Below, one piece after another: positions 1 to 64,000 of a stretch of 64,000 nt of DNA. The notes below the pieces were generated by a model, which was given only the letters and a program-made list of their open reading frames with translations, made no database searches and was not told where the DNA came from. The DNA is from Terrimicrobiaceae bacterium (GTDB lineage: Bacteria > Verrucomicrobiota > Verrucomicrobiia > Chthoniobacterales > Terrimicrobiaceae). Both the position numbers and the translations under genes were made by a program. Where the stretch lies: the NCBI GenBank assembly GCA_044342325.1, contig JBIIPZ010000012.1:1-64000 (forward strand), in the 5' to 3' direction. Every line of letters begins with the position of its first letter. Position 1 is the stretch's first letter.

Positions 1-36
1 GGCATACCCCACTATCAGCACACGAGAGGAAGTCCT

Positions 37-834
37 TCAATTCGGTTCATTGCGCTTCCTCGAAAGCGGTGCACGCCTCCCGAAGGTCAGGATGTCTGAT
101 CTTGCGAAGTTTGTGCTTTCTTCGGCGATATCGACATCCATGATCCGGCTGTTCGCGGCCTCAAGGTTTGTGCGGTTTACGGCCAAGATTTCCTGCGCAA
201 ATGTCATGCGAGACTGCTCCGCACCATTGATGGCACGAAGTTCCGCAATATCTTGAATTGCAATTTCAAGCGCAGCAGATGCAGTTGTTGCGTAGTCCAC
301 TGTGGAAATTCCACCCGTCAGCGCTAAAATGTCGGTATCCACCGCATCAAGGTCGGCTTTGGTAATTCCGGCCGTTTGAGTTCCATTCTCCGAGGTAACA
401 ACTGACAATGTTTGACCGCTTGCTGCAAAGAGCGAGATGCCATTGAACTCTTCCGCCAGTAAATCGGACATGTTGGCCTGCAACTCGACAAATTCCTTAT
501 GATAGAGTGCTGTATCGTTGGTTGACACGGTGTCAACCGAAGCCAATGTGGCCAACTCTGCCATGCGAAGGGCGATGGATGATGCCACTTGCAGAACGCC
601 ATCCTGCGATTGCAGGAAGGAAAGCGCATTTCCCACATTAGCAGATACGGCATCCGTGCGACGTATCGCCGCTGAGAGTTTCATTGAGACCGCCAAGCCG
701 CCTGGATCATCGACGGCGGAGTTGATTCGGTAACCGCTTGAAAGCCGGGTGAGGCTTTTTTGCAGATTGCGGTTGTTTTGGTTCAGATGGTAAGAAACCG
801 GCGAGGCGGCTCCTGTAGCATTAAGACTGATCAT
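37..834 (-). CDS. fliC: Short flagellin with aberrant C-terminus (last conserved D0 residues replaced)
   Basis: Flagellin N-terminal motif (RLSSGYRINSAVDDPGGLAVS) and C-terminal motif (GAEQSRM...LEAANSRIMDVDIAEE). It ends ILTFGRRAPLSRKRNEPN instead of ILQQAGTAMLAQANQ. Confidence 0.9.
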   Translation of the reverse strand: MISLNATGAASPVSYHLNQNNRNLQKSLTRLSSGYRINSAVDDPGGLAVSMKLSAAIRRTDAVSANVGNALSFLQSQDGVLQVASSIALRMAELATLASVDTVSTNDTALYHKEFVELQANMSDLLAEEFNGISLFAASGQTLSVVTSENGTQTAGITKADLDAVDTDILALTGGISTVDYATTASAALEIAIQDIAELRAINGAEQSRMTFAQEILAVNRTNLEAANSRIMDVDIAEESTNFARSDILTFGRRAPLSRKRNEPN

Positions 835-906
835 ATGATATTCCTTTCAATTTGCTTGCGGCTTCCGCGCCACGGACGGGTCGAAGTTTGAGTGCTCGGC
901 CTCACT
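835..906 (-). promoter_or_regulatory. Conserved flagellin 5' leader (AGTG-N8-CACT hairpin, GGA-hexaloop hairpin, GGA in Shine-Dalgarno)
   Basis: Sense strand AGTGAGGCCGAGCACT...GTGGC-GCGGAA-GCCGC...AAAGGAATATCAT-ATG; same layout as four other leaders. Confidence 0.75.
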
Positions 907-966
907 TTTGGATTTACACCAAATTTTTTTGTTTTTTAATAAGCTTTTGAAAAAACTAGGTTGAGA

Positions 967-2325
967 TTATAAAATGAGGTTGAACAAGGAACTGTTCATG
1001 GCCACATTAGATTGAGCGATGTAAGCCGTGCCCGCATCCTGCAGAAGCTTTAAACGGGAGAAGTTGACACTCTCGGCAGCAACATCTAAATCGCGAATCT
1101 CACCAAGGGATTCCGTGGCGTGATTCTTAAGCAAAGCATTGGAATCAATCAGATTTCTGATTCGGTTTTGCTTGGCACCATTTAGTGCGATGTATTGCGC
1201 GAGGGTGTCGAAATCGATTAATTCAGTTGTAATTAAAGAATCAACAATTCCATTAAGCGCAGCAGACATATCTGTGTTTGCGCTGGCTAGACTTCCGACC
1301 ACAGCCCCGCTTTGAGAAGTAAGTTGCCTTGTTTCAGTGTCAGAAGGGTCATTTGTAAACAAGTAAAAGTTTACATCATTAGATGATAGCTGTGATGCAA
1401 CACCATTTATTGTCACTCCAGGTTGAACTGGAGGCTCAGAAGGTTCATCTGTGAAGCCAATAACCACTTTTTTGGAGTCTGTATTTTGCCAACCGCCGGC
1501 CACATCAATTGCATCATAAACTCCATCTATCAGGGACTCTCCAAGGCCTCCAACGCCACCTGTAACTTGGCCCCGCAGAGAAGTAAGCTGAGAAGTAAGA
1601 TCTGGTATCGAGCTCACAAAAGCGCCTCCGTTTGGCGCTCTGAAGGTATGCCCTGAAAGGTCTAAACGATACCCAACAGCCTTTGCAGTCCAAGTAGATG
1701 CATTTAATCTAGTAGAGACAGAATTAATAAAACTGCTAATATTTAAGACCACATTATCAATGTATGGCCCCATACTTCCAGAAATATCTGCCAAAAAAAT
1801 CATCTCTAGTGGTTTAGGATCATTCTGCGTAGTAAGATTAAATTGAGATACTGTTTCAGCAGCACTATTGATTAAACCAGTATCGGCATCCATGGAATCC
1901 ATGTCGGAATCTGGCGAAAAGAGCCTTACTCCGTTGAACCTCTCATCACGAATTTGATAAATTTGCGCGATGAGACTGGCCTTCTCGGTGTCATAGATTG
2001 AGATATCCCCTTGTGACTTTATGACATCCTCTTTTTGGATTTCAATTTCTTGAATTCTCGCTAAGATACTCCCGACGCGCTTGAGGTAGGCTTCTTGGGT
2101 CTCTAAAAAGGAGAGCGTGTTTCCCAGGTTCTGACCGAGGGCCGATGACTGGAGCACCTTGTTATTAAACCTCGCCGAGACAGCTACTCCCGCCGGATCA
2201 TCGAAAGAGGAATTTATTCGCAATCCACTCGAAAGACGGGTTATGCTTTGCTTCAGGTTTTGGTTTGTTCTGGCTAAAGTCAATGAAGCAGACATGGGCG
2301 CAGCATTTGAACTTAAGTTGATCAT
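967..2325 (-). CDS. Flagellin with inserted von Willebrand factor A (MIDAS) domain
   Basis: Flagellin N-terminus (RLSSGLRINSSFDDPAGVAVS...FNGVRLF) and C-terminus (NGAKQNRI...IRDLDVAAES...LQDAGTAYIAQSN) flank a ~190-aa insert containing IFLADISGSM (DxSxS) and VVIGFTDEP. Confidence 0.88.
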   Translation of the reverse strand: MINLSSNAAPMSASLTLARTNQNLKQSITRLSSGLRINSSFDDPAGVAVSARFNNKVLQSSALGQNLGNTLSFLETQEAYLKRVGSILARIQEIEIQKEDVIKSQGDISIYDTEKASLIAQIYQIRDERFNGVRLFSPDSDMDSMDADTGLINSAAETVSQFNLTTQNDPKPLEMIFLADISGSMGPYIDNVVLNISSFINSVSTRLNASTWTAKAVGYRLDLSGHTFRAPNGGAFVSSIPDLTSQLTSLRGQVTGGVGGLGESLIDGVYDAIDVAGGWQNTDSKKVVIGFTDEPSEPPVQPGVTINGVASQLSSNDVNFYLFTNDPSDTETRQLTSQSGAVVGSLASANTDMSAALNGIVDSLITTELIDFDTLAQYIALNGAKQNRIRNLIDSNALLKNHATESLGEIRDLDVAAESVNFSRLKLLQDAGTAYIAQSNVAMNSSLFNLIL

Positions 2326-2362
2326 AAGAATTACTCTATATCATTTCTACAGAGCTCTGAGT

Positions 2363-2391
2363 TTCATGCGAGATCAGGAATCTCACATGAA
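2363..2391 (-). other. Stem-loop between the 288-aa flagellin and the vWA-flagellin (no U-tract)
   Basis: TTCATGCGAGAT-CAGGA-ATCTCACATGAA inverted repeat on the + strand; no poly-U follows on the minus strand. Confidence 0.55.
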
Positions 2392-2429
2392 GCCGGTTAA
2401 CCGTGATAGGTTGTAAAAAACAGATGTTT

Positions 2430-3296
2430 TCAGACCAGCAACCGCAAGAGCGACTGGTTGGACTGATTCGCCTGCGCAAGCATTGCTGTTCCAGCTTGCT
2501 GCAGGATGTTCAAGCGAGCCAAGTTCGCGCTTTCTGCTGCGATATCCACATCCGTGATGCGACCGTTGGCTGCTTCGAGATTGGTTTTATTCACCGCAAG
2601 CATATCGGCAGCGAAAGTAAGGCGCACTTGCTCAGATCCATTGGTGGCACGGAGCGTTGCCAATGTTTGGATGGCTTCCGTGATATTGGAAATAGCAGCA
2701 GCAGCTCCTGTTGCGGAAGCAAAGACATCATCTGCAACAATGTCTCCAGTCGAAGAGCTAGTTCCTACGTATCCACTAACAGCAGCTAAATCAAGCTGGG
2801 AAATACCAATAGTCTGCGCACCATCTTCAGAAGTAACAACTTGAAAAGTAACATTGTCTACAGTTGTGTTCAATGTTGCCGAAGAGGCAAATAGACTCAC
2901 GCCATTGAATTTCTCGCCGAGCATGGAAACGATTTGAGATTGTAACGATTCATATTCCGTCTGATACAATGCAGTATCGGTGGAAGACTTTGTAACGTCC
3001 GTCGCCAACTGAATAAGCTCTGACATACGGTTCACCACCTTCTCGGCGCTCTTTAAGACCCCGTCCTGTGTCTGTAACGCTGAAAGCGCATTGTTCACAT
3101 TGGCTTGGGTTGCCTCTGTGCGGCGGATTGAGGCTGACAACTTCATCGAGACTGCCAGACCACCAGCGTCGTCCATCGAAGAATTAATACGCGATCCGCT
3201 CGAAAGCCGGTTGAGGCTCCGTTGCAGGTTCACATTGGTGTTTGAGAGGTTATACGCCGCCGACGTGGACGCCGTGTTTGTGTTTAGACTGATCAT
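2430..3296 (-). CDS. fliC: Short flagellin (288 aa)
   Basis: Complete flagellin N- and C-terminal motifs with a minimal variable region. Confidence 0.96.
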   Translation of the reverse strand: MISLNTNTASTSAAYNLSNTNVNLQRSLNRLSSGSRINSSMDDAGGLAVSMKLSASIRRTEATQANVNNALSALQTQDGVLKSAEKVVNRMSELIQLATDVTKSSTDTALYQTEYESLQSQIVSMLGEKFNGVSLFASSATLNTTVDNVTFQVVTSEDGAQTIGISQLDLAAVSGYVGTSSSTGDIVADDVFASATGAAAAISNITEAIQTLATLRATNGSEQVRLTFAADMLAVNKTNLEAANGRITDVDIAAESANLARLNILQQAGTAMLAQANQSNQSLLRLLV

Positions 3297-3380
3297 TTTA
3301 GTATTCCTTTACTTTTATTTATTTGTGCAGCTTCCGCGCTGCTATCGGGCCGCTTTAACTTTAAGTGTTCGACCTCACTT
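3297..3380 (-). promoter_or_regulatory. Conserved flagellin 5' leader
   Basis: AAGTG-AGGTCGAA-CACTT...GCGGCCCG...GCAGC-GCGGAA-GCTGC...AAAGGAATACTAAA-ATG. Confidence 0.78.
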
Positions 3381-3400
3381 ATTTTTTTCTGATTGAATTT

Positions 3401-3428
3401 AACCACAGAGGACACGGAGAGCACGGAG
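3401..3428 (+). repeat. 9-bp-periodic intergenic repeat (CACRGAG type)
   Basis: AACCACAGAGGACACGGAGAGCACGGAG; related copies at 4545-4572, 45740-45767 and 55696-55721. Confidence 0.7.
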
Positions 3429-3566
3429 GGGGGGCTCCGTAGGCTTATGCACTTTAAGAAAAATACTTTTTTTATTTTACAATACTCACCAGGATATTGG
3501 CTTCCATGCTTCTATCCCGATGAAGATATTGTTCATTAAATTTTGTTAACGGTCTTTGAGAATTCC

Positions 3567-4433
3567 TCAGACGAGCAAGCGCAGGACGGATTGATTCGCC
3601 TGATTCGCTTGGGCAAGCATCGCTGTTCCAGCTTGTTGCAGGATGTTCAAGCGAGCCAAGTTGGCGCTTTCGGATGCAATATCTACATCTGTGATTCGAC
3701 CGTTTGCCGCTTCGAGGTTAGTTTTATTGATCGCAAGCATATCTGCTGCAAATGTCAAACGAACCTGCTCCGAACCATTGGTGGCACGAAGTTCTGCGAG
3801 AGTTTGAATAGCAAGCGTGATATTGCTAATGGCAGCAGCAGCACCTGTGGCTGATGTAAAGGCGTCCGCAGGATCAATCTCTCCAGCATTACCTGAAGCA
3901 GTTCCGACATACCCACCAACGGCTCCCAAGTCCAATTTAGAAATATCAATTCTCTGCTCACCATCCTGTGATGTAACAACTTCCAGCGAAGCATTATCGA
4001 TAGCCACATTTACTCCACCCGCAGTGAACAAGTTGATACCGTTAAACTGCTCACCAAGCATGGATCCTAGTTGGGACTGAAGGGATTGATACTCTGTTTT
4101 ATACAATGCCGTATCAGTTGTGGACTTTGTGACGTCTGCAGCCAACTGAATAAGCTCAGACATCCGGCTTACCACTTTCTCCGCTGTCTTTAATACTCCA
4201 TCTTGAGTCTCAAGGTAGGAAAGTGCGTTATTTACATTGGCTTGGGTGGCTTCCGTCCTACGGATGGAAGCTGACAACTTCATTGAGACGGCCAAACCAC
4301 CGGCGTCGTCCATCGAGGAGTTGATGCGTGAACCGCTCGAAAGCCGATTTAGGCTCCGTTGGAGGTTCACATTGGTGTTACCCAGGTTGTAGGCTGCAGA
4401 TGTTGCTGCAGTATTTGTGTTGATGCTGATCAT
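3567..4433 (-). CDS. fliC: Short flagellin (288 aa)
   Basis: Complete flagellin motifs; closest paralogue of 2430..3296. Confidence 0.96.
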   Translation of the reverse strand: MISINTNTAATSAAYNLGNTNVNLQRSLNRLSSGSRINSSMDDAGGLAVSMKLSASIRRTEATQANVNNALSYLETQDGVLKTAEKVVSRMSELIQLAADVTKSTTDTALYKTEYQSLQSQLGSMLGEQFNGINLFTAGGVNVAIDNASLEVVTSQDGEQRIDISKLDLGAVGGYVGTASGNAGEIDPADAFTSATGAAAAISNITLAIQTLAELRATNGSEQVRLTFAADMLAINKTNLEAANGRITDVDIASESANLARLNILQQAGTAMLAQANQANQSVLRLLV

Positions 4434-4512
4434 TTTAGTATTCCTTTACTTTTGTGTTTTTGCAGCTTCCGCGCTGCCTTCGGGCGATTTTTTCAAGTGT
4501 TTGGCCTCACTT
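4434..4512 (-). promoter_or_regulatory. Conserved flagellin 5' leader
   Basis: AAGTG-AGGCCAAA-CACTT...CGCCCG...GCAGC-GCGGAA-GCTGC...AAAGGAATACTAAA-ATG. Confidence 0.75.
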
Positions 4513-4638
4513 TTTGGAGTTGTTCCAAAATTCTTTTGTTTTTTCACCACGGAGAACACGGAGGTCACGGAGAAGTTTTTGGAGCTCATCTGACTGTGTT
4601 TTGTGGTTCATGGTTAAAATTTGGTTTTTTTGACTGAA

Positions 4639-4698
4639 TCGAAGCGGAGCGGAGAAAGACTGCCCTTGGCAGCCCATGGGGCGAGCGCAGCGAGTCAA
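4639..4698 (+). mobile_element. Short double-hairpin element ending GCGAGTCAA, inserted in a 9-bp repeat
   Basis: TCGA...CTGCC-CTT-GGCAG/GCCC-ATG-GGGC...GCGAGTCAA. Removing it restores TTGACTGAA TTGACGGAA TTAACAAAA, matching the uninterrupted repeat at 4975. Confidence 0.55.
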
Positions 4699-5576
4699 TT
4701 GACGGAATTAACAAAATTGTCGGATCGCTACGAGGTGGGAGGCTGCTAAGCGACAGAGCGGTTGCTTTTCGGCATTGCGATGTGTCTGTTCCTTGAGCTG
4801 AGTAAGCCCTTTGGTTATTGTGTTCCGGTTTTTCACCAGTTTTGTTTCCTTTTCGGTAATTCGTCTGTCTTTTAGTTCATTCTATTTTCCATCCGTGGAT
4901 TCCGGCTGTATGGCGTCCTTGCCTGGCCTAGGGTTATTGTTTTTGTGAAAGTGGGTTTGGAGGGGGCTGGTTTTTTGACAGAATTGACGGAATTAACAAA
5001 ATGGCAGGATTTCCGTGAGATAGGATACTGGTATGAGGCAGTGCTGTGGCTTTTCGGCTTTGCAACGCGCCTCTTCCTTAAGCTCTATAAGCTCTTTGGT
5101 TATTTTTTTCCGGTTTTTCACCAGTTTTGTTTCCTCTTCGGTAATTCGCCCGTCGTTTAGTTCATTCTGTTTTCCATCCGTGGATTGCGGCTGTATGGCG
5201 TCCTTGCCTGGCCTAGTTTAATTGTTTTATTGGGAAATTAAGTTCAGAGGGGTTGGTGGTTTTTTTGACAGAATTGACAGAATTGACAGAATTGACAGGA
5301 TTGACGGGTTTAAAAAAATGGCAGGATTTCCGTGAGATAGGATGCCGGTATGAGGCAGTGCTGTGGCTTTTCGGCTTTGCAGCGCTTTAGGCGGTCTTTG
5401 GTTATTTTGTTCCGGTTTTTCACCAGTTTTGTTTCCTTTTCGGTAATTCGCCTGTCGTTTAGTTCATTCTATTTTTCATCCGTGGATTCCGGCTGTGTGG
5501 CGTCCTTGCCTGGCCTAGGGTTATTGTTTTATTGGGAAATTAAGTTTAGAGGGGTTGGTGGTTTTTTTTCAGAATT
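4699..5576 (-). ncRNA. Three tandem ~290-bp non-coding units rich in GGA motifs; candidate CsrA-binding (CsrB/RsmY-like) RNA
   Basis: Near-identical ~135-bp cores at 4810-4944, 5095-5228 and 5397-5530. The minus strand has GGC-AAGGAC-GCC in all copies, TCC-ACGGAT-GGA in two, and further GGA motifs in A-rich context. The repeat is certain; the RNA function is inferred. Confidence 0.45.
5265..5309 (+). repeat. Tandem 9-mer (TTGACAGAA)n
   Basis: TTGACAGAA x3, then TTGACAGGA and TTGACGGGT. Confidence 0.85.
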
Positions 5577-5637
5577 ATGCGATCATCAGGAGCTTGGAGA
5601 CTGTAATCGTCATTGCGGTTACTTTCATCCAGCCTGG

Positions 5638-5669
5638 ATTGGGGCGGGGTTTAAATCCCCCGCCCCAAT
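5638..5669 (-). other. Strong GC stem-loop 3' of flagellin, no U-tract (stability element or partial terminator)
   Basis: ATTGGGGCGGGG-N8-CCCCGCCCCAAT; homologous stem at 6735-6761. Confidence 0.65.
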
Positions 5670-5688
5670 ACCTCGGTTACCCTGATTC

Positions 5689-6558
5689 TTAGCTAATCAG
5701 TCGGAGGATGGACTGGGTAGATTGGTTCGCCTGGGCGAGCATCGCTGTGCCGGCTTGCTGCAGGATGTTGTAGCGGGCGAGCTTCGTGCTTTCGTCGGCA
5801 ACATCCACATCGAGGATGCGGCTGTTTGCAGACTCGAGGTTGGTTTTGTTCACTGCGAGCATGTCCGCAGCGAAGGTCAACCGGGACTGCTCGGCACCGT
5901 TGTTGGCGCGGAGTGTGGCTAGGTTTTGTATAGCGTCTTGGATGTAACCAACTGCATCATTAGCGTCAGCAGTGGTGCTAATGTCCATATTACTGCCCGA
6001 ATTTGTGTTACAGATATCAAAGACGATCTGATTCAAATCCACTTGTGTGATACCAACAGTCTGATTGCCATCGTGTGATGTAACCACTGTGAGAGTGGAA
6101 CTCTGGCTGATAACTGCATTGTTGGCAGAGGAACTTGCCCCCTCGCTAAACAGACTAATGCCATTGAACTCTTCATCGAGCATCAAAGTGAGCTGGCCCT
6201 TCAGTTGGGTCAGTTCCGTGTTGTAAAGAGCGAGGTCGCTGGTAGATTTGGTCACATCTTGAGCCAGCGTGGCGAGTTCTGACATGCGGTTGAGAATTTT
6301 ATCCGCTGTCTTGATAACTCCGTCCTGAGTTTGAAGGAAGGCGATGGAGTTGTTGACATTGGCCAGGGTGGCGTCTGTGCGGCGGATGGAAGCACTCATC
6401 TTCATGGACACGGCGAGGCCTCCGGCGTCGTCGTAGGATGAGTTGATGCGTGAACCGCTGGAGAGCCTGTTGAGGCTACGCTGGAGGTTCACATTGGTGT
6501 TGCTGAGGTTGTAGGCAGCCGATGTGGCTGCTGAGTTGGTGTTGATTACTACTGACAT
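5689..6558 (-). CDS. fliC: Short flagellin (289 aa)
   Basis: MSVVINTN...RLSSGSRINS and RILDVDVADES...QQAGTAMLAQANQ. Confidence 0.97.
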   Translation of the reverse strand: MSVVINTNSAATSAAYNLSNTNVNLQRSLNRLSSGSRINSSYDDAGGLAVSMKMSASIRRTDATLANVNNSIAFLQTQDGVIKTADKILNRMSELATLAQDVTKSTSDLALYNTELTQLKGQLTLMLDEEFNGISLFSEGASSSANNAVISQSSTLTVVTSHDGNQTVGITQVDLNQIVFDICNTNSGSNMDISTTADANDAVGYIQDAIQNLATLRANNGAEQSRLTFAADMLAVNKTNLESANSRILDVDVADESTKLARYNILQQAGTAMLAQANQSTQSILRLIS

Positions 6559-6630
6559 ATCCTTTGTCTTTCTATGGTGCGAAGTCCGTTTCGCTTTCGG
6601 GCCGCTTTGGTTCAGTGTTCGACCTCACTG
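6559..6630 (-). promoter_or_regulatory. Conserved flagellin 5' leader with canonical ANGGAN hexaloop
   Basis: CAGTG-AGGTCGAA-CACTG...GCGGCCCG...GCGAA-ACGGAC-TTCGC...AAAGGAT-ATG. Confidence 0.8.
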
Positions 6631-6734
6631 GTTTGACTAAATTTTATTGGACAGAATTACTGAATTTCAGAGTTGGAGGCTTTGCTTTTGTCTCAACTCT
6701 GTGGTTTGAACAGCTACTTTCGATGAGCCTGTAT

Positions 6735-6761
6735 TGGGGCGGGGTATGGTCCCCCGCCCCA
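6735..6761 (-). other. Strong GC stem-loop 3' of flagellin, no U-tract
   Basis: TGGGGCGGGG-N7-CCCCGCCCCA. Confidence 0.65.
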
Positions 6762-6782
6762 GTTACTCAGTTACCCTAATTC

Positions 6783-7664
6783 TTAGCTGATCAGTCGGAG
6801 AATCGACTGGGTCGATTGGTTCGCTTGAGCGAGCATCGCGGTGCCGGCCTGCTGCAGGATGTTGTAGCGGGCGAGTTTTGTGCTCTCGTCGGCGACATCC
6901 ACATCGAGGATGCGGCTGTTGGCGGCCTCGAGGTTCGTTTTGTTCACTGCGAGCATGTCCGCAGCGAAGGTCAACCGAGACTGCTCGGCGCCGTTGTTGG
7001 CGCGGAGTGTTGCCAAGTCTTGAATCGCGTCTTGGATATAATCCACGGCATTTTGAGCTGCTGTCGTGGTGGAGATATCCATATTGGAGCTGGAACCTGT
7101 GTTGGTGATGTCAAACACGATCTGGTTCAAGTCGACTTGAGTGATACCAACTGTTTGGTTGCCATCGTGTGATGTAACCACCGTGAGGGTTGGGTTGACA
7201 TCGATGGCGAGACCAGTTGCGGAGGCAGAGCCGCCGGCCGCGACGCCCTCTGAGAAGAGGCTAATGCCATTGAATTCTTCACTCAACATCAAGTTGAGCT
7301 GGCCCTTCAATTGTGTCAGTTCCGTGTTGTAGAGAGCGAGGTCGTTTGTAGATTTCGTCACATCTTGAGCGAGTGTGGCGAGTTCCGACATGCGGTTGAG
7401 GATTTTATCTGCGGTTTTGATGACTCCGTCCTGGGTTTGCAGGAAGGCGATGGAATTGTTGACATTGGCCAAGGTGGCGTCGGTGCGGCGGATGGAAGCG
7501 CTGAGCTTCATCGACACAGCGAGGCCGCCGGCGTCGTCGTAGGCTGAGTTGATGCGTGAACCGCTGGAGAGGCGATTAAGGCTTCTCTGGAGGTTGACGT
7601 TGGTGTTGCTGAGGTTGTAGGCAGCCGATGTGGCGGCTGAGTTGGTGTTGATTACTACTGACAT
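6783..7664 (-). CDS. fliC: Short flagellin (293 aa), first gene of the array
   Basis: Complete flagellin motifs; termini almost identical to 5689..6558. Confidence 0.97.
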   Translation of the reverse strand: MSVVINTNSAATSAAYNLSNTNVNLQRSLNRLSSGSRINSAYDDAGGLAVSMKLSASIRRTDATLANVNNSIAFLQTQDGVIKTADKILNRMSELATLAQDVTKSTNDLALYNTELTQLKGQLNLMLSEEFNGISLFSEGVAAGGSASATGLAIDVNPTLTVVTSHDGNQTVGITQVDLNQIVFDITNTGSSSNMDISTTTAAQNAVDYIQDAIQDLATLRANNGAEQSRLTFAADMLAVNKTNLEAANSRILDVDVADESTKLARYNILQQAGTAMLAQANQSTQSILRLIS

Positions 7665-7736
7665 ATCCTTTGTCTTTCTATGGTGCGAAGTCCGTCTCGC
7701 TGGCGGGCCGCTTTGGTTCAGTGTTCGACCTCACTG
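7665..7736 (-). promoter_or_regulatory. Conserved flagellin 5' leader with canonical ANGGAN hexaloop
   Basis: CAGTG-AGGTCGAA-CACTG...GCGGCCCG...GCGAG-ACGGAC-TTCGC...AAAGGAT-ATG. Confidence 0.8.
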
Positions 7737-7760
7737 GGGGAGTTTCCTCCGTTAGGTTAT

Positions 7761-7788
7761 CTATCGGCAGACAATTGATGGGGCTTTA
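7761..7788 (-). promoter_or_regulatory. Sigma28 (FliA/SigD)-type promoter
   Basis: Minus strand TAAA-N16-GCCGATAG, ~100 nt upstream of the first flagellin ATG; known consensus TAAA-N15/16-GCCGATAA. Confidence 0.85.
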
Positions 7789-7901
7789 GAAAAAATTTAA
7801 AAAAATTTTCTCTATGTCCGCAGAGCCTCTCTGGGATTGGGTCTGCGGACGGACGAGCCGCAGGAAAAACGAGGTGTCAGAATCGAGAAGGAGAAAAAAT
7901 C

Positions 7902-9101
7902 TCAGAGCTTGTGGCCCATTTTTTTCTTTTTGGTCTCGAGATAGCGGGCGTTGTGAGGGTTTGCGACGGAGCGGATGGGGAGCTGCTCGACGATTTGGAG
8001 GTCGTAGGCCTCGAGGCCGACGACTTTGCGGGGGTTATTGGTGAGGAGGCGGATTTTGTGGATGCCGAGGTCAGCGAGGATTTGCGCGCCGAGGCCGTAG
8101 TCGCGGAGGTCCATGGGGAAACCAAGGCGCTCGTTGGCTTCGACGGTGTCGAGGCCCTGCTCCTGCAATTTGTAGGCGCGGATTTTGGGTCCGAGGCCGA
8201 TGCCACGGCCTTCCTGGCGCATGTAGAGGAGAACTCCGGCGCCTTCTTTTTCGATGCGCTGCATGGCCTGGTGGAGCTGGGATCCGCAGTCGCAGCGGCG
8301 AGAGGCGAAGACATCGCCCGTGAGGCATTCGCTGTGAACCCGCACCAGGGCTGGCTTTGCGGCGGAGATTTCGCCTTTGACGAGCGCGATGTGGTGCATG
8401 CCATCAACAAGTGAGCGATAGAGGTGGAGGTTGAAATCCCCATAGTCAGTGGGCATGTGGACCGTTTCTTCGTGCTCGACGAGCTTCTCACCTTTGCGGC
8501 GGTGGGCGATGAGATCTTGGATGGAACACATCTTGAGCCCGTGTTTCTTTTTGAAGCGGACAAGATCCGGCAGGCGGGCCATGGAGCCGTCCTCTTTCAT
8601 GATTTCGCAAATGACTCCGGAGGCATCGAGACCTGCGAGGCGGGCGAGATCGACGGCGGCCTCGGTGTGGCCAGCGCGGCGCAGAACACCGCCAGCCTTG
8701 GCTTGGAGGGGAAATACATGCCCTGGCTGAACAAGGTCGGAGGGTTGTGCCTTGGGGTTGGCGAGCAGACGGATCGTGGCGGCGCGGTCTTTCACGCTGA
8801 TGCCTGTGGTCACGCCCTTGGCGGCATCCACCGAGACGGTGAAATCGGTTTTAAAAAACTCTCGGTTCTGTGCAACCATTCGCTGAAGGCCGAGACTGGC
8901 AGCGCGCTCCTCGGTAACTGGCGCGCAGATGAGCCCACGACCGAACTTTGCCATGAAATTGATAGCAGCGGGAGTGACCTTGGCGGCAGCCATGAGGAGA
9001 TCGCCCTCGTTCTCGCGGTCGGCGTCGTCGGTGACAACCACCATGCGTCCTCGACGGATGTCGGCAATGACTTCGGGAATCGGATCGAATGGTGTTTTCA
9101 T
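7902..9101 (-). CDS. ribBA: Bifunctional DHBP synthase / GTP cyclohydrolase II
   Basis: DDADRENEGD, RRAGHTEA, RVHSECLTGD and CDCG motifs. Confidence 0.97.
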   Translation of the reverse strand: MKTPFDPIPEVIADIRRGRMVVVTDDADRENEGDLLMAAAKVTPAAINFMAKFGRGLICAPVTEERAASLGLQRMVAQNREFFKTDFTVSVDAAKGVTTGISVKDRAATIRLLANPKAQPSDLVQPGHVFPLQAKAGGVLRRAGHTEAAVDLARLAGLDASGVICEIMKEDGSMARLPDLVRFKKKHGLKMCSIQDLIAHRRKGEKLVEHEETVHMPTDYGDFNLHLYRSLVDGMHHIALVKGEISAAKPALVRVHSECLTGDVFASRRCDCGSQLHQAMQRIEKEGAGVLLYMRQEGRGIGLGPKIRAYKLQEQGLDTVEANERLGFPMDLRDYGLGAQILADLGIHKIRLLTNNPRKVVGLEAYDLQIVEQLPIRSVANPHNARYLETKKKKMGHKL

Positions 9102-9140
9102 GTGTGAAATCGATAGCACAAGGCTCTCGAGCGGGGAAGA

Positions 9141-9590
9141 TCAGCGCGCTTCAGAGAGGACAAGTTTCAGAATTTTCTGCTGGGTTACGGCCATTTTTTT
9201 GGCATCCGGCTCCGAGATGTCATCGAAGCCGGAGAGGTGCAGGAGACCGTGGATGATGTAGAGGGCGAGTTCCTGGGTTGTGCTGTGGCCAAACTCTGGA
9301 GCGCGGGCTGCGGCGACCGAGGCGCAGACCAAAATCTCGCCGTAGGGAAAAGTGATGACATCCGTTGCGCCGCGAATGTCCAGAAAGTCGCGGTGCACTT
9401 TCGCCATGGCGCGGGAGCCCAGAATGCTGATCTCGACACCCGACAGAGCAGCCAGCTCAGCGTTGTTTTTTTTTGCGAGAGTGAGGCAGTGGGGAATGGC
9501 TGCCTCTGCCAGGCACTCCAGAAGCTCGCGATCGTAGGCAGTGGAGCGGGCGTTGTGGGATAGAGATGTTTTCAGCAGCGGCGACCTCAC
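9141..9590 (-). CDS. ybeY: rRNA maturation RNase YbeY
   Basis: TDVITF and HGLLHLSGFD motifs; lies in the phoH-HD-ybeY operon. Confidence 0.9.
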   Translation of the reverse strand: MRSPLLKTSLSHNARSTAYDRELLECLAEAAIPHCLTLAKKNNAELAALSGVEISILGSRAMAKVHRDFLDIRGATDVITFPYGEILVCASVAAARAPEFGHSTTQELALYIIHGLLHLSGFDDISEPDAKKMAVTQQKILKLVLSEAR

Positions 9591-11167
9591 GCAGCGGATT
9601 TTTGTTCGCGTTTTTCCGGTGTGGAGCGTTCCTCGCGTTTCGGGTAGGCGATGCGAGCGTGGAGCATGTTGACGAGCGAGAAGCGGAAGCTGTCGGCGAT
9701 TTTCCAGATCTCGGCGATGGTCAGAGGAGCCTCGTCGAGTTGTCCCTCATCGAGTCGCGCTTTGATGATATTGCGGATGAGATCGTCGATGCGTTGTGGC
9801 GTGGGGCGGTCGAGACTGCGCGAGGCGCTTTCGATCGAGTCGGCGAGGCTCACGATGGCGGCCTCCTTCGTCTGCGGGCGGGGTCCGGGGTAGCGGAAAC
9901 TCTCCTCGCTCACCTCGGGAATATCCTCCTCGCGCATGTTCATGATTTTTCCGCCAAGGCGAGCATCCTCCTGTTGCTGCAGGGCACGCTGGTAGAAATA
10001 CGAAACCATGGAGGTGCCGTGATGCTGGCTGATGACATCGATGATCTCGGCGTTGAGCTTGTTTTTGAGGGCCAGATCCACGCCCTCCTTCACATGGGAG
10101 ATGATAATGAGAGCACTCATCGTCGGAGTGAGGTCGTCGTGGGGATTCAAGCCGTGGGGGATGTTTTCGGTGAAGTAGTGAGGTTTTACGACCTTGCCGA
10201 TGTCGTGGAAATACGAGGCGACGCGGCAGATTGTGGGGTTCGCTCCGACGACTTCTGCGGCGGCTTCCGAGAGGTTCGCGACGGCCAGGCTGTGATGGTA
10301 GGTGCCCGGTGCCTCAAGGCTGAGACGCTTGAGGAGCGGGTGGTTCAGGTCGCTCATCTCCAACCACGAGATGTCGGTGGTGATTTTGAAAACATGCTCG
10401 AGCATTGGCAGGATGCCGCTGACGACGATGGCTGTGGCAATGCCGGTGGCAAAGGCCGCCAAGCTCTGCCATCCAATCATGGCCCAGTCGGTCTGTGAGG
10501 GCACTTCCCAAATTACTGGGCCGATCTGGCCAAACGCGGCGGCGAGAATCCAAGTGGCGAGCCCCACATAGACACCGGCCCGCACGAGGCGACTGCGGCG
10601 ACGGACTTGCAGCGTCACAAAAACACCGATGAAACCGGTGATCAGCGAAATCACCAAAAACACCGGGTCGATGCGGCCGACAAGGAGCGAGCCCCAGAGG
10701 CTGGAAAAAACGGCGGCGTAGAGCCCGTGATTCCGCCCTAGGAGCACGGAGAGCACAAGAGGTGCGAAGGCGTAGGGAATCAGAAGCGGAGCGAGTTGGA
10801 GGTCGAGTGATCCTGCAGCGGCCTGACTGAGGAGGATTTTGATGACAGCCAACTGCGCGAGTAATGTTCCCAACACGAGGCAGAGGAGGGAATTTTGCCG
10901 AAATGTCTGGGGATGGTTGATCCAGAGTTGCGCAACAGCCGTGGCAAAAATGAGCAGGCAGAGCAGGAACTTTTTGGCGGGTTCATCCTGCTGGCCAGTG
11001 AAAATGAGCGCCGCGAGGCCGAAGATGAAAGCGGCGAGCAGAACGGCACGGATCGGCCAGCCATTTTGAAGGGCAGAGAGAAAATTGCTCTCCTCGACCT
11101 GACGACGCCGCTTGCTGGAGGAAAGCCCCTTCCAGACGAGTCGCCAGCGTTTGAAGATTCCGAACAT
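9587..11167 (-). CDS. 7TM-HD membrane phosphohydrolase (YqfF/PgpH family)
   Basis: Multiple TM segments, then APGTYHHS, FHDIGK, HHGT and LADSIE. Confidence 0.92.
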   Translation of the reverse strand: MFGIFKRWRLVWKGLSSSKRRRQVEESNFLSALQNGWPIRAVLLAAFIFGLAALIFTGQQDEPAKKFLLCLLIFATAVAQLWINHPQTFRQNSLLCLVLGTLLAQLAVIKILLSQAAAGSLDLQLAPLLIPYAFAPLVLSVLLGRNHGLYAAVFSSLWGSLLVGRIDPVFLVISLITGFIGVFVTLQVRRRSRLVRAGVYVGLATWILAAAFGQIGPVIWEVPSQTDWAMIGWQSLAAFATGIATAIVVSGILPMLEHVFKITTDISWLEMSDLNHPLLKRLSLEAPGTYHHSLAVANLSEAAAEVVGANPTICRVASYFHDIGKVVKPHYFTENIPHGLNPHDDLTPTMSALIIISHVKEGVDLALKNKLNAEIIDVISQHHGTSMVSYFYQRALQQQEDARLGGKIMNMREEDIPEVSEESFRYPGPRPQTKEAAIVSLADSIESASRSLDRPTPQRIDDLIRNIIKARLDEGQLDEAPLTIAEIWKIADSFRFSLVNMLHARIAYPKREERSTPEKREQKSAA

Positions 11168-11168
11168 T

Positions 11169-12140
11169 TTAGATTCTGCTTTCCCGTGAGCCCCGGTGGT
11201 TTTTGTAGGCCAGGATCACGGCCTGGACGAGTGGATGCCGCACGACATCCTTCTCGGTGAAAAAGTGCATTCCTATGCCATCGACATCCCTGAGTGCGGC
11301 GACGGCTTCTACAAGGCCGCTGAGCTTGTTTCGTGGAAGATCAATCTGTGTGACATCTCCCGTCACCACGCAGCGAGAGCCAAGGCCGAGGCGGGTAAGG
11401 AACATGAGCATCTGCTCGGCGGTGGTGTTTTGAGCTTCGTCGAGGATGACAAAAGACCCGCTCAAGGTGCGTCCGCGCATGTAGGCGAGCGGAGCGATTT
11501 CGATGATGTTTTTATCCATGAGCTTCTGCAGCTCATCCGGCTCCAGAAGGTCGTGCAGCGCATCGTAGAGAGGACGCAGATAGGGAAGAATTTTTTCCTG
11601 CAGGTCACCGGGCAGGAAACCCAGAGCCTCGCCTGCTTCGACGGCTGGCCTGGTGAGAATGAGTCGTTTCACTTTTTCCTGCTTGAGAGCGGCTACGGCG
11701 GATGCCACAGCAAGGTAGGTTTTTCCGGTTCCTGCTGGGCCGACGCCGAAAGTGATGTCGTGGGACTGGATCGCCTGAACATAGGTTTTTTGTCCAGCGG
11801 TGCGAGGGACGACCGGGGGCTTGCGTGGGGAGCACTGGATACGGATATCAATGAGGCTGGCGAGGGATTCTGCAGAGCCTGGCCCCTTTGAAGCCTCCAA
11901 AGCGTGCTCGAATTCTTGGCGATGGATGGTGATGCCCCGCTTGACGGCGGCATGGAGTTGCTCGAGGGCATCGCGCGCACGCTCGACTGCAACCTTTTCG
12001 CCCTCCACGCGAATCCATCCATCGCGCGCGGTGATGCGGACTTCGAGGCGATGTTCCAACTCGTGGAGCAGCTTGGGGTCGCCTCCGTAAACGGCCTGCG
12101 CGGTGCGGGCGTTCTCGAATTCCAGCGTGAGGGTTTCCAT
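11169..12140 (-). CDS. phoH: PhoH family ATPase
   Basis: GPAGTGKT, RPAVEAGE and DEAQN motifs. Confidence 0.96.
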   Translation of the reverse strand: METLTLEFENARTAQAVYGGDPKLLHELEHRLEVRITARDGWIRVEGEKVAVERARDALEQLHAAVKRGITIHRQEFEHALEASKGPGSAESLASLIDIRIQCSPRKPPVVPRTAGQKTYVQAIQSHDITFGVGPAGTGKTYLAVASAVAALKQEKVKRLILTRPAVEAGEALGFLPGDLQEKILPYLRPLYDALHDLLEPDELQKLMDKNIIEIAPLAYMRGRTLSGSFVILDEAQNTTAEQMLMFLTRLGLGSRCVVTGDVTQIDLPRNKLSGLVEAVAALRDVDGIGMHFFTEKDVVRHPLVQAVILAYKNHRGSRESRI

Positions 12141-12146
12141 CGAGAA

Positions 12147-12569
12147 CTACTTGTAGGCGTAAACCAACGCCCAGCCCGTGCGCTCTTCAGGAGATTTGTG
12201 AACGGTCACGATGGCGTAGTAGGTGCCGGTGCGCGGTGGCTCAACACGCACGGCGGAGAGGCGTCCCGCGCGGGTGGTCTCGACATTGATGAGGTTGCCT
12301 TTGGAGTCGTAGATATTTACTGAGAGCACGGCGCCCTTCACATCAGTGCCAAGGCAGAACCAATACTCATTGCCCTTGAAAAGCTGTGCCTGCACGGCTT
12401 GCTGATCCTTTACACCCAGGTCCCCTCCCCATGCGTCTTCGCGGACGCTGAAGCCCTTCTTCACATAGGGCGATGCGGCCTCGTAGGCGAAGGAAAGGGC
12501 ATCATCCACATAGGCCCACGCTGTGGCGGCCATCAAGAGAGTGAGCAGTAATGAGAGAGCTTTTTTCAC
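12147..12569 (-). CDS. Hypothetical exported protein
   Basis: Signal peptide (VKKALSLLLTLLMAATAWA); in operon; GTG start assumed. Confidence 0.75.
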   Translation of the reverse strand: MKKALSLLLTLLMAATAWAYVDDALSFAYEAASPYVKKGFSVREDAWGGDLGVKDQQAVQAQLFKGNEYWFCLGTDVKGAVLSVNIYDSKGNLINVETTRAGRLSAVRVEPPRTGTYYAIVTVHKSPEERTGWALVYAYK

Positions 12570-12576
12570 GGTGGTC

Positions 12577-13392
12577 TCAGGCTCCCTTGGAGGCAATGGC
12601 TGCGACGGTATCGCGCGTCATCTTGTGAATACGGGTGACATTCTCGGAGGGAATGGCATCACCCTCGCCGTCTCCGATCAAAGGCGCGATAGCAGCGAGG
12701 AGCTTGCGGATACGATCCACGAGATCGTCCTCGGCGAGGCGTTTGTTCGAGAGGTTATCGAGTTTTTTGGTGAAAAAACTCACCAATGCGGGCTGATGAA
12801 GAAGCTCGGCCGAGTCGGTGGTGTAGTTTTTGCGGATGATCGAAGTCAGAACCTCCGTGCCACGAATCCAACCGCCCACGCTCACGAGCTGGGCGAGGTC
12901 GTCGTCACCGAGTTCCAGCATAGCGTCCTTCACATCGCTGAGTGCTCCGTCGAATTCCTTGCGGACGGCGAGCCAATCCTTCACCTCCGCCTTGTCAGTG
13001 ATGCTTTTGCTTCGCTCGAGAACGGCTTTTTCGACATTGATAGCCTTGGAGAGTGTCAGCACGCGGCGGCCGATGTCTTTCACCTTCTCGGAATCCTCGG
13101 CTTCCACAGCTACGAAACCCTCAGCGATCACGGTGCCGAGCAGAAGGGCCACTTGAGCACGATTGCCACTCTGCCGCCCCAACGAGTCGCGCAATTCCGA
13201 GCGCCAGTTGGGATTTCCCAGCTTATCGAGGACGATAAAAACCTCACTCGGCACGGGAACCACGACATCGTCAATCGACTGGGCGGGAAATGAGGAGAGG
13301 TCCACCGCCTCGGGTGGCTTCTGCGCGTGAAGCGGGGTGGTGGCAGCGGCAAGAAGACCAGCGGCCAGCACCGCGTTCAGAATGTTCGGCAT
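12577..13392 (-). CDS. Hypothetical exported helical protein
   Basis: Signal peptide ending LHA; typical codon usage; in operon. Confidence 0.78.
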   Translation of the reverse strand: MPNILNAVLAAGLLAAATTPLHAQKPPEAVDLSSFPAQSIDDVVVPVPSEVFIVLDKLGNPNWRSELRDSLGRQSGNRAQVALLLGTVIAEGFVAVEAEDSEKVKDIGRRVLTLSKAINVEKAVLERSKSITDKAEVKDWLAVRKEFDGALSDVKDAMLELGDDDLAQLVSVGGWIRGTEVLTSIIRKNYTTDSAELLHQPALVSFFTKKLDNLSNKRLAEDDLVDRIRKLLAAIAPLIGDGEGDAIPSENVTRIHKMTRDTVAAIASKGA

Positions 13393-13455
13393 TTTCAAAA
13401 TTTCGGCTTTGTTGTGCGTGTGAGGTCGGTTTAGAACTCACACCTACAAATTGGA

Positions 13456-14460
13456 ATGAATCGCGATAGATTACAACATCTTCTTACGGCCGCCTCCTCG
13501 CGCAAGCTCCTCGTCGTGGGCGATGTGATGCTCGACGAATTCGTATGGGGACGCGTTTCCCGCATCTCACCGGAGGCCCCGGTGCCGGTGGTGGAGGTGG
13601 AAAAGGAAACCTCCTATCCCGGTGGCGCAGCGAATGTGGCCCGCAATCTGCGCCCCTTCTGCGCCGGCGTCCACTTGTGCGGGCTCGTCGGAGAGGATGT
13701 CCATGCCGGTCGGCTCCGGGAGTTGCTTGCGGAGGAGTTGATATCCACCGACGCCCTCGTGGCCGATGCCGGCCGCTCGACTATCGTTAAAACCCGCATC
13801 GTCGCCCGCCAGCAGCAGGTCGTGAGGGTGGACCGCGAGCGCCGCGCGAAGGTCTCCACCGAAGTGCTCGAACGCTCATGCGCCGCCATCGCCGACATCC
13901 TACCGACGGTGGATGCCGTGATTTTCGAAGACTATGGAAAAGGCTTCCTCGGGCAGGCGTTGAAGGACCGCGTCACCGAAATGGCCCGCAGCGCCGGCAA
14001 ATACATCTCAGCCGACCCGAATCCCACCAATCCCCTCGACTGGCAAGGAGTGGATCTTCTCAAGCCCAACCGCTCCGAAGCCTTCGCCATGGCAGGAATC
14101 TCGGATAACGGCGCCGGACCGAATCCCCTCGCCGACGCCCCCCTGCTCGAAGTCGGCGGCATTCTTTTGAAAAAATGGGATCTCCCCGCCTTGCTGGTGA
14201 CCTTGGGTGAACACGGTATGATTTTGTTCCAGCGGGGCGAGGCTCCGTATCACACGCCGACCCGTGCGCGCGAGGTTTTCGATGTCTCTGGCGCAGGCGA
14301 CACGGCGATTGCCCTACACACGCTCGCTGTCTGTGCGGGGGCAACGCCCAGCGAGGCCGCTGAAATTTCCAACCACGCCAGCGGCGTCGTCGTCGCCAAA
14401 CTCGGCACGGCCACCCTCACCGCTGAGGAACTCCTCCACGCCTTTTCCAAAAATGCCTAA
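13456..14460 (+). CDS. D-glycero-beta-D-manno-heptose-7-phosphate kinase (HldE kinase domain / RfaE1)
   Basis: VGDVMLD, RISPEAPVPV and DVSGAGDT motifs. Confidence 0.95.
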   Translation: MNRDRLQHLLTAASSRKLLVVGDVMLDEFVWGRVSRISPEAPVPVVEVEKETSYPGGAANVARNLRPFCAGVHLCGLVGEDVHAGRLRELLAEELISTDALVADAGRSTIVKTRIVARQQQVVRVDRERRAKVSTEVLERSCAAIADILPTVDAVIFEDYGKGFLGQALKDRVTEMARSAGKYISADPNPTNPLDWQGVDLLKPNRSEAFAMAGISDNGAGPNPLADAPLLEVGGILLKKWDLPALLVTLGEHGMILFQRGEAPYHTPTRAREVFDVSGAGDTAIALHTLAVCAGATPSEAAEISNHASGVVVAKLGTATLTAEELLHAFSKNA

Positions 14461-14980
14461 GCGCCGAGCCATCTTCCTCGACCGCGATGGCACACTCATG
14501 GAGGAGGTGAACTACTGCAACGACCCCGCCACCGTGCAGGCCATACCGGGAGCTGGGGAAACACTCGCCCTCCTGCGCGAACAAGGCTGGCTGACCGTCA
14601 TCGTCACCAACCAAAGCGGCCTCGCCAAAGGCTTCATCACTCCCGCTCAATACGAAGCCGTTAATGCTGAGTTGCTCCGCCAACTCGGAGGCGGCATCGA
14701 CGCCATTTACTTCTGCCCAGACCACCCGGACCAACCCACCGAACGCCGGAAACCAAAACCCGGCATGCTCCTCGAAGCCGCCGCAGACCTCGAGATCGAC
14801 CTCTCCGGCAGCTGGATGATCGGCGACAAACCCATCGATGTGGAGTGCGGCCGCGACGCCGGCTGCCGCACCATACTCGTGAGAACCGGCTACGGATCAG
14901 CGCAATCCAATACAAACGCGGACTTTGCGATGAAGGATGTCACAGAAGCCCTGCAACATATCATCGGGCTGGGCGAGTAG
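14453..14980 (+). CDS. gmhB: Heptose-1,7-bisphosphate phosphatase
   Basis: FLDRDGTL, TNQSG, RKPKPGM and IGDK motifs. Confidence 0.94.
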   Translation: MPKRRAIFLDRDGTLMEEVNYCNDPATVQAIPGAGETLALLREQGWLTVIVTNQSGLAKGFITPAQYEAVNAELLRQLGGGIDAIYFCPDHPDQPTERRKPKPGMLLEAAADLEIDLSGSWMIGDKPIDVECGRDAGCRTILVRTGYGSAQSNTNADFAMKDVTEALQHIIGLGE

Positions 14981-15133
14981 GCTGCAATTCATTCGTCAGC
15001 AATCGGAATAGCCTCGTTTAACTCGAGCGTTTCACGCCGCACCTCGGAGGTATAGGCGGCAAGCACATCTTGATAAAACGGTTTGACCTGAGAGGAAGGA
15101 TGTTCCATCTCACTCTCGATTTCACCGTCGATG

Positions 15134-15700
15134 TTATTCCTTTTCAAGGCCCGGCTCGACGAGTTCACAGATGGTGTGGAGGAGGAATTTGTGGGCTTCT
15201 TGGATGCGGGCTGTGACTGTGCCGGCGACATGGATTTCGATGTCGGCGGCGCCTTTGGTGAATCCGCCGCCTTTTCCGAGAAGAACGATGCTTCGCATGC
15301 CGATTCGTTTCGCTTCTTCGATGGCGGAGAGCACATTACGCGACTTGCCGCTCGTGGAAAGCCCGATGAAGACATCCCCCGCTTTGCCAAAAGCGCGAAC
15401 TTGGCGGGCGAAGATGTCTTGGAAGGCGTAGTCGTTGCCGATGGCAGTGAGGAGTCCCCCGTCGGAGCTCAGGGCGATGGCGGGATAGGGGCGGCGGTCG
15501 CCTTGGAAGCGGCAGGTGAATTCGGTGGCGATGTGCCCACTGTCGGCTGCGCTGCCGCCGTTGCCGCAGATGAGAAGTTTACCGCCGGATTTGAGACAGG
15601 CGAGAACGAGATCAGCGGCTTCGGTGATTTTTGGTTCGAGCTGGCGGAGGGATTGGAAGGTCTCCAAGGCGCCGTCGAGGGACTGCGTGAATTGACTCAT
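15134..15700 (-). CDS. gmhA: Phosphoheptose isomerase (SIS domain)
   Basis: CGNGGSAAD, NDY, STSGKS and RIQEAH motifs. Confidence 0.96.
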   Translation of the reverse strand: MSQFTQSLDGALETFQSLRQLEPKITEAADLVLACLKSGGKLLICGNGGSAADSGHIATEFTCRFQGDRRPYPAIALSSDGGLLTAIGNDYAFQDIFARQVRAFGKAGDVFIGLSTSGKSRNVLSAIEEAKRIGMRSIVLLGKGGGFTKGAADIEIHVAGTVTARIQEAHKFLLHTICELVEPGLEKE

Positions 15701-16212
15701 GAAGGGGAAAGCGCCTTCTCAACGGACAACTCAGGGCGCGTCGCAAGCAGCCCGCTGAGAGTCGTCCACCCCTGCGAATCCATGCCGCTGAACAGGTGCA
15801 GATACACAAAAACTGAAGGCGCGGGGTATTTTGAAATCAACAAATCCACAGCCTTCGCGACCTTGTCGGCAGAAGGTTCGGACGGCAAATCATCGATGAG
15901 ACCTTTGCCATTGTGGGCGATATCCAAAGCGTCGAGAAAATCACAGACCATGCGCTCGTTGCAGCCGAGCGTCCAAACTTGGAGAATTTCGAGCGCGAGA
16001 TCGGCATTCGCTGGGCGGGACAAGGATTCCTTGATCCACTGGTTGCGTTCGTCCTTGGGCTTGCGCTCCACAAACACGGCGCGGAGCTTGCGGCGGGTGG
16101 CCAGCATTCCTGCGGCGCTCTTGTAGGCATTGCGGTCGTTTTCGGCGAGCCAGTTCAAGACTTCACCGGCTTGGTTGCCGTTCAAACGGCCAAAAATTTC
16201 TGTCGCGGTCAT
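15697..16212 (-). CDS. Hypothetical protein
   Basis: ORF between glgE and gmhA, overlapping the gmhA start by 4 bp. Confidence 0.75.
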   Translation of the reverse strand: MTATEIFGRLNGNQAGEVLNWLAENDRNAYKSAAGMLATRRKLRAVFVERKPKDERNQWIKESLSRPANADLALEILQVWTLGCNERMVCDFLDALDIAHNGKGLIDDLPSEPSADKVAKAVDLLISKYPAPSVFVYLHLFSGMDSQGWTTLSGLLATRPELSVEKALSPS

Positions 16213-16272
16213 GAGTTTGTTATTTTCGGGGTTCGGGAGCCGGCAAGTCAAGCCATCCCCCGTGTTCAAAAT

Positions 16273-18270
16273 CTACGCAAAGACGACCTCGCCAAGTTCG
16301 CGGCCGATGGCGCGGCGGACGCGGAAGACATGGGCGGGTCGGTGGTGGGGATCGAGCGCGATGAAGTTCCGGGCACCCCGCCAGTGGAATTTCTCACCGG
16401 TGAGGAGATCCTCCATCACATATTCCTCGTCGGTGCCAATACCGAATTGCTCGAGCGGGATGTGGACAAACGCGCTTTGCGGATTCCATGGATCGACCGT
16501 CACCACGACGAGGATGAGGTTGTTGAGGGCGGCGGTGGATTTGCTGAAGCAGAGGACTTGGTCATTCTCGGCATTGTGGATGCGGAGGTTATCGTATTCG
16601 CGCAGGGCGCGGTTGTCGCGGCGGATGTGGTTGAGGCGGGTTATGTAGTCCTTGATATTCCCCGGCGCGTTCCAGTCGCGGCCTTTAAACTGGTATTTCT
16701 CGGAGTCGATATACTCCTCTTTGCCGGGAACGGCAGCGTTCTCGCAGAGCTCGAATCCGCTGTAGATGCCGTAAACAGGCACGGTCATGGCAGCCAGGAC
16801 GGCACGGATCAAGAAGGCCGGACGCCCACCATGCTGGAGATACTCGGGGAGGATGTCAGGAGTGTTGGCAAAGAAGTTCGCACGGAAAAAGTCACGCATT
16901 GGGTGCGTGGTGAGTTCGGTGAGATACTCTGCCAGCTCGTTCTTAGTGTTTCTCCACGTGAAATAGGTGTAGCTCTGCGTGAAGCCAACCTTTGCCAGCT
17001 CCTGCATCATTTTCGGGCGGGTGAATGCCTCGCTCAGGAAGACGGTGCCGGGGAATTTGGCCTTCACCTCGGCGATGACCCATTCCCAGAAAGCGACGGG
17101 TTTTGTGTGGGGATTGTCGACGCGGAAAATGCCCACACCGTGCTCGCACCAGAAAAGGATGACATCGCGGAGTTCGTCCCAGAGTTCGCGCCAGTTCGCA
17201 TTGTGGAAATTCAGCGGATACACATCCTCGTATTTCTTGGGCGGGTTCTCGGCATACTTGATCGAGCCGTCGGGGCGCTTGAAAAACCACTCTGGATGCG
17301 CGTGCACATAGGGATGGTCGGGCGAGCAGTTGATCGCAAAATCAAGGGCGATCTCCATGCCCCGCTTGCGGATTTCGGCAACGAGCCAGTCGAAGTCCTC
17401 CAGCGTGCCCAGCTCAGGCGCGACATCCTTGTGTCCACCACCGTTAACGCCCTGCTTGTTGTTGCCGATGGCATAAGGCACACCGGGTTCTCCAGGTTCG
17501 CATTTGAGAGAGTTGTTCCGCCCTTTGCGGTTGCTGGTGCCAATCGGATGGATCGGCGGGAAATAAATGACATCGAAGCCCATCGCCTTGGCGTCATCAA
17601 CACGAGGCAGGCACTGACGGAATGTCGAACCCGAGTCCGCCTTGCCCTCCGCAGAACGGGGAAAAAACTCATACCAGGCGGCAAAGGCAGCGCGCTCTCG
17701 ATCCACCCACACCGGGTGAAATGGCTCTGCAATCGTGGCCAACGAGCGGTCGGCATACACGCGCATGAGGGCGCACAGTGAGGGATCATGCGCGAGGTCA
17801 TGGGCCTGCTGCGCATCAGCCACCCGCATGGCGGCTCCAGTTTTTTTCAAAGCCTCGCCATCGGAAGTCTTGCACGCACGGGCGGCTGCCGACTCGATGA
17901 ATGCGGCTCCTTCGAGAATCTCGCTCTGGAGTTCGCGGAGTCCGGCGGCAAATTTTTTCTCCAACTCGTGCTGCCAGGAAAAAAACACATCCCCCCATGC
18001 CTCGATGGTGTATTCCCAGGCCCCCTCGGCCGTGACGCAGAGAGTGGCGGTCCATCTGTCGTTTTGAATCGGTCGCATGGGCGTTTCATTCCAAGCCTTC
18101 TCGCCCACGCGGCGCCATTTGAGGATCGCGGACACCTCGTCGTGCCCCTCCTTGAAAATGTCCGCTTCCACCGTGATCTCGCCACCCACCGGGCGCTTGA
18201 TAGCAAAACGGGCGTTGTCCAATGAGGGAGTGATGCGTCGAATGACGACTGTTTCAGGGCTTTTTGTCAT
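16273..18270 (-). CDS. glgE: Alpha-1,4-glucan:maltose-1-phosphate maltosyltransferase
   Basis: WYEFFPRS, AENPPKKYED, FRVDNPHTKP and NTPDIL motifs. Confidence 0.96.
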   Translation of the reverse strand: MTKSPETVVIRRITPSLDNARFAIKRPVGGEITVEADIFKEGHDEVSAILKWRRVGEKAWNETPMRPIQNDRWTATLCVTAEGAWEYTIEAWGDVFFSWQHELEKKFAAGLRELQSEILEGAAFIESAAARACKTSDGEALKKTGAAMRVADAQQAHDLAHDPSLCALMRVYADRSLATIAEPFHPVWVDRERAAFAAWYEFFPRSAEGKADSGSTFRQCLPRVDDAKAMGFDVIYFPPIHPIGTSNRKGRNNSLKCEPGEPGVPYAIGNNKQGVNGGGHKDVAPELGTLEDFDWLVAEIRKRGMEIALDFAINCSPDHPYVHAHPEWFFKRPDGSIKYAENPPKKYEDVYPLNFHNANWRELWDELRDVILFWCEHGVGIFRVDNPHTKPVAFWEWVIAEVKAKFPGTVFLSEAFTRPKMMQELAKVGFTQSYTYFTWRNTKNELAEYLTELTTHPMRDFFRANFFANTPDILPEYLQHGGRPAFLIRAVLAAMTVPVYGIYSGFELCENAAVPGKEEYIDSEKYQFKGRDWNAPGNIKDYITRLNHIRRDNRALREYDNLRIHNAENDQVLCFSKSTAALNNLILVVVTVDPWNPQSAFVHIPLEQFGIGTDEEYVMEDLLTGEKFHWRGARNFIALDPHHRPAHVFRVRRAIGRELGEVVFA

Positions 18271-19256
18271 GTCAGGGAGTTGAGTTTTTTAACCAACGGA
18301 ACGAGTCCATCAAGTGTGGAGGCGACTTCGAGGAGGGAGCGCAATGCGACCGGCGTGTGGGCGAGAAAATCGGGGCGGTTTTTTTTGAGGCCAAGAAATC
18401 CGTAGGCACCGAGGGCCTGCATGAGACGCTGCAGGGCGCACCAGCGGAAGACCTCGTCGAAATCGGAATCGACGGGGGTGCCGTTTTGCTCCAGGCGTTT
18501 TTTGTAGAAAGCGAGCAACTCGCAACGCTCATCGGAGGTGAGCGCGACATAGGGATCGTAGAGCAGGGAGGCGAGGTCGTATTGGGCGAGCCCATAGCGC
18601 ATGCCTTGAAAATCGATGAGCCAAGCCGTGCCCTCGTTGATCATGACATTCTGCGACTGGAAATCCCGGTGCACGAGGACGCGTGGACGGGCGGAAAGAG
18701 CCTCAGCAGCTCCGCGCAGGGCGGGAAGAGCCGCCAACTCGGCGAGTTCGGAATCGGATGTTTGGAAATAATTTCCCAGACAGTTTTCAAAAAAATACCC
18801 CTGTTCCCAAAGGTAGAGGTCGGTATCAAAGACACGCTCCAAGCGTAAATCCGCACCGGGCGCCAACTCCGTCGCCTGCGTGTGCATGCGCAAGACGCCA
18901 TCGAGGGTGGATTCATAGAGAGCGCGCCGGGGTGTCCAGGGAGCGTTTCGGAAGCTCCACAGATCCTGTTCACCGAGATCCTGCATCCAAATCAACCCCT
19001 CCTCCGGATCGTGATGGTGAATCTCAGGAACCGGCACGCCTGCACCATTTAGGAAACGAGCTATGTCCACATAGTGGCGGTTTTCCTCTTTGTGGCCGGA
19101 GTATTTGACAAAGATCATCGACTCGTCGCCGAATCGAATGCGGTAGAACTTTCGCTCGGATCCGCCTTTTTCAAGCGGAGTCACTGCCGCGTTGCCGTTT
19201 CCCGTTTTTGGAAAGCGTTCGTTCGTTAGGGAAATGACATCGGCTTCGGCAATCAT
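18267..19256 (-). CDS. APH-family phosphotransferase (AmgK-like sugar kinase)
   Basis: GSERKFYR, HRDFQSQN, IDFQG and YDLASLLYDPY motifs. Confidence 0.9.
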   Translation of the reverse strand: MIAEADVISLTNERFPKTGNGNAAVTPLEKGGSERKFYRIRFGDESMIFVKYSGHKEENRHYVDIARFLNGAGVPVPEIHHHDPEEGLIWMQDLGEQDLWSFRNAPWTPRRALYESTLDGVLRMHTQATELAPGADLRLERVFDTDLYLWEQGYFFENCLGNYFQTSDSELAELAALPALRGAAEALSARPRVLVHRDFQSQNVMINEGTAWLIDFQGMRYGLAQYDLASLLYDPYVALTSDERCELLAFYKKRLEQNGTPVDSDFDEVFRWCALQRLMQALGAYGFLGLKKNRPDFLAHTPVALRSLLEVASTLDGLVPLVKKLNSLT

Positions 19257-19304
19257 GGATGGACGCAAACTCAACACCCCCACCCGCCTCGTGGGAAGCC
19301 CAAA

Positions 19305-19973
19305 TCAAAAGGGCGCAGTGCTCGAGGATTGAGCCAGCATGAGGGCCTCGATCGCCTCGCGCGAGGCAGCGGCGACTTCGCGTCCCACGGGGTCGGCATC
19401 CGCAATGGCAGCAATGCGGGCGGAGCGTCCATCCAAAAGGTCGGATCCGAAAACCTCGGAGATCAAATAACAACCTTGGAGCAGGCTGATGAGTGTCGCA
19501 TCAAAATGCGTTGGCAGTTCTTCGCTCTGGATCAGGCGGGCCAGGCGCGTTTTTACCTCGACCCGTTCTTCGTTGTGAACGGTGGGATAACGCCGCAGGC
19601 CGATGACCCACAGGATTTTTTTATCCTGGCGCTTCAGAATGCCGCGCTCAATGAGGTGGTCCAGCACCGCTTGTTCGATATCGCGCTTCTCATCGGACAA
19701 AGTCAGGAGCCAATAGGCAATGGAATGACATTTTTCGGCGGCGGCTATGCGCTGGAGCCAGGGATCGAGCAGCGGATTTCCCGTTGGTGCGGCGTTGAGG
19801 ACTTCGACGCACTTTGTTCGTGTTGCAATGCGCCCGGCCATTTCCAAATCCGCCAAAACGGCTCCTGCCAACCCATATCCGATGGCCTGCGGCATCAGCG
19901 GCAGGTGCGCACCGGTGGTGTCATCCAACGAAAGCAAAACAATCTCTTCAACGAGTGCGAGTGGCGGATTCAT
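19305..19973 (-). CDS. GPP34/GOLPH3 (Vps74)-family protein
   Basis: LVEEIVLLSLDD and LAGAVLADL..GRI motifs; RRYP near the C-terminus. Confidence 0.85.
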   Translation of the reverse strand: MNPPLALVEEIVLLSLDDTTGAHLPLMPQAIGYGLAGAVLADLEMAGRIATRTKCVEVLNAAPTGNPLLDPWLQRIAAAEKCHSIAYWLLTLSDEKRDIEQAVLDHLIERGILKRQDKKILWVIGLRRYPTVHNEERVEVKTRLARLIQSEELPTHFDATLISLLQGCYLISEVFGSDLLDGRSARIAAIADADPVGREVAAASREAIEALMLAQSSSTAPF

Positions 19974-20036
19974 GCAAAAAACATATCCGGAAACTCCAGA
20001 AATCCAGCACCGGAAGGTGAAGACCCCATGCGGGTC

Positions 20037-21725
20037 TCAGGTGTATTTCACGACTTCCTCGATCGTCGTCAGTCCATCATAGATCGAGCGAAGTCCATCC
20101 TCGCGCAGCGTGGTCATGCCAAGTTCGATGGCTTTTTGGCGAATAAGGATGCCCGGAGCACGGTCGTTGATCATTTCCCGGACGGGATCCGAGATTTTGA
20201 GGAGTTCATAAATGCCCTTACGGCCTTTGTAGCCCGTCTGGTTGCAGGCCTCGCAGCCTTTTCCATAGTAGAAATTTTTATCGCCGATGTCGTGAATGCT
20301 GAGGCCGAGGGAGGCCAGAACCTGCTCGCTGGGCTCGTAGGCCGTGCGGCAGGCTGTGCAGATTTTGCGAATGAGGCGCTGGGCGAGAACGCACTCCAGC
20401 GAGGCGGAGATGAGAAACGGCTCGATGCCCATGTCCATGAGGCGCGTCACCGCGCCAGTCGAGTCGTTCGTGTGGAGCGTGGTGAAGACCAAGTGACCTG
20501 TGAGCGACGCTTGAATCGCAATCTGAGCGGTCTCGGCATCACGCGTTTCACCGACAAGGATGCGGTCGGGATCCTGACGCAAAAACGCACGGAGAACGCG
20601 GGAGAATGTCAGCCCGACGGCGTCGTTGATAGGCACCTGAATGATGCCGTCGATCTCGTATTCCACAGGATCCTCTGCGGTGAGGAGCTTGGAATCGATG
20701 GTATTGATCTTGCGCAGGCAGGAATAGAGCGTGGTGGTCTTTCCAGAACCGGTCGGGCCGGTGACGATGAAAATACCGTTTGGCTTTTCAATCACCTCTA
20801 AAATATGCGCCATGATGTCCGGCGGCATGCCCAAGGTTTCGAGTTCGAGATTCACGCTGGAGCGGTCGAGCACGCGGAGCACAACGCTCTCACCGAAGGC
20901 CGTCGGCAGCGTGGAGACACGCAGATCGACCTGGCGGCCATTGATCATGCGCTGAATGCGTCCATCCTGCGGCAGGCGGCGCTCGGCGATGTTGAGATTC
21001 GACATCACTTTGACGCGCGAGATAACCGGCAACGCCAACTTGAAGGGAGGCGGGTCAAGTTCGTAAAGGGCGCCATCCACACGGTAGCGGATTTTAAATT
21101 CGGTCTCGAAAGGCTCGAAATGGATATCACTCGCCCGCGCCGAAACAGCCTTGTCGAGGATGAGATCCACATATTTGACCACCGGAGCGGCGTTCGCCTC
21201 GGCAGTGACCGCCTGAAGATTGAATTGCTCCTCGGGCCCCTCCTCAACCGTGATGTCGCCACCGAGTTGCGCAAGGATGTCCTGAATATTCGAATCCTCG
21301 GATCCATAATGCTCGCGGATGAACTTGCGGACTTGGGGAGGAAACGAAACGACCTGCACGATCTCGCGGCCAAGCGCGAAGCGGATGTCCTCGAGCGGAT
21401 GAGAATTCAGAGGATCCGCGAGGGCTACAAAAATGGTGTTTCCAGATGCACCCACAGGCAAAACGCCATGTAAGCGCGCGAGACCAGATGGGATCAAGGT
21501 GAGCGTCGTGGCATCGGGTGTGAATCCCTCCAAGCTGTGCGCCTCGGCACCGATGGCCTCAGCGAGGACAATCTCGAAGCCAGACTCATCGACCAGCTGG
21601 GATTCAATGAAAACCTCCTCGATAGGCTTGGAACCGGCCTCGGCCGCTTGAATGAAAGCCTCTGCCTGCTCGGGCGTGAGGTAACCCTTTTCCACAAAAA
21701 TGTCGGTGACTTGCCGGGAATCCAT
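20037..21725 (-). CDS. GspE/PilB family secretion ATPase
   Basis: ASDIHFEP, GPTGSGKTT, LRQDPD, GHLVFTTLHTND and CxxC motifs. Confidence 0.96.
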   Translation of the reverse strand: MDSRQVTDIFVEKGYLTPEQAEAFIQAAEAGSKPIEEVFIESQLVDESGFEIVLAEAIGAEAHSLEGFTPDATTLTLIPSGLARLHGVLPVGASGNTIFVALADPLNSHPLEDIRFALGREIVQVVSFPPQVRKFIREHYGSEDSNIQDILAQLGGDITVEEGPEEQFNLQAVTAEANAAPVVKYVDLILDKAVSARASDIHFEPFETEFKIRYRVDGALYELDPPPFKLALPVISRVKVMSNLNIAERRLPQDGRIQRMINGRQVDLRVSTLPTAFGESVVLRVLDRSSVNLELETLGMPPDIMAHILEVIEKPNGIFIVTGPTGSGKTTTLYSCLRKINTIDSKLLTAEDPVEYEIDGIIQVPINDAVGLTFSRVLRAFLRQDPDRILVGETRDAETAQIAIQASLTGHLVFTTLHTNDSTGAVTRLMDMGIEPFLISASLECVLAQRLIRKICTACRTAYEPSEQVLASLGLSIHDIGDKNFYYGKGCEACNQTGYKGRKGIYELLKISDPVREMINDRAPGILIRQKAIELGMTTLREDGLRSIYDGLTTIEEVVKYT

Positions 21726-21730
21726 GTTGG

Positions 21731-23425
21731 TTAATCCAAATCCGCCATTGTTGAACTGATGACTTCGTCGGCGGTGGTGACACCGGCGAGCACTTTGCGC
21801 ACTCCATCCTCACGAAGGGTCCTCATTCCTAGCTCCCGGGCGCGTTGGCGCAGGGCGATGGTGGAGGCGTTGTTATTGACCATGTTCCTCACCTCGTCAT
21901 CGACGAGGAACATTTCAAAAATACCCATTCGGCCCTTGAAGCCCTTGCCTCTGCAAGCGTCGCAACCGACGGGCTGCATGACGCGGGCTTGGGAGAGCAT
22001 ACCTGGCTCGATCTGCAGGGCGCTCATTTCGTATTCCGTCAACTCGCCGGGCTGCTTGCAAGTCGGGCAGAGCCTGCGAACAAGGCGCTGGGCGACCACA
22101 GCGCGGACGGAACTTGAGACAAGAAACGGCTTCACTCCGATATCCACCAAACGCGCGATGGCACTCGGAGCGTCGTTTGTGTGGAGGGTCGAGAGAACAA
22201 GATGGCCGGTCAGAGAGGCGTTCACCGCGATGCTGGCGGTCTCGTTGTCACGAATCTCACCGATCATGATGATATTCGGCGCCTGACGCAGGATCGAACG
22301 GAGTGCAGCCGGAAATGTCATGCCGATGCTGGCATTGACTGGCACCTGGTTGATGCCGTTCATCTGATATTCCACAGGATCCTCCACCGTGATGAGCTTC
22401 CGGTCGGGCTTGTTCATGTAGTTCAAGCAACCATAAAGGGTGGTCGTTTTTCCCGAGCCGGTGGGGCCCGTTACAAGAATGATGCCGTCGGGCAGGTTGA
22501 TGCACTGCTCGAACTTGGCCTGATCGTCCGAGAGGAAACCCAAGTCCGGCAGACCAAGCATAAGAGATGTCTTGTCGAGGATACGCATCACGACGCTCTC
22601 CCCGTGCACAGTCGGAATGGTGGAAACACGAAGATCGACGGATTTTTCACCAACCCGCACTTGAATGCGACCGTCCTGCGGGAGGCGCTTCTCGGCGATG
22701 CTCATCGTGCGAGACATGATCTTGAGACGACTGACGATGGCACCATGAAGACGCTTCGGCGGAGATTGCATTTCCTGGAGCACGCCATCGATGCGGAAAC
22801 GCAGGCGCAGCTTGGTCTCGAGGGGCTCGATATGGATATCACTCGCCCGGTTCGTGTAGGCTTCCAGAAGCAGCATCGAGACGAGTTTGATGACCGGTGC
22901 GTCGCCTTCAACCGCATCACCCTCGTCCTCGCCCCGTGCAATATCGCTTCCCTCGACCTCGCCCATGGATTTGAGCAGGTCTGAAGTGGCATCGGCTGCG
23001 TCCCCGTGGAATTTGATGATCAGCTTGTGAATGGCATCCGGCGTGGCGCAGACGAATTCCAATTCGCGCCTCAACTTGTAGGTGAGGTCGTCCATCGTCT
23101 GCATGGCCATCGGGTCGGCGAGTGCAATGATGAGAACCCCGTCGCGAAGAGCGACCGGCAAGGCATGGTAGCGGCGCGCGTCTTCTGCCGGCATATGTTC
23201 GACCACATTGCGTTCGACCTGCATGTGTTCGAGGTCCACAAACTCCATACTGTTCTGGGCAGCCAGTGCTCGGCTCACATCTTCCTGTGTGACGAGTCCA
23301 CCTTGAAGCAGAGTGTGGAGCAACCCGCCCCCATCCATATTGGCACGGGCGGCTTCGATCTGCGACTTGGTCAGCAGACCCAGATCGCGGAGAACTTCAA
23401 CTGTGTATTCGTCAGTCTGGGACAC
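21731..23425 (-). CDS. GspE/PilB family secretion ATPase (paralogue)
   Basis: ASDIHIEP, GPTGSGKTT, GEIRD and GHLVLSTLHTND motifs. Confidence 0.96.
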   Translation of the reverse strand: MSQTDEYTVEVLRDLGLLTKSQIEAARANMDGGGLLHTLLQGGLVTQEDVSRALAAQNSMEFVDLEHMQVERNVVEHMPAEDARRYHALPVALRDGVLIIALADPMAMQTMDDLTYKLRRELEFVCATPDAIHKLIIKFHGDAADATSDLLKSMGEVEGSDIARGEDEGDAVEGDAPVIKLVSMLLLEAYTNRASDIHIEPLETKLRLRFRIDGVLQEMQSPPKRLHGAIVSRLKIMSRTMSIAEKRLPQDGRIQVRVGEKSVDLRVSTIPTVHGESVVMRILDKTSLMLGLPDLGFLSDDQAKFEQCINLPDGIILVTGPTGSGKTTTLYGCLNYMNKPDRKLITVEDPVEYQMNGINQVPVNASIGMTFPAALRSILRQAPNIIMIGEIRDNETASIAVNASLTGHLVLSTLHTNDAPSAIARLVDIGVKPFLVSSSVRAVVAQRLVRRLCPTCKQPGELTEYEMSALQIEPGMLSQARVMQPVGCDACRGKGFKGRMGIFEMFLVDDEVRNMVNNNASTIALRQRARELGMRTLREDGVRKVLAGVTTADEVISSTMADLD

Positions 23426-23448
23426 TTGGGCGAGGAAATGAAGAGGTC

Positions 23449-23477
23449 TATCTACGGGAGCAATACCGCCAAGTCAA
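23449..23477 (-). promoter_or_regulatory. Sigma70-type promoter of the GspE/PilB pair
   Basis: TTGACT-N17-TAGATA, ending 24 nt before the start codon. Confidence 0.55.
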
Positions 23478-23497
23478 CAAATGGCCGCAATTCAGGG

Positions 23498-24286
23498 TCA
23501 GCGCGAAAAAAACATCCACACCAACACGAGACCAAGAATGATGCGGTAAACGCCGAAACCAATGAAGGTGTGCGTCTGGACATAGCGCAGAAGCCACTTC
23601 ACGGCGATGAAGGAGACGATCGCCGAAACCGCGGTCCCCAAGAAAAGCAGACCCCAATGTTCGGTCGCGCCGCCATTGAGAGCTTTAAGAATCTTATAGG
23701 CTCCGGCGGCAAGCAGCGTTGGAATACCGATCAGGAAGGAAAACTCTGTCGCCACGACACGGTTCAGACCGCAGAGCATGGCAAAAATAATAGTGGCCCC
23801 GGATCGCGAGGTGCCAGGAAAGACCGCTGCGAGAATCTGAGCAAACGCCACCATGAAAACAACCGGCCAAGTGATGCAGTCCGCAAGCCCGCGGCCGTGC
23901 AATTTTTTTTCGACGACAATGAATAAAATACCGCCGACAATCAGCGCGCCCGCGATGGGCAGCGTCGTCTCGGGCAGTTCAATTCCGAGTTTGTCGAGTG
24001 TGAGTCCACCGACGACCGTGATGAGAAAGCCAACGAGTATTTTGAGATTAAAATCCAAGCTCTGCGGACTCCGCCAGTCGGCCATCATACGCAAGCGGTC
24101 TTTGAAGAGCGGCAGGACAGCAAGCACCGCGCCGCTCTGGATTACAACATTGAAAAGATCACTCTGCCGGTAATCCAGCCATTCCTGGAAGATCAGCAAA
24201 TGCCCGGTTGATGAGACCGGTATGAACTCGGTGGCACCCTCGACTATGCCGAGGATGACGACGATCAGCCATTCAGGGAGCGCCAA
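23498..24286 (-). CDS. uppP: Undecaprenyl-diphosphate phosphatase
   Basis: EGATEFIPVSSTGH and PGTSRSGATI motifs. Confidence 0.96.
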   Translation of the reverse strand: MALPEWLIVVILGIVEGATEFIPVSSTGHLLIFQEWLDYRQSDLFNVVIQSGAVLAVLPLFKDRLRMMADWRSPQSLDFNLKILVGFLITVVGGLTLDKLGIELPETTLPIAGALIVGGILFIVVEKKLHGRGLADCITWPVVFMVAFAQILAAVFPGTSRSGATIIFAMLCGLNRVVATEFSFLIGIPTLLAAGAYKILKALNGGATEHWGLLFLGTAVSAIVSFIAVKWLLRYVQTHTFIGFGVYRIILGLVLVWMFFSR

Positions 24287-24298
24287 GCGATTGTTCCC

Positions 24299-24652
<354 letters not shown>

Positions 24653-24706
24653 TCAGAAGCGATCTTGACTGGCAAGCATCAAGACCACGGAGACCCTTTT
24701 GAGAAA

Positions 24707-25258
24707 ATGAAACCCATACAGTGGCGGCGCACCAGACTTGGCCGGTATCTGCGCCACCTGCCGCGCGCAAAACACATTCGTGGCACATGGATCCATCGCG
24801 TTTTCGGAGACCGGCTCTTTGCAAATGAGCTTTGGCATCCCACAGGACAGAAATTTGCCACCGGCATGGCGATCGGCGCCTTCTTCGCACTCATGCCTCT
24901 TCCCGTGCAAATGATCGCAGCTGCTCTGGCCGCATTTTTCTTGAGGGCAAATATCCCCGCCGCCATCGCGGGCACATGGATCAGCAATCCGTTCACCTTT
25001 CCTTTCTGCGTCTATTTTCAATACCGCTTGGGATGTTTCCTGACCGGTCGCGATCCGATGCATTTTAAGGACCCTGACCTCCTCGCATCTCTCTCAGGTG
25101 CTCCCATGCCGTTTCTGGTCGGCATCATTCCAGCAGGCCTACTTCTGGCTGCTGTGACTTATCCGGTGACGCTGATTTTGTGGGAGTGGACTACACGAAG
25201 CATCCATGCCGCAAAAAGGCGCCGCCTCGCAATGCTGGCAGCCAAAAGCAAAGTTTAG
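24707..25258 (+). CDS. DUF2062 family membrane protein
   Basis: LWH, A.G.AIGAF..LMP and RANIPAA..GTWISNPFT motifs. Confidence 0.88.
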   Translation: MKPIQWRRTRLGRYLRHLPRAKHIRGTWIHRVFGDRLFANELWHPTGQKFATGMAIGAFFALMPLPVQMIAAALAAFFLRANIPAAIAGTWISNPFTFPFCVYFQYRLGCFLTGRDPMHFKDPDLLASLSGAPMPFLVGIIPAGLLLAAVTYPVTLILWEWTTRSIHAAKRRRLAMLAAKSKV

Positions 25259-25283
25259 ATTTCGGGAGTGCGATGGTGGAAGA

Positions 25284-25709
25284 ATGAAAGCTCCGCGCAA
25301 AATCACTTTCCTTGGTGAACCTGCCCGGTTGGCCGGGATACGCGAAGGCGCAAGGGAGTTTTTAGCGGGCGCGGGATTCAACAATGAGGAGGAGGCGAGA
25401 ATCATCATGGCTCTCGACGAGGCCTGCACGAACATCATCCGCCACGCGCACGAGGGCTTCGTCAAACCCGTGCGACTCGAAATGAAATGGCTGAAGAACC
25501 GCCTACGCTTCGTTCTACGGGACTACGGCAGGCCGCTCGATCCACTAACAATTCCATCCCAAGACATCCAAATCACCACACCTGGTGGCCTCGGCGTTTT
25601 CATAATTCGCGAGGTTTTCGATCTCGTTGAATACACTCCCCAAGTCCGGGGAACCCGACTGACACTGGAAAAGCTGCTGCCTGCAGGTGGAACTCAGAGT
25701 TCCTTTTGA
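25284..25709 (+). CDS. RsbW-like anti-sigma factor / HATPase
   Basis: ALDEACTNIIRHA, RDYG and GGLGVFII motifs. Confidence 0.92.
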   Translation: MKAPRKITFLGEPARLAGIREGAREFLAGAGFNNEEEARIIMALDEACTNIIRHAHEGFVKPVRLEMKWLKNRLRFVLRDYGRPLDPLTIPSQDIQITTPGGLGVFIIREVFDLVEYTPQVRGTRLTLEKLLPAGGTQSSF

Positions 25710-26932
25710 ACGATGCGGAAGATTTCTGTGTTATCCTGAAATCCTTTGAGCGCCTCGGAGCCTGGGCCGCTTCCGACAGCGATGGCATCCTCCGCGACTC
25801 CGATAGCCGCAGCGCGCTTGCTTGCGGCGGGCTCGGTGGAAACCGGCCCCTCCGGACTTGTGCGTGTGCCCGACTCGGGCCCGGTGGACCATGTGATGGA
25901 TGGCGCGCCTTGGGCGTTGATGCCCAGAAGTCCAGCACCCTTATCGTTGCGGAAGGGATAGCCATTGAGACGCAGGCCACCGACATTGCGTTTTCCAACG
26001 ACGAGAATCAAAGCCTTCGGCCCGGCATAGCGCACCGCCTCGGCCACGGCTTCGTCGAGTGCGAGAATTTCGCGCAGGGTTCGCTCGCCTTCGTTTTGCG
26101 CGGCGGATTTTCCCGCAAGACCGGCGTCAACGATCAACAGGTAGCCACGCGCGTTGTATTGCAGGAGCCGAATGGCATTTCGCACCATAGTGGACAATGT
26201 CGGCTGACCTGCCTCCGCCGCGAATTCATCGGCGAAATTCAGGTTTCCCATACTGAAAAGACCGAGCGTCTTCGGAGTTCTCCAGGACGGCGTGCCTTCG
26301 AGTTCCAACTCCGAGCGCACGACATCGTAACCTTTGTCACGCATCTCCTGGATGAGATCTCTCGCGTCGCCGCGCCGCCCACCCTGTGCATCGGGCAAAA
26401 AATCCGCCGCGCCACCGCCCATAATCACATCCACTCCCTGCGCCTCGGCGAGTTGGCGAGCGATGACCGGATAGTCGAGAGGGTCGGAGGTTCCCGCATA
26501 GAAAGCGGCGGCCGTGGCATCCGTGATCGAGGCATTAGAAACGATACCGGTGGCGCGTCCACGCTGGCGCGCGATCTCGACAAGATTCGGCAAGGCGCCC
26601 TTGCCTTGATTCACTCCGAGCACGCCGTTGTTGCCTTTTTGGCCAGTGGCAATCGAGCTCGCGGACGCAGCGGCATCTGGAACCGCGAAGTCATTCGCAT
26701 GGGTTGTCACGAGTGCGATGTTGGGAAACTTCTCGATCTGCAAACGGTGATCAGCTCCGCCCTGATAGTTTCTGGCCGGCGTCAGAACGGACGGAGTGAG
26801 GTTGTCCGCAAGAAAAACAATGACTGCAAAAGGACGCTGGACGACCCAGTTGATGTAGAAGAGAGCGCCTAATGCGAGGAAGACGAGAAGGCATCCCAAA
26901 GCCAAAAGTCGGTTGCGCGTTTTTTTGTTCAT
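25694..26932 (-). CDS. Membrane-anchored alkaline phosphatase homologue, apparently catalytically inactive
   Basis: Alkaline-phosphatase fold motifs (IATGQKGNNG, GRATGIVS, DVIMGGG, PTLSTMV..AI..L), but the nucleophile motif reads PDAA and the metal-ligand motifs are degenerate. Confidence 0.85.
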   Translation of the reverse strand: MNKKTRNRLLALGCLLVFLALGALFYINWVVQRPFAVIVFLADNLTPSVLTPARNYQGGADHRLQIEKFPNIALVTTHANDFAVPDAAASASSIATGQKGNNGVLGVNQGKGALPNLVEIARQRGRATGIVSNASITDATAAAFYAGTSDPLDYPVIARQLAEAQGVDVIMGGGAADFLPDAQGGRRGDARDLIQEMRDKGYDVVRSELELEGTPSWRTPKTLGLFSMGNLNFADEFAAEAGQPTLSTMVRNAIRLLQYNARGYLLIVDAGLAGKSAAQNEGERTLREILALDEAVAEAVRYAGPKALILVVGKRNVGGLRLNGYPFRNDKGAGLLGINAQGAPSITWSTGPESGTRTSPEGPVSTEPAASKRAAAIGVAEDAIAVGSGPGSEALKGFQDNTEIFRIVQKEL

Positions 26933-27113
26933 GGAAAACATTTGCGTCCCGGCCGCTCTCCGGGCAATATCTAATTCCTGTTTGCCCTGTGGTGTAATGG
27001 TAACACAGTGCCCTTTGGAGGCATTATTCATGGTTCGAGTCCATGCGGGGCAGCCACTCTCAAGATGAATGCGGTCTTGAGATCGGCTGACTCTCCCCCT
27101 ACAAGAAAGCGAA

Positions 27114-27527
27114 ATGACCAATCTCCCTAAAGAATGGCGATTCCTGCGCTCAGGCTGGATTTATGCCTTTGTCCTGACCGGCCAATCGTTGGGAGCAACG
27201 GAGATGGTCTCGAAGGCCCTGCAGGGTGTGGCCGCTCGAAACGACCTTGTTTCCTCGAGCCGAAGGAAGCGTTTATTTTTTGCGACACTTTTTCGCGAGG
27301 GGCATAAATTTCCGCGTCACACCGAGCCGGCTGAGGAGAAATACTCCACCCTTGCCAGCCTGCATAAAATTCAGGAACCAGGCCGCAGTGCACTCGCTCT
27401 TCTTCACCTGAGGCTTTTTGATCCCGACCAGATCGCCGTCATCATCGGCAGAACGGAGAAGGAACTTCCCGCCATCCTCACGGCCGCGCGGGAGGAATTT
27501 TCCAAACTGGGGGCACCACTCCCATGA
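27114..27527 (+). CDS. Degenerate ECF sigma factor-like protein
   Basis: Region-2-like YAFVLTG..ATEMV and region-4-like RSALALL...QIAVIIG...L.AAR; 137 aa. Confidence 0.6.
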   Translation: MTNLPKEWRFLRSGWIYAFVLTGQSLGATEMVSKALQGVAARNDLVSSSRRKRLFFATLFREGHKFPRHTEPAEEKYSTLASLHKIQEPGRSALALLHLRLFDPDQIAVIIGRTEKELPAILTAAREEFSKLGAPLP

Positions 27528-28270
27528 GACCCTCCACAGCTCGACGCATTCTGACCTGCCATGTCGATGATCCGAACGGCGATGTCCCGACCGTCATGCA
27601 AAGCGCATTGAAGGCGCTCGGAAAATCTCCAGAGCTACAAGCAGACTATGAAAAGCAATCGCGCATTGATGCGAGCCTGCGTGGAGCCTTCAAGGACGCC
27701 GAGGTTCCGGACGAGGCCCTGAGCGGATTTGCCTCGCAGGTGTCAGCGATTCCGACGCGGCACTTCAACCCGCGCGACCCGGCGATTATTTCTGTCATCA
27801 TAGGATTTGTCCTCTTGGTCTTCGTGCTCACATGGGACTTCTTAGGACGCCCGGCCTCCTTTCCGCCCGATGGCTTGGAAGTAGCCGAAGCCATTTTGGA
27901 AGCAGAGAATTCGGCTTTTCAACTGGTCTCTGTTCCGGCTGAGGAACTCGAAGATTGGTTTGTCTTGAAAGGATTCGACGGGTTCCGCACACCGGATTTC
28001 CTTTTGGGTGGGAAAGTCGATTCCGCCGGCATTTTGGAATTTGAAAAACAACCCCTCGCAGTCGTCGGCCTACCTGCTCTGAAAGCTCAACTGGCTGTCT
28101 TCAGCGCCGCTCCATGGAACATCGTTATTCCCGATGGCGAGTGGCGCACAGCCCAGATCGATCCCGAATACGCCGTCGCATTGAGCCGAGAAAAAGACAT
28201 GTGCTTCCTAGTCATATTTCAGGGCACAGAGGCGGGACTGCGTGCCATCCTTAAAGGCGGCGCCCGCTGA
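27524..28270 (+). CDS. Putative single-pass anti-sigma factor
   Basis: Overlaps the sigma-like gene by 4 bp; cytoplasmic helical N-terminus, one TM segment, extracytoplasmic domain. Confidence 0.6.
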   Translation: MRPSTARRILTCHVDDPNGDVPTVMQSALKALGKSPELQADYEKQSRIDASLRGAFKDAEVPDEALSGFASQVSAIPTRHFNPRDPAIISVIIGFVLLVFVLTWDFLGRPASFPPDGLEVAEAILEAENSAFQLVSVPAEELEDWFVLKGFDGFRTPDFLLGGKVDSAGILEFEKQPLAVVGLPALKAQLAVFSAAPWNIVIPDGEWRTAQIDPEYAVALSREKDMCFLVIFQGTEAGLRAILKGGAR

Positions 28271-28279
28271 GGCCCTCGC

Positions 28280-28798
28280 TTATTTCAGAGAATCGAGAGC
28301 GGCCTGCACCTCTGCAGCGTGTTCGCCGGTTTTCGCCGATGGAGACATCCAAACAACCTGACCGTCCTTGATCAGGAACGATTGCCTCTTGCTCACAGGC
28401 AAACCCATCACGCCGCCCACACCAAAGGCCTCAGCGACCTTGCCGTCCGCATCGGCAACGAGGGAAAAAGGAAGATTGTATTTCTGCTGAAATTTTTTCT
28501 GAGAGGCAGGCGTGTCGCGACTCACGCCGACGATTTGCAGACTCTCAGCCTTCAGCGACTCGAAAGAATCCCGCAGCGAGCAGGCTTGCGCCGTGCAGCC
28601 GGGGGTGTCCGCTTTCGGATAGAAATAAACCAGCGTGATGCCCTTAGCATAGACATCCGCAAAGGCTAAGGGCTTGCCGTCCTGATCCACCGCAGCGGGA
28701 ACCGGCGCAGGCGCTCCGACTTCGAGGGCTTTTACTTTGCTGCCAAATCCAAAAAGACTCATAGTGATAATTGCGACGAGGGTTGTCTTGCCGTGCAT
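28280..28798 (-). CDS. bcp: Peroxiredoxin, BCP/PrxQ type
   Basis: YFYPKADTPGCTAQACSLRD motif; start uncertain. Confidence 0.92.
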   Translation of the reverse strand: MHGKTTLVAIITMSLFGFGSKVKALEVGAPAPVPAAVDQDGKPLAFADVYAKGITLVYFYPKADTPGCTAQACSLRDSFESLKAESLQIVGVSRDTPASQKKFQQKYNLPFSLVADADGKVAEAFGVGGVMGLPVSKRQSFLIKDGQVVWMSPSAKTGEHAAEVQAALDSLK

Positions 28799-28826
28799 GG
28801 CAACCACTTTATTGGCGCAAAGGCAC

Positions 28827-30173
28827 ATGGCAAACGATCATTCTCCGGTGAAAGGCAATTTCAGACTCCCCATTGTTGCAGGCGCCTTGGCAGCCATCGC
28901 GGCGTCTTCCCCTTGTTTTTTTTCCCGAGCTGAAAGCCTGCGCGCTGCCATGGCGGGTTGCGCCGGGGACGCAGGATGGCTGGATCGCCTCGCCGCCGCA
29001 GGCTTTGCGGGCGGGGGACTACTGGGAGCGGATGCAGCCCGGGCGCTCTGCGTGGCTGTGCCCGTTTTTGCCGGCTTTTTGGCCATCGCCTGGATTTGCA
29101 AAAAACTCCCGGCGGACTTTCAAAACCGCATCCGCTTGGGACTCCTCATTGCCGCGTTGGTCGTCACAGGACTAGGCGCTTTCGAGGTCTTCCAAGCCTC
29201 GCGGAGTGACATTCAGGACATTCGGCTCCTCGCTCCCGTTGATTTATTCGAACAAGCCGGTGAGGGACGCGTTTTTCTCAATGCCCCCGCCCTCTTGGCG
29301 GCACGCCTTCTATCGCCGGATCTCGCCTCGCGCGCGCCGGATGCCCGTTCGATTCAGCCCCTCAGCTCCTCACCGGTGCGGTGGCGCGAAGAGGATCGCA
29401 GCGCACCCTTTCAAGCCATCCTTCTCGCCGTTCCCCTGGAAGACTCCCGCCCACTCGTTGAAATGCTGAACTCAACTCCTGAGTGGCATCTCACGAAAAT
29501 TGACAATCAGGGCCTGCTCTATCGACGCGGCACAGACGAACAGCCCCCACAAAGCATCGAGACAGTTTTTGCCAACAAACGGGACAATGCTCTTCATCAT
29601 GCCCAGACCGCCATGGTCATGCACTTTCTGGGAAAAAATAAAGACGCCCTTGAGTGGATGGCCAAAGCCCGCCAGACCGCGCCGCGCGATCCCCTCGTGC
29701 TTACGCAATCGGCCACACTCGCTGCGGCACTCAAGCAGTGGCCAACGACAAAAAAAGAGGCTGAACTGGCGCTGAAAGAAGACCCCTCCTCCACACAGGC
29801 CCGCTACCTCCTCGCCCTTGCCCTCCTCGAGACCGGCAACATCTCCGGTGCCGCCGAGGAATCGGCCAATCTCTCCACCAAGGCTTCGAACACCCCTTCC
29901 GTCCTATGGCTGCAGGCCCGGATATCGCGAGAGGCAAACGACCCCACCACCGAAATCGCCGTCCTCGAAAAACTCCTCACCCTGGCACAAAAGCAAAAAG
30001 AGGAACCAACGATCATCCACATCCACCTCGCCCAAGCCTGGGCGAAGCGCGGATTCGCCACCCAAGCACTCGAAAACTACAATGCTGCACTCCGCGGCAA
30101 CCTCACTCCCAAGCAACGCACGGAGTTGGAAAACGCGAGGGAGACGATCTTGAGCCGTGCGCCACGGCATTGA
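28827..30173 (+). CDS. Membrane protein with C-terminal TPR repeats
   Basis: N-terminal TM segments; repeated helical A..AL..DP / LA.A patterns. Confidence 0.8.
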   Translation: MANDHSPVKGNFRLPIVAGALAAIAASSPCFFSRAESLRAAMAGCAGDAGWLDRLAAAGFAGGGLLGADAARALCVAVPVFAGFLAIAWICKKLPADFQNRIRLGLLIAALVVTGLGAFEVFQASRSDIQDIRLLAPVDLFEQAGEGRVFLNAPALLAARLLSPDLASRAPDARSIQPLSSSPVRWREEDRSAPFQAILLAVPLEDSRPLVEMLNSTPEWHLTKIDNQGLLYRRGTDEQPPQSIETVFANKRDNALHHAQTAMVMHFLGKNKDALEWMAKARQTAPRDPLVLTQSATLAAALKQWPTTKKEAELALKEDPSSTQARYLLALALLETGNISGAAEESANLSTKASNTPSVLWLQARISREANDPTTEIAVLEKLLTLAQKQKEEPTIIHIHLAQAWAKRGFATQALENYNAALRGNLTPKQRTELENARETILSRAPRH

Positions 30174-30215
30174 TTTTGCAGCGCTGGGACTGGATTGCAG
30201 CTGGAAGAAGGTAAG

Positions 30216-30250
30216 TTGACGCAGGGTCTCATTTGGGCCACTTTGAGACC
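30216..30250 (+). promoter_or_regulatory. Toxin-antitoxin promoter and palindromic operator
   Basis: TTGACG-N17-CACTTT. Inverted repeat GGTCTCA (30225-30231) / TGAGACC (30244-30250) abuts the ATG. Confidence 0.6.
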
Positions 30251-30469
30251 ATGAGCGCTATCGTAAAGAGCCGTATCGATCCTGAACTGAAACGGCAGGC
30301 TGAGGCCGTCTTAGAGGAGATCGGACTGAAGCCGCGCGCCGCATTGGAGCTTTTCTACAAACAAATCATCAAGCGCCGTGCGATTCCATTTCCGGTGAAG
30401 GCAGATTGCCCTGAAGATGAGATTTTAAGCTCCGCCGAACGGCGCAATGCGATGGCGGACGATTTTTAG
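30251..30469 (+). CDS. RelB/DinJ family antitoxin
   Basis: SRIDPELKRQAEAVLEEIGL...FYKQI...IPF pattern. Confidence 0.9.
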   Translation: MSAIVKSRIDPELKRQAEAVLEEIGLKPRAALELFYKQIIKRRAIPFPVKADCPEDEILSSAERRNAMADDF

Positions 30470-30471
30470 GA

Positions 30472-30810
30472 ATGAAAACGGTGCCTCAGCGCGGCGAGGT
30501 TTGGTTCGTTGACCTTGGTTCGGTTGCCAAGCCTCGTTACGCGCTGGTTCTGGCGGCACAGTGCGATGCTCGGCTTGCTTTGGCCAGCGTGGTATTGATC
30601 ACCACACAATTCGACGGCACGAGCTACGAAGTTACTTTGCCCCGCGTGCGTTGGTTGCGGGAGCAGAGCTACATCAATGTTCAGAGCATCCAACCTGTGA
30701 AATTCACCGAGTTCGTTCGCAAAGCCCCTGGGACTTTCGATGTCGGCGTTCTGGGCGGTATAGAAGCCGCACTCAAGCGCTGGCTCAGCATTCAACCCAC
30801 TGAGGCATAG
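30472..30810 (+). CDS. PemK/MazF family toxin
   Basis: QRGEVWFVDL...KPRYALVL pattern; 112 aa. Confidence 0.88.
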   Translation: MKTVPQRGEVWFVDLGSVAKPRYALVLAAQCDARLALASVVLITTQFDGTSYEVTLPRVRWLREQSYINVQSIQPVKFTEFVRKAPGTFDVGVLGGIEAALKRWLSIQPTEA

Positions 30811-30919
30811 AATTTCTCATCCGATATTTACCGGAGCCTTGATCGGAACTGTCCCAACGAGCGGGCCGTTTTTGTTAAACCACTGATGCATCACGCAAGT
30901 TTAAGGGCTCCATCCAATT

Positions 30920-30958
30920 AAAAAAACAAGGGGCACGATTCAAAAATCGTGCCCCTTG
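30920..30958 (-). terminator. Rho-independent terminator of eno
   Basis: 14-bp stem CAAGGGGCACGATT / AATCGTGCCCCTTG followed by a U7 run on the minus strand. Confidence 0.9.
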
Positions 30959-30984
30959 GCGTGAGAGAATAGGCGGTGCTATTT

Positions 30985-32646
<1,662 letters not shown>

Positions 32647-32648
32647 AA

Positions 32649-33614
32649 ATGAAGCGCGTTGTTTTTTGCGGCACCGGGGAGATCGGACTCCCCGCCTTGA
32701 AGGCCCTCCTCGACTCGGGAAAATACGAAGTGCCTGGCGTCATCACCCAGCCCGACAAGCCCGCCGGTCGTGACTTGAAGCCACGCGCCTCGGCGATCAA
32801 ACAGCTGGCCGTTGAACGCGGTATTCCCGTGCACCAACCTCCGAAACTCCGCGATGCGGCATCCCTCGAAATGCTACGGAGTCTGAAGCCGGATGTGATG
32901 GTGGTCGTGGCCTATGGTCAGATCCTACCGAAGTCCGTCTTGGAATTGCCACGCCTCGGCTGTCTCAATCTCCACGCCTCGCTCCTGCCCCGCCATCGCG
33001 GTGCGTCGCCGATCCATGCGGCGATCCTTGCGGGGGATGCCACAACGGGCATGACTGTGATGTATATGGACGAGGGCCTCGATACGGGGGATGTCCTGCT
33101 CGAGGAGGCTCTGGAAATAGGCACGCAGGAAACAACCGGTGAACTCCATGATCGCTTGGCGGCGCTCGCCGCTCCATGCCTTCTGCGGGCATTGGAGCTG
33201 CTGGCGGCGGGCAACGCGCCCCGCACGCCTCAAGACCCGGGAAAAGCAACCTACGCGGCGAAATTGAAAAAAGCGGATGGCTTTCTGGATTGGACCCGTC
33301 CCGCATCGGAGCTCGCCCTTCGGGTGCGGGCGATGTCGCCATGGCCGGGAGCATTTGCCCGCATTTCGGGTCATGTTTTGAAAATCCACTCCGCAGCCGA
33401 AGATACTGCCTCGGGCATTCCCGGCAGCGTGCTGCAAGCGGATGCCGACTCTCTTGTGGTCGCCTGCGCAACGGGCTCCCTGAGGCTTCTGAGTGTGCAA
33501 CTCGAAGGCCGGAAGCGCCTGCCCGTCGCCGAATTTCTGCGGGGGTTTCCGCTGACTCCAGGCGCGCGTTTTGATTTGTCCTTTTCTCCGGAGCCCTCAT
33601 GCGGTTCTATGTGA
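32649..33614 (+). CDS. fmt: Methionyl-tRNA formyltransferase
   Basis: [32 protein letters not shown] and GLDTGD motifs. Confidence 0.97.
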
Positions 33615-33624
33615 GCACTCGCCC

Positions 33625-34362
33625 ATGTCCCAAACATCCCATGTCCGCTACAAACGGGTCGTGCTCAAACTCAGCGGAGAGGTTCTCCGCGAGCCAGGAA
33701 GCCGCGACAGCATAAGCCCCGAAGTCGTCCAAAAAATCGCCTCACAGGTCGCGGAAGCCCGCAAACTTGGAGTCGAACTGGCCATCGTCATCGGCGGCGG
33801 CAACATCTGGCGCGGCCTTACAGCCAGCCACCGCGGCATGAACCGCACCACGGCAGACTACATGGGCATGCTGGCCACAGTCATCAACGGCCTCGCCCTC
33901 ATGGCCGCCCTCGAAGCCCAAGGCGTCGAGGTCCGGGTCCAAACGGCCATCGAAATGCAGAACCTCGCCGAGCCGTTCATCGTCCGCCGCGCCACACGCC
34001 ATCTCGAGCTCGGCCGTGTCGTGATCTTTGTCGCAGGCACTGGAAATCCCTTTTTCTCGACCGACACCACCGCCGCCCTCCGGGCCGCAGAGATCGGCGC
34101 GCAGGTCATTTTGAAAGCCACAAAAGTCGATGGCATCTACGACTCGGATCCCGTAAAAAACCCGGACGCCAAGCGTTTCACCCACATCACCTACTCGGAG
34201 GCCCTCTCGCGCCGCCTGCAGGTCATGGACTCTACGGCCTTCAGCCTCTGCATGGACAACAAAATGCCGATCATCGTTTTTGATATGAACAAGCCCGACA
34301 ACATCCGCCTGGCGATCGCCGGCGAGGAAGTGGGCACCCTTGTTTCCGAAAAATCCGAATAG
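33625..34362 (+). CDS. pyrH: UMP kinase
   Basis: [13 protein letters not shown] and [11 protein letters not shown] motifs. Confidence 0.98.
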
Positions 34363-34367
34363 CCACC

Positions 34368-34928
34368 ATGAGTATCGAAGAAATCCTTTTTGAAGCCGAG
34401 GAGGGCATGGAAAAAGCCGTGGCCTTCATGACGCAAGAGTTTGCCGCCATCCGCACCGGCAAAGCCTCCCCAGCCCTCGTGGAGAACATCGATGTCGAAG
34501 CCTACGGCTCCACGATGAAACTCAAACAACTCGCACTCATCACCGCGCCGGAACCCCGCCTGCTTGTGATCCAGCCCTTCGATGGCACCACGGTCCGCGA
34601 CATCGAGCGCGCCCTCAATGAATCCCGCATCGGCATTCATCCAGCGGTGGATGGCAAACTCATCCGCCTCCCGATTCCCGAACTCTCCGAAGAACGCCGC
34701 CGCGACTTGGCCAAAACCGTGAAAGGCATCGCCGAGGAATCCCGCGTGCGCGTGCGCTCCAGCCGCCGCAGTGCGATGGATGCCGCAAAGAAAACTCAAA
34801 AGGACGGCAAGATGAGCGAAGACGAACTCCGGGACACCGAGGGCGAGGTCCAAAAACTCACCGACCGCTTTGTTGCAGATATCGACAAACACACTGCCGC
34901 AAAAGAGGCGGAATTGATGAAAATATGA
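34368..34928 (+). CDS. frr: Ribosome recycling factor
   Basis: IRTGKASP and PELSEERR motifs; follows pyrH. Confidence 0.97.
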   Translation: MSIEEILFEAEEGMEKAVAFMTQEFAAIRTGKASPALVENIDVEAYGSTMKLKQLALITAPEPRLLVIQPFDGTTVRDIERALNESRIGIHPAVDGKLIRLPIPELSEERRRDLAKTVKGIAEESRVRVRSSRRSAMDAAKKTQKDGKMSEDELRDTEGEVQKLTDRFVADIDKHTAAKEAELMKI

Positions 34929-35404
34929 AAGCCATCACCGCTCTCCTTGCGGCGCTCTGCCTCGCCCTCCCACTTCAAGCCGAAGTCGTTCGTGAAGCTC
35001 CTGCCTTCACTTGGACTGACTCGACCGGCTCCGCCAAGCCTCTCAAAAACCTGCGCGGACAACCCGTGGTTCTTGTCATCGCCAACAGCCCACGCCAATG
35101 GTCCTTCCGCTCCCAAGTCGGCCAGCTCCAGAAAATTTACGCCCGCTTCGCCGCCGAGAAACTTCTCTGCGTCGCCGCCTTTTCAGGCGAGCAAGACATC
35201 ATCCGCTCAAACATCCCGTTCCTCACCGTGCCCGACGGTCCCGGCACAGCCACCGCCTACGAAGTGCCCGAAGGCTTCGCCATCGCCGTGGTCGGAGCGG
35301 ATGGCAACCTCGACTGCTTCAGCACCCGCGTGCTCCCAGCCCAGCGCATCTTCGACATCATCCAAAACTCCTACACCAATCAAAAACATCTCCGCCGCGA
35401 TTGA
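34925..35404 (+). CDS. Exported protein, thioredoxin/AhpC-like fold without CxxC
   Basis: Signal peptide; APAFT...L..LRGQPVVL pattern. Confidence 0.7.
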   Translation: MKAITALLAALCLALPLQAEVVREAPAFTWTDSTGSAKPLKNLRGQPVVLVIANSPRQWSFRSQVGQLQKIYARFAAEKLLCVAAFSGEQDIIRSNIPFLTVPDGPGTATAYEVPEGFAIAVVGADGNLDCFSTRVLPAQRIFDIIQNSYTNQKHLRRD

Positions 35405-35490
35405 TGTCTTCAGGCTCAAGCCCACATACCCCGCGATAAGCACCGACCCTTCCAAACTTAAAACTTAATTTCTAAAACTTAAAACTTCCA

Positions 35491-35946
35491 ATGAGCTTCC
35501 AAGACCAAATCAACCAAGACATCAAAGCCGCCATGCTCGCACGCGAGTCGGCAAAACTCGGCGTCCTCCGCATGCTGAAAACCGCCCTCATGAACTCCGC
35601 CATCGAGAAAGGCGGAGCCGGCAGCACACTCGACGACGCCGATGCACTCGCCATCGTTCGTAAAGAAGTCAAGAAGCGCCAAGACTCGATCGAGGCCTTT
35701 GAAAAGGGCGGACGCCCTGAAATGGCAGCCACCGAGAAAGCTGAGATCGAAATTCTCAACAACTACCTTCCCCAGCCTCTCTCAGCAGAGGAGGTCACCG
35801 CACTCGTCCAAGCCGCCATCGCGGAAACCGGCGCCACCAGCCGCAAGGAAATGGGAGCGGTGATCAAACTCGTCACCGAAAAAGCCGCAGGCCGCGCCGA
35901 TGGACGCACGATCAGCGCAGAGGTCCAAAAACACCTCACCGCCTGA
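35491..35946 (+). CDS. GatB/YqeY domain protein
   Basis: DIKAAM.AR, KKRQDSIE.F, YLPQPLS and KEMG motifs. Confidence 0.95.
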   Translation: MSFQDQINQDIKAAMLARESAKLGVLRMLKTALMNSAIEKGGAGSTLDDADALAIVRKEVKKRQDSIEAFEKGGRPEMAATEKAEIEILNNYLPQPLSAEEVTALVQAAIAETGATSRKEMGAVIKLVTEKAAGRADGRTISAEVQKHLTA

Positions 35947-35961
35947 TTTTTTTCGCGTCCC

Positions 35962-36537
35962 CTAAAGACTCCGATCCGCAGGAACGCTCAGAAACCGGCT
36001 GCCAGCAGCCACAAACCTCCACGGGAAATCCGCCGAGCGCGTTATGCCAACGCGTGTGCAGGCTTGGACATTGGGCGCAGCGCTCGGATGCCGCAACGAG
36101 GCATCTGGATCCGACAAGAGATCCCGGCCATGAAAGGCTCCATCAATCCCTAAAGCACGGGTAAGCTTGCCCGGGCCGGAACAGAGGTTTTTGGGAGCCG
36201 TCATGTTGCGGCGGCGGGTCATTTCCTCGATGCCACGCGTCGGTTCCAGAGCACGAATCAAAACAAACCCATCCTCGCTCCCGCCTCTCACGAGAAAGTT
36301 CAGCAGCCAGTGCACCCCGTAGTTCAAATACACATACGCAGCGCCAGCCGGCATTCGCGTCACAAACTCCCGCGACGACGGTCTGGAAAAAGTGTGGCAC
36401 GCCTCATCGTTCAATACGGAATAAGCCTCGGTCTCCACAATCACGCCCCCGCAGCCGTTCCAAACCAGCTCACAGCCGACCATCTCGCGCGCACAAGTCA
36501 CAGGATCACTTTGAAAGAATTCGGCCTTAATGTTCAT
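35962..36537 (-). CDS. 3-methyladenine DNA glycosylase (MPG/AAG family)
   Basis: IVETEAY, YVYLNYGVH, VLIRALEP and CSGPGKL motifs. Confidence 0.95.
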   Translation of the reverse strand: MNIKAEFFQSDPVTCAREMVGCELVWNGCGGVIVETEAYSVLNDEACHTFSRPSSREFVTRMPAGAAYVYLNYGVHWLLNFLVRGGSEDGFVLIRALEPTRGIEEMTRRRNMTAPKNLCSGPGKLTRALGIDGAFHGRDLLSDPDASLRHPSAAPNVQACTRVGITRSADFPWRFVAAGSRFLSVPADRSL

Positions 36538-36777
36538 GCAGGCCACAGTGTAAAGAGCGGGTAAAAGTGTTCAAATTTTGTCTGTGCAAGAGCGCTCATC
36601 GCGCGCCTTCCATGGGAGGGCCATCGTCCCGCATGGCCCAAATTTCCATCACGGATGGCGAGGAATGACTACCAGACACCTTCCCGCATAAAACCGCCCG
36701 AACCACGCCCCTCAGACGCCGCTTCGCGGCTGAAGAATGGGCCATGCCGGAGGATGGCCCTCCCTGCGGGCGCACGC

Positions 36778-37683
36778 TCAGCGTGAAGGCGCCGCCGGTG
36801 CTGCACCCTGGAATTCGCCCACATTCAGGAAAGGCACGACTCCGCCGCCGCTGATGCGTGGCAGGACGCCGTCCCATTTTTCGATTGAGCGGAGCTGGAT
36901 GATTTCGGGGCTTTGCTTGAGGGCGAGGGCCTCGCGCTGGATGGCGTCGGCGCGGGCCTTGGACTGCACCTCGGTGGAGAAAGCTTCGGCGGATGCGGCG
37001 AGCTTGCGCTCCTCGGCGCTCGCTTCGGCTTGGGTGACGCGCATGATTTTTTCGTTTTTCGCCTGCAGGGCCATTTGCTCGGCCTTCACCTTGGCCTCAA
37101 TGGCGCGGTTGAATTCTGGCGAGAATTCGAAGTCTGTGATGGCCAGATTCGCGATGGTGATGGCGTTTTCCAGCCCCTTCTCGCGGAGGGTGTCGTTGAA
37201 AAAATTGCCCAGCGCATCCTGGATTTGTTGCTTCACGATTTCGCGTTTCGTCACCAACTCCTCGGCGGTGAACTTGGCCGTGACGCCTTTCACGCACTCT
37301 TGGATGGCGGGCTCCACCAGCGAGGCCGAAACTTTTTTGAGCGTGCCAATGCGCTGGTAGATGAGCGGGGCCAACGCACCATTCAGAGAATACTGCATTG
37401 TCACCTGTGTGGAGACGGATTGGAGATCTTTCGAGGCTGCGGTGGCTTGCGCATGGCTTGCGGTGAGGCGGACATCTATTTGCTGAACCTGATCGACAAT
37501 CGGTTTCTTCATATGAAATCCCTCCGGCAGTGCATTCGGTTGGACTGCTCCCAAAGTCGTCACAACTCCTACATTTCCACTCTCAATGACCACTGTCATA
37601 GAAGACAAAAGGGCAAACGCTCCTACGAGTAGGATGGCAACAGGAACAAGAATACGGGCAGGTGAGCGGTTGAAATCGTTCAT
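36778..37683 (-). CDS. SPFH / prohibitin family protein
   Basis: N-terminal TM segment, SKDLQ, FS.EF..AIEAK and EKWDG.LP motifs. Confidence 0.93.
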   Translation of the reverse strand: MNDFNRSPARILVPVAILLVGAFALLSSMTVVIESGNVGVVTTLGAVQPNALPEGFHMKKPIVDQVQQIDVRLTASHAQATAASKDLQSVSTQVTMQYSLNGALAPLIYQRIGTLKKVSASLVEPAIQECVKGVTAKFTAEELVTKREIVKQQIQDALGNFFNDTLREKGLENAITIANLAITDFEFSPEFNRAIEAKVKAEQMALQAKNEKIMRVTQAEASAEERKLAASAEAFSTEVQSKARADAIQREALALKQSPEIIQLRSIEKWDGVLPRISGGGVVPFLNVGEFQGAAPAAPSR

Positions 37684-37837
37684 AAGGCGGCCAATGTAAT
37701 GCAAAGTCGCAACAGTGCAAATTTTTCACTACCGAGGGTGCGCGAGAATTTAACCACCACTGCCAAAAATCCACCGTCCTCGTTGCCATTTACTTTAGGA
37801 AAGGACTAAGTTTGTCCTTCAACCTCTCCAGCCACTC

Positions 37838-39268
37838 ATGTCAAACCCATCGACCCCTCGCAAAATCAGCTTCGTTGTTTACTTCATCGGATTTACCGCC
37901 GCACTGGCCGGGCTCCTTTTTGGCCTCGATGTAGGGGTGATATCCGGTGCGCTGGATTTCATCAAAAAGGATTTCCTCTCAGAATTGAATCCCCTACAAG
38001 CCGACTCTCGGGCCGAGTTTATCGTCAGCGCCCTGCTCTGGGGGGCTGTCGCCGGCACGCTGATCAGTGGTTTTCTCTCCTCCAAATTCGGGCGCCGGAA
38101 GACGATTCTGGTGAGCGCTGTGGTTTTTGTGGCGGGTTCATTGGCATGCGCTTTTTCGCCTGATGAGAATTTCCTTATCGGCGCGCGTTTCCTTCTGGGA
38201 ATCGGCGTGGGCGTGGCCTCGTTCACCGCACCGCTTTACCTCTCGGAAATCTCTCCCCAATCGGTGCGCGGCTCCATGATCTCGATGTATCAATTGATGA
38301 TCACCATCGGCATCCTGATTGCATTTCTCGCTGACACTTGGTTGGCGACCTACGCGACCTTCGGAGGCCAGACTGGCGGCCACTGGCGCGTGATGTTGGG
38401 AGTCATTTCCATTCCCGCAGCCATTATGTTCGTCGGCGTGCTTTCACTTCCGGAGAGTCCGCGATGGCTTTTCCTGAATGGATTCCACAACCAGGCGAAG
38501 GATGTCTTCCGCAAGATGAAGTTGGACGACGCGGAAATCGCTGCCGAGGTTAAAGAGATCGAGGAAAGTTCGGCCGTGAAGCAAAGCGGGTGGCAACTTT
38601 TCTCCCAGAACTCAAACTTCCGCCGCGCCATCGCACTCGGCATCGGCCTGCAAGTCATCCAGCAACTCACAGGCATCAATGTGATCATGTATTACGCACC
38701 CCGGATTTTTGAATTGGCGGGATTCGGCGAGAAGACCGAGCAAATGTGGGGCACCGTGCTCGTGGGAATAACCAATGTGTTGGCCACATTCATTGCGATT
38801 GCCTTCGTTGACCGCTTGGGCCGCAAGCCGATCATGTATGCGGGCTTCATAACCATGGGCGCTGCCATGGCCACCGTGGGCGTGCTCTTCAATTCCGGCA
38901 TCGAGCAGCACCCCTCCCTCGGCTATTCGGCCATCGGCGCGCTTCTTGTGTTCATTATCGGTTTCGCCATGAGCGCCGGACCTATCATCTGGGTGATCTG
39001 CTCGGAGATTTACCCCCTCTCGGGACGCGATCTCGGCGTGACTGTGAGCACAGCAACAAACTGGATCGTCAATGCAATCGTGGGCCAAACCTTCCTGACC
39101 CTCATCAACTCGATAGGCGGCGGAAACACATTCCTGCTCTACGGGGGATTGAATGTGCTCTTCATTATTTTCTTCATCCTCCTCGTGCCCGAAACAAAAG
39201 GCATCTCGCTCGAGGCGATCGAGAGAAACCTCATGTCTGGAAAACGCCTGCGGGAAATCGGACGCTGA
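37838..39268 (+). CDS. Sugar porter MFS transporter (GalP/AraE-like)
   Basis: GLDVGVISG, PESPRWL, QQLTGINVIMYY and PETKG motifs. Confidence 0.96.
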   Translation: MSNPSTPRKISFVVYFIGFTAALAGLLFGLDVGVISGALDFIKKDFLSELNPLQADSRAEFIVSALLWGAVAGTLISGFLSSKFGRRKTILVSAVVFVAGSLACAFSPDENFLIGARFLLGIGVGVASFTAPLYLSEISPQSVRGSMISMYQLMITIGILIAFLADTWLATYATFGGQTGGHWRVMLGVISIPAAIMFVGVLSLPESPRWLFLNGFHNQAKDVFRKMKLDDAEIAAEVKEIEESSAVKQSGWQLFSQNSNFRRAIALGIGLQVIQQLTGINVIMYYAPRIFELAGFGEKTEQMWGTVLVGITNVLATFIAIAFVDRLGRKPIMYAGFITMGAAMATVGVLFNSGIEQHPSLGYSAIGALLVFIIGFAMSAGPIIWVICSEIYPLSGRDLGVTVSTATNWIVNAIVGQTFLTLINSIGGGNTFLLYGGLNVLFIIFFILLVPETKGISLEAIERNLMSGKRLREIGR

Positions 39269-39277
39269 GTTGCTGCC

Positions 39278-39787
39278 TCAGAGCTGAAAGAGTTCCTCAT
39301 CGACTTTGCGGAAATTCTTGAGGAGCGCGTCCAGTTGCTGGCGGGTGTGGGATTTTTGGATTTTTTCGATCTCAGCGCCTGCCAAAGCATCGCAACGCTC
39401 GTTCTCAGGGTGCCCGGCATGGCCCTTGAGCCACTTCCAATCGATGCGGTGAGGCTTGCAAGCGGCATCGAGAGCGCGCCAGAGGTCTGCATTTTTTACC
39501 GGTTCACGCTTTGCGGTGACCCAGCCCTTCTTGCGCCAGGAGTGAATCCACTCCGTGATGCCCATGCGAAGATATTGGGAGTCGGTGAAAATGGTGACTT
39601 CGCAGGGTTCCTTGAGCGTTTGGAGAGCCGAAATCGCTGCGCTCAATTCCATGCGGTTGTTGGTCGTGGCCGCCTCGCCCCCGGAGATGGCACGCTCGTG
39701 TTTGCCGTAACGCAGAATCGCCGCCCAGCCACCTGGGCCGGGGTTTCCAAGACATCCCCCATCAGTAAAAATCGTGACCTTCTTCAT
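39278..39787 (-). CDS. rnhA: Ribonuclease HI
   Basis: [21 protein letters not shown] and [13 protein letters not shown] motifs. Confidence 0.97.
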
Positions 39788-40524
39788 GGCTCTTGACCAC
39801 GCAGGAAGCGAAGAGCTTGAAATGGCCATTCCAAAAGAAGCCGCGCGTGGGCTGCAACGAGCAGGAGATTGTCTCTCAGGTAGCGGAAATGACTCACCCC
39901 ACCCTCGCTTCGCGGGGGATAAAAAACAGGCACGGCGACATTGATGCAAGGCAGACCGGCCCAAGTGAGGCGCACGGAGAGAACCGTGTCGAAATCAAAT
40001 CGACGCGCCCACTTTGTGTTTTCCAACACTTCCAAGGCGGGAGCGACGGGATAAAGACGGAAACCGAAGAGGGAATCCTCGGCACCCGCTCCAAGCGTCT
40101 CGAGCGTGGCGAAGAAGTTTCCTGCGAAGCGTCCAAGCACGCGCTCACGCGGCGCATCTGGCCCGAAGACCGGAACCCCGCAAACAAAGGCGGCAGGGTT
40201 GTTTTTCGAGATTTCAAAAAACGGCCGAATCATCGCTGCCGGATGCTGACCATCGGCATCCATCACCAATACATGAGTGAATCCCTCAGCCTGCGCGGCC
40301 TGGAGCGCCACGAGCACGGCGGCACCTTTTCCAGCGTTTTGCGGAAGGCGGAGAAATTTCACGCCTTCCAGACCGAGCGATTCGGCGTCCGTGTCGCTGC
40401 CATCCGTGCTGGCATCCACCACCACCCACACAGCATGCCACTCGGCATGGGCTTCACGAAGAGTTTGCGCCAGGCGGACGCCGCTATTGTATGTCGGCAG
40501 GAGGACGAGAGGTTTCAAATTCAT
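39784..40524 (-). CDS. Glycosyltransferase family 2
   Basis: [17 protein letters not shown] and MDADGQH motifs. Confidence 0.93.
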
Positions 40525-41453
40525 CGTGTGAGCCAGAGCGCCACCGGCAGAGCGAATGCGGAAAAGATCGTGCTCAGAACAATCGAGCCGCTCGCGACGG
40601 CCTCATCGGCTTCCATCTGACGAGCCATCACAAAAGCCGCCGCCGCCGTCGGGCAGGAGGCAAAAACCATGGCGATCCGCAGATCGACTGTGGCCAATCC
40701 CAGCAGCGCCCCGATGGCAAAAACCACCGCTGGAACGAAAACAAGTTTGAGCAAGACCGCAGCTGCCATTCCGGCGATGTTTTTTCCCAATTTGATAAAC
40801 GCAATCGATCCCCCTATGCAGACCAATGCCATCGGGACGGCTGCGGCGCCTATTGTTTCAAGCGTCCTATCGACAAAGAGCGGCAAGGACCAATCGAACG
40901 CGTTGAAGACCAAGCCCGCCGCGCACGAAATAAGGAGGGGATTCGTGAACAAGGCGCGCACACCGGGTTTCACAGCGCTCCAAGAGAGTTGGTGGCGTCC
41001 GGCCTGGAGCACGATGATGGCCAGAACATTGTAGCTGGATATCAAAACAGCCATGCAAACCACAGCTGTGGCGAAGTGGCTTTTCCCATCTGGCAAACCC
41101 TCGAAAGCATAGGCAAGAACAGGCATACCGATATAAGCGAGATTGGAACGGAAGGCAGACTGAGACACGGCGGCGTGCGAAGCGTCTGAGAGCTTCAGAG
41201 CGACGGAAACCAGCCAACCAGCCACGGCCGCAAGAAATGTCGCGCTAAGAACTGTGCCAATAATCCCGGCAACCTCCGGGCCCGAGTCTCCCGAGATCGA
41301 AGCCGTGCGGAAGAGCGATGCCGGCAGCGCCACATAGAAAGTGAACCTGTTCAGCTCCCCCATGAACACCGGTCCGGAAAACCGGACGCGGGCCAGAATG
41401 ATACCGAGAACGACCAACAGGAGAACCGGCGAAAGAATATTAAAAATGCCCAT
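40521..41453 (-). CDS. AEC (auxin efflux carrier) family transporter
   Basis: VALPASLF, SNLAYIGMP, NPLL and PTA motifs; about 10 TM segments. Confidence 0.92.
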   Translation of the reverse strand: MGIFNILSPVLLLVVLGIILARVRFSGPVFMGELNRFTFYVALPASLFRTASISGDSGPEVAGIIGTVLSATFLAAVAGWLVSVALKLSDASHAAVSQSAFRSNLAYIGMPVLAYAFEGLPDGKSHFATAVVCMAVLISSYNVLAIIVLQAGRHQLSWSAVKPGVRALFTNPLLISCAAGLVFNAFDWSLPLFVDRTLETIGAAAVPMALVCIGGSIAFIKLGKNIAGMAAAVLLKLVFVPAVVFAIGALLGLATVDLRIAMVFASCPTAAAAFVMARQMEADEAVASGSIVLSTIFSAFALPVALWLTR

Positions 41454-41660
41454 GCAGTATTTGGCAGCGAGGCCGGATTGGAAAGGTTGCCGCCATCACG
41501 CGCAAGCCTCATCCGCAACCATACACGCAACCTGCGAGTCGGCACTTATCGCAAACGAACCAAAAATTTGGACGATCGTCCAAATTTTTGGTCCGAACTC
41601 CTGAGGAAGTGGTGTTTTTAGAAGTTGCCGGGCGGAGTCAGAGCGACTAAACGGAGAGGC

Positions 41661-42035
41661 ATGTTAGAGACCTATCTTCCAGTGCTTCTGCATGTGATTG
41701 TGGCAATCGGCTTCGCCACTGTGGCGATGATTGCTAATTTGGCGTTGGGCCGCCACGGCAAGCGCAATCCTACTAAAGACACAGTCTATGAATGCGGCAT
41801 GGTGCCGGAGCAGAAGGGTCAGCCGCGTTTCAGTGTGAAGTTCTACCTCGTGGCGATGTTGTTCATTCTCTTCGATATCGAAGTTGTTTTCATGTATCCA
41901 TGGGCTGTGATTTTCCAGGATTATGTGGCGCGTTTTGGCCCGACGATTCTTTGGAGCATGCTCAGCTTTGTGTTGATCCTTTTGTTCGGCTACGTCTACG
42001 CCATTAAGAAAGGCGCTCTCGACTGGTCGCGCTGA
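41661..42035 (+). CDS. nuoA: NADH-quinone oxidoreductase subunit A
   Basis: YECG, FSVKFYLVAMLFILFDIE and KGALDW motifs. Confidence 0.96.
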   Translation: MLETYLPVLLHVIVAIGFATVAMIANLALGRHGKRNPTKDTVYECGMVPEQKGQPRFSVKFYLVAMLFILFDIEVVFMYPWAVIFQDYVARFGPTILWSMLSFVLILLFGYVYAIKKGALDWSR

Positions 42036-42092
42036 TCGCAAACCAGAAAACCAAGCCCATGCGCGAAGCAGGCGCGCACCAGACCGCAGCCG

Positions 42093-43895
42093 ATGGATTT
42101 TTTTGAAAAGCAGGAAAAGGCCCGGCTTCAAACGAAGTGGCTGGTTTTTTATTTTGCTCTCGCTGTTATCGGGATCATCGCGGTTCTGCACATCGGATTC
42201 AGCCTGCTTTTGGGTCAACCGCTCGATGACTGGGAGATGCTGGGCTTCACGGCAGCGGGTGTTCTGGTGTCGGTGGTCATCGGGAGCTTGGTGAAAATTG
42301 CGGAGCTTTCGAAGGGAGGAAAAGCCGTCGCCGAAATGCTTGGGGGCGTTCCAGTGAATCCCTCGACTACGGATACCGGCGAGCGCCGCCTTTTGAATGT
42401 AGTGGAGGAGATGTCCCTCGCCTCGGGCGTGCCGGTGCCTCAGGTGTATGTGCTCGACGAGGAGGCCATCAATGCTTTTGCGGCAGGTTATGGCACGGCG
42501 GATGCAGCTGTGGGAGTCACTCGCGGATGCATCGAGCGCCTGACGCGCGACGAACTCCAAGGCGTGATCGGCCATGAGTTCAGCCACATCCTGAATGGCG
42601 ACATGCGGCTCAATATTCGCCTCATGGGCTTGTTGAATGGCATCCTCTTCCTGGCATTGCTCGGCGGGGTGCTCATGCGCCTCGCGCTCACAACCCGTCC
42701 CCGCTCGAACAACGACAAAAACGGTGGATCGATTGTGGCAGCACTCATCGCGGGTGGTCTGGTGCTCTATATCGTGGGCTGGATCGGCGTCTTCTTTGGA
42801 AAACTCATCAAGGCTGCCGTGAGCCGCCAGCGGGAGTTTCTGGCCGACGCCTCGGCAGTTCAATACACACGCAATCCGAGCGGCCTTGCCGGTGCGCTTT
42901 CGAAGATCGCCTCACACTCCTCGCGCCTGGAGCATCCGAAAGCGCAGGAGGCCAGTCACATGTTTTTTGGAAATGGAATGGCCGAGGCGTGGCTGGGACT
43001 CTTTGCGACACACCCACCGATCCAACAACGCATCGCTGAGATTGTGCCGAATTTTGACCCTCAGGAAGCATCCCCTACTCTGCCGCCGGTTGACTCGGCG
43101 AAGCCGAGTTTTTCAGGCGACGCGCAACTGGCGGCGGCGACTTCCATGCTTGCCGGGTTGCCCGAGTTTTCAAGACCGGCAATGCGGGAGATTCACAGCG
43201 CGTGCGCCTTGGTTTTTGCACTCCTGCTCTCGGAAGACGCATCGGTTAGAGAATCCCAACTGGCCGCCCTTGAGATCGACGCCGCCTTGCGGAAGGAAAT
43301 CGGAGAAATGTTTGACCGCCGCAGCCAACTCAGCTCGGCCCAGCGCATCAGCCTCGTCGACCTTGCAATTCCCGTGCTGCGCGGGCTGTCGCCTCAACAA
43401 TACAGCGTCTTCAGCGGGCAGGTGCGTCACCTCATCGAAGCGGACGGGCAAATCCACCTCTTCGAATACACGCTGCAGAAGCTCCTGCTCCGCCATCTGG
43501 ACGCAGCCTTCACCAAAGCCAGGCCCGGCCGCGTGCAGCACAAGTCACTGGTTCCCTTACTGCCCGATACCGGCATCCTGCTCTCAGCGATCGCGAATGC
43601 CGATGAAGGTGAGTCCATCGCGCTGGATGCCGCTTTTCAGGCTGGAGTTGCCAGACTCGGCAAATCAGCATCAGCCTTTCCCCTCGCCCGTCAGTCGAGT
43701 GTGAATCTGAAGGATTTCGACCGCGCCCTTGAGGACCTCGCCACGGCTTCGCTTTCCGTTAAAAAAACCATCCTTACCGCCTGCTCGGCCGCAGTGGTCC
43801 ACGACGGCATCGTCAACGACACGCAATTCGAGCTGCTCCGCGCTATCGCCGATACGGTGGACTGCCCCATCCCGCCCTTCGTTCCAACCACATGA
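42093..43895 (+). CDS. M48 (HtpX-like) zinc metallopeptidase with C-terminal extension
   Basis: INAFAAG, HEFSH, SRQREFLADA and THPP motifs. Confidence 0.94.
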   Translation: MDFFEKQEKARLQTKWLVFYFALAVIGIIAVLHIGFSLLLGQPLDDWEMLGFTAAGVLVSVVIGSLVKIAELSKGGKAVAEMLGGVPVNPSTTDTGERRLLNVVEEMSLASGVPVPQVYVLDEEAINAFAAGYGTADAAVGVTRGCIERLTRDELQGVIGHEFSHILNGDMRLNIRLMGLLNGILFLALLGGVLMRLALTTRPRSNNDKNGGSIVAALIAGGLVLYIVGWIGVFFGKLIKAAVSRQREFLADASAVQYTRNPSGLAGALSKIASHSSRLEHPKAQEASHMFFGNGMAEAWLGLFATHPPIQQRIAEIVPNFDPQEASPTLPPVDSAKPSFSGDAQLAAATSMLAGLPEFSRPAMREIHSACALVFALLLSEDASVRESQLAALEIDAALRKEIGEMFDRRSQLSSAQRISLVDLAIPVLRGLSPQQYSVFSGQVRHLIEADGQIHLFEYTLQKLLLRHLDAAFTKARPGRVQHKSLVPLLPDTGILLSAIANADEGESIALDAAFQAGVARLGKSASAFPLARQSSVNLKDFDRALEDLATASLSVKKTILTACSAAVVHDGIVNDTQFELLRAIADTVDCPIPPFVPTT

Positions 43896-44785
43896 GCACT
43901 GCGGGAAATTGGATCTCGCCGCAGCTCATAGTGGACTTGCTCGCGGAGGGCACCAATGCCTTTCGTATCGCATCAGGCCACGGTTTTTGGATCGAGCGCT
44001 TTGGCGACACGGCGCTGATCTCGTTACGGCCAGGTTCTGATGCCACGACGCTCGCAGCCTCGATTGCCCAGACAAGCTGGAATCCCAAGCGTGTCTTCGT
44101 GCGGCAACTCGTCAGAAATCCCGGTGAGAAGGACACGCCGGTTCTGTTCAGTGGCGATGCTGAATCGTCGCCGCTTGAAACGGTGAGTGAGAGCGGACTT
44201 CTCTACGAGCTGGATTTCAGTGCCAGCTACTCGCCAGGGCTTTTTCTAGACCAGCGCTTGAACCGCCTTTTTTTGAAGGAACGAAAGCTCCGGCGTGTGC
44301 TGAATACCTTTGCTTACACCTGTGCCTTCTCTGTTGCGGCAGCCAGCGTTGGGGCAGAGACAGTCAGCGTGGATGTTTCCAAATCTTCTCTGCAAAGGGG
44401 CCGGCGGAATTTCGAGCTGAACCGAATTCCGGTAGAAGGCCACCGCTTCATTCCCGAGGATGTTCCCACCTTCCTCCGCCGCTTGATCAAACGCGGAGAG
44501 ACATTTGATGCGATCCTTCTCGACCCGCCCACATTCGGACGCAGCGGCGCGGGCAAGACCTTCCGCTTCGAGCGCGACTTCCCCAGCCTGCTGGAGTCGG
44601 CGCACCAGCTCAGCACGCCGACTGGAGCGATTCTGCTTTCGACGAATTTCACCGCATGGGACGAGGCCGCGCTGATCGAATGCGCCAGAGGCATTCTCCC
44701 CTCGAAAACGAAATTCGATAAAATCCCGGCGCCTCCGGATTTTTTTGGCAATGCCCCGTCGGCAACCGTGTGGGCTTTGCTGTGA
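43892..44785 (+). CDS. RlmI/RlmK-like SAM-dependent methyltransferase
   Basis: GLFLDQR, VLNTFAYT and LDPPTF motifs. Confidence 0.9.
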   Translation: MSTAGNWISPQLIVDLLAEGTNAFRIASGHGFWIERFGDTALISLRPGSDATTLAASIAQTSWNPKRVFVRQLVRNPGEKDTPVLFSGDAESSPLETVSESGLLYELDFSASYSPGLFLDQRLNRLFLKERKLRRVLNTFAYTCAFSVAAASVGAETVSVDVSKSSLQRGRRNFELNRIPVEGHRFIPEDVPTFLRRLIKRGETFDAILLDPPTFGRSGAGKTFRFERDFPSLLESAHQLSTPTGAILLSTNFTAWDEAALIECARGILPSKTKFDKIPAPPDFFGNAPSATVWALL

Positions 44786-44848
44786 GGCTACGATGGATCT
44801 CCCTTTTTTTCTTTCTGCACGGATCAAACAAAGTGATAGATTCCGTAG

Positions 44849-45412
44849 ATGAAGCCAGCCGGTGATCAGGCACTCCTTGAGATGAGGGCGGAAATTTTCC
44901 GCCTTGTGCGCCTTTGCGCCCCGGATCTCGCGACTCTTGGATCCATTACTTTTGACGGGCAGGCAGCGAATGAACGCCAGCGCAGGCAGTGGAGGGATGC
45001 CGTTTTCGTTCCTGTGCTGGTTCCTGCTGTGGGAGCCGCCTGGTTGGCTGGAAAACAAGGATTCCGCGAAATGGCTTCAGCGGATGCCGCCCTCGATGCC
45101 AAGCTCGCAGGGCCAATCGCCAAGAGCAGCCGCGCCGCAGGTCGCCTCATCGCCGCTTCCATGCATGCGCCCGCCGGTGAGCAAGGGCTGGAGAAATTTC
45201 TACGCGCCATTGACCGGGGCGAGTCTCCCGGACACATGGCGACAGTTTTTGCAGCCCGCGCGTCCATTTTCCACTTTCCGAAAGACATCATCCTCGCCGG
45301 CCTTGTCTTTGCCGAGATGCGCACCGCCCGCGTCGAGGAACTTTGGAGCGTCATTGACGACTGCCTGGACGCTGTTCCCGCCTGCGAGCCATCCATCTTC
45401 CGAGCCGCCTGA
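44849..45412 (+). CDS. Hypothetical protein
   Basis: ORF ending 6 nt before clpS; typical codon usage. Confidence 0.7.
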   Translation: MKPAGDQALLEMRAEIFRLVRLCAPDLATLGSITFDGQAANERQRRQWRDAVFVPVLVPAVGAAWLAGKQGFREMASADAALDAKLAGPIAKSSRAAGRLIAASMHAPAGEQGLEKFLRAIDRGESPGHMATVFAARASIFHFPKDIILAGLVFAEMRTARVEELWSVIDDCLDAVPACEPSIFRAA

Positions 45413-45418
45413 AAACCC

Positions 45419-45709
45419 ATGGCCACACTGGAAACACCCGAAATCGAAACCAAAGACCAATCGGACCTCGACTCCGTCTGGTCGGTGATCGTCCACAACG
45501 ACCCGGTGAATCTCATGAGCTATGTCACGCTCATTTTCCGCCGCGTCCTCGGCTTTTCAAAACAAAAAGCCGAGCGCCACATGCTCGAAGTTCACAACAA
45601 AGGCCGCTCCATGGTGTGGTCCGGCTCCCGCGAACAAGCCGAGCTCTATGTCCAACAACTCCACGCCCACCTCCTCCTCGCCACCCTCGAAAAAGCGCCT
45701 GCGCCGTAA
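45419..45709 (+). CDS. clpS: ATP-dependent Clp protease adaptor ClpS
   Basis: VIVHNDPVNLMSYV and MLEVHNKGRS motifs. Confidence 0.95.
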   Translation: MATLETPEIETKDQSDLDSVWSVIVHNDPVNLMSYVTLIFRRVLGFSKQKAERHMLEVHNKGRSMVWSGSREQAELYVQQLHAHLLLATLEKAPAP

Positions 45710-45739
45710 AATCGAGCTGTTATAGGTTTAAAGAAATTT

Positions 45740-46130
45740 AACCACGGAGGACACAGAGAGCACGGAGGAGGAAAAAATTAGGCAGGATTGACTAAACCAA
45801 CCTTGGTCCTGTTAATCTCGAAAACGGATTTTAAAACAAAATGACCGAATTGCAGCGGAGCAAAAAAGACTACCACGGGTAGCCCAAAGGACTAGGCGAT
45901 TCAATTTAAAAGATTCACAGTAAATCCTTGGTCGTGTTGTAGATTTCACAAAACATTTAATACTTTTGAAAGTGCAAATAACTCACATTCTCCGTGCTCT
46001 TTGACTCGCTCGCTCCCGCTCGACTCGCCCTTCGGGCCATCCTGCGGTTGCTCTTCCTCAAAGGCTCCCCAGCCTTTTCGGTTGTGTCCTCTGTGGTTAA
46101 TTCTGAAATTCTGTAAATTCTGTCCAAAAT
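45740..46130. repeat. Cluster of 9-bp-periodic repeats with two nested hairpin elements
   Basis: AACCACGGAGGACACAGAGAGCACGGAG at 45740; inserts at 45850-45904 (+) and 46001-46081 (-); AATTCTG x3 at about 46099-46123. Confidence 0.65.
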
Positions 46131-46136
46131 CCAAAA

Positions 46137-46622
46137 ATGATCAAAATTCAAATACTCCCGAACGGCTCGGTTTTTTTCGATCAGGTGGAAGAGTCTTTTT
46201 ACCAGATACTATGCTCGATTCGGGAGCCAGTGGAGTCCGGCGATCCCTTGGTCGAGTCGCGCCTGTTTCCCCAGCCCTCGGAAGATGTCGAGGAGGGCGA
46301 TTTACTGGATGATTGGAAATCCCTCGTCGAGCCAGACCTGCACGACACCTTCCTCGCCGCGCGCGAATCCGTCGCTGCCGACCTCCGCAGCGCGGAGCGC
46401 AACCCCGATGGATCACTGCACTTCACTATTCCGCGCAACCATATCGACCTCTGGCTCAGCGCCCTGAATCAATCCCGCCTCGCCTTGGCCGAAATCCACC
46501 AATTCACCGACGCCGACCTCAGCCGCGCCCCCCACGACCTCGACGATCCACGCGAATTTGCCCTCATGCGAATGGGCATCTACGGCAGCCTGCAAGAATG
46601 GCTAGTTGCCGTAGTGGGGTGA
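46137..46622 (+). CDS. DUF2017-like protein (usual clpS neighbour)
   Basis: DP...RLFP, DW...V.PDL, WLSALNQSRLALA and LQEWLV motifs. Confidence 0.8.
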   Translation: MIKIQILPNGSVFFDQVEESFYQILCSIREPVESGDPLVESRLFPQPSEDVEEGDLLDDWKSLVEPDLHDTFLAARESVAADLRSAERNPDGSLHFTIPRNHIDLWLSALNQSRLALAEIHQFTDADLSRAPHDLDDPREFALMRMGIYGSLQEWLVAVVG

Positions 46623-46766
46623 ATCCCTGAGCTTCAGACAACCAATGAACTCTGCCCATTGGCTTCCTCATCGCGTGGAAACCGGATGCTCCCCGTTTTG
46701 CCCAAAAAGCCACAGCCATTCAAAGATAGGCAATGGTCCAGACCAATGAAATTTCTTTAACCACAA

Positions 46767-46845
46767 TCGAGCGCCGTGGGAGGCGCGAGATGGAGCGACC
46801 AAAGGTCGGCCCGAAGGGCGAGACGAGAGGGATCGAGCGAGTCAA
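46767..46845 (+). mobile_element. Short multi-hairpin element ending GCGAGTCAA, inserted in a 9-bp repeat
   Basis: TCGA...CGACC-AAA-GGTCG/GCCC-GAA-GGGC...GCGAGTCAA. Removal restores AACCACAAATAGGCCGAATTTTCGCGAAT. Confidence 0.55.
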
Positions 46846-46975
46846 ATAGGCCGAATTTTCGCGAATGGGAGCGGCTTCGCCGGACAATATCATTGTTGGT
46901 ATTGTTCGTGTTCATTCGGAAAATTCGTGGTTCAAATGTTCAGCGCTTGGACACCCGAGCAGGACGGGAGTCCAT

Positions 46976-47353
46976 CTACTTTCCGGACTTCTTCAAAAAT
47001 ACAACCCGGTTCGTCCAGTCATCCGCTGCTGTTTTTGAAATGAGAGAGGCGAGCGCTTTTGCGATGGATCCATGGTCATTTTGGATGAATGACTTGCTCG
47101 ACAGAAAAACAACGCCTGCATGCGACTTATCGGCATGCGCGCGCCCCCTCAACTCCTCGGGAATGGTATTGACATCGCATGTCACCAAAACCCGCCCCTC
47201 GAGTCGCGCCCGCTCCAAGATCAAGGCATCCGCTTGATTGACCAGCGCCCCGCCGTCAAAGGAATGAACGCTCTCCAAATCATGCCCGGTCACCAGGTTG
47301 GATACCATTTCCACCAAACCCGGCCAGAGGTGCTCGTCTAAAAGAATCTTCAT
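46976..47353 (-). CDS. DUF5615 PIN-like toxin
   Basis: KILLDEHL, D..IL..A..EGRVLVT.D and H.GVV motifs. Confidence 0.88.
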   Translation of the reverse strand: MKILLDEHLWPGLVEMVSNLVTGHDLESVHSFDGGALVNQADALILERARLEGRVLVTCDVNTIPEELRGRAHADKSHAGVVFLSSKSFIQNDHGSIAKALASLISKTAADDWTNRVVFLKKSGK

Positions 47354-47775
47354 TCAGACTCGACTTCAAAAATCTCCAAGCCGGGAAGAATTTTTTGAAT
47401 CCGCCCCTCTTCACACGAGTCCAGATCCGCAAGTTCCCGCTCGAGTTCCTCTTGATAGTGCTTGGCATAAGCCAGCGCGCTTTCCGCCTTCCAAAGTGGC
47501 CAGTGGAAACTCACCGCAATATCTGCAGGCGATTCCTCGGGCCTATCACGCAAGATTCGATAAACCATTGCCAAGGGGACCCGACTCCCATGCACATAAG
47601 CCAAGCGTCCCACAGGAGTGTCCCGGAAATCCAAGGCGGAAAATTCCTCACGCCGCTTAGACTCCTCCAGAATTCGCGTCGCCGCCATCCCCGCGCTCCC
47701 ACGCCTTTTGGCAAAACGCTCCAACCATCTATGCGTTTCAATCGGCAGACGAATACTCAATGTTGCAGAACTCAT
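47350..47775 (-). CDS. RHH-like + DUF433 antitoxin
   Basis: LSIRLP N-terminus, FRD.P.GR.A...GSR and AL.YA..Y.EE motifs; 4-bp overlap with the PIN gene. Confidence 0.85.
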   Translation of the reverse strand: MSSATLSIRLPIETHRWLERFAKRRGSAGMAATRILEESKRREEFSALDFRDTPVGRLAYVHGSRVPLAMVYRILRDRPEESPADIAVSFHWPLWKAESALAYAKHYQEELERELADLDSCEEGRIQKILPGLEIFEVESE

Positions 47776-47781
47776 GTGTGA

Positions 47782-47809
47782 AATGTAATAATTGTGCGCT
47801 CCGTGTCAA
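47782..47809 (-). promoter_or_regulatory. Sigma70-type promoter, probably giving a leaderless toxin-antitoxin mRNA
   Basis: TTGACA-N16-TACATT-N6-ATG. Confidence 0.6.
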
Positions 47810-47840
47810 AAATTATTTTCTCTGCAATGGCGTTTTCACA

Positions 47841-47902
47841 TGTAGCGGCGCCTCTATGAGCGCCGAATCGTTGCACATCGGCGGTCGCAGACCGCCGCTA
47901 CA
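47841..47902. repeat. Isolated REP doublet (REPIN)
   Basis: TGTAGCGGCGCCTCTATGAGCGCCG...CGGCGGTCGCAGACCGCCGCTACA. Confidence 0.9.
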
Positions 47903-47976
47903 ACATAAAGAGCATCTAGCGTTTGCCTTGAGAGATCAGACCTACAATTGTATTGTTTGGAGATCAAATCCTACGT

Positions 47977-48579
47977 TCAGTATTTTTGGATATACAATTG
48001 GTAGAGCGGGAGATTGGGGAGAATTCGAAGTTTTTGCGAGTAGATCGTCGTAAATGCATCGATGGCCACTTTGGGAAGCAGGAGCGGGTTTTCCGTGCCT
48101 GGGCGCATCGGAGACCAGATGTAGTCGTCAAATGCAATGACTCCGCCTGGTTTGAGAAGTTGGAAAGCGAGAACGGCATCACCGAGAACATCCGCCGCTT
48201 GGTGGCTGGCGTCCACGCTGATGAAATCGAACTGAGGCGTTTTTTCAGCAACTAGGCGACAGAGTTGATCCAACGAAAAGCCTACGCGCACATCGACTTT
48301 GGCCGGCGAGCCTACGGTAGCGATATTTTCCTCAAACTGCTTCTGCAGACCGCCAAGTTCAATGTTCTTATGCTCGATCCCGCCTTGAAAGGTATCCAGC
48401 GCCACAATAGTGGATTCTTGAGTCTTGCAAAAATTTTCTAGCAGCCAACAGGTTGAGCGACCTTCAAAAACGCCGACCTCGAGAATCCGAAGGTGAGGCG
48501 TTTTCTGAGTCATTCTGGAAAGGATGAATTGCCAGCCAGGAATACTGCGGCTGAACCAGTCTTGTGTGAATGAAGGCAT
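47977..48579 (-). CDS. Class I SAM-dependent methyltransferase (Methyltransf_24-like)
   Basis: FTQDWF, LEVGVFEGRS, DFISVDASH and LKPGG...FDDY.W motifs. Confidence 0.9.
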   Translation of the reverse strand: MPSFTQDWFSRSIPGWQFILSRMTQKTPHLRILEVGVFEGRSTCWLLENFCKTQESTIVALDTFQGGIEHKNIELGGLQKQFEENIATVGSPAKVDVRVGFSLDQLCRLVAEKTPQFDFISVDASHQAADVLGDAVLAFQLLKPGGVIAFDDYIWSPMRPGTENPLLLPKVAIDAFTTIYSQKLRILPNLPLYQLYIQKY

Positions 48580-48999
48580 TTTTTTAGAGAATGGAGAATT
48601 CAGAGAGGAGAACTAATTTTGAACTATTTACACTAATGTCTTTAAGATTTTGGATTTTAGGCGGCCGTTGTCTTTCTCGGGTTCAGGGTTCCTATGAGCG
48701 TCACAGACGAGCTGGTATCGGGGAGGGCATCCGCCCTCGGGTGCGGCCTGTGCCCGAGCAGAAGTGTTTCCACCGGACTGAGGCCGCATATTTTCCAAGC
48801 TGCCTAGCGAGGCGCTTGACGGAGCGCGTGGTCCCGAGACTTTTTGACTCTGGCACACCCTCTTCAACAAGAGTGAAAAAGGATTCTGCTTTTGGTATGA
48901 AACTTATTTCATAATCCACACCAGCTTATCCTGTAACTCCAATCATGCTGTATAAATCTATGGATTAATCTGAAACAACCAAACAATCAGAAAATTGCT

Positions 49000-51900
49000 T
49001 TAAAAATCGATCTTGGTCATCAAATCTGAAAGCGATGCGGTAGACGCAGTTTGAATTGTATCCTCAAAAATCGCATTTGTCTTAAGTCGATCGTTGAAGT
49101 TTGAACCATCACTGAAGAGTGCTCCATCCATTTTCCAGAAACTGCCCCAACCGAGCATAACATCCGACTTTTCACCTGTAAGGACAAGCGTGCCGGGTTC
49201 AGCAGGGGTGGAGGGTTCGGTGACAAAATCGAGTGCAGCGGTGTTCAATGTAATTCCGCCTGCTAATTTGATTTGAGCCACGAGATCCGGAGCGCCCGTT
49301 TTTGATCCATAAGTGCCGGCTTTGTAAATACCGAAGTTTGTGGCATCTGGAAGCGATGCCCCTGTCAGCGGGCGCACATTATCTATTTTGTAACCAGTTG
49401 GTGCAACGCCAATCCAGTATTGATCTGCGGCATTCGCGAGAGACAAAAAGTCTTGGTTTGGGGTGAAATCCGCGATCACAACAAAGTCTGCATCGGTGTA
49501 TTCGGATGTGGTGATATCCCATTCGGAATTTCCAACATTGTCTCCATCTTTATAATCCGTGATAGCGGGTGCCCATTTGTTATTGGAGGCCCCAGTATAG
49601 CCTGAAATGACAAACAAGTCGCTACCCAAGCCACCAGTAAGGGTATCAAATCCTCCAACATTTTCTTTCCCTCCTACTCCACCGCCATCAATAATATTGT
49701 CGAATTCATTGCCAATGATAAGGTTTGATCCAATTTCAGAAAACCAATCAGCATGGTCGTTTCCAGTGGAATTACTATTTCCCGTGGCATTGCGTGCTGT
49801 TGGCGCCCCCATCTGGAGCACCAGATTGGAAATATCTTCGGTAATGGTGTAACCGTGCATTTCCAAAACGGCATCCTCTAGATGGCCGCCCCACCAGAGG
49901 TAATCCGAGTCGGTAAAGGTGATGGTGTCGTTGCCGCCATTACCGATGACCACATCGCCAAAATTAATGTTTTTAGCGAATTTCCCACCAGATCCCTGGC
50001 TGACTATGAACATATCACCGCCACCACCACCACTGACTGTGTCAAGATCATCTCCCGGTCCAGAACCCACAAGGGAATCGGCTCCTGCTCCGCCATCCAA
50101 GGTTATACCTGCAACCTCGGCTATCAAGGTATCCCGATTACGGTTGGGATCATACACATCGCCGTATTCGTAGAAGCCGGGGACAAACCAAAACTGGCTG
50201 GGATCTGCAGCCCCAGGGCCATTCAGACCGGCCGGTATCGGATCTGTATCCCGGAAGATGCTATTTTTAAACCCATTGCCGCCATCTGCGACGGAGGCGA
50301 AATCCCGAATCGCCAACCCGACTTGATCCAACCGATAGGCGGTTCCGCCAATGAGGACATCCCCTTTGCTGGCACCTACTATGCTATCGCGGCCGGTGTT
50401 TCCGACCAAAGTGTTATTGTTTTGTCCAGAGAGAGGCTTGGCATCGTAAATATAATTGTCGAGCCTGTTGCCCATCCCGAATTGGCCAGAAAAGGCCAGG
50501 GCGAGTTGGTCGATGAATTTGCCTTGGTGAACCAGAGTGTCACTGAGCGTGAGGTATTCTACACCGGAGACGATGAGATTATGCTGGCCTCCGTTTAGGG
50601 AGGAGCCGACATTGCCGGTCTGGGTTACTACTGGCGTCTCGTTGCCGTATTTGACGACCCAGTCGAACTCGTCACCGATCGCATTACCTCCATTCATGAC
50701 GACAAAGGTATCGCTACCCTGACCGCCGACGAGAGTATTCAGACCCTTGAATGTCACGCCTTGGAAGACATAATCCTCTCCGCTGAGGTCCTTCACGAAC
50801 TCACCCATAAGCAAGTCGTTTCCAAAGCCGCCATCAAGGTAGGAGGCAAAACGACTCGGCATGCCGAATTGGGGATCGTAAGGCGCGGAATTAAAGATTA
50901 AGCCTAGGGGCATCGGGTAGTTGGGATTGTTTTGGAGCAGAGGATCGGTTAAATAATCCCCCCACTCCTTCATAATATCAAACCCTTGGGCACCGGGTAA
51001 CCCGCGAGTGAGCCGTGTCCCGAACACAGCATCGTTCCCGGCTCCGCCTTGGAGCGTGACATGCTGGGCAGCAGAGCGGTCTTGGAGGGCCGGGATCGTG
51101 CGCTCGATGGCAGTGACTTTGAAGTCGTAAGTGCCTTCATCCAGATTAGTAACAGTGAGAATCGGGTTGGTCCGCGAACCTTGGAAGTCTTGGGATTTTC
51201 CATTGACATAGGTGTGCCAGATGTCGTCATTGCCATCGGCATCAACGAACGGAGTGGCGCCATCTGTCGTGAGGCGCTTGTATTTCACGACATAGCCGAC
51301 CACATCTGTTTCGGCATTGACGCCGGAAGTCCACGACAACTCGTATTGGAATTTGCCTAGGTTGGCGAGATCTGCTTCTTGCGGGCCTTTGATCAAATCT
51401 CCATCGATAAACACCTCGCCCTCGCGCGGGGCATACATCAACTCGAGCGTGTTGGCATCTGTGACGGAGAGCGAAATATTACCCATTTTGAGGGCTTCAG
51501 AACGGTTGTTGCCGTTTTTGGTGCCAAGGAACGATACAAAGCTGGCGACCTCGGTCTGACCGGAGTCTGCCTGGTTGGCGACGACAAGCATGAGCTTGCT
51601 GATGCCATCTGGCGCTTGGTTGATATTAACACTGCTAATGAGCTCATTGGCACCACCGCCAGCAACGATGTAGTCATCCACATTGTCTTGAATGAAAGTA
51701 TCATTTCCATCCCCGCCGATCATGGTGTCGAAGCCGCGGCCACCATCGAGGTAGTTATTACCCGAGCCGCCATCAAGGTAGTCACTACCACCCGAGCCAA
51801 TAACGCCGTTTAAGAAGGCTTGGGTGCGAGTATCTTGAGGTGCGGATGCGTAGAGGTCAGGCGAAGCATAAAAGTCTGGCGTGTCTCCGTAGAGAGTATC

Positions 51901-54900
51901 ATCTCCACCCGAGCCTAAAAGGGTATCCTCGCCACCCATGCCCAGTAGGAGCGCGGACGAATTGCCTGCAATAAGAGAATTCCCCAAGGCATTGCCAACG
52001 CCATAAACCGCCTCGCCAAGCAGCTCGAAGTGTTCGAGATTGTAAAAAGATGTGATATCTCGAGATGCGAAGGAAGGCGCCTTGGTCGTGGAGGGCGAGT
52101 TGTCGGGTTGGTTGGGTTGGAATTGCTCCAACTCGCTGCCTTGGATCGGGTCGAAGTTGAAGTAGGTGCGCACGAGATCCGTGCCGCCATCCAATCCAGC
52201 GATTTCATTGATCACGCGGTCATTGCGGTCGTTCACGATATAGGTGTCGGATCCAAGACCGCCATCCATCGTATTTTGACCACTTCCTCCATCGAGCAAA
52301 TCACCACCGTCCCCGCCGATAAGATAGTCGTTGCCACCCTGGCCGAGCAGAGAATCATCGCCCAAAGCCCCGACCAACAGGTTACTGCCAAAATTTCCAA
52401 TGAGGCTATTTCCATCTGCATTGCCGAGAACATAAAGATTCGCGGACCCCATAAGGCTGGCGTGCTCGACATTGGCATAAACATTGCCGAGATCGATATC
52501 GAAGCCTGCGCCTGTAACAGAACTGAGAGATGAACTGGCAAGATCGAAAAGGCGGTTCGTCAAGTCTGAGGAAAAAATGCGCCCAGGAGTAAGATTAAAA
52601 ATCGCGAGATCATCGAGCCCCCCATTATCTGACTCAACAATCACATCGGAAGACGAATCGACATAGTAAATGTCGTCGCCACCACCACCTATCATGGAAT
52701 CTGCTCCTTTACCACCATCCAAAACATCTGCACCGCCAGCCCCTATGAGGGTATCCCGGCCGGTGAGAGTATCTTGGTCAATAGACCCCGGAATGCCATT
52801 TGTCCCTCCCAGAAGGTTGTCCCCCAGAATATTGCCGACACTATCTCGACCACCACCAGCAACGAGATAATCGTTTCCAAGCCCACCCACCAGTGTGTTG
52901 GAGGCATTATCGGCAATCACAGTGCCATAGAGTGGAGCCTGAGGGTTTGATGGCGTTGAGAGACTAAGTTCATAAGTCCCAGTTGAAGGCCCTCCTACTC
53001 TGACGGGTATATAGAATTCTCCTGAATCAAATGGCGTGAATTTATAGGCCACTTCAAACTTGCCGTCATCATAACCATCATAGTTGGAGCTCCACCATAC
53101 TACTCCCAGAGGATCATTACCATAAGGTGCGGTGAGATACTCACTCGCGCCGTAAGCAGAATCACCCAGCGAGGTGACTGGGTCAGAAAGAGAAATCCAG
53201 CTATTTTCTTTAAAAATCTCATTACCGCTGAGGGTAGCCTTAAGCTTTATTTCATAGGTTTCGCCTTGAATAAAGTTGACTCGAATCCAATCTTCATCTC
53301 GTCGAAAATCGAATGTTCCCGTAAAGACTTGCCCGTTAGATATCTCTATCGCCGTGGAGGCATCGTCTGGCAAGTCAGCTTGAGGTTGTCCTCCACCAAC
53401 AAGAGTGTCGTCACCAGCGTCACCAGAGATGTTATCTGCTCCAAGACCACCATAGACTGTATCGTTGCCGAGCCCAGCAGAAATTTGATTGTCACCATCG
53501 CTGCCAGTGATCTGATTAGCAATTGAACTACCTTTACCGGAAGTATTTCCATTTCCAATTAAGAAGAGGTTTTCAATGTTAGAAGTTACCCTATCCAAGG
53601 AAAATGAAACTGTGCTTGCGACCGTGTCTTTGTCTCCTAGTTGGGTTCCTGTTTCGATAATCGTGTAGGCCGTTTGGGAGTTTACCACATACCAATCACT
53701 GCCGTTACCGCCGACTAAAGTATCACTTCCTCCACCAACTCGAAGAGCAACTCCCAATGCACCGATCGGAGTGGTTGTCCACTGGTTTACGAGAAGCGTG
53801 TCATTGCCAGAACCACCAAACAAGCTATCGCTGGTGCTTCCGCCGAAGATGTAGTCATCACCACCACCTCCATCAATGGTGTTCCGAAAGAGGAATCCCC
53901 CATAGATAGCGTTGTTTATCGAGTTTCCAGTAAGTTTGGAGGATGAGCCACCTGTATAGACCAAATCTTCAACGTTGTCGAAAGCCGCAATACTGTAAGT
54001 TGAAAGCGCGGTTGACACTGTATCTTCGCCACCGTTGGCCCCCGAGCCCTCAAGAACAAAAGCAGAGGAACTTTGGGCATAAAAGACATCGTCTCCATCT
54101 CCTCCAACAAGTGTATCAGCGGCACCGCCAAAAATACTATCTGCTTCGGCGCCGCCTGTGAGCACATTTGCCAATCCATTACCTGTGAGTGTCGCGGATC
54201 CAATTCCTGTAAAAGTCAAGTTCTCGACATTCTCCGCAGCAAAGTCCAAGAGGGATGACACATTGAGAATCGTTTCGATGGTATCCGAGCCTTGATTTGG
54301 AGACTCGATGACAACATCCAATGCATCACGGAGCACATAAGTATCATTGCCCACACCGCCGATGAGGGTGTCGCTGACTAAGTCTAGGCCGCCGTCGAGT
54401 TTGTTATTTCCCGAATTGCCAGAGATGACATTGGCTTTGAGATTGCCTGTGCCGTTGATGTTGGCACTGCCCGTGAGAACGAGGTTCTCAATCGTAGAGT
54501 GGCTAGCGAGGGAGAAGGTGACGGAGGATTCAACTGTATCGGTGCCATCGTTTGGGTCTTCGATGCGCACATCTTGGCTGATGACGGCGAAGGTATCGTT
54601 GCCGCGCGAACCAATGAGCCGGTCGCCAGCGGCTTTCTGCGGGATTCTGGCGCCATCTTGGGTGGCGTAGATGATGTTTTCCTGGAGCTTCGGGTTGCTG
54701 CTTGAGCCACCCACCTCAGCGTAGCCGGGGCCACCGCCGCTGTTGGAGGCACCTCCTTTGCTACTACCGCGTTTTTTGCGTCCGGACCTACTGGAGGATT
54801 TACCGGATTTGCTGGAACCGCGTGATTTGCGGGCGGCCTCGACGAGGAGTTGCCGTCCTTGAAGGTAAAGCGGGGCGAGCGAGTCATCGCTCGAAGCGTC

Positions 54901-55314
54901 ACATAGCGGGAGACCGAGAACAGCGGCGGCAAAGAGGGCGCCTTCCTCACCTGGTGTTTCTTCGGAGCAAAGTTCTTGATCGAGGAAGTGGCCAATCTCT
55001 TCGATGAGGACACCGGAGAGGAGTTCAGTAGGGCAGTCAGCGGAGAGGTAAATCTCGCGGGTGTCGCGGCTGTAGCCGCCCCAGAGACCGGGCATATCGG
55101 CTGCGGGAAGTGTGTGGATAGCAGGAAGGAAGGAAAAGTCGGCCCGACGGAAGGCAGCGAGATGCTTGAAGGCGGACGCCCAGTTCAAGCGAGAGCCGAA
55201 GATGCTTTCCAGATCAGCTTCGGCAGAGAGACTGGAGGCCCAAAGAGAAAGGGGCTGCAGGAGATTTTTCAGAGTGGAAGGGACAATACCCTTGGGGAAT
55301 TCGGGTGCGGACAT
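49000..55314 (-). CDS. Large RTX calcium-binding protein (2104 aa), probable type I secretion substrate
   Basis: Many GGxGxDxL nonapeptides; PPC-like (DEDWIRV...YEI) and FN3-like (LSW...GYVVKY...YDFKVTA) segments; N-terminal EEIGH domain; no signal peptide. Confidence 0.93.
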   Translation of the reverse strand: MSAPEFPKGIVPSTLKNLLQPLSLWASSLSAEADLESIFGSRLNWASAFKHLAAFRRADFSFLPAIHTLPAADMPGLWGGYSRDTREIYLSADCPTELLSGVLIEEIGHFLDQELCSEETPGEEGALFAAAVLGLPLCDASSDDSLAPLYLQGRQLLVEAARKSRGSSKSGKSSSRSGRKKRGSSKGGASNSGGGPGYAEVGGSSSNPKLQENIIYATQDGARIPQKAAGDRLIGSRGNDTFAVISQDVRIEDPNDGTDTVESSVTFSLASHSTIENLVLTGSANINGTGNLKANVISGNSGNNKLDGGLDLVSDTLIGGVGNDTYVLRDALDVVIESPNQGSDTIETILNVSSLLDFAAENVENLTFTGIGSATLTGNGLANVLTGGAEADSIFGGAADTLVGGDGDDVFYAQSSSAFVLEGSGANGGEDTVSTALSTYSIAAFDNVEDLVYTGGSSSKLTGNSINNAIYGGFLFRNTIDGGGGDDYIFGGSTSDSLFGGSGNDTLLVNQWTTTPIGALGVALRVGGGSDTLVGGNGSDWYVVNSQTAYTIIETGTQLGDKDTVASTVSFSLDRVTSNIENLFLIGNGNTSGKGSSIANQITGSDGDNQISAGLGNDTVYGGLGADNISGDAGDDTLVGGGQPQADLPDDASTAIEISNGQVFTGTFDFRRDEDWIRVNFIQGETYEIKLKATLSGNEIFKENSWISLSDPVTSLGDSAYGASEYLTAPYGNDPLGVVWWSSNYDGYDDGKFEVAYKFTPFDSGEFYIPVRVGGPSTGTYELSLSTPSNPQAPLYGTVIADNASNTLVGGLGNDYLVAGGGRDSVGNILGDNLLGGTNGIPGSIDQDTLTGRDTLIGAGGADVLDGGKGADSMIGGGGDDIYYVDSSSDVIVESDNGGLDDLAIFNLTPGRIFSSDLTNRLFDLASSSLSSVTGAGFDIDLGNVYANVEHASLMGSANLYVLGNADGNSLIGNFGSNLLVGALGDDSLLGQGGNDYLIGGDGGDLLDGGSGQNTMDGGLGSDTYIVNDRNDRVINEIAGLDGGTDLVRTYFNFDPIQGSELEQFQPNQPDNSPSTTKAPSFASRDITSFYNLEHFELLGEAVYGVGNALGNSLIAGNSSALLLGMGGEDTLLGSGGDDTLYGDTPDFYASPDLYASAPQDTRTQAFLNGVIGSGGSDYLDGGSGNNYLDGGRGFDTMIGGDGNDTFIQDNVDDYIVAGGGANELISSVNINQAPDGISKLMLVVANQADSGQTEVASFVSFLGTKNGNNRSEALKMGNISLSVTDANTLELMYAPREGEVFIDGDLIKGPQEADLANLGKFQYELSWTSGVNAETDVVGYVVKYKRLTTDGATPFVDADGNDDIWHTYVNGKSQDFQGSRTNPILTVTNLDEGTYDFKVTAIERTIPALQDRSAAQHVTLQGGAGNDAVFGTRLTRGLPGAQGFDIMKEWGDYLTDPLLQNNPNYPMPLGLIFNSAPYDPQFGMPSRFASYLDGGFGNDLLMGEFVKDLSGEDYVFQGVTFKGLNTLVGGQGSDTFVVMNGGNAIGDEFDWVVKYGNETPVVTQTGNVGSSLNGGQHNLIVSGVEYLTLSDTLVHQGKFIDQLALAFSGQFGMGNRLDNYIYDAKPLSGQNNNTLVGNTGRDSIVGASKGDVLIGGTAYRLDQVGLAIRDFASVADGGNGFKNSIFRDTDPIPAGLNGPGAADPSQFWFVPGFYEYGDVYDPNRNRDTLIAEVAGITLDGGAGADSLVGSGPGDDLDTVSGGGGGDMFIVSQGSGGKFAKNINFGDVVIGNGGNDTITFTDSDYLWWGGHLEDAVLEMHGYTITEDISNLVLQMGAPTARNATGNSNSTGNDHADWFSEIGSNLIIGNEFDNIIDGGGVGGKENVGGFDTLTGGLGSDLFVISGYTGASNNKWAPAITDYKDGDNVGNSEWDITTSEYTDADFVVIADFTPNQDFLSLANAADQYWIGVAPTGYKIDNVRPLTGASLPDATNFGIYKAGTYGSKTGAPDLVAQIKLAGGITLNTAALDFVTEPSTPAEPGTLVLTGEKSDVMLGWGSFWKMDGALFSDGSNFNDRLKTNAIFEDTIQTASTASLSDLMTKIDF

Positions 55315-55450
55315 GATGCGTTAGATTCTTATATCGAAAAAATGTTCAAAAAGGAAAGGAGGAAATCGGATTTTTTGGGTAAAATGATGGGCGGCAAAAT
55401 GAGTGAAACAGATGCTTCAGAGCAGCCCTCGTGCCAAGCGCAGTGACGCC

Positions 55451-55572
55451 TGTAGCGGCGACTCAGTGAGCGCCGAAGGGATGGGTAGAATCATTGATGG
55501 CAGAATGATTTTTTGGGGCCTGTAGCGGCTGTCTGTGACTGCCGTCTGGTATCGGCGTCTCTATGAGCGCCG
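55451..55572 (+). repeat. Degenerate REP copies mixed with periodic repeats
   Basis: TGTAGCGGCGACTCAGTGAGCGCCG, TGTAGCGGCTGTCTGTGACTGCCG and CGGCGTCTCTATGAGCGCCG. Confidence 0.8.
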
Positions 55573-55832
55573 AGAGTTTGACAGAATCATTGATGACAGA
55601 ATGATTTTTTTGGCGATAGCAGGTGGTTTGGGAATTTTCCAAATTCTGTTAATTCTGTCCAAAAAAGCACCACGCGGTTGGGCAGAGCGAGAGGCTCTCA
55701 CGGAGGCGCGGAGACACGGAGGGGTTAGATATGTAAACCACGAATTTTTCGAATGAACACGAATAATATCGGCAATGAAATCCTCCGCCGAGGCCGCACA
55801 CAATTTGTGCAAAGTATTTTCCAAGAGCAATA

Positions 55833-56072
55833 TTATGGATTCACGAGCTCCTCGGCCGACAAGCTCCAATCCTTGGAGATGTGGAATTTTACTTTGCCGG
55901 CAAGCGTGCCGAGTTTCCGCTTCCCAGCTGGACGCGGAGGAGGAGAAAACAAAGCAACCGGTTTTCTGCTTCGCCCATAGGTGATGCAAACAGATCCACC
56001 ACGGGAGACGACCTCCAAAGCTTCCGAAAAGCGTGATTTAAATTCCCCCACAGGAAGCTGAAGAGTTTCCAT
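55833..56072 (-). CDS. Phd/YefM family antitoxin (no adjacent toxin)
   Basis: VGEFKSRFSE.L..V..G..V.IT...KPVA and R.LG.L.GK motifs. Confidence 0.85.
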   Translation of the reverse strand: METLQLPVGEFKSRFSEALEVVSRGGSVCITYGRSRKPVALFSPPPRPAGKRKLGTLAGKVKFHISKDWSLSAEELVNP

Positions 56073-56270
56073 ATCCGGAACCAAAGCCTCTGTCGGAAAA
56101 CTTGTCAAGTTGTCATGATGCGAACGGCGCTCAAGGGGGCGATCAACTCGAGAATGATATCAATTACCCCTGAAATCCCGAACCTATAAGGGATTTGTAT
56201 TGCAACATCTTCTGCAATGATTTTGCCGTCCATGATTTTGCCAGAAAAAGCCGAGAGTCGAGAGCCTACG

Positions 56271-56340
56271 CCCGGCGGTCATAGACACGCCGCTACAGGA
56301 TGCACACAGCGAGCCCGGCGGTCATAGACACGCCGCTACA
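56271..56340 (-). repeat. Two direct REP copies
   Basis: CCCGGCGGTCATAGACACGCCGCTACA x2. Confidence 0.88.
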
Positions 56341-56358
56341 GGAGCCGGTCGGATGATT

Positions 56359-58239
56359 TTAACCGAAGAGGGAGCGGATTTTATTTCTTAAGAGATAGGT
56401 GGCGCAGAGAACAAAGAGGCCTGGGAGCGTCCACGGGAGGGGCTGTGGGAGAGGGATGTCGCCGACGCGGATGTTGAATTCGCTTCCATCCATGCGAGTC
56501 GTGTTGGACGTTTTAGCGATGATCCGGATTTTGTGGTAGCCGGGCGAGAGAGCCGGGATGCAGGCCTGCCAGCGTCCATCGGGAAGCTTTTGGATTTTGG
56601 CGGTGGAGTGGTCGAGGGGAGTCCACAGGGGCTGGAGGGATTGCCGAGGGAGGTCCTCTGGGGTCGGCAGGGTGCGATCGAAAGGATTTTTGTCGAAGAA
56701 GCCCTTTCGCTGCCGCTCTTCGCGTTGGATGATGAACTCGAGTGGCTCGGGACCTTCGTAGCTCCAAGAAACGATAGCAGCGGCGGTGCGGCGGCTTGGG
56801 AAAAAAGCAGCCCAATGAAGTTCCGGCTCGAGACGGTAGGAGAAGTCCCTCGGCATGCGCTTGCGGAGTGCTTCCTGCTCTTCCTTGGTGAGAACTTTGG
56901 GAGGCGTGGGGGATGGCGAGGCGCCGGGATTGGGCGCGGGGGATGGCGAGGGTGTAGGTGCGGCAGATGGCAACTGGACATCGGCTTGCCATGAGGCTCG
57001 AAGAGGGGGCAGGCCCGTGGTCTCTGCAACCAGCACGGCCTCAGCCAAGCCCGGCGTGTCGGGAAATTTCCAGGTAGCGTTGACCGTCAAACTTTCACCC
57101 GCAGCAATGGCAAGGTTGACAGGTTGACCTTGCGCGAGTGAAAGCTCGCCATCGCCAGCGGTCCGGATAACGGCTCTGGCTGGGCCGCTGCCGGTGTTGC
57201 GGAGATTTGCAGCCATTGAAACCGTGCGACCGGGGGTCGTGATACCGAGTTGGTTTTTCCCAACGATCTCCCACTCGAGACGCGATGGAGGTGGAGGCAA
57301 ATCGACGCGGATGTCGTGGTTGGCAGCTTCGTCACTGACTGTAACCAAGACACTCTTTTCGGCAAAGGGACGGGCGGGGAGCTTAAGCGCCAGCTCGCCG
57401 GAGGATTCAGGCGGGAGCGTGATGGAGTCGGGTGCTTCGAGCGGAGGCGGGCAATGAATGCTGATGGGGAGCGGCACGGCGGTGAGGTTTTTGATGGGAA
57501 TGCGCAGTTCCTTGGCACCAATGCACTGCTCGAAGGCGGCTTTATCCGGCGCTTCGAAACGGCTCTCGCCTAGCCCTTGGAGGGAAATTTCGGGAAATGG
57601 CTTGGTGCCGGATTCGAAGACAAGGCTACCGCGTTGTGTGTCGGTGGAGACCGGATCGAAGGTGACCAGGATTTTTTTGCTCTCGCCTTCTGCAAGCACA
57701 AGGTCGGCAGAGTCAGCGATCCTCCAAGGCTCGCCGACCTTAAATCGGCCTCGTAATTTGGCGCCGCCGGAGTTCTTGATGAGGATTGGCAGGGTGCGGG
57801 ATTCGCCGAGGAAAACAGAACCGAAGTCGAGTGATGCCATATCGGCTGCGAAGCGCGGTGGAGGTTCCTCGACGAGGATCGTGACCTTGGCATAGCCCCA
57901 GGCTTTTTGCGGACCGGATTTGCATTTGAAGCGGAAGGAATCCTGGGAGGAGTTTTTCTTCCCGTCGTGGGTGTAAAAGTAGGAAACCGAGGATTTGGAA
58001 TTTCGTTGCGGACCGGAGAGCGAGCCGGAGCGGGGTTGGGAGAGGATTTCAAACTTCACATCGTAGCCCTGCGGAGAGATCGCGCGGAGCGGCACTTCGC
58101 AGGTTCCTCCGCGAAGAACTTTCACGGTGACGTCGTAGACGACAGTGGGATCGACGGGCGGAATATCGTCTTTTTTTGGTGCTGCCGAAAGGAACAAAGG
58201 GAAAAAAAAGAGAAGGAGGCAAATAATCCAGAGGCTCAT
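56359..58239 (-). CDS. Exported multi-Ig-fold protein with Pro-rich linker and C-terminal membrane anchor
   Basis: Signal peptide at MSLWII (58239); DSFRF and LDFGSV...I.NSG Ig-like motifs; PTPSPSP linker; C-terminal TM segment with basic tail. Confidence 0.8.
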   Translation of the reverse strand: MSLWIICLLLFFFPLFLSAAPKKDDIPPVDPTVVYDVTVKVLRGGTCEVPLRAISPQGYDVKFEILSQPRSGSLSGPQRNSKSSVSYFYTHDGKKNSSQDSFRFKCKSGPQKAWGYAKVTILVEEPPPRFAADMASLDFGSVFLGESRTLPILIKNSGGAKLRGRFKVGEPWRIADSADLVLAEGESKKILVTFDPVSTDTQRGSLVFESGTKPFPEISLQGLGESRFEAPDKAAFEQCIGAKELRIPIKNLTAVPLPISIHCPPPLEAPDSITLPPESSGELALKLPARPFAEKSVLVTVSDEAANHDIRVDLPPPPSRLEWEIVGKNQLGITTPGRTVSMAANLRNTGSGPARAVIRTAGDGELSLAQGQPVNLAIAAGESLTVNATWKFPDTPGLAEAVLVAETTGLPPLRASWQADVQLPSAAPTPSPSPAPNPGASPSPTPPKVLTKEEQEALRKRMPRDFSYRLEPELHWAAFFPSRRTAAAIVSWSYEGPEPLEFIIQREERQRKGFFDKNPFDRTLPTPEDLPRQSLQPLWTPLDHSTAKIQKLPDGRWQACIPALSPGYHKIRIIAKTSNTTRMDGSEFNIRVGDIPLPQPLPWTLPGLFVLCATYLLRNKIRSLFG

Positions 58240-58244
58240 TGTCC

Positions 58245-58468
58245 TGTAGCGGCGCTCTGTGAGCGCCGGGCACGCTCGGCGGTCATAGACCGCCGCTACA
58301 ACCTGTAGCGGCGCTCTGTGAGCGCCGGGTTCGTTTTTCCTTCGGCGGTCATAGACCGCCGCTACAGAAAAACGGGCCATCGTCGTTGGACGGTCATAGA
58401 CCGCCCTGTAGCGACGCTCTGTGAGCGTCGGCTCGTTTTTCCTTCGGCGGTCATAGACCGCCGCTACA
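58245..58468. repeat. REP array downstream of the RAYT gene (~7 palindromes)
   Basis: Alternating TGTAGCGGCGCTCTGTGAGCGCCG and inverted CGGCGGTCATAGACCGCCGCTACA. Confidence 0.95.
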
Positions 58469-58478
58469 GGTTTCGTCT

Positions 58479-58937
58479 TCATTTGCGATACTCCAAATCG
58501 TGAATTTCGCCTGCGTAGGGCCACTCCTCGGGGATTGCGACCAATCCGGCGCGAACGGGATTCTCACGCACATAGTCCCACTTTTGCGAATAGGACTCAC
58601 CGCTGCGGAGCAGATGGTCAAAGAAACCCTTCTGCCAGTGCGGAGCATCACATCCAAGCGAGCGCAGAGTTTTCGACAGCGTGTTCTTCAGGGATTTTAC
58701 CCAGTTGGACAATGAGATTTCAACGACACTCACAAACAGGTGCAGGTGATCCGGCATGAGCACATAGCGCCCAATCCATGCGCCGTGCTGTGGCGAATTC
58801 AGACAAAATGTCCGAAACGCATCATGCACCGGCTCGCAATCAAGGATTGGTCGGCGGTTCAATGTGCAAGTAGTGATGAAATAAATTGGCGCGTCAACGA
58901 AGACATGATCCAAGCGGCGAAGCCGCGGTTTCTTTAG
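58479..58937 (-). mobile_element. REP-associated tyrosine transposase (RAYT, Y1 HUH family); start codon uncertain
   Basis: YFITTCT, YVLMPDHLH (HUH), WQKGFFDH..R, YVRENPVRAGL and W.Y motifs; flanked by REP arrays. Confidence 0.93.
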
Positions 58938-58946
58938 CGACTGCTC

Positions 58947-59259
58947 TGTAGCGGCGTCTCTATGAGCGCCGGTTTCGTTATCTATTCGGCGGTCGCAGAC
59001 GGCAGCTACAACCTGTAGCGGCTCTCTGTGAGCGCCGTGTTCGTTTTCCGTTCGGCGGTCACAGACCGCCGCTACAATGGGAGCGAATTCGTTTTCCTCC
59101 GGCGGTCGCAGACCGCCGCTACAACGGACTGGTTTGTGCTGCAGCGCCTCTGTGAGCGCCGGTGATTTTCGGCGGTCATAGACCGCCGCTACAGCCTGCA
59201 TATCGCCGCTACAAACGCCGGTTTCGTTTTCCGTTCGGCGGTCGCAGACCGCCGCTACA
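58947..59259. repeat. REP array upstream of the RAYT gene (~9 full or partial palindromes)
   Basis: Repeated TGTAGCGGC...GAGCGCCG and CGGCGGTCRYAGACCGCCGCTACA units. Confidence 0.95.
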
Positions 59260-59281
59260 GGGGGGGGCGATTTGTGAGTGC

Positions 59282-59773
59282 TCACTGGGGGGCGGGTTCG
59301 ACGGTGCCGTTTTGGCGGACGAGAAGGTTGCCCCTGCCGTGGGCGTTGCCGATTTCGATGAACCATGGCATTTGCGCGTTTTTGTTGGCATTGCCGGGTT
59401 GAGCTGAAAAGGGAGTTGGTAGGTAGTGGATCAGCGGCCGGTCAGCTTCGGGGGATGATCTGAAAAGCCTAGTGATCGTGGGACATCGCCATGTTTTTTC
59501 CGAGAGGCCGAGGTCTTTTTTCGTCTGCTCAAGCCACCAGCGCTGCTCTTCATTGGAACCTAGAGCGATTCCTTTGGGTATTTGCGGCCATCCATCTGTG
59601 GCATAACCAGAAAAGGCAGCCCTGAGGCTGCGGAGATTGTTCATGCAGACAACCATCTCTGCTTTTGGACTGATTTTTTCTAACGCAGGATAAATCGTCG
59701 CAACAAGGATAAGCACGATGCTTACGGCCGCCAGCATCTCCAAGAGGGTGAAGGCGCGTGCGGCGCGGTGCAT
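59282..59773 (-). CDS. Prepilin-type N-terminal cleavage/methylation protein
   Basis: AFTLLEML plus hydrophobic helix; C.NNLR and H..GN motifs. Confidence 0.9.
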   Translation of the reverse strand: MHRAARAFTLLEMLAAVSIVLILVATIYPALEKISPKAEMVVCMNNLRSLRAAFSGYATDGWPQIPKGIALGSNEEQRWWLEQTKKDLGLSEKTWRCPTITRLFRSSPEADRPLIHYLPTPFSAQPGNANKNAQMPWFIEIGNAHGRGNLLVRQNGTVEPAPQ

Positions 59774-59800
59774 CGGGAGATTGTGAGAACCTCGAAAACT

Positions 59801-60517
59801 TTAAGGAACCAAGACAGAAAATTCGTTCACCGAAGGAGGTCTTACATCTGCAGTGGAAAATGTGCTGGAGGTATTCGAAAGGCGAACGCCTGAGACGGAT
59901 ATCGGAATGCTGACAGCATCAAGGAATGGCGTGGTGCCAGAAAAATTAAGTTGTTGAAATTGAGCTTCCCCAGACCCACTAAACTTCTGGTTGGGAAATG
60001 CATTGGAGGCTTTGCACTCAGCGTAACCATTCAAGTAAAGGGAATCGAAGTAGAGGATTTGTTCAGTAGTTTGGAACGTTGTGGTCGAGGTATTAGTGAC
60101 AACGCCGTTCGATGTAGACGTTCCAAATGTGGTTACAGGAGTTTGCACACTAATTGAGTTTTGACCTTGACCTTGAACATCTGCCTGAAAATTGACCTCC
60201 ATGGTTGAAGCTTGGGAATTGTAAGATCCTTGCGAATTGCCGAGATAGGTATCCCCATCGTAGTAAATCGTGGAAACGCCTGTGGAGCCGGCACCTGTTT
60301 CGCCCGAACCAGAAGTGGTGCTGAATTGAACTGTTCCACTCAGATTCTCCCCGCGCACGACGGCGGAAAAAGTGCCGTCATTGGGAAAATAGCTGCCGTT
60401 GCTGAAAGGTCCTCCTGGAGCGCCTCCGAAGGCGCAGGCTTCAGGAGCTAAAGTGAACTGGAGCATCGCGACGAGAGAACCAATGAGCAGAGGAGCGAGT
60501 GTGGAGGTTTTTTTCAT
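59801..60517 (-). CDS. Exported Ser/Thr/Gly-rich beta protein of unknown function
   Basis: Signal peptide; AT-richer codon usage. Confidence 0.8.
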   Translation of the reverse strand: MKKTSTLAPLLIGSLVAMLQFTLAPEACAFGGAPGGPFSNGSYFPNDGTFSAVVRGENLSGTVQFSTTSGSGETGAGSTGVSTIYYDGDTYLGNSQGSYNSQASTMEVNFQADVQGQGQNSISVQTPVTTFGTSTSNGVVTNTSTTTFQTTEQILYFDSLYLNGYAECKASNAFPNQKFSGSGEAQFQQLNFSGTTPFLDAVSIPISVSGVRLSNTSSTFSTADVRPPSVNEFSVLVP

Positions 60518-60594
60518 GGTTGGGATTTGTTGATTAATAGTAAAATGAGTGTTGCGAAGTCAAAAAGAAATTGGCGATGGAGAAATTTAGCTCT

Positions 60595-62154
60595 TCAACG
60601 GACTTCCTTCATTTTGTCGATTGGGCCCAGGAGGCTGTCCAAGAATATATTGATGACATGGCGCTTGCGGATCTTGATGTTTACGCCCACGGACATGCCG
60701 GACTGGAGGGGGATTTCCTTGTTGCGAACGACGAGGGATTGTTTGGAGAGCGAGATTTTGGCCGGGAAGCTGTAGAATTTTTTGACCTCGTTGGGAGGGA
60801 GAACATCGGAGCCGACATAGTAGACCTCGCCGACGATGTAACCGAACTCGCGCTTGGGGAAGGTGTCCACCTCGACCTCGCAGGGCATGCCGACGCGAAT
60901 GAAGCCGATGTCGCGGTTTGTGATGTCCACCTTGGCGATCAACTCGCCGTTGGGCACGATGCGCAGCACAGGATCCTTGGCGGCGACCACTGTGCCGGGT
61001 TTGGTGGCCACCATTTCAAAAACAATGCCGTCCGAAAGGGACTTGATTTCGTGGCGGGTGAGGGTTTCGCGTGCAGCGGCGAGTTGGCTTTCGGCTTGGG
61101 ATATGCGCTGCATGTTTTCGAGCCGGACCTTGGTGAGGTTGGCATCGATTTCGGCAATGCGTTTGCCGTTTTCTTGAATGCGAGTGTTCGTCTCCGTCTT
61201 GAAAACCGTCGGGATATTCTGGGTCTGGGCCTCGAGATTTTTGACCTGCGCGGTGGCATTGAGCCACTCGGACTGGCGGGCGAGGTAGTCGACGCGAGAG
61301 AGGTTGCCCTCAAGGTTCAGCTTGGTGAAGGCCTCGAACGCGAGTTTTTTATTCTGCTCGATTTTCCGCAATTCCGCGAGCTGCTCGCTGGAGCGGAGGT
61401 ATTGCTCGGAGAGGCTGGTCAGCTCGTTGGCAAAATACTTGAGGTTGTCGAGATCGGCCTCCAGCGTGAGTTCACGGGCAAATTCGCCTTCGACGAGTCC
61501 CTTCATCGCGGCGAGTTGCGAGGCTACGGGATCGGCCGCTCCGGCTTTGGCAGGGGCCAAATCGGATGCGAGGATGGCGGCGTGGAGTTTGCCGGTCTCA
61601 TCGCGCAATCGGCGCAGGAGTTTGTTCTGCGCTTGGAGCGCAGTGCGGTTTTTCGCGAGATCGGCGATTTCCCTCGGGACGCTCTCGGGCGCGGACTCCG
61701 AAGCCACGGATTCGTTGAAGAGGCTCTCGTAAAACTCTCGTTCCATTTGCATCGAGGCCAAACGCTCTTCGAGGGATTTCACCTCGGCGGCAGCGACCTT
61801 GGAATCGAGGCGAACAAGACTCTGTCCCGCCTTCACCGAGTCACCTTCGCGGACCATCGATTCCTCGACGACGCCGCCAACGGGGGCCTGCACATCGCGC
61901 ACCGAGCCGCGTGGCTCGAGTTTGCCGGTTGCGTGGACGACCTCGTCGATCGGCGCGAGGCAGGCCCAGAGCACGGCTGCAACAAATGTGCCGATGATGG
62001 TCCACATGATAGACCGTGACCAGAAATGCGTTTGCCGCAGAACCATGGTGTCGGAGTCGGGGCGCAGCACATGGCGCAATGCAGGGACCGCCTTGATCAG
62101 GCGCTCAAAGAGCTTCCCGCCCTTTTCCAGAAATTTGTTTTGCTTCGTGTTCAT
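60595..62154 (-). CDS. HlyD family type I secretion membrane fusion protein
   Basis: TM segment, ATGKLEP, VREGD.V.AG, NRDIGFI and LQSGMSV motifs. Confidence 0.94.
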   Translation of the reverse strand: MNTKQNKFLEKGGKLFERLIKAVPALRHVLRPDSDTMVLRQTHFWSRSIMWTIIGTFVAAVLWACLAPIDEVVHATGKLEPRGSVRDVQAPVGGVVEESMVREGDSVKAGQSLVRLDSKVAAAEVKSLEERLASMQMEREFYESLFNESVASESAPESVPREIADLAKNRTALQAQNKLLRRLRDETGKLHAAILASDLAPAKAGAADPVASQLAAMKGLVEGEFARELTLEADLDNLKYFANELTSLSEQYLRSSEQLAELRKIEQNKKLAFEAFTKLNLEGNLSRVDYLARQSEWLNATAQVKNLEAQTQNIPTVFKTETNTRIQENGKRIAEIDANLTKVRLENMQRISQAESQLAAARETLTRHEIKSLSDGIVFEMVATKPGTVVAAKDPVLRIVPNGELIAKVDITNRDIGFIRVGMPCEVEVDTFPKREFGYIVGEVYYVGSDVLPPNEVKKFYSFPAKISLSKQSLVVRNKEIPLQSGMSVGVNIKIRKRHVINIFLDSLLGPIDKMKEVR

Positions 62155-63998
62155 TCGTCCGTGCGACCTCCTGTGTAGAGCGACTGGTAGTGGCCTTTGA
62201 GTTTCATCAAATCCTCATGGCGGCCGCGCTCAATCAGAATACCGCGATCAAAAACGAGGATGATGTCGGCGTGCTGCACCGAGCGCACACGGTGGGTGAC
62301 AAAAAAGACGGTCTTGCCTTGGAATTCCTTGGCGAGATTGCGGCAGACGAGGTTTTCCGAAACGGAATCCAGTGCACTGGTGGCCTCGTCGAGGATCAAC
62401 AAGCGAGGCCGCTGCAGCACGGCGCGGGCGATGGCGATACGCTGACGCTGACCGCCGGAAAGGGCGCGCCCCTGCTCGCCGACTTGGGTGTTATAGCCCT
62501 GCGGAAGACTCATAATGAAATCGTGCGCTCCGGCCACCCGCGCGGCGCGCATGATATCATCTGGCGAGGCGTCGGGGTCACCGATGGCGATATTTGAGAA
62601 GACCGAGGAATTGAAGAGAAGACTGTCTTGAAGCACCGTCCCGATCTGCCGCCGCAGGGAATAAAGCTCGACCTTGGCGATCTCGTAGTCGTCCACAAGA
62701 ATCCGGCCCGCGTCGGGATTGTAGAGGCGCGGGATGAGTTTGAGCACGGTGGATTTTCCAGATCCGCTCTTGCCGACAACGCCGACGAATGAACCCGCCG
62801 GTATCTCGAAGGAAACATTCCGCAACTGCGGTTGTTGGCCTGGGATGTAAGCGAAGGTGATGCTGTCGAATTCCACTTTGCCGGTGATGGCAGGCATGGG
62901 GATATTGTTTGCCTCCTCGCTCTTCTGCTCTTGCGGGCTGTCAATGACATCTCCGAGTCGTTCGACCGAGAGGGCGACCTCTTGGAAATTCTGCCAACTT
63001 TGCGCGAGGCGCATGAGTGGCGTGGTGACATAGCCGGCGATGATCCGGAAGGCGATAAGCTGGCCGAGCGTCAACTCGCCCTTGATGACAAGCACCGCGC
63101 CATACCAGAGAACTGCAAGGTCACCCAAGCGGCTCAGCAGAGTGGTCGCCGAGTTCATCGCAGTGGATGTGAGAACGGCATGGAAGCCTGCGCTGACAAA
63201 GCCGGCGTAGCGTTTTTGCCACTCCCAGCGCGAGGGTTGCTCGATGTTGCCGGCCTTGAGCGTTTGGACGCCGGTGAGTGTTTCGATGAGGTGGGCCTGG
63301 GATTTGGCGCCCTCTTCGGAACGGCGGCGGATTTGAGCCTGCAGGATGGGTGCTCCCAGAAGCGTGACGCCGGTCATGAATGGAACAACCAACAAGGCGA
63401 CGATCGCCAACTTCACATCGTAGAAAAACATGATCGCCATGTAGACGACGGAAAAAATGGCATCCAAACCGACCGTGAGAGCCGTTCCAGTCAAGAATTG
63501 GCGGATGTTCTCGAGCTCGTGCAGGCGGGAAGACACCTCGCCAACGGGACGGCGTTGAAAATAGCCGAGCGTGAGTTTGTAGAGGTGGTCCATGATCCGC
63601 GAACCCACAGCGAGGTCGATCCGGTTCGAGGTATCCACAAACAAATAGGTCCGAACTGCTGTGAGTGCGACCGAGGCAATGGCGATCAACACAAAAAGCA
63701 CCCCGAGGACATTCAGGGTATCAATGGAATTTTGGACCAGAACCTTGTCGATGATCACCTGCGTGAGGAGTGGATTCGCCAATCCGAGCAATTGGATAAA
63801 AAAGGAGGCGATGAAAACCTCGATCAGCACTTTCTTATGCTTGCGAATGGCAGGTAGGAACCATTTGAAACCGAATTTTCCCTTCTCCTCCTTCGGAAGC
63901 GGCCGCAGCAAGAGCAACTCGACCTCCGCCGGAAGGCGGGCCAGGAAATTGTCCACCGACAGGCGCTCCAGGCCAGTCCGAGGATTGGCAAGAACGAC
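62151..63998 (-). CDS. HlyB-type type I secretion ABC transporter (5' part beyond the window)
   Basis: QVIIDKVL, GKSGSGKST, LSGGQRQR and LDEATSALD motifs; the frame stays open to the window edge. Confidence 0.95.
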   Translation of the reverse strand, partial: VVLANPRTGLERLSVDNFLARLPAEVELLLLRPLPKEEKGKFGFKWFLPAIRKHKKVLIEVFIASFFIQLLGLANPLLTQVIIDKVLVQNSIDTLNVLGVLFVLIAIASVALTAVRTYLFVDTSNRIDLAVGSRIMDHLYKLTLGYFQRRPVGEVSSRLHELENIRQFLTGTALTVGLDAIFSVVYMAIMFFYDVKLAIVALLVVPFMTGVTLLGAPILQAQIRRRSEEGAKSQAHLIETLTGVQTLKAGNIEQPSRWEWQKRYAGFVSAGFHAVLTSTAMNSATTLLSRLGDLAVLWYGAVLVIKGELTLGQLIAFRIIAGYVTTPLMRLAQSWQNFQEVALSVERLGDVIDSPQEQKSEEANNIPMPAITGKVEFDSITFAYIPGQQPQLRNVSFEIPAGSFVGVVGKSGSGKSTVLKLIPRLYNPDAGRILVDDYEIAKVELYSLRRQIGTVLQDSLLFNSSVFSNIAIGDPDASPDDIMRAARVAGAHDFIMSLPQGYNTQVGEQGRALSGGQRQRIAIARAVLQRPRLLILDEATSALDSVSENLVCRNLAKEFQGKTVFFVTHRVRSVQHADIILVFDRGILIERGRHEDLMKLKGHYQSLYTGGRTDE

Positions 63999-64000
63999 GC

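Follow-up and report, generated by a model that had tools for sequence, protein, structure and literature searches.

A tandem flagellin array in a Terrimicrobiaceae genome with shared structured leaders and predicted FliW-CsrA control

The stretch of DNA analysed here (the window, 64,000 nucleotides) begins with what is probably the principal flagellin locus of its host, a flagellated Terrimicrobiaceae bacterium (Verrucomicrobiota) of fresh water known from a metagenome-assembled genome, and FliW-CsrA control of flagellin translation is, with good confidence, the best reading of its shared leaders. All six minus-strand ORFs between 37 and 7664 match Flagellin_N and Flagellin_C above the Pfam cut-offs, in line with an earlier note that had described six tandem paralogues with two close pairs. 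Fla1 (6783-7664; 293 aa) and Fla2 (5689-6558; 289 aa) are 90.1% identical, Fla3 (3567-4433; 288 aa) and Fla4 (2430-3296; 288 aa) are 82.0% identical, Fla5 (967-2325; 452 aa) has an outer domain of vWA/MIDAS type spanning residues ~170-365 (bases 1231-1818), and Fla6 (37-834) is truncated after residue 245. The note had also described the region as AT-richer than its surroundings and alone in carrying flagellar genes. Indeed, GC is 0.44-0.52 in 1-8000 versus 0.56-0.61 in adjoining sequence, and none of the 51 further ORFs of the window matched a flagellar family. GC3 declines from 0.70 in Fla1, near the value of the adjoining housekeeping gene, to 0.41 in Fla5, the minimum of the six. RNA-library contigs from two freshwater studies partly cover all six genes at ≥90% likeness; these libraries represent mixed communities, may contain DNA and are uninformative on strand, ends and levels.

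Transcription of Fla1 is predicted to be driven by a late FliA (sigma28) promoter. With a weight matrix derived from eight promoters of the same type, the site at 7759-7793 on the minus strand (CTAAAG, 15 nt, GCCGATAG) scores 34.5 bits. The runner-up on this strand (13.3 bits) falls within the Fla4 coding region and the best further intergenic match in the array stays below 6 bits, which agrees with the earlier claim of one recognisable sigma28 promoter. At the same spacing, -125/-126 from the ATG, this motif also precedes flagellin genes on C20 and C44 and five genes of relatives. Another flagellin gene, on C12, is preceded by a TGGCAC-N5-TTGC motif, and the genome encodes rpoN. In Campylobacter jejuni flaB is sigma54-dependent; unlike flaB, the sigma54-type flagellin here lies elsewhere in the genome. 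A genome-wide search, which the earlier note had proposed, recovered a full flagellar apparatus with fliA next to flhA, rod genes, fliS and adjacent fliW (C24:807-1163) and csrA (C24:604-759). The last two close a single operon with the order flgF/G-flgA-flgH-flgI-(an ORF without family)-flgN-flgK-flgL-fliW-csrA. FlgM had no Pfam match at E ≤ 0.1 in the 86%-complete genome, which leaves the evidence for a sigma28 checkpoint incomplete.

Five of the six genes (Fla1-4 and Fla6) share a leader of 75-89 nt with two covarying helices, P1 and P2, in which the P2 hairpin presents a CGGA hexaloop about 25 nt 5′ of an AAAGGA ribosome site. The earlier suggestion of a shared structured leader thus holds for these five and fails for Fla5, where our leader model (R1) found no match even with filters off. 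All leaders lie on the minus strand. That of Fla1 (7662-7752) combines an R1 match at 7662-7738 with a 5′-proximal hairpin, GGAG-GAAA-CUCC, and that of Fla3 (4431-4514; 86.4 bits) is preceded by the 5′ hairpin UUUUGGA-ACAAC-UCCAAAA. The Fla2 leader (6556-6632; 82.7 bits) has no sigma28 promoter upstream in the weight-matrix scan, the Fla4 leader lies at 3294-3382 (94.4 bits), and the Fla6 leader (832-909; 70.3 bits) has helix P1, the P2 hairpin with CGGA in its loop, and AAAGGA as ribosome site. In an alignment of 34 leaders, the 12 pairs are 98.0% paired and 50 cells have both sides changed; the covariation score is 0.393, against 0.225 after shuffling (0/500 reached the observed score) and no more than 0.094 when partners were slid. 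Neither the loop CGGA nor the AA-GA of the ribosome site varies across 32 leader sequences. Within this genome R1 matches flagellin leaders only (seven strong, one weak), leaving Fla5 and the C12 gene leader-less, and among 151 genomes sampled from the order it has matches in 10, this genome included, which belong to three families. We know of no counterpart of P1 and its conserved 15-17 nt loop among described CsrA leaders, and these elements could act for another factor.

Because the genome encodes fliW-csrA, fliA, flhA and fliS, FliW-CsrA control is the reading we favour for these leaders. The P2 loop CGGA and the AAAGGA ribosome site are predicted to form a two-site operator for a CsrA dimer. 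This layout matches known CsrA-controlled flagellin leaders, so the translational tuning proposed by the earlier note is well founded by homology. The hag leader of Bacillus subtilis has one GGA in a hairpin loop and another at the ribosome site, an arrangement shared by the leaders described here, which add the long-range helix P1. As fliW-csrA close the late operon that includes flgK-flgL, we infer that the established partner switch operates here. Flagellin awaiting secretion would bind FliW, and the freed CsrA would repress translation of all leader-bearing flagellin mRNAs; upon flagellin secretion, FliW would be released and inactivate CsrA. Such a switch would couple the synthesis of many flagellin paralogues to export. 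As described for B. subtilis, the late flgK-flgL operon ends with fliW and csrA side by side, and flagellin is under sigma28/sigmaD (PMC6529632). In contrast to its one flagellin gene, at least seven here share a common operator, two (Fla5 and the C12 gene) are leader-less, and the host belongs to an unstudied lineage, the Verrucomicrobiota. The C. jejuni flaA leader carries two ANGGA loops 21 nt apart, the second over the ribosome site and both bound by CsrA (PMC4894983). Our leaders resemble it in having two ANGGA motifs, in a hexaloop and at the ribosome site, spaced by about 21-26 nt, and in a structure backed by compensatory changes; they differ in length, at 75-89 nt versus 45 nt with two adjacent stem-loops (PMC4894983).

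The array also contains a triplicated GGA-rich unit (4640-5530, minus strand), which the earlier note had recognised. The three tandem copies of about 285-302 nt are anchored at 5516, 5214 and 4929, with periods of 302 and 285 nt. The conserved 5′ ~125 nt include the hairpins GGC-AAGGAC-GCC and UCCA-CGGA-UGGA, as well as an AAGGAA site followed by a GTG start, and the variable 3′ part includes 9-nt TTCTGTCAA repeats. GGA occurs 21 times on the sense strand versus 14.5 ± 2.6 in dinucleotide shuffles (4/300 as high), and the enrichment is limited to that strand. Of 41 genomes of the genus, 8 have tandem copies in their flagellin arrays and two more have diverged copies. The units may act as a CsrA decoy. 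Like CsrB/RsmZ, they repeat GGA on one strand, in part in small hairpin loops, and include a CANGGANG-like UCCA-CGGA-UGGA hairpin. Unlike CsrB/RsmZ, they have no Rfam match, covariation or recognised promoter or terminator, they sit inside a flagellin array with a start codon behind the AAGGAA site, and their host already has a protein antagonist in FliW. In C. jejuni flagellin mRNA is able to titrate CsrA (Dugar et al. 2016, PMC4894983), and the part of that report available to us describes no non-coding tandem units.

Fla5 stands apart from its neighbours. Pfam makes no vWA call on the protein (VWA_CoxE, E 0.065, 13.1 bits), yet its AlphaFold model shows an integrin-like vWA fold (mean pLDDT 81), Foldseek matches this model to integrin I-like domains (E about 1e-7), and D180-x-S182-x-S184 (DxSxS) is unchanged across 16 aligned homologues. 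These three results support the vWA fusion claimed earlier. The MIDAS residues are kept in homologues with 50-95% whole-protein identity. The Fla4-Fla5 spacer is 90% conserved in two relatives of the same genus (L030 and L031), and in these relatives it has no GGA ribosome site, nor any conserved one; Fla5's own ribosome site is weak or absent. Lacking a leader, Fla5 would probably escape CsrA control. The vWA fold, missing leader, poor ribosome site and lowest GC3 make the minor functionalised subunit of the earlier note plausible, and these sequence features suggest that Fla5 is probably a low-abundance, metal-dependent adhesive subunit. Flagellinolysin offers a precedent for a minor paralogue functionalising the filament, with a foreign globular domain in the hypervariable region between the D1 helices (PMC5595980). 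Fla5 shares this inserted position and differs in the insert, an adhesion-type vWA/MIDAS fold versus a metallopeptidase; vWA goes unmentioned in the main text and one supplementary file of that paper (PMC5595980).

For the interior genes we lean towards partial read-through of U-less hairpins from the sigma28 promoter, which we consider nearly as probable as its contrary; unrecognised promoters of their own are only slightly less probable. The hairpins, already described as U-less stem-loops in the earlier note, are GC-only after Fla1 (6715-6760, minus strand, 10 bp, z -3.85) and Fla2 (5620-5665, minus strand, 10-12 bp, repeat family D15, z -3.49), with a third of 12-13 bp between Fla4 and Fla5 (2363-2391, minus strand, z -3.84). 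None of 200 shuffles was equally stable for any of the three, and no T-run terminator-like site occurs on the minus strand of 1-8200. Neither this array nor those of relatives has a sigma28 promoter before an interior gene, which is compatible with read-through. Taken furthest, read-through would yield one sigma28 transcript of ~7.7 kb spanning all six genes and cut into hairpin-bounded segments, with stability and translation setting subunit ratios, a scheme that is possible and falls short of probable. It draws on the sole sigma28 promoter in 8 kb, the lack of T-run terminators on the sense strand, the hairpins placed after stop codons and the GC3 drop from Fla1 to Fla5. Among relatives, a three-gene array (L080) has a sigma28 site before the first gene only (24.6 bits), and no site of ≥14 bits was found at the eight flagellin starts of L030 or the seven of L031, although both contigs start within their arrays and leave the first genes unseen. 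An RNA-library contig extends from the 3′ end of Fla2 across the Fla2 hairpin into unit sequence, but it is a single contig of depth 7.6 from a library possibly containing DNA, and the 1255-nt spacer and strong GC hairpins could halt polymerase. Tandem paralogous flagellins reported as a single operon, fliC1-fliC2-fliC3, are known from Stenotrophomonas maltophilia, with three genes and, in the part of the report available, no CsrA-type leader, versus six genes and leaders here (PMC8998449).

Conserved blocks 5′ of the leaders and strong hairpins after the stops fit separate promoters and terminators equally well. Relatives keep TCCAATAAAATTTAG 5′ of Fla2-type leaders and triple CTCCGTG repeats 5′ of Fla3- and Fla4-type leaders, the Fla4 type having CATAAAGTGCATAAGC in addition; such blocks suggest separate regulatory DNA, and those of the Fla3 and Fla4 types are possible promoters, in which case the lean towards read-through would be weaker. 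The array would then be a monocistronic row with U-less hairpins as terminators and translational control alone in common, an arrangement that we entertain without preferring it. Fla3- and Fla6-type leaders open with a 5′ hairpin in the same place as the sigma28-driven ones, the C12 flagellin appears to use another sigma factor, and Caulobacter, Vibrio and Sinorhizobium transcribe their multi-flagellin loci mostly gene by gene. However, no consensus-like sigma70, sigma28 or sigma54 site is conserved at constant spacing to the interior leaders, and some of the conserved blocks consist of dispersed repeats present elsewhere in the genome.

The array appears to have been inherited within the genus, with copy number shifting through recombination between paralogues. 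L030 and L031 carry syntenic flagellin arrays, collinear from the units to Fla6, and in view of these same-genus arrays the AT-richness does not indicate a foreign origin. A chimeric or mis-assembled contig is highly improbable. The array does lie at the contig start, with tandem and dispersed repeats and GC below its neighbours, but the repeat junction is confined to bases 1-99, the relatives are collinear, and G014, another species, retains the ribBA-fla1 linkage, with ribBA directly 5′ of a sigma28-driven flagellin gene (RibBA 96% identical). Against the assembly break that the earlier note had contemplated at ~7800 stands a DNA contig of run X1, possibly the source sample, that spans 7708-8151 with zero differences. 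It is also unlikely that the array is mostly a reservoir of silent or weak copies from which recombination would generate antigenic or mechanical variation, as opposed to a set of genes for a composite filament. Gene number does vary among close relatives (six here, eight in L030, seven in L031), a breakpoint falls within paralogous coding sequence (window 2675-99 versus L030 7650-10234, 91%), the interior genes have no recognised promoter and a broken Fla6 is tolerated. Against this, the five other ORFs are intact, with leaders and ribosome sites kept and compensatory changes, pieces of every gene occur in RNA-library contigs, and the Fla5 homologues keep their MIDAS residues across the identity range given above.

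Fla6 itself has been inactivated through an insertion sequence. Homology to the intact 272-aa orthologues of L030 and L031 ends exactly at base 99, where a multicopy insertion-sequence end (1-99) replaces the last 27 codons and encodes the last 20 residues of the ORF, and the Flagellin_C match is limited to profile positions 4-65 of 86. The altered C-terminus of the earlier note is thus real as sequence and an artefact of position, and a variant subunit was rejected. The ends of contigs C13, C73, C49, C47, C18 and C24 match bases 1-99 at 98-100% identity; seven contig ends carry the repeat, with unique flanks beyond it, and in a relative it adjoins a Transposase_29 fragment (E 7e-28).

The flagellin array in this window is probably a variant of the known FliW-CsrA flagellin system, and its less ordinary components are a vWA flagellin and a set of GGA-enriched tandem units. 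Six minus-strand ORFs, numbered from the side of the sigma28 promoter, all encode Flagellin_N and Flagellin_C, the N- and C-terminal helical D0/D1 regions, above the Pfam cut-off: Fla1 (6783-7664, 293 aa), Fla2 (5689-6558, 289 aa), Fla3 (3567-4433, 288 aa), Fla4 (2430-3296, 288 aa), Fla5 (967-2325, 452 aa) and Fla6 (37-834, 265 aa). The earlier note had described six flagellins that include two close pairs, with no other flagellar gene in the 64-kb window, and each of these points held: Fla1 and Fla2 share 90.1% identity, Fla3 and Fla4 share 82.0%, and none of the 51 further ORFs matches a flagellar family. A sequence search of the same assembly (2.93 Mb, 78 contigs, 86% complete), in which the window forms the start of contig C9, found further flagellin genes at C20:13282-14163, C44:34942-35790 and C12:66836-67993, the last encoding about 385 aa. 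A very divergent 247-aa relative, 23-25% identical to flagellins and without a Pfam match at E <= 0.01, is encoded at C13:19215-19962.

The genome search that the note had proposed for flg, fli and flh genes, fliA, csrA and fliW located them on contigs C24, C37 and C39. On C24, flgF/G, flgA, flgH, flgI, one family-less ORF, flgN, flgK, flgL, fliW and csrA run in one direction, with csrA and fliW both over their cut-offs and separated by 47 bases. On C37, fliA (FliA 231 bits, over cut-off) adjoins flhA (FHIPEP/FlhA, 851.9 bits), while fliS is found on C39 and rpoN on C44, approximately 1.1 kb upstream of the flagellin gene of that contig. FlgM gave no Pfam match in this 86%-complete genome, and rod proteins were identified by family search. 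A non-flagellar reading of the array is excluded by the presence of the export apparatus, rod proteins, FliS and fliA in the same genome. Besides the flagellar copy on C37, a second FHIPEP (FlhA-like) gene lies at C36:39208-41202 (760 bits) and could be part of another type III-type export system.

The claim that the array has one recognisable sigma28 promoter was assessed with a weight matrix built from eight CTAAAG-N15-GCCGAT promoters (this genome supplying three, its relatives five), all of which sit at -125/-126 from the ATG. The Fla1 site scores 34.5 bits at 7793-7759, the second-best minus-strand match (13.3 bits) lies within the Fla4 coding region, and no other intergenic site exceeds 6 bits, in agreement with a single promoter. 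The combination of TAAA, a gap of about 15-16 nt and GCCGATA, with fliA in the genome, was likewise found for Fla1 and for none of Fla2-Fla6. In a relative, G051, a sigma28 site (24.6 bits) precedes only the first of three tandem flagellin genes. The syntenic arrays of two other relatives, L030 and L031, both start inside the array, and no sigma28 site of at least 14 bits was found at their 8 and 7 flagellin starts. The C12 flagellin has TGGCACGGGGTTTGCT upstream, which corresponds to the sigma54 consensus; this perfect TGGCAC-N5-TTGC lies about 70 nt upstream of a gene without a CsrA-type leader, and the strict sigma54 pattern had no matches in upstream regions from 39 relatives. Consensus scans were not diagnostic, either for sigma70-like sites (10 versus 7.8 +/- 2.9 expected) and terminator-like sites (8 versus 10.6 +/- 3.5) in 1-8200, or for terminator-like sites in 8001-28000 (32 versus 20.3 +/- 4.7, mostly intragenic). 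The U-less stem-loops that had been noticed between genes are real in the sense that examples whose stability no shuffle out of 200 equalled lie 3' of Fla1, Fla2 and Fla4. These hairpins could terminate transcription, cause pausing or stabilise RNA, and the sequence does not tell which. Parts of every flagellin gene of the array, and of the tandem units, are present in RNA-library contigs from two freshwater studies. One contig runs from the 3' end of Fla2 past its hairpin into unit sequence, but these are community contigs of at least 90% likeness and show presence in RNA libraries only. Cover on the units was low in these runs, and 7801-8100 was without cover in both, which counts as no evidence.

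Our alignment of 34 non-identical flagellin upstream regions is conserved over 75-89 nt, and RNAalifold predicts two elements within this leader: P1, a long-range helix of 7 bp, and P2, a hairpin of 5 bp. Across the 12 pairs, 98.0% of 408 cells are paired and both sides have changed in 50 cells, giving a covariation of 0.393 compared with a shuffle mean of 0.225 (reached by 0 of 500 shuffles) and at most 0.094 in slid controls; in P2 alone, 3 of 5 pairs show compensatory changes. CGGA is invariant in the P2 loop (32 leaders), and an AAAGGA ribosome site follows about 25 nt downstream. A leader combining the hairpin-loop GGA with a ribosome-site GGA precedes five of the six array genes. Within this genome, the leader covariance model, R1, recovers the leaders of the array (five) together with those of C20 and C44, and nothing else apart from a weak match on C13 (34.8 bits) that precedes the gene for the divergent 247-aa protein. 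With filters off, R1 finds no leader before Fla5 and none inside the tandem units. The shared structured leader that had been proposed is thus confirmed for five genes, and not for Fla5. Across the order sample, R1 matches 10 of 151 genomes including this one (six of the seven in the genus and four elsewhere), spanning three families, and Rfam gives no match at E <= 1 in window 1-9000. With no counterpart in Rfam and an occurrence in three families of the order, the leader could be described as a new Verrucomicrobiota cis-regulatory RNA motif.

What is understood of flagellin control by FliW-CsrA comes from organisms with one or two flagellins. In Dugar et al. (PMC4894983), the Campylobacter jejuni flaA leader carries two ANGGA loops 21 nt apart, the second on the ribosome site; CsrA protects both loops, and compensatory changes back the structure. 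The two-site GGA layout of our leader matches that arrangement. Given this likeness and the presence of fliW-csrA in the genome, a FliW-CsrA partner switch acting on the leader-bearing flagellins, with CsrA as the presumed ligand, is the best-supported mechanism. The translational-control part of the earlier interpretation is therefore well supported by homology and covariation; the single long transcript that it also proposed is a possible reading. One covarying operator on at least seven paralogues, with two paralogues that do not have it, provides a natural test of the way in which a homeostasis switch evolved around one protein copes with a composite filament.

The leaderless array gene, Fla5, had been called a vWA fusion, and this assignment is upheld by predicted fold and invariant metal-site residues, but not by Pfam thresholds. 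Its central 226 residues have 21 homologues, all metagenomic flagellins or flagellin fragments, and PF00092 is precomputed on 3 of these 21. All 16 sequences in the alignment keep D180, S182, S184, T292 and D293, which fit a predicted MIDAS (DxSxS ... T ... D) in which the place of the middle Thr is tentative. In the AlphaFold model (mean pLDDT 81.1, pTM 0.55; most ten-residue domain blocks at pLDDT 80-95), a domain of alternating strands and helices sits between the D1 helices and adopts an alpha/beta Rossmann-like vWA fold. Foldseek matched this domain to integrin beta I-like and alpha I domains (E ~1e-7, probability 1.00), including the CD11b I domain 8ce6 with a TM by target of 0.61. The best Pfam scores stayed under threshold, both for Fla5 (VWA_CoxE, 13.1 bits versus a cut-off of 26.4) and for its L031 orthologue (VWA_2, 24.2 bits versus 27). 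Two ESM Atlas clusters made up mainly of Bacillota, one of 151 and one of 125 members, combine Flagellin_N and Flagellin_C with VWA in 42% and 82% of their members respectively, so that the architecture recurs outside this lineage. No paper describing a vWA flagellin was found in the flagellin outer-domain literature searched: the main text of PMC11532411 does not contain 'vWA', 'von Willebrand' or 'integrin', and the vWA proteins mentioned in PMC12826043 are not flagellins. A stable hairpin (z -3.84) lies in the 104-nt spacer before Fla5, whose sequence is 90% conserved, and a GGA ribosome site was not found in the corresponding spacer of relatives. The absence of the leader, the spacer without a GGA ribosome site and a GC3 of 0.41, compared with 0.70 for Fla1, together suggest that Fla5 may be a minor subunit that escapes CsrA. 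The best-matching public sequencing runs for the window are lake and freshwater metagenomes, and the vWA flagellin family suggests that some lake bacteria may have flagella that double as metal-dependent adhesins. A further long flagellin of 479-485 aa, absent from the window, is encoded at L030:4395-5834 and L031:2785-4242 and has an outer domain of no identified family.

The 1255-nt spacer between Fla2 and Fla3 contains three tandem units of about 290 nt, as the note had reported of a triplicated GGA-rich element. The GGA content is also as described, with 21 sense-strand GGA compared with 14.5 +/- 2.6 in dinucleotide shuffles (4 of 300 as high). Within the genus, 8 of 41 genomes have full units, always as 2-4 tandem copies and always in flagellin arrays, and two more genomes have diverged two-copy units upstream of a flagellin leader. 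Conservation within a unit is limited to its first ~125 nt, the remainder being variable; the units match no RNA family described in Rfam (window 1-9000, E <= 1). Sense-strand GGA exceeds dinucleotide shuffles in the unit regions of 6 of 7 genomes, which are kin and hence not independent tests, with G051 at 28 versus 18.9 (0 of 300 as high), and the antisense strand shows no enrichment in the 7 genomes. ANGGA is similarly one-sided in the seven regions (14/5, 6/0, 8/0, 23/1, 11/0, 10/1 and 7/4). In the 125-nt cores alone, GGA numbers 5-6 compared with about 3, which is not significant against mononucleotide shuffles (p 0.05-0.2). Small predicted hairpins place AAGGAC and CGGA in loops; a conserved block has 5-6 GGA, of which about 2 fall in predicted loops.

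Several origins for these units can be weighed. That they are decayed leaders is rejected, as R1 with filters off reaches at best 6.8 bits (E 4.2) within a unit. A conserved small protein would account for the ORF found behind AAGGAA, but this ORF varies from 8 to 79 codons in 21 copies, some of them with a shifted frame, and the likeness between copies is limited to the first ~13 residues (diverged copies judged by eye), so a coding role is not supported. Alternatively, the conserved units could be CsrA decoys that, like sponge RNAs of the CsrB/RsmZ type, would titrate CsrA, their transcription being joint with that of the flagellin mRNAs or separate alongside it. The one-sided GGA enrichment speaks for such a role, whereas 0 of 16 predicted pairs show compensatory change and fold z-scores give no clear thermodynamic signal (sense -0.8 to -2.2, antisense +0.5 to -1.5), leaving the decoy idea live but unproven and, in our estimate, rather improbable. 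Under the decoy model, each unit would amount to a mini-gene-like RNA module in which a CANGGANG-type hairpin is combined with an AAGGAA start site. The FliW protein antagonist and a cis-encoded, copy-number-variable RNA sponge would jointly govern the output of a filament made of many flagellins, which would also display an integrin-like vWA adhesin subunit exempt from CsrA control. The GGA-enriched units are a concrete candidate for an RNA that antagonises CsrA in an organism with FliW.

The altered C-terminus previously attributed to the sixth flagellin is instead an insertion-sequence junction. Window 1-99 is 98-100% identical to the ends of contigs C13, C73, C47, C49, C18 and C24, such that the same insertion-sequence end closes seven contig ends, readable at most 126 nt inward, and the copies diverge to unique flanks immediately past the common end. 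Alignments to L030 (91%) and L031 (96%) end exactly at base 99 and the Fla6 orthologues of these loci continue to 272 aa, from which we infer that the last 27 codons of Fla6 were lost to the insertion sequence; the Flagellin_C match of Fla6 ends at profile position 65 of 86. In the relative G049 the repeat is internal to a contig (C22) and abuts a Transposase_29 fragment (E 7e-28). The interior of the element is absent from this assembly, the window contig ending inside it, and a search with the relatives' sequence did not locate the missing 3' end of fla6 in the rest of the assembly.

A chimeric join near 7800, upstream of which lie ribBA, ybeY, an HD-domain protein gene and phoH, is rejected on several lines of evidence. 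DNA linkage is supported by one contig of public run X1 that spans 7708-8151, although X1 may be the source sample. In the relative G014, ribBA (RibBA 96% identical) lies directly 5' of a sigma28-driven flagellin gene, and the window is collinear with L030 and L031 (8 and 7 flagellins) over the stretch that runs from the units to Fla6. The breakpoint of both loci relative to the window falls within paralogous coding sequence, and their extra genes include the 479-485 aa flagellin. The ribBA linkage, the collinearity and the position of the breakpoint indicate a locus that has been passed down within the genus, has been reshaped by recombination and is not evidently foreign. A single record, one contig of public run X19, has an adapter-like loose end at 7729 and was left out of account.

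Dispersed short repeats with a 9-nt period, of two types (CTCCGTG x3 and tandem TTCTGTCAA), occur at window 4540-4580, 3420-3460 and 5260-5320 and on many other contigs. They recur genome-wide and genus-wide, often directly 5' of flagellin leaders, and the tandem TTCTGTCAA repeat reads on the plus strand as a promoter-like TTGACA-16-CAAAAT. Elsewhere in the window, a GPP34 (Golgi phosphoprotein 3 family) homologue (19305-19973, E 5e-42) adjoins two tandem PilB/GspE-type ATPases (20037-23425), and an IS200-like transposase domain lies at 58479-59366. A type I secretion set at 49000-55314 and 60595-63956 consists of an RTX-repeat protein of 2104 aa together with a nearby ABC exporter and HlyD-type membrane-fusion protein.

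Follow-up and report, generated by a model that had tools for sequence, protein, structure and literature searches.

The flagellin genes of this Terrimicrobiaceae bacterium are preceded by a leader RNA with two modules. The upstream module is a predicted 5' hairpin followed by a compact H-type pseudoknot, the latter a fold that covariation makes very probable; the downstream module is, with a high degree of confidence drawn from homology and gene content, a CsrA operator relieved by FliW. The pseudoknot family has no counterpart among Rfam families and occurs in three or more orders of Verrucomicrobiae. We give an even chance to the reading in which RNase E/G scanning is stopped by the 5' hairpin together with the pseudoknot, so that the flagellin mRNA would be stabilised while CsrA represses it.

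Leader copies in the flagellin cluster

The window (the whole stretch of DNA analysed, 64,000 nucleotides of contig JBIIPZ010000012.1) contains six flagellin-family open reading frames, all on the minus strand (Table 1). The initial annotation had placed a hairpin (AGTG-AGGYCRAR-CACT), a CCCG block, a covarying stem with an RCGGAM loop and a second GGA in the Shine-Dalgarno before five of the six flagellins, at 835-906, 3297-3380, 4434-4512, 6559-6630 and 7665-7736; the four elements are present there, on the minus strand. The exception is the gene of the long flagellin-family protein (967..2325), where the motif is absent and a search with the leader model R1 gives no match. Beyond the elements first annotated, we found a sigma28-type promoter, a 5' hairpin (P0, 7750-7739) and two further motif copies elsewhere in the genome, on contigs C20 and C44; the one remaining genome match to the leader model is partial and weak. 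Scanning the window with GTGAGGYCRARCAC, allowing at most one mismatch, gave six matches (the five leader copies, exact, and a one-mismatch site on the plus strand at 7105) against 0.22 expected, a number reached in 0 of 100 shuffles, although this figure overstates the significance, the pattern having been built from the leader copies themselves. The flagellin adjoining the contig start (37..834) is 98% identical to its ortholog except for the last ~16 codons, which diverge.

Table 1 Features of the flagellin cluster in window coordinates. Promoter, start-proximal hairpin and CsrA sites are predictions; bit scores are those of model R1.
Feature	Position	Strand	Details
sigma28 (FliA)-type promoter	7761..7788	-	TAAAG-N15-GCCGATAG; -35 7788-7784, -10 7768-7761
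P0, hairpin near the 5' end of the primary transcript	7739..7750	-	4 bp; folding prediction
H-type pseudoknot, first gene	7706..7736	-	S1 7736-7732/7723-7719; L1 7731; S2 7730-7726/7710-7706; A-rich L3 7718-7711
Near-invariant CG	7704..7705	-	directly 3' of S2, then 3-nt linker; >=90% conserved in A1 and A2
P3, predicted CsrA site 1	7685..7700	-	5-bp stem, ACGGAC hexaloop; 98.8% of A1 cells paired
Shine-Dalgarno, predicted CsrA site 2	7666..7670	-	AAGGA; from sequence
First flagellin gene of the cluster	6783..7664	-	293 aa; Pfam Flagellin_N, Flagellin_C
Leader copy 2	6559..6630	-	pseudoknot 6630-6600, CG 6599-6598, P3 6594-6579, SD 6564-6560; 76.5 bits
Flagellin	5689..6558	-	289 aa
Leader copy 3	4434..4512	-	pseudoknot 4512-4483, CG 4482-4481, P3 4477-4462, SD 4446-4442; 77.7 bits
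Flagellin	3567..4433	-	288 aa
Leader copy 4	3297..3380	-	pseudoknot 3380-3348, CG 3347-3346, P3 3342-3327; 72.2 bits
Flagellin	2430..3296	-	288 aa
Long flagellin-family protein	967..2325	-	452 aa
Leader copy 5	835..906	-	pseudoknot 906-879, CG 878-877, P3 873-858; 58.9 bits
Flagellin	37..834	-	265 aa; adjoins contig start

Position of the motif within the transcript

FliA is encoded in the genome, and a sigma28-type promoter, recognised by the generally known consensus, lies upstream of the first leader; its position predicts a transcription start at ~7753-7755. The motif lies downstream of this predicted promoter, which suggests that it is located in the transcript and hence acts as RNA. The pattern TAAAG-N14-16-CCGAT has a single match in the window and at least one match in 16 of 100 shuffles, and is weak on its own; a promoter of the same type is placed correspondingly in the copies on C20 and C44, and likewise in 47 leaders of first genes that were chosen by eye for carrying it. 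Leader copy 2 showed no sigma28 match of its own in the pattern scan of the window, and scans for sigma70 promoters and terminators did no better than chance. The predicted P0 hairpin has an equivalent in 37 internal leaders of the Opitutaceae set, in which four of six pairs change on both sides. Of 22 RNA runs listed (best share 0.20, the others small), four were compared with the window; one library contig spans 7601-7733 with zero differences, in libraries that may contain DNA and whose contigs show no start. No contig of these four covers 7750-7857, possibly reflecting divergence among relatives, and this says nothing on the start site.

Covariation of the pseudoknot

The architecture consists of S1 (5 bp), a 1-nt loop, S2 (5-6 bp), an A-rich loop and then a near-invariant CG. 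It was evaluated in three alignments: A1 (83 leaders from the genus, including many near-identical paralogs), A2 (89 leaders, an Opitutaceae-centred set very unlike A1 in sequence) and 36 leaders from a third order; covariation counts are raw, without tree correction, and shuffled and slid alignments served as controls. Overall pairing reached 91.4% in A1 (78.7% shuffled, 25-36% slid) and 90.3% in A2 (75.5% shuffled, 28-47% slid), with both-side changes in all 16 pairs of A2. Within A1, S1 was 93.8% paired with both-side changes in 5/5 pairs, and S2 83.3% paired with such changes in 4/6, its sixth pair being mostly open and its first G near-invariant. The third-order S2 was 70.8% paired (both-side changes in 7/8 pairs), next to a short, mostly invariant S1 whose two core pairs were 83% and 100% paired; these leaders carry a second, tandem pseudoknot upstream (S2 98.9% paired, both-side changes in 4/5 pairs; S1 core 93.3%, 1/3). 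Two crossing stems, each with compensatory change in A1 and A2 (counts not tree-corrected), give the H-type topology. Nested folding of seven single leaders with a program unable to fold knots returned unremarkable z-scores (-2.0 to +0.2).

The possible pseudoknot first proposed from loop-downstream pairing in three window copies is thus borne out by compensatory change in all three alignments, and the covariation holds in these larger sets against both controls, with the same absence of tree correction. That pairing is perfect in the three copies and reaches four of five pairs in the other two, copy 3 having one C-C mismatch in S2 (and a 6-bp hairpin immediately 5' of it) and copy 5 one C-A mismatch plus one extra A-U pair. 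The hairpin itself was correctly recognised, except that the outer pair, described as switching between A-T and C-G, is an A-C mismatch in copy 5, whose S1 therefore has 4 bp. The CCCG block is likewise present, but its first two C belong to the 3' strand of S2 and only the CG is unpaired, so that the hairpin and the block are not two elements but one pseudoknot fold followed by CG.

Three pairing hypotheses for the CG found no covariation support. A third helix joining it to the CG inside the GGA loop was rejected: it showed no both-side change in A1 or A2, and in the third order the same upstream letters stand opposite ACGG, AUGG and AGGG loops alike. Pairing with the 5' strand of S1 was possible in 64% of A2 cells. 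When L1 plus the first base of S2 was taken as the partner, 86% could pair, under the shuffled mean and with zero double changes. The CG and the 3-nt linker are absent from the third order.

The predicted CsrA operator

The covarying RCGGAM-loop stem was confirmed: P3 is 99.3% paired in A2, with compensatory changes in both A1 and A2, and was predicted to fold in 7/7 leaders. The GGA of its loop is invariant in A1, whose rows had been anchored on it. AAGGA lies 1-8 nt upstream of the ATG in all five window copies, and the second GGA overlaps the Shine-Dalgarno as first described. The CsrA operator layout proposed for these two elements fits the gene content: csrA, whose absence would have spoken against it, is present and adjoins fliW behind flgL on contig C24. 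The encoded CsrA is of the long, FliW-binding type (best PDB match 5dmb_D, over residues 2-70); csrA was found in 43/43 flagellin-bearing genomes vs 1/10 flagellin-less ones, and fliW in 30/30 genomes searched. A CsrA dimer bound to the hexaloop GGA and the Shine-Dalgarno GGA would block translation, and flagellin export would free FliW, which would then remove CsrA from the leader.

The same two GGA sites are found in the CsrA-FliW-flagellin switches of B. subtilis hag and C. jejuni flaA (PMC6529632, PMC4894983), as are the sigma28-type promoter and the position of csrA-fliW behind flgK-flgL. What differs here is the pseudoknot added upstream, which one order carries twice in tandem, together with the conserved CG and the copies before promoter-less internal genes; the available portions of both papers describe no pseudoknot for the hag or flaA leaders.

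Distribution of the family

The Rfam scan proposed earlier matched no family to the leader: covariance models gave sub-threshold, unrelated matches only, in window positions 1-12000, 16 related loci and 16 third-order loci, and on window 1-12000 there was no riboswitch match even at E<=5. Model R2, built on the Opitutaceae set, matched 6 of 150 genomes, all from one family (f19), missed the genome under study and scores the window copies weakly. Sequence-based models fail to bridge orders, and the distribution is therefore under-counted. MAFFT failed to align 30 leaders from other Opitutales families, in which pseudoknots were judged by eye. Leaders of lineages f52 and f54 showed none by eye, though RNase E/G is encoded there. 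Where present, the pseudoknot follows the sigma28 promoter or a U-rich tract and hairpin, and precedes the CsrA site.

Proposed stabilisation of the flagellin mRNA and alternative functions

In the reading to which we give even odds, the upstream module (5' hairpin and pseudoknot) would constitutively hinder, to a degree set by its size, RNase E/G that scans in from a monophosphorylated 5' end, and flagellin mRNA would thereby stay intact during the ribosome-free state imposed by CsrA. At promoter-less internal copies, RNase E/G would cut the cluster transcript in the A/U-rich tract ahead of each hairpin, and the products would be single-gene mRNAs, each separately stabilised and CsrA-controlled. 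The free stem sequence, the kept fold and the tandem duplication are as expected if bulk, not sequence, counts. A riboswitch pseudoknot is one known obstacle to RNase E scanning. RNase E/G is encoded in 31/31 genomes (this one and 30 others) and keeps the residues aligning with E. coli R169 and T170, which belong to the 5' sensor of RNase E. It is also encoded in lineages f52 and f54, where no pseudoknot is seen by eye, and its presence therefore does not discriminate. RNase J was found in 0/30 genomes at E<=1e-30, with only a partial, below-cutoff match in the genome under study, and RNase Y in 0/5 genomes of the order. An exoribonuclease-resistant RNA blocking RNase J was rejected as a candidate, this 5'-3' exoribonuclease having been found at that cutoff in none of the 30 genomes searched.

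H-type pseudoknots have been reported to hinder RNase E scanning in proportion to their coaxial base pairs, stem-loops being bypassed (PMC9943677). Those obstacles likewise have 8-15 coaxial base pairs and lie in the 5' UTR, upstream of the region protected, but they are viral or telomerase-derived and were placed in E. coli reporters, whereas the one proposed here would be natural, constitutive, class-wide and tied to one gene family; a knot of 9-11 bp was merely a 'modest' obstacle in E. coli (PMC9943677). T4/T2 gene 32 mRNA and E. coli rpsO have a similar small H-type pseudoknot with coaxial stems, ~70 nt before the start codon, and in T4 gene 32 RNase E is reported to cut just upstream, 4 nt before the pseudoknot, of an unusually stable message, the most stable T4 mRNA (PMC3014915). 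The gene 32 and rpsO pseudoknots are autoregulatory sites for the encoded protein, whereas here a predicted CsrA operator follows; they share no sequence likeness with the leader pseudoknot, which has no Rfam match. A further precedent in favour is C. jejuni flaA mRNA, which becomes less stable on repression (PMC4894983). Against the reading, CsrA-dependent loss of the hag transcript belongs to homeostasis in B. subtilis (PMC6529632), so stabilisation need not be favoured. Also counted against the stability reading, S2 has a mismatch in 2/5 window copies, and an obstacle acting by size only leaves the near-invariant first G of S2 and the CG unaccounted for.

Those invariant positions, with the linker before the GGA hairpin that is fixed at 3 nt in A1, resemble recognition features and lend some weight to an unlikely but serious alternative, in which a protein docks on the pseudoknot and acts with or against CsrA. 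This protein might be FliW, ribosomal protein S1 (the pseudoknot then enhancing translation or offering a standby site) or a flagellar regulator peculiar to the lineage. S1 binds pseudoknots, and the motif is confined to flagellin-family genes in the R1 search. In B. subtilis, the hag leader is reported to be bound by FliW, with no reason known (PMC6529632), and pseudoknot operators have precedent in T4 gene 32 and rpsO (PMC3014915). Against docking, stem sequence and loop length differ widely among orders, the CG with its linker is missing from the third order, FliW is encoded also where leaders show no pseudoknot by eye, and flbT, looked for as a sign of FlbT/FlaF-type control of flagellin mRNA, was not found in the genome under study (86% complete).

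We consider improbable a conformational switch or riboswitch, in which the pseudoknot would alternate with an extended hairpin (CG with the S1 5' strand) and tune CsrA access or translation. Nested folding gives this alternative in A1, where its two pairs are possible in 80 and 81 of 83 rows, and also for the first gene; some bacteria control flagellar genes by riboswitch. The leader shares H-type topology and an A-rich L3 with the preQ1-I, SAM-II and guanidine-III riboswitches, but differs in its 1-nt L1, few invariant bases, and lack of expression platform and Rfam match. Moreover, the alternative pairs form in just 64% of A2 cells with covariation almost nil, a ligand pocket would have few invariant nucleotides to draw on, the Shine-Dalgarno is left free in both states, and Rfam riboswitch matches are absent in the loci scanned.

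A folding insulator, tying up GC-rich 5' sequence to leave the GGA hairpin and Shine-Dalgarno accessible, or an RNA polymerase pause for CsrA loading, seems equally doubtful. The abutting pseudoknot, the prediction of P3 in 7/7 leaders and a structure maintained while sequence is free agree with it, but a plain hairpin would suffice and P0 is already there, and tandem pseudoknots and a knotted topology retained across orders would be left unexplained. Finally, a DNA palindrome recognised by a transcription factor (AGTG-N8-CACT, loosely like a CRP-type site) or recent duplication of what are indeed paralogous copies is largely refuted and very improbable: the element lies 3' of the predicted sigma28 promoter, its arms exchange sequence with pairing preserved, G-U included (A1), its spacer shows covariation with sequence that lies 8-12 nt beyond, the distance being variable, and the fold persists across orders with unrelated sequence (A2, third order).

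Implications for Verrucomicrobiae

The leader is a new cis-RNA family with strong covariation, and it extends the CsrA-FliW flagellin checkpoint, whose CsrA half by itself is ordinary, to an abundant and poorly studied class. If the stability reading is true, it would be a natural test case for coaxial RNA structures setting mRNA lifetime via blocked RNase E scanning, with single and tandem versions built in and assayable in E. coli. If the pseudoknot is instead a protein site, it may account for the unexplained binding of FliW to a flagellin leader. More speculatively, and with the balance against it, Verrucomicrobiae may have put a dedicated, modular pseudoknot 'armour' on their flagellin mRNAs. 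It would be a roadblock to RNase E/G of natural origin and constitutive, tandem in one order, and its invariant G/CG corner would be read by FliW or some other factor of the flagellar system; the lifetime of the mRNA would in that case join the outputs of the flagellin-FliW-CsrA checkpoint as a second one, with the stabilised leaders serving the cell as a sponge for CsrA.

Flagellin genes and leader copies

The six flagellin-family ORFs of the window all lie on the minus strand within positions 1-7800 and, as the initial annotation described, five are preceded by the structured leader; the exception encodes a 452-aa protein. The genome to which the window belongs as contig C9 (G000; 2.93 Mb, 86% complete) has 10 Flagellin_N matches, seven of them with the leader (the five window copies and those on contigs C20 and C44). 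The leader is missing from the remaining three: flgL, the 452-aa gene, and a contig C12 gene whose own leader is sigma54-like. The covariance model R1, built from 83 leaders, gave seven matches in this genome (59-78 bits), each preceding a flagellin and all belonging to its training set; the next-best match was partial (26 bits). At E<=0.01, R1 matched in 37 of the 40 other genus genomes, two of these with weak matches only.

The final ~16 codons of the 265-aa flagellin near the contig start are abruptly unlike the orthologs, which are 98% identical until there, likely reflecting a truncation or an assembly artefact. The 452-aa protein carries a ~240-aa insert bearing a DxSGSM motif, which we take to be reminiscent of a vWA domain; the insert gave no Pfam match.

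Features in the window and at related loci (window positions unless a contig or a locus of a relative, L, is named)
Feature	Location	Strand	Remarks
Divergent end of 265-aa flagellin	37-95
452-aa gene	967-2325	-	flagellin family, leaderless
Long palindrome	about 2350-2390		precedes the 452-aa gene
Direct repeats	4620-5530		about three, ~250-300 nt each, degenerate, non-coding, containing 9-nt units in tandem; a flagellin gene on either side
RNA-library contig	7601-7733		zero differences
Predicted sigma28-type promoter	7788-7761	-	25 nt upstream of the leader element; sole such match in the window
Short ORF with full leader	L037:2210-2641	-
Short ORF with full leader	L168:2123-2530	+
Short ORF with full leader	L173, about 2850-3300	+
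Sigma54-like flagellin-like genes	G000:C12, about 68000; L038, L175, L176, L179, L181
csrA-adjacent leaderless flagellin-like genes	L058, L059, L140, L193, L198 and others

Predicted position of the leader in the transcript

By its position downstream of the predicted sigma28-type promoter, the leader element is probably an RNA rather than a DNA site. The promoter-to-element spacing is identical at the C20 and C44 copies and in 47 first-gene leaders (chosen by eye for carrying the promoter); most of the 35 third-order leaders compared share it. A FliA gene is present in the genome. One RNA-library contig covering most of the first leader is compatible with transcription, not proof of it.

Comparative support for the fold

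We collected 314 distinct leaders, anchoring them on a GGA hairpin. The anchor was found in 87 of the 90 genus leaders; five were left out (three sigma54-type, two without likeness), and the genus alignment A1 has 83 rows, including one leader added from a sister family. In the Opitutaceae-centred set (alignment A2), 89 of 104 leaders had the anchor and all were kept, misfits too. Both group labels are our own, and both alignments were made with MAFFT from sequence alone. The comparative data support a predicted order of 5' hairpin, H-type pseudoknot (stems S1 and S2), GGA hairpin (P3) and GGA Shine-Dalgarno in the flagellin-family leaders. In A1, 91.4% of the knot and P3 cells were paired vs 78.7% in shuffled and 25-36% in slid controls (S1 93.8%, S2 83.3%, P3 98.8%), where, as in all pairing percentages here, cells are sequences, not evolutionary events, and kinship is ignored. 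Two-sided changes occurred at 13/16 pairs, and the sixth S2 pair was open in 65 of 80 rows. The stem sequence of A2 is unrelated to that of A1, with 90.3% of cells paired (75.5% shuffled, 28-47% slid) and two-sided changes at all 16 pairs. The initial annotation had set covariation in larger alignments as a test, and paired cells exceeded both controls; the pseudoknot, for it a possibility, is now backed by compensatory changes in A1, A2 and the third order. The structure was first read off the same sequences used for scoring, and the main safeguard of the covariation result is its replication in three orders with differing sequence.

In the proposed separate CCCG block, the first two C close S2, and the CG is conserved (at least 90% in A1 and A2). 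Three pairing hypotheses tested gave no covarying partner for the CG, and its A1/A2 form is not kept in the third order.

Leaders in other lineages

Flagellin was found in 104 of 201 genomes of the third order (same class, centred on genome G404), from which 36 leaders were taken at the 30 best loci. Despite register slips, 70.8% of S2 cells were paired, with two-sided changes at 7/8 pairs; S1 is short, with two core pairs 83% and 100% paired and a third column of nearly all gaps. An extra pseudoknot lies immediately upstream, after a 5' hairpin (S2 98.9% paired, double changes at 4/5 pairs; S1 core 93.3%, 1/3, outer pair just 52.9%). These knots may be homologous to those of the window or convergent. 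The elaborate leaders at L215-L243 sit 100-170 nt upstream of flagellin starts. They open with a tetraloop hairpin, which is followed by the pair of tandem pseudoknots, a GGA hairpin and a GNRA-like hairpin; last comes another GGA hairpin, containing the Shine-Dalgarno. Judged by eye, other Opitutales families have the pseudoknot topology, and families f52 and f54 (other classes) have plain hairpins.

Full pseudoknot and GGA leaders also precede short ORFs (135-143 aa) in relatives. The ends of these ORFs resemble flagellin (identity of 31% and 20% to the 293-aa window flagellin), and they gave no Flagellin Pfam match; possible readings are degenerate or decoy mini-flagellins. A separate flagellin-like class has a promoter that we call sigma54-like on an assumed consensus and lacks the pseudoknot, several members having a GGA-loop hairpin. 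Opitutaceae and relatives carry a further flagellin-like gene immediately behind csrA, without the leader motif.

Novelty

The Rfam check that had been asked for gave no relevant match in three scans. Among the matches listed in the literature searched, subscription journals lying outside it, we saw no description of a flagellin leader pseudoknot or a Verrucomicrobia/Opitutus flagellin RNA motif, and nothing relevant on tandem pseudoknots. Verrucomicrobia and Opitutus are unmentioned in the main texts of PMC5737381, PMC2864571 and PMC13443453, whose supplements could list such a motif. The CsrA/FliW flagellin operator is known; for its pseudoknot module we could not find a description in this literature.

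Trans factors and proposed function

The csrA gene that the CsrA reading requires was found on contig C24, where csrA, fliW, flgL and flgK are neighbours. Among hand-chosen genomes, csrA was present in 43/43 with flagellin vs 1/10 without; fliW was present in 30/30. RNase E/G, retaining the residues that correspond to E. coli R169 and T170, was found in G000 and 30/30 other genomes, RNase J in none of the 30 searched, and RNase Y in 22/31 of the phylum sample (0/5 from the order of G000). FlbT gave no match in G000, at 86% completeness.

We infer the function of the leader as follows. CsrA would repress flagellin translation and FliW would relieve the repression, which has an established basis (PMC6529632 and PMC4894983), and the pseudoknot would obstruct RNase E/G scanning of the mRNA. 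Such an obstacle agrees with a stem sequence that is free to vary, with knots duplicated in tandem and with the position after a 5' hairpin, as well as with the U-rich tract and covarying hairpin preceding 37 internal leaders, and T4 gene 32 is a fitting precedent (PMC3014915). According to PMC9943677, stem-loops are bypassed in scanning and H-type knots impede it; their effect is proportional to the number of coaxial pairs and modest at 11 bp. The obstacle reading is weakened by the small size of the knot, by the invariant bases, which it does not explain, by the occurrence of RNase E/G everywhere in the phylum sample, and because control in B. subtilis includes loss of the repressed transcript (PMC6529632). 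The main rival is that the pseudoknot is a protein-binding site; the same source reports FliW binding to the hag leader, for reasons unknown. The leader is a genuine feature, conserved in different orders, and the support for its structure now exceeds what the initial annotation could offer.

Follow-up and report, generated by a model that had tools for sequence, protein, structure and literature searches.

What sits in the outer part of the flagellin encoded at 967..2325, and what might it do on a flagellar filament? A first-pass annotation had read the product as a flagellin with a von Willebrand A (VWA) domain and a MIDAS metal site in its surface-exposed region, created by domain capture. 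The window analysed here (the whole 64,000-nucleotide stretch) covers the first 64 kb of contig 9 in a 2.93 Mb genome, which comprises 78 contigs and is 86% complete. We describe the gene and its outer domain, then its array, alleles and relatives, and finally weigh the functions that such a subunit may have.

The gene and its outer domain

The VWA-flagellin gene (967..2325, minus strand) is an intact open reading frame of 452 amino acids (aa) plus a stop codon. As the annotation had proposed, intact flagellin ends flank the insert, and both pass their Pfam cut-offs: Flagellin_N (PF00669) matches aa 5–137 with 63.7 bits (cut-off 26.6), and Flagellin_C (PF00700) matches aa 381–450 with 32.3 bits (cut-off 23). 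The N-terminal D0/D1 part (aa 1–138; 1912..2325, minus strand) has predicted helices at aa 8–32, 44–98 and 105–126. The C-terminal D1/D0 part (aa 376–452 plus stop codon; 967..1200, minus strand) has one predicted helix at aa 372–451. Between the two Pfam matches, which end at aa 137 and resume at aa 381, sits a foreign globular domain at the flagellin D2/D3 position: an integrin beta-I-like VWA core of about 200 aa (aa 167–368; 1222..1827, minus strand). It is joined to the N-terminal part by a linker or neck (aa 139–166; 1828..1911, minus strand) with short beta strands of low confidence; pLDDT is 46–69 in the full model, and the neck strands at 4–9 and 17–22 of the insert model have pLDDT 53–65. 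GC content at third codon positions (GC3) is 0.296 in the insert, compared with 0.531 and 0.519 in the flagellin parts on either side, which makes the insert AT-rich at third positions and agrees with the composition difference noted earlier. We rejected an identification of the protein as FlgL: with TIGR02550 it reaches 57.2 bits where 127.2 are required, and a separate Flagellin_N-type frame adjoins fliW–csrA on contig 24.

The predicted structure of the insert (pLDDT 88.6, pTM 0.83) is an alpha/beta fold in which helices flank a central sheet, as in solved VWA domains. When the model was searched with Foldseek, all 50 matches listed were integrin beta chains (best 9p6s_B, E-value 2.3e-10, TM 0.62). 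Curated sequence models do not place the query itself among VWA domains: with Pfam and NCBIfam the whole protein matches flagellin models only, with no Pfam VWA match at E ≤ 0.1, and the insert alone has a single Pfam match, VWA_CoxE, at 13.1 bits (cut-off 26.4). A phmmer search of the insert against PDB sequences returned nothing meaningful (best E-value 1.4).

Relatives at 55–59% insert identity do reach VWA models, unlike the query insert. A word-seeded search with aa 140–380 found 22 proteins, three of which have a precomputed PF00092 match. Five of the 17 aligned flagellin relatives match Pfam VWA models (VWA_4 in five, VWA_2 in five, VWA in three and Integrin_beta in two). An exhaustive phmmer search of 1.84 billion representatives returned 90 proteins at E ≤ 1e-3, 12 of these at E ≤ 1e-10. 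We scanned 24 of these 90 and found a flagellin end in 14; ten of the 14 also matched a VWA model (in eight of them the score exceeded the curated cut-off), and Flagellin_N, VWA and Flagellin_C were all present in 6/24. The three-part architecture, for which the annotation had suggested a profile search, is complete in these six relatives, and in the query itself the search recovers both flagellin ends and no Pfam VWA domain.

Homology to integrins can also be seen with a profile built from a flank-free alignment of the insert and 20 standalone relatives (described below). In the PDB this profile reaches integrin beta-8 with an E-value of 7.2e-9, and three motif blocks align: ‘DiVfliDvtgSM’ in the profile with DLYYLVDVSASM of integrin beta-8, ‘gGgdepEslLDa’ with SGNIDTPEGGFDA, and ‘vvvfTDa’ with LLVMTDQ. 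The fold match, the profile match and a conserved motif set at the D2/D3 position uphold the reading of the insert as a VWA domain with a MIDAS. As predicted from sequence and structural model, the outer D2/D3 region is replaced by a single VWA domain of the integrin beta-I type.

The full MIDAS motif set DxSxS...T/E...D is present, as D180, S182, S184, E263 and D293. The two motifs that had been picked out by eye are where they were said to be: DISGS (1774..1788, minus strand) supplies the DxSxS residues and is followed by M185, and FTDE (aa 291–294; 1444..1455, minus strand) contains D293 (1447..1449), the last MIDAS Asp. D180, S184, M185, E263 and D293 are invariant across 33 sequences with identity down to 22%, and S182 is nearly invariant among aligned relatives. 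E263 (1537..1539, minus strand), which is invariant in a set of 24 sequences as well, aligns with the Glu of the integrin-beta motif ‘PEGGFDA’, found in integrin beta-8 as ‘DTPEGGFDAM’. From the role of this Glu in integrin beta I domains, we take E263 to be the fourth MIDAS ligand. Alpha-I and VWF-type domains have Thr where integrin beta I domains have Glu; some relatives of the query read ‘GGGTPGE’ and have both. The MIDAS proposed in the annotation is thus complete and conserved, with one correction of type: it appears to be an integrin-beta MIDAS, with Glu263 replacing Thr.

The likeness to integrins has limits. Identity between the insert and integrin beta I domains is about 14%, and the insert has neither the hybrid-domain context nor an alpha-subunit partner. 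Integrin beta I domains have Asp and Pro before the Glu and an acidic pair after DxSxSM, and both features are missing here: the query reads ‘GGLGE’, in which the ‘D-x-P’ is replaced by G-L-G, and ‘DISGSMGPYID’, in which no acidic pair follows DISGSM. These are presumably the residues of the two metal sites that flank the MIDAS in integrin beta chains. Since they are absent, one metal site is expected rather than three, and the domain is filed as ‘beta-I-like’ rather than as a full three-metal integrin-type domain. In the VWA topology both chain termini lie opposite the MIDAS, so the site is predicted, by topology alone, to point away from the filament axis.

Flagellin array, allele exchange and origin

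The gene is part of a six-gene tandem flagellin array on the minus strand (37..7664). The other five genes encode short flagellins (265–293 aa), at 37..834 (265 aa), 2430..3296 (288 aa), 3567..4433 (288 aa), 5689..6558 (289 aa) and 6783..7664 (293 aa), all on the minus strand. The one at 37..834, at the contig start, has an aberrant C-terminal tail, and its Flagellin_C match covers only profile positions 4–65 of 86. The genome also encodes FliD, FliS, FliW and CsrA, with fliW and csrA adjacent. The five short flagellins share 57–96% identity among themselves in the N part and 57–99% in the C part, compared to 39–44% and 28–43% between them and the VWA flagellin. The Flagellin_C score is 73–77 bits for the four intact neighbours, compared with 32.3 bits for the VWA flagellin. 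Given the divergent D0/D1 and the low Flagellin_C score, co-polymerisation with the neighbours is a prediction.

The upstream regions differ too. The five short genes have a common leader with an ‘AGTGAGGyCGArCACT’ block, a 5-bp hairpin with a GGA loop and an AAAGGA Shine-Dalgarno box before the start. The hairpin stem varies with pairing kept (GCAGC/GCUGC versus GCGAA/UUCGC). We take this leader to resemble those of CsrA-controlled flagellins; at the gathering level the single Rfam match in the 64-kb window is a tRNA, and no curated family covers the flagellin leaders. The shared leader and AAAGGA box are absent upstream of the VWA gene. The spacer there (2326..2429, minus strand) contains a 13-bp hairpin (2363..2391) and a second hairpin (2333..2355), and the upstream 100 nt has a folding energy of −29.1 kcal/mol (z −3.76), with equally stable structures in 0/200 shuffles. 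This region has a mean column identity of 90% with the related loci L001 and L002. The arrangement fits a separately controlled, specialised subunit, with nothing firm on its abundance.

Conservation shifts abruptly between the flanks and the insert, and not always in the same direction. Three relatives resemble the query most in the insert: P0009 (N flank 62%, insert 92%, C flank 64% identity), P0011 (45, 82 and 47%) and P0013 (47, 71 and 42%). Others resemble it most in the flanks: P0015 (N flank 94%, insert 63%, C flank 100%), P0017 (93, 61 and 96%), P0018 (92, 61 and 99%) and the N-truncated P0023 (insert 31%, C flank 100%). At the nucleotide level, the query and the L002 gene are 97–100% identical at aa 1–60 and 376–450 and 41–66% identical at aa 166–360, with transitions at about aa 150–170 and 350–375. 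The numbers for L004 and L005 are the same as those for L001 and L002, and the nucleotide comparison therefore represents two independent genomes. Insert GC3 is low in both alleles (query and L002). By these comparisons the VWA domain acts as an exchangeable cassette in a mosaic gene, and not as a hypervariable region that drifts. VWA alleles would be swapped by recombination within the conserved stretches that encode the flagellin flanks.

Mean column entropy across 17 relatives is 0.98 bits in the insert and 1.24 bits in the N-terminal core, evidence that the VWA domain is more tightly constrained than the core of the filament; P0009, P0011 and P0013, in which the insert is better conserved than the N flank, point the same way. 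Indels are longest at three sites (9, 9 and 18 columns), after aa 224, 253 and 327, which the fold topology would place in the beta2–beta3, alpha2–alpha3 and beta5–alpha5 loops on the MIDAS/ligand face. VWA alleles would vary most in loop insertions on this face, with the metal-site residues staying fixed. An insert that is no more variable than the core is the opposite of the usual flagellin pattern.

The nearest non-flagellin relatives of the insert are standalone VWA proteins of about 235 aa (Pfam VWA_4 type, 20–27% identity). They have the same motif set as the VWA flagellin, with D, S, M, E, D and D invariant in 24 sequences; they differ in having no flagellin ends and in retaining ‘GGGDxPE’, which is absent from the VWA flagellin. 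In both of the two loci inspected, a standalone VWA gene of about 250 aa is followed by a Ser/Thr kinase gene. We built a quick IQ-TREE phylogeny from 96 domain segments of 128 proteins, leaving out exact duplicates and hits that span less than 150 profile positions. Rows received their labels from id range and length, the root is arbitrary, and the sampling favours relatives of the query. A branch with SH-aLRT 93 sets all 38 flagellin-labelled rows apart, and P0049 (a truncated flagellin) and P0034 (1561 aa, with FGE-sulfatase and Ig domains) group with them. Their sister clade in this quick tree contains the standalone proteins of about 235 aa and some large proteins. Because of the biased sample, the quick tree and the arbitrary root, one capture is consistent with the data and no more than that. 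Domain capture, as originally suggested, fits the composition break, the sharp breakpoints in nucleotide identity and the tree.

Distribution and known VWA flagellins

The insert was found in 2/101 other genomes of the family, both in the same genus (2/40), and in 0/58 high-quality genomes. Flagellin arrays assemble badly, so absence within the family is weak evidence. A sample of 400 other genomes from the phylum gave two matches, both in non-flagellin frames of 254–262 aa. The gene comes from a freshwater Verrucomicrobiota bacterium, and by insert identity the closest named records are MAGs of Terrimicrobiaceae (91%) and Verrucomicrobia (55%). Two other species-level genomes have the same intact frame (452–456 aa) with the same neighbours and no interrupting stop codons, and the VWA gene lies inside the flagellin array in 3/3 genomes seen.

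A search of sequencing runs yielded a list of 24 from lakes or freshwater, spread over 15 studies; three had at least half of the sampled words, one of them possibly the source sample. Contigs from RNA libraries of lake or freshwater origin (four libraries, three studies) lie on 1030..1290 and 1880..2350 at 90–99% identity, a signal that may stem from DNA in these libraries and thereby does not prove transcription. The insert core (1369..1824) has no contig in the same four libraries, a result that is uninformative on insert expression.

VWA flagellins have been listed before. In a survey of 26,587 flagellins, ‘vWFA’ is the eighth most common hypervariable-region domain in Table 1, with a frequency of 21 (Eckhard, 2017; PMC5595980). 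A 2024 survey sorts outer domains into 682 clusters, and its Supplementary file 2 contains 22 UniProt flagellins with PF00669, PF00700 and PF00092 in clusters 146, 164, 192, 423, 587 and 606 (PMC11532411). In that file these 22 are mostly from Bacillales and Clostridia, with Verrucomicrobia at 0 (PMC11532411). VWA flagellins are not discussed in the main text of either survey (PMC5595980, PMC11532411), and the main text of the later one is without the terms VWA, Willebrand, integrin and Rossmann (PMC11532411). As catalogued there, vWFA flagellins resemble the query in having a domain of about 175–240 aa at the hypervariable position and mostly a total length of 437–500 aa; they differ in carrying a Pfam PF00092 match, which the query protein has not. 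Two ESM Atlas clusters of this architecture (125 and 151 members, Bacillota most common) have scores of 0.83 and 0.81 and serve as leads only.

Full-text literature searches, judged by titles and abstracts, found no published characterisation of a VWA flagellin. The first-pass annotation had named no characterised example, and this holds insofar as none was found studied; the architecture itself was already catalogued, in Table 1 of the 2017 survey and in 22 UniProt entries. It has been described as a listing, not as a characterisation, and has gone without follow-up since 2017. The Flagellin_N + VWA + Flagellin_C architecture is catalogued but unstudied. What is new here is the Verrucomicrobiota lineage, a new phylum for such flagellins, together with the cassette mosaicism (flanks 97–100%, insert 41–66% nucleotide identity) and a leader unlike that of the five neighbours.

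Flagellinolysin likewise has a foreign functional domain in the flagellin hypervariable region, and its scattered distribution suggests transfer (PMC5595980). The flagellinolysin domain is a gluzincin peptidase with HExxH, whereas the query has a VWA fold and HExxH is absent from its sequence. Filament incorporation and activity were shown for flagellinolysin, whereas the VWA flagellin is known here from sequence and models. VWA domains also occur in the pilus-tip adhesins PitA, SpaC, Mfa5 and PilB and as the vWFA domain of LapA, at the pilus tip or in single adhesin molecules. Unlike these, the VWA flagellin would repeat the domain along the flagellar filament.

Possible functions

We consider cation-dependent adhesion by the filament the likeliest function, by analogy with other VWA domains, and put its probability at roughly 0.5. 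The VWA flagellin would leave the cell via the flagellar type III system and would be incorporated into the filament together with the array's five short flagellins. It is probably separately regulated and possibly a minor subunit. The metal site (D180, S182, S184, E263 and D293), predicted to face outward, would carry Mg2+ or Mn2+ and engage an acidic group on the ligand, in the way that integrins and pilus-tip adhesins do. Such a filament would be an EDTA-sensitive adhesin with many binding sites, and its targets would be particles, algae or polymers.

Flagella are known to aid adhesion. To our knowledge, a dedicated receptor domain within flagellin has not yet been studied, and we know only of the peptidase flagellins as a demonstration that the exposed region can bear a working foreign domain. 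This lineage supplies a well-modelled example, in which the integrin-beta-type metal site is fully conserved, along with clear recombination breakpoints which indicate that the domain is traded as a cassette. It is a good start for asking whether the filament serves as a metal-dependent adhesin in plankton–particle interactions, and it lends itself as a template for the display of binding domains on flagella. Several observations speak against the adhesin reading. The nearest standalone relatives, kinase-linked in 2/2 loci, are not known adhesins; the query has no Pfam VWA match; where integrin beta chains have three metal sites, the query plausibly has one; D0/D1 diverges from the neighbouring flagellins; the gene is without their AAAGGA box; and the insert is rare (2/101).

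A more elaborate version of filament adhesion, which we offer tentatively, is that part of the filament forms a repeating, integrin-beta-like array of cation-dependent receptors. Whole VWA cassettes would be swapped strain by strain between constant flagellin flanks, which would remodel the ligand-binding face, and the subunit would be switched separately from the CsrA/FliW-controlled flagellins. With such separate switching, cells could turn a propeller into an anchor. Such an array would resemble H-antigen variation, but on a binding domain.

The exchange of alleles could also have little to do with ligands. The domain may be a structural or shielding outer coat, in which the cation site serves folding or subunit contacts and allele swaps serve to evade grazers or phages that bind the flagellum, not to choose a ligand. 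Conserved flanks around a swapped centre, as found here, are classic for surface-antigen variation in flagellins, and the indel hot spots lie on what is presumably the most exposed face. Effects of outer domains on motility via dimerisation, reported for other species (PMC8931119), would suit a coat as well. On the other hand, five motif residues that stay invariant down to 22% identity are not what one would expect of pure antigenic drift, nor is an insert conserved as much as, or more than, the core, and we regard a coat as rather unlikely. We give still less weight to export without polymerisation, with the flagellar apparatus as a secretion route for a free ligand-binding protein. Campylobacter FlaC, a secreted flagellin homologue, is the model for this. 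The divergence of D0/D1 from the paralogues (39–44% and 28–43% identity), the low Flagellin_C score and a different upstream region without the shared leader all point that way. They have to be set against two flagellin ends that pass in Pfam, the long helices predicted at both termini, and the location of the gene within a flagellin array in 3/3 genomes seen; moreover, the termini are 92–100% conserved among several relatives, which suggests constraint on D0/D1.

Error in the underlying data is very improbable as an explanation. One might suspect that the metagenome assembly is chimeric, or that the gene is a functionless paralogue in decay, since the window begins at a contig end, the neighbour at 37..834 has an aberrant tail, and flagellin arrays break assemblies (most contigs that bear relatives are shorter than 6 kb). 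Against both stands the intact frame of 452–456 aa with the same neighbours in two other species-level genomes. In addition, 22 database proteins from several sources match the VWA flagellin, the run search gave the 24 listings described above (three with half or more of the sampled words), and the frame has no interrupting stops.

Leader and upstream regions of the flagellin genes

All five short flagellin genes of the window array share a leader of ~80 nt, with copies on the minus strand at 835-915, 3297-3380, 4434-4517, 6559-6640 and about 7665-7745. The leader carries a conserved block (AGTGAGGyCGArCACT), an AAAGGA box and a 5-bp hairpin with GGA in its loop; the sequence of the hairpin stem varies from copy to copy and its pairing is retained. 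No Rfam family matches the leader, which resembles a control element of the CsrA/FliW type. In the same genome, fliW and csrA adjoin on contig 24 (G000:C24:604-1163).

Two hairpins precede the VWA-flagellin gene (967-2325, minus strand) on its own strand: one of 13 bp at 2363-2391, and another at 2333-2355 whose end lies 8 nt upstream of the start codon. This two-hairpin region has a fold z-score of -3.76 and is kept in L001 and L002, the corresponding arrays of two related genomes. Upstream of flagellin 6783-7664, on the minus strand at about 7761-7788, TAAAG is followed after 15 nt by GCCGATAG, an arrangement that resembles a sigma-28 promoter. No such site was seen 5' of the VWA-flagellin gene.

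Composition of the arrays

L001 and L002 each encode a second long flagellin (479 aa at L001 1951-3390; 485 aa at L002 1901-3358), whose insert is about 250 aa long and has no match in Pfam. At the corresponding place, the window has a 289-aa flagellin.

The first flagellin of the array (37-834, minus strand), which sits right where the contig begins, has an atypical C-terminal tail, TFGRRAPLSRKRNEPN, and its Flagellin_C match is limited to profile positions 4-65 of 86. The gene at the matching position in L001 (7055-7873, 272 aa) has a complete C-terminus. A frameshift, or an artefact of assembly at the contig edge, may account for the atypical tail.

Two of the flagellin genes are separated by 1.25 kb, a gap filled by three direct copies of a ~247-nt unit (4697-5530). 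The copies are spaced 285 and 302 nt; the second shares 83% identity with the first and the third 64%, and a whole-genome search found the unit only here.

Neighbors of standalone VWA genes

Among standalone VWA genes of ~250 aa, those that most resemble the insert come from two unrelated Verrucomicrobiota genomes (L006 1330-2088; L007 1471-2220). Each is directly followed by a Ser/Thr protein kinase gene (L006 2-1063; L007 2242-3426).

Follow-up and report, generated by a model that had tools for sequence, protein, structure and literature searches.

The flagellin array of a freshwater Verrucomicrobium holds three copies of a conserved, non-coding unit which, read on the flagellin-sense strand, resembles the leader of a flagellin mRNA. 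The same genome carries adjacent fliW and csrA genes. The array may tentatively be viewed as a flagellin-leader decoy, devoid of a coding sequence, which titrates CsrA; a probability of about 45% is assigned to this reading.

Tandem units between two flagellin genes

The window, i.e. the whole stretch of 64,000 nt analysed, includes the genes of the flagellins fla2 (288 aa; 3567..4433, minus strand) and fla3 (289 aa; 5689..6558, minus strand), both identified by the Pfam Flagellin_N/C profiles. The gap between them measures 1255 nt (4434-5688), and contains three tandem units of 285-302 nt. The array (4697..5576, minus strand, i.e. flagellin-sense) is described by TRF as 3.0 copies of a 285 period with 80% matches, and was resolved by a repeat search into three 247-nt copies, spaced by 285 and 302. 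Full copies detected by BLAST of unit 2 against its own genome are only these three. The 140-nt cores, all on the minus strand, match the covariance model R1 with 155 bits in unit 1, nearest to the upstream flagellin fla3 (5399..5538), 152.3 bits in unit 2 (5097..5236), and 158.2 bits in unit 3, nearest to the downstream flagellin fla2 (4812..4951). The minus strand of the array is 38% A, and features 20 GGA in total, 6-7 per unit. The first-pass annotation had described three tandem units at offsets of 285 and 302 in a gap of about 1.25 kb, A-rich and with repeated GGA on the flagellin-sense strand, marked by GGC-AAGGAC-GCC in all and by an intact UCC-ACGGAU-GGA in two; all this is borne out by TRF, the repeat search, the ORF positions and the base counts. 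Amplification by tandem duplication, also proposed there, agrees with the number of units found in nature, which varies from 1 to at least 7.

Of the 41 genomes of the genus, 12 carry the 140-nt core, always within flagellin arrays and in the flagellin-sense direction; it was also found in 38 metagenome stretches, in 1 to at least 7 copies. In the 11 genomes in which the locus was checked, the core resides in a flagellin array and on the flagellin strand in all, and is flanked by flagellin genes on both sides in 5. No match was found in 29 of the 41 genomes of the genus, some of which have flagellin arrays with gaps of 116-290 nt. Searches with the unit model at E<=0.01, carried out with stricter filters on sampled genomes, gave no match in 6 genomes from other genera of the family, nor in 109 genomes from 15 other families of the order. 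Only weak partial matches were found in 26 flagellin loci of other Verrucomicrobiota. Identity between genomes is 0.72-0.88 in the core and 0.20-0.62 in the flanks; for the same distant genome pairs, the four-fold sites of the adjacent fla3 gave 0.47-0.57. The core is under purifying selection. The units are not decaying relics, because selection holds them across species.

Elements of the unit and likeness to flagellin leaders

The 5' half of the unit, in the flagellin-sense direction, features a hairpin with an AAGGAN hexaloop, followed about 24 nt on by the SD-like CCACGGAUGG(A), and then by an AUG at the usual spacing. The hairpin, called A, is GGC-AAGGAC-GCC in the window (4912..4923, also 5197-5208 and 5499-5510, minus strand); predicted both by the RNAalifold consensus and by single folds, it has a 3-bp stem and carries GGA in the hexaloop. 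It is nested in an outer stem of 3-4 bp, which varies in sequence (GGCC/GGCC, GCCC/GGGC, GGUC/GACC), and the GC/GC/CG pairs of the inner stem are kept in 22-25 of 25 sequences. The SD-like site C can be folded, by RNAalifold and in single folds, as UCC-ACGGAU-GGA or as UCCA-CGGA-UGGA (4888..4899, also 5173-5184 and 5475-5486, minus strand); in the copy at 5475-5486 the stem is broken (...GAUGAA). The CCA-CGGA-UG stretch of site C is found in 52 of 54 full-length metagenome units, a count biased by the fishing pattern. In homologues of the unit the GGA-loop hairpins are the conserved parts, which supports the first-pass annotation.

The unit alignment places a mini-ORF, AUG-AAC-UAA, 7 nt past the second GGA of site C (4872..4880, also 5157-5165 and 5459-5467, minus strand). 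It is invariant in 20 genome-derived units and ends with UAG in the unit of G051; AUG-AAA-UAA, AUG-AAG-UAA, AUG-AGC-UAA, AUG-AAU-UAG and AUG-AAC-UGA are found elsewhere. All 24 genome-derived units keep the AUG-NNN-stop layout, as do 53 of the 54 distinct, full-length units from metagenomes, the exception featuring AUU for AUG; the metagenome units were fished with a pattern containing ATGAACTA, and counts made on them are biased. The best-conserved block of the whole unit is AAUGAACUA, which includes AUG-AAC-UAA and carries no GGA.

Further conserved elements mark the 3' half. Site 3, ACCGAAAAGGAAAC, is a conserved block in the alignments with a single-stranded GGA (4841..4858, minus strand; GGA also at 5134 and 5436), found in 52/54 metagenome units of the pattern-fished set. 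It is followed by a terminal hairpin, CUGG-UGAAAAA-CCGG, seen in the unit alignments, which contains GUG (4825..4839, minus strand). One pair of this hairpin varies, being U.G in 16 sequences, U-A in 3 and G.U in 4, and the stem is CCAG/CUGG in L066. In divergent units, called type 2, the hairpin is replaced by GCC-GNRA-GGC after AUG. Across the units the start-like (A/G)UG of the 3' half is kept, either as GUG or as AUG. Another Terrimicrobiaceae MAG features the 3' half of the core alone, behind flagellin genes and with its GGA degenerate, so that part of the unit has a function outside the decoy model.

The layout of the 5' half recalls flagellin leaders. Of 21 verrucomicrobial flagellin leaders compared, 13 (Opitutaceae-like) feature a hairpin of 5 bp, its hexaloop being of the A(C/A)GGAC type, followed by AUCAAGGAAG and then by AUG. 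A model built on the units matches an Opitutaceae flagellin leader across the start codon (E 0.02), and the distance from GGA to AUG is the same in the unit (GGAAAAUAGAAUG) and in the leaders (GGAAGAUACCAUG). The flagellin leaders of the window also have a GGA-loop hairpin and a GGA in the SD; the fla2 leader features the hairpin GCAGC-GCGGAA-GCUGC and the SD AAAGGAAU. In the units AAC and UAA come right after the AUG, and the next flagellin start, not directly downstream, is 440-1030 nt away.

The presence of both CsrA and FliW in the organism, identified by Pfam, supports the first-pass reading. On contig C24 the two genes are adjacent, in the order flgL-fliW-csrA, downstream of a flgL-like ORF, and their products match PF02623 (FliW, 93.2 bits) and PF02599 (CsrA, 80.3 bits); the CsrA of this genome measures 96 aa, and the FliW 149 aa.

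The unit would be a non-coding RNA module of flagellin sense, imitating the translation-initiation region of a flagellin mRNA. Candidate CsrA sites would be provided by the AAGGAN hexaloop hairpin, the SD-like CCACGGAUGG(A) with the one-codon AUG ORF, and further single-stranded GGA, and CsrA dimers would bind them as they bind real flagellin leaders. Units yield no flagellin, so that FliW would stay untied while the decoys titrate CsrA. This would raise translation of the neighbouring flagellin genes, the dose of decoy being set by the tandem copy number. A wider proposal is distinctly more speculative, and rather doubtful: in flagellated bacteria with FliW-CsrA control of flagellin, gene-less copies of the flagellin initiation region, amplified in tandem within the array, might have evolved in this lineage, and perhaps convergently in several phyla, to act as an RNA antagonist of CsrA alongside FliW, copy number might be an evolvable dial of flagellin output, and a start followed by a stop might keep the decoy ribosome-competent but unproductive.

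The GGA enrichment, called moderate in the first-pass annotation, is seen against dinucleotide shuffles of the array (20 GGA vs 12.6+/-2.6, z 2.9; 14 A.GGA vs 4.6+/-2.0, z 4.8), whose three units duplicate each other. In contrast, plain GGA density is ordinary for a genome with 56.5% G+C, as 20 or more GGA occur in 32.5% of 891-nt genome segments, and the 5-6 GGA of single cores do not exceed local dinucleotide shuffles (about 4.3). It is A.GGA that stands out, 14 being reached by only 0.013% of the segments. In the poorly conserved 3' parts 40 GGA were observed vs 25.0 expected from local shuffles (first unit of 12 kin genomes, which are not independent), and 6-9 GGA occur in the 3' parts of type 2 units. 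The SELEX consensus of CsrA, RUACARGGAUGU (PMC7652899), is matched at 9/12 positions by site C, and at 8/12 by hairpin A. SELEX-like sites number 6 per 891 nt vs a background of 1.54 per kb, which does not place the array with the genome's top clusters. Hairpin A and CCACGGAUGGA are 24 nt apart, within the 10-63 nt intersite range given in the same source for bridging by one CsrA dimer.

Two GGA per unit lie in predicted hairpin loops, on stems of 3-4 bp. RNAalifold of the copies, suggested in the first-pass annotation, did return consensus GGA-loop hairpins; yet stems are short and covariation is not significant, as 3 pairs show double changes, a number reached by 74 of 500 shuffles. One-sided stem changes are G.U or U.G, which pair on the flagellin-sense strand only. 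Folding of this strand is no better than that of shuffles, either for the unit (z -1.06) or for the leader-like segments (0.24, -0.47, 0.43). Folding also predicted that ...CAGAAUG pairs over a long range with CAUU(U/C)UGU of the boundary, a helix which was discarded as inconsistent across units by eye.

Transcription signals and alternative readings

At the unit boundary the 9-mer UUCUGUCAA is repeated 4-5 times ahead of an A-run (5262..5310, minus strand; shorter copy at 4975-5002), as identified by the repeat search and TRF. The 9-mer belongs to a genome-wide, 9-bp-periodic repeat family of 34 copies, members of which may be promoters: an ORF start lies within 200 nt downstream in 24/34, vs 16/34 in the opposite direction. 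A variant of UUCUGUCAA is also found behind convergent gene ends in three relatives, and a role of the boundary 9-mer as sense-strand promoter is only suggestive. Repeat-family analysis also detected three CUCCGUG, phased by 9 bp and located 114 nt ahead of the fla2 start, which are promoter-like for this gene (4548..4572, minus strand). A weak terminator-like hairpin, GGGCUGCC-AAG-GGCAGUCU followed by UUCUCC, lies after the last unit (4657..4675, minus strand); the fold z of the segment is only -0.88, and the segment is conserved after the last unit also in G007, G044 and G047. A 12-bp G+C hairpin without U-tract follows the fla3 stop (5638..5669, minus strand; z -3.59, 0/200 shuffles folding as well). 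In the first-pass model the sponge would act upon firing of a sigma28 operon; a recognisable sigma28 promoter precedes only one (fla4) of the four neighbouring flagellin genes. The GacA/UvrY box is TGTAAG-N6-CTTACA; at up to 3 mismatches, 11 matches were found in the window vs 9.6 expected, and none in 4434-5688.

Sense transcription of the units is presumed. Four RNA libraries, each of a different study, gave contigs that span parts of the unit at a depth of 2-18; these contigs are strand-less and DNA carry-over is possible. Several bins of the unit have little or no cover in single RNA-library runs, which speaks neither for nor against transcription. In one contig the 3' end of fla3 runs on into unit-like sequence, and in another a unit boundary is crossed. 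These joins, the missing U-tract after fla3, and the one or two units of G045 and G051 that lie some 250 nt ahead of the next flagellin start would suit units that act in cis, as operators or as stability/processing elements of a long fla3 3' UTR or an extended fla2 5' UTR; CsrA may still bind there, with effects on the attached mRNA. Assembled contigs, however, do not prove a single transcript, fla2 has its own promoter-like CUCCGUG repeats downstream of the array, a terminator-like hairpin closes the last unit, and the number of units changes while the flanking genes do not. A role in cis is judged improbable. About as improbable is a flagellin-sense regulatory RNA in which the key elements are the SD with AUG-codon-stop and the following SD with (A/G)UG, which would load or trap ribosomes, or interact with a partner other than CsrA. 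The mini-ORF block, best conserved and devoid of GGA, is left unexplained by the sponge model. AUG-NNN-stop is retained in nearly all units, with all three stop codons in use and the second codon variable, the start-like (A/G)UG is conserved, and the leader-like half is younger than both the mini-ORF block and the 3' module. Still, independent substitutions are few, blocks bearing GGA are conserved too, and no known factor is implicated; a search of the 86%-complete genome for FlbT, an alternative leader-binding partner, gave no match.

Other readings set aside the sense RNA. A U/C-rich sRNA might be transcribed from the plus strand of each unit, starting at a TTGACA-N16-CAAAAT promoter at the boundary and ending at a T-run, its UCC pairing with flagellin SDs to repress them. 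Sigma70-like sites occur at 4975-5002, 5265-5292 and 5292-5319, a T7-8 run closes each unit, and in absolute terms the MFE of the plus strand is the lower one. Against such an sRNA, which is regarded as quite improbable, promoter-like matches are not in excess (6 vs 5.0+/-2.5 in shuffles), the T-runs are not preceded by a G+C hairpin, the fold z is +0.87, stem variants become A.C mismatches on the plus strand, and AUG-codon-stop and leader likeness are features of the sense strand. A somewhat lower probability still is given to elements working as DNA, such as arrays of promoters or regulator sites, and to recombination scars of deleted flagellin genes with no RNA function. Boundaries do belong to the genome-wide 9-bp-periodic family, and two blocks of the 3' half (CUAAA ... 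ACCGAAAA) resemble the TAAA...CCGA sigma28 pair; the sigma28 reading was rejected, as a spacer of 16 to 19 nt among units is too loose for such a promoter, and a genome scan with TAAA-N14-17-CCGA gave only 18 mixed hits. A leader with start codon could have been left by a flagellin gene that lost its body, and the first-pass annotation had itself considered UTRs of deleted genes: the likeness of the 5' half to a leader stands, but conservation of the core far above neutral sites indicates that the units are not neutral, and G.U-only stem changes point to RNA.

The least probable reading, and a very improbable one, is that each unit encodes a small protein, either from a 37-42-aa GUG ORF on the sense strand or from 62-111-aa ORFs on the plus strand. 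The 37-42-aa frame is open from the conserved GUG in all three window units, a 15-nt indel and one long indel are in frame, and a 42-aa frame is present in 7 of 23 further type-1 metagenome units. Frames are, however, truncated or shifted in many units, and sense ORF lengths range from 17 to 98 aa. The core lacks 3-nt periodicity (20/19/25 variable columns by phase). In sense ORFs 0-6 synonymous vs 8-28 non-synonymous codon changes were counted, differences at codon positions 1/2/3 being 8/13/11, 12/15/18 and 3/5/1; the synonymous share is 0.112 in the ORF frame vs 0.116 and 0.128 in the other frames. ORFs of the sense and plus strands were both rejected as genes, having neither a codon-phase pattern nor a conserved reading frame, in keeping with the earlier remark that the gap holds no credible ORF. 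Long open frames arise by chance, because the sense strand is T-poor (17% T).

Relation to known CsrA systems

RNA antagonists of CsrA are, to our knowledge, known essentially from Gammaproteobacteria, and the only one we know of in an organism with FliW is a translated mRNA, flaA of C. jejuni. Units differ from the CsrB/Rsm sRNAs of Gammaproteobacteria, as they have no Rfam match or GacA/UvrY box, reside in a Verrucomicrobium with FliW, and feature sites laid out as a translation-initiation mimic with a start codon. In a cmscan of positions 1-12000 of the window against Rfam 15 (E<=1), nothing was found in the gap and no Csr/Rsm family was matched; the sole match was an unrelated, weak Hrs13 at 10617-10691. 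Units share with CsrB, CsrC, RsmX, RsmY and RsmZ, as described in PMC7652899, the non-coding nature, repeated GGA in short loops and single-stranded linkers, and the presence of multiple gene copies.

As reported by Dugar et al. 2016 (PMC4894983), the flaA mRNA leader of C. jejuni is both target and sponge of CsrA in the FliW-CsrA system. The features described there recur here: a pair of short stem-loops with ANGGA loops, the second of which sits at the ribosome-binding site, and FliW plus CsrA with no CsrB-type sRNA (here by the Rfam scan of positions 1-12000); titration of CsrA off other flagellar mRNAs by the leader is for the units a proposal. Unlike flaA, a translated flagellin mRNA, units have no flagellin CDS, are arranged in tandem, and carry extra conserved blocks. 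In the hag leader of B. subtilis (Yakhnin 2007; Mukherjee 2011; both as cited in PMC7652899 and PMC13443453) one GGA is in an upstream hairpin loop and another lies over the SD, as in the units, and fliW-csrA reside beside flagellar hook-associated genes in both organisms; the hag operator is on a real mRNA, in contrast to the units, which are operator-like without a gene. According to the 2020 CsrA review (PMC7652899), it 'remains to be determined' if FliW and sRNAs jointly control CsrA in any species. The units, a leader mimic of Verrucomicrobiota that is conserved, under selection, devoid of a CDS and variable in copy number, are a concrete object for this question. A literature search for papers combining CsrA, Verrucomicrobi* and flagellin found, among the matches listed and judged by title, none on a CsrA-related RNA in Verrucomicrobia. 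If the decoy reading is true, the unit would be an example of a sponge RNA born from the leader of its own target gene. With about 140 nt, it is easily synthesised, and offers two obvious sites for mutation.

Bacterial two-codon minigenes, or start-stop elements, feature an SD and an AUG with just one sense codon before the stop. The same order is found in the predicted mini-ORF of the unit, for whose conserved block such elements are only a lead.

The flagellin locus and its repeated units

Six flagellin-family ORFs, all on the minus strand and all matching Pfam Flagellin_N and Flagellin_C, lie in window 1–7700, at 37–834, 967–2325, 2430–3296 (fla1), 3567–4433 (fla2), 5689–6558 (fla3) and 6783–7664 (fla4). 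The ORF at 967–2325 (452 aa) is far longer than the 265–293-aa flagellin-family ORFs of the window. Several flagellin types may make up the filament. The fla3-fla2 gap measures 1255 nt and houses three tandem units, identified at 4697–5576 by Tandem Repeats Finder (period 285 nt, 3.0 copies, 80% matches) and by a repeat search (spacings 285 and 302). The G+C content of the gap is 43–46% (genome, 56.5%), and its minus strand, the sense strand of the flagellins, is strongly A-rich. BLAST of one unit found no other full copies in the 2.93-Mb assembly, and the element is therefore not mobile or dispersed.

The closest named flagellin loci reside in MAGs labelled Terrimicrobiaceae and Verrucomicrobia, and the DNA runs in which the stretch is present come from metagenomes of lakes and fresh water. 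The conserved part of the unit (core, ~140 nt) was identified by BLAST in 11 of the 41 genomes of the genus, the window's own included. The search of related genomes suggested by the first-pass annotation, carried out with a covariance model made from 20 units (R1), retrieved units in 12 of the 41: three in the window's genome (G000), four in G007, two each in G008, G014, G017, G041, G047, G048 and G051, one each in G044, G045 and G053, the last a weak match (E 0.004). R1 had no match in 6 genomes of the family's other genera, nor in 109 genomes of 15 other families, in a sampling of the order with stricter filters. Units adjoin a same-strand flagellin ORF in all 11 genomes checked by tblastn; 5 of these, on contigs of sufficient length, have a flagellin on each side of the units. 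In some members of the genus lacking units, the gaps of the flagellin arrays measure just 116–290 nt. Metagenome contigs yielded 38 stretches by exact-pattern scan and 81 units by the model (67 distinct, 54 full length). The largest array, 7 units, sits on a 1824-nt contig made of array alone. Two metagenome contigs of ~1.8 kb each, L170 and L142, consist of 7 tandem units and nothing else, so that 7 or more copies occur in nature; assembly from short reads probably collapses or breaks such arrays.

GGA content and anatomy of the core

The first-pass annotation viewed the units as a triplicated GGA-hairpin element, a candidate RNA that would sequester CsrA. The repeated hairpins are as described: GGC-AAGGAC-GCC (hairpin A) occurs in all three units, and UCC-ACGGAU-GGA (site C) is intact in two, its stem being broken in the one closest to fla3. 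The sense strand of the array contains 20 GGA, 6–7 per unit. The comparison with dinucleotide shuffles, also proposed there, held in part: the array exceeds them (z 2.9 for GGA, 4.8 for A.GGA, values that are not independent because the units are copies of one another), but GGA in single 120-nt cores is not in excess of local shuffles. Twenty GGA per 891 nt are ordinary, being reached by 32.5% of the 891-nt windows of the genome; 14 A.GGA are reached by only 0.013%. Sites matching at least 8 of the 12 positions of the SELEX consensus RUACARGGAUGU number 6 in the 891 nt of the array versus 1.54 per kb genome-wide, and clusters of 8–10 such sites exist elsewhere in the genome. Site C matches 9, hairpin A 8 of the 12 positions. 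In the poorly conserved remainder of the unit, GGA sum to 40 where local shuffles predict 25.0 (one unit, the first, from each of 12 related genomes); in the divergent type 2 units 6–9 GGA fall in this region.

Read 5' to 3' on the sense strand, the core opens with a nested hairpin, in which an outer stem of 3–4 bp (GGCC/GGCC, GCCC/GGGC, GGUC/GACC, GGCU/GGCC and others) encloses GGC-AAGGAN-GCC, the last loop base alone being variable. About 12 nt past the hairpin is AAUCCACGGAUGGA, predicted to fold as UCCA-CGGA-UGGA or UCC-ACGGAU-GGA, followed, 7 nt past its second GGA, by the mini-ORF AUG-AAC-UAA. A spacer of 16–19 nt, variable in sequence, leads to ACCG(A/C)A.AGGAAAC, and ~10 nt further (A/G)UGAA is set in a small hairpin (CUGG-UGAAAAA-CCGG in type 1, GCC-G(C/G)AA-GGC in type 2 units). 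The remaining ~150 nt are purine-rich and little conserved, and units are separated by 2–5 copies of the 9-mer UUCUGUCAA plus an A-run. The most conserved block of the core is AAUGAACUA, not GGA. The proposed stems are short, and their covariation is not significant (3 pairs with double changes, a figure reached by 74 of 500 shuffles). These features sit ill with a pure sponge.

Identity of the core between genomes is 0.72–0.88, that of the rest of the unit 0.20–0.62. In the adjacent fla3 orthologue, identity at four-fold degenerate sites is only 0.47–0.57 (G000 versus G007, G014, G041 and G048), so that the core is under purifying selection and cannot be a remnant in decay.

The 3' half of the core is found alone in L066, a locus of another Terrimicrobiaceae MAG, at 1680–1733 and 3102–3157, once behind each of two flagellin genes at a distance of ~100 nt. 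There the hairpin with GUG takes the form CCAG/CUGG, and is preceded by ACCGAAAAG(G)AAA and the mini-ORF AUG-AAG-UAA. This would thus be the older half, which suggests an older element falling outside a pure sponge reading.

Likeness to flagellin leaders and competing readings

Thirteen of 21 flagellin leaders from other Verrucomicrobiota, the Opitutaceae-like ones, have one common layout: a 5-bp hairpin with a hexaloop of A(C/A)GGAC type, ~10 nt, AUCAAGGAAG, and AUG 10 nt after GGA. Among the flagellin loci of other Verrucomicrobiota (L064–L097, 110 nt upstream of each start), the leaders of Opitutaceae-like MAGs have in common a nearly invariant GCGAC-ACGGAC-GUCGC hairpin and a AUCAAGGAAGAU SD. 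This hairpin-SD pair looks like a phylum-wide CsrA-type operator; no account of the design was found in the literature searched. The same layout marks the window's own flagellin leaders, with GCGA-(A/G)ACGGACU-UCGC or GCAGC-GCGGAA-GCUGC, then AAAGGAU or AAAGGAAU, and AUG. The unit-derived model matches an Opitutaceae flagellin leader over its start codon (E 0.02), hairpin on hairpin and SD on site C, and the spacing of GGAAAAUAGAAUG in the unit equals that of GGAAGAUACCAUG in the Opitutaceae-like leaders. On these grounds the 5' half of the core is built like the region where translation of a flagellin begins, with a stop one codon after the start.

Two reports (PMC7652899, PMC4894983) describe a two-site layout used by CsrA at hag and flaA. 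The 5' half of the core has the same layout and thus a common operator design, but lacks the flagellin CDS, the defining context of those leaders. The 24 nt separating the GGA of hairpin A from that of site C are inside the 10–63 nt bridged by one CsrA dimer, according to the former report (PMC7652899). In the genome a flgL-like gene is followed by fliW (149 aa) and then csrA (96 aa). csrA resides on contig C24 of G000 at 469–759, minus strand (locus L018), and its product has a long C-terminal tail, the ~40 residues past the Pfam domain being rich in A, R and Q.

The best-supported reading, to which we assign a probability of roughly 0.45, is that of a tandemly amplified, CDS-less mimic of flagellin leaders, which would bind CsrA and act as a decoy alongside FliW. 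In mode of action the unit could be likened to the CsrB/Rsm families, of which it is not a member; no Rfam family matches the unit and no GacA box was found at the array. A role in cis, with the units as part of the UTR of fla3 or fla2, is unlikely. Similarly unlikely is a sense RNA in which the mini-ORF or ribosome-loading features are what matters. AUG-codon-stop is kept in 53 of the 54 full-length metagenome units (AUU in one), a set fished with a pattern containing ATGAACTA. Over all the comparisons made, AUG-codon-stop is kept on the sense strand with varied stop (UAA, UAG, UGA) and second codon (AAC, AAU, AGC, AAA, AAG). Improbable is a plus-strand anti-SD sRNA: wherever just one side of a proposed stem has changed, the result is G.U or U.G, which would read A.C on that strand. 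On the plus strand the unit boundaries feature TTGACA-N16-CAAAAT after a T-run, and no terminator hairpin; similar sites are no commoner in the region than in shuffles. Folding energy (z −1.06 sense, +0.87 plus) does not decide the strand. Like the conserved AUG-codon-stop, the resemblance to leaders belongs to the sense strand, and the sense-strand reading is supported indirectly. An element working at the DNA level is slightly more improbable still.

Least probable of all are small-protein genes. Each unit of the window includes an open 37–42-aa frame starting at a conserved GUG, and long frames open by chance are expected, since the sense strand is just 17% T. As a gene this frame was rejected: pairwise differences are even across codon positions, synonymous changes number 0–6 versus 8–28 non-synonymous, and the frame is shifted or truncated in many units. 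Variable core columns (20, 19 and 25 by phase) lack 3-nt periodicity, and in type 2 units the synonymous share is 0.112 in frame versus 0.116 and 0.128 in the others. From these comparisons we conclude that the unit is non-coding.

RNA-library contigs and boundary elements

Contigs of four RNA libraries (four studies) overlap parts of the units, for example at 4812–4997 (depth 16.7), 4826–4957 with 5041–5140 (10.2) and 5242–5442 (17.6); they are strandless, and DNA carry-over is possible. In RNA-library contigs the species-specific middle of fla3 has a depth of about 6–170.

The 9-mers at the boundaries belong to a family, (YTCYGTSNN)x3, which counts 6 members in the window versus 0.03 expected, and 34 in the genome. 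Sites are often arranged in divergent pairs, and precede fla1 and fla2. For 24 of the 34 sites an ORF of 100 aa or longer begins within 200 nt downstream; looking the other way, this is so for 16 of the 34. If the family is a promoter type, every unit would have one facing the flagellin direction. The 9-bp-phase repeat CTCCGTGNN CTCCGTGNN CTCCGTG GTTAA is found on the minus strand at 3404–3428, 4548–4572 and 45743–45767 (34 sites in the 2.9-Mb genome), often with divergent partners 60–80 bp apart. It may be a lineage-specific promoter type, in which GTGGTTAAAT resembles an extended -10. At the unit boundaries (4975–5002 and 5262–5310) the 9-mer array is of the TTCTGTCAA variant and is joined by the A-run, a combination found also at many unrelated intergenic sites in other genomes of the genus (L009–L016). 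Some of these copies closely precede genes, another overlaps a prepilin-like ORF at its start, and three follow the ends of convergent genes.

A canonical sigma28-type promoter (TAAA-N16-GCCGATAG) occurs at 7761–7788, minus strand, before fla4 only. In its place the CTCCGTG x3 element precedes fla1 and fla2, and fla3 has neither in clear form, so that promoter class seems to differ among the tandem flagellins. Very stable 12-bp G+C hairpins without U-tract, GGGGCGGGGG...CCCCGCCCC, follow on the minus strand the stops of fla3 (5638–5669, folding z −3.6) and fla4 (~6741–6770), and may serve processing or 3'-protection rather than classical termination.
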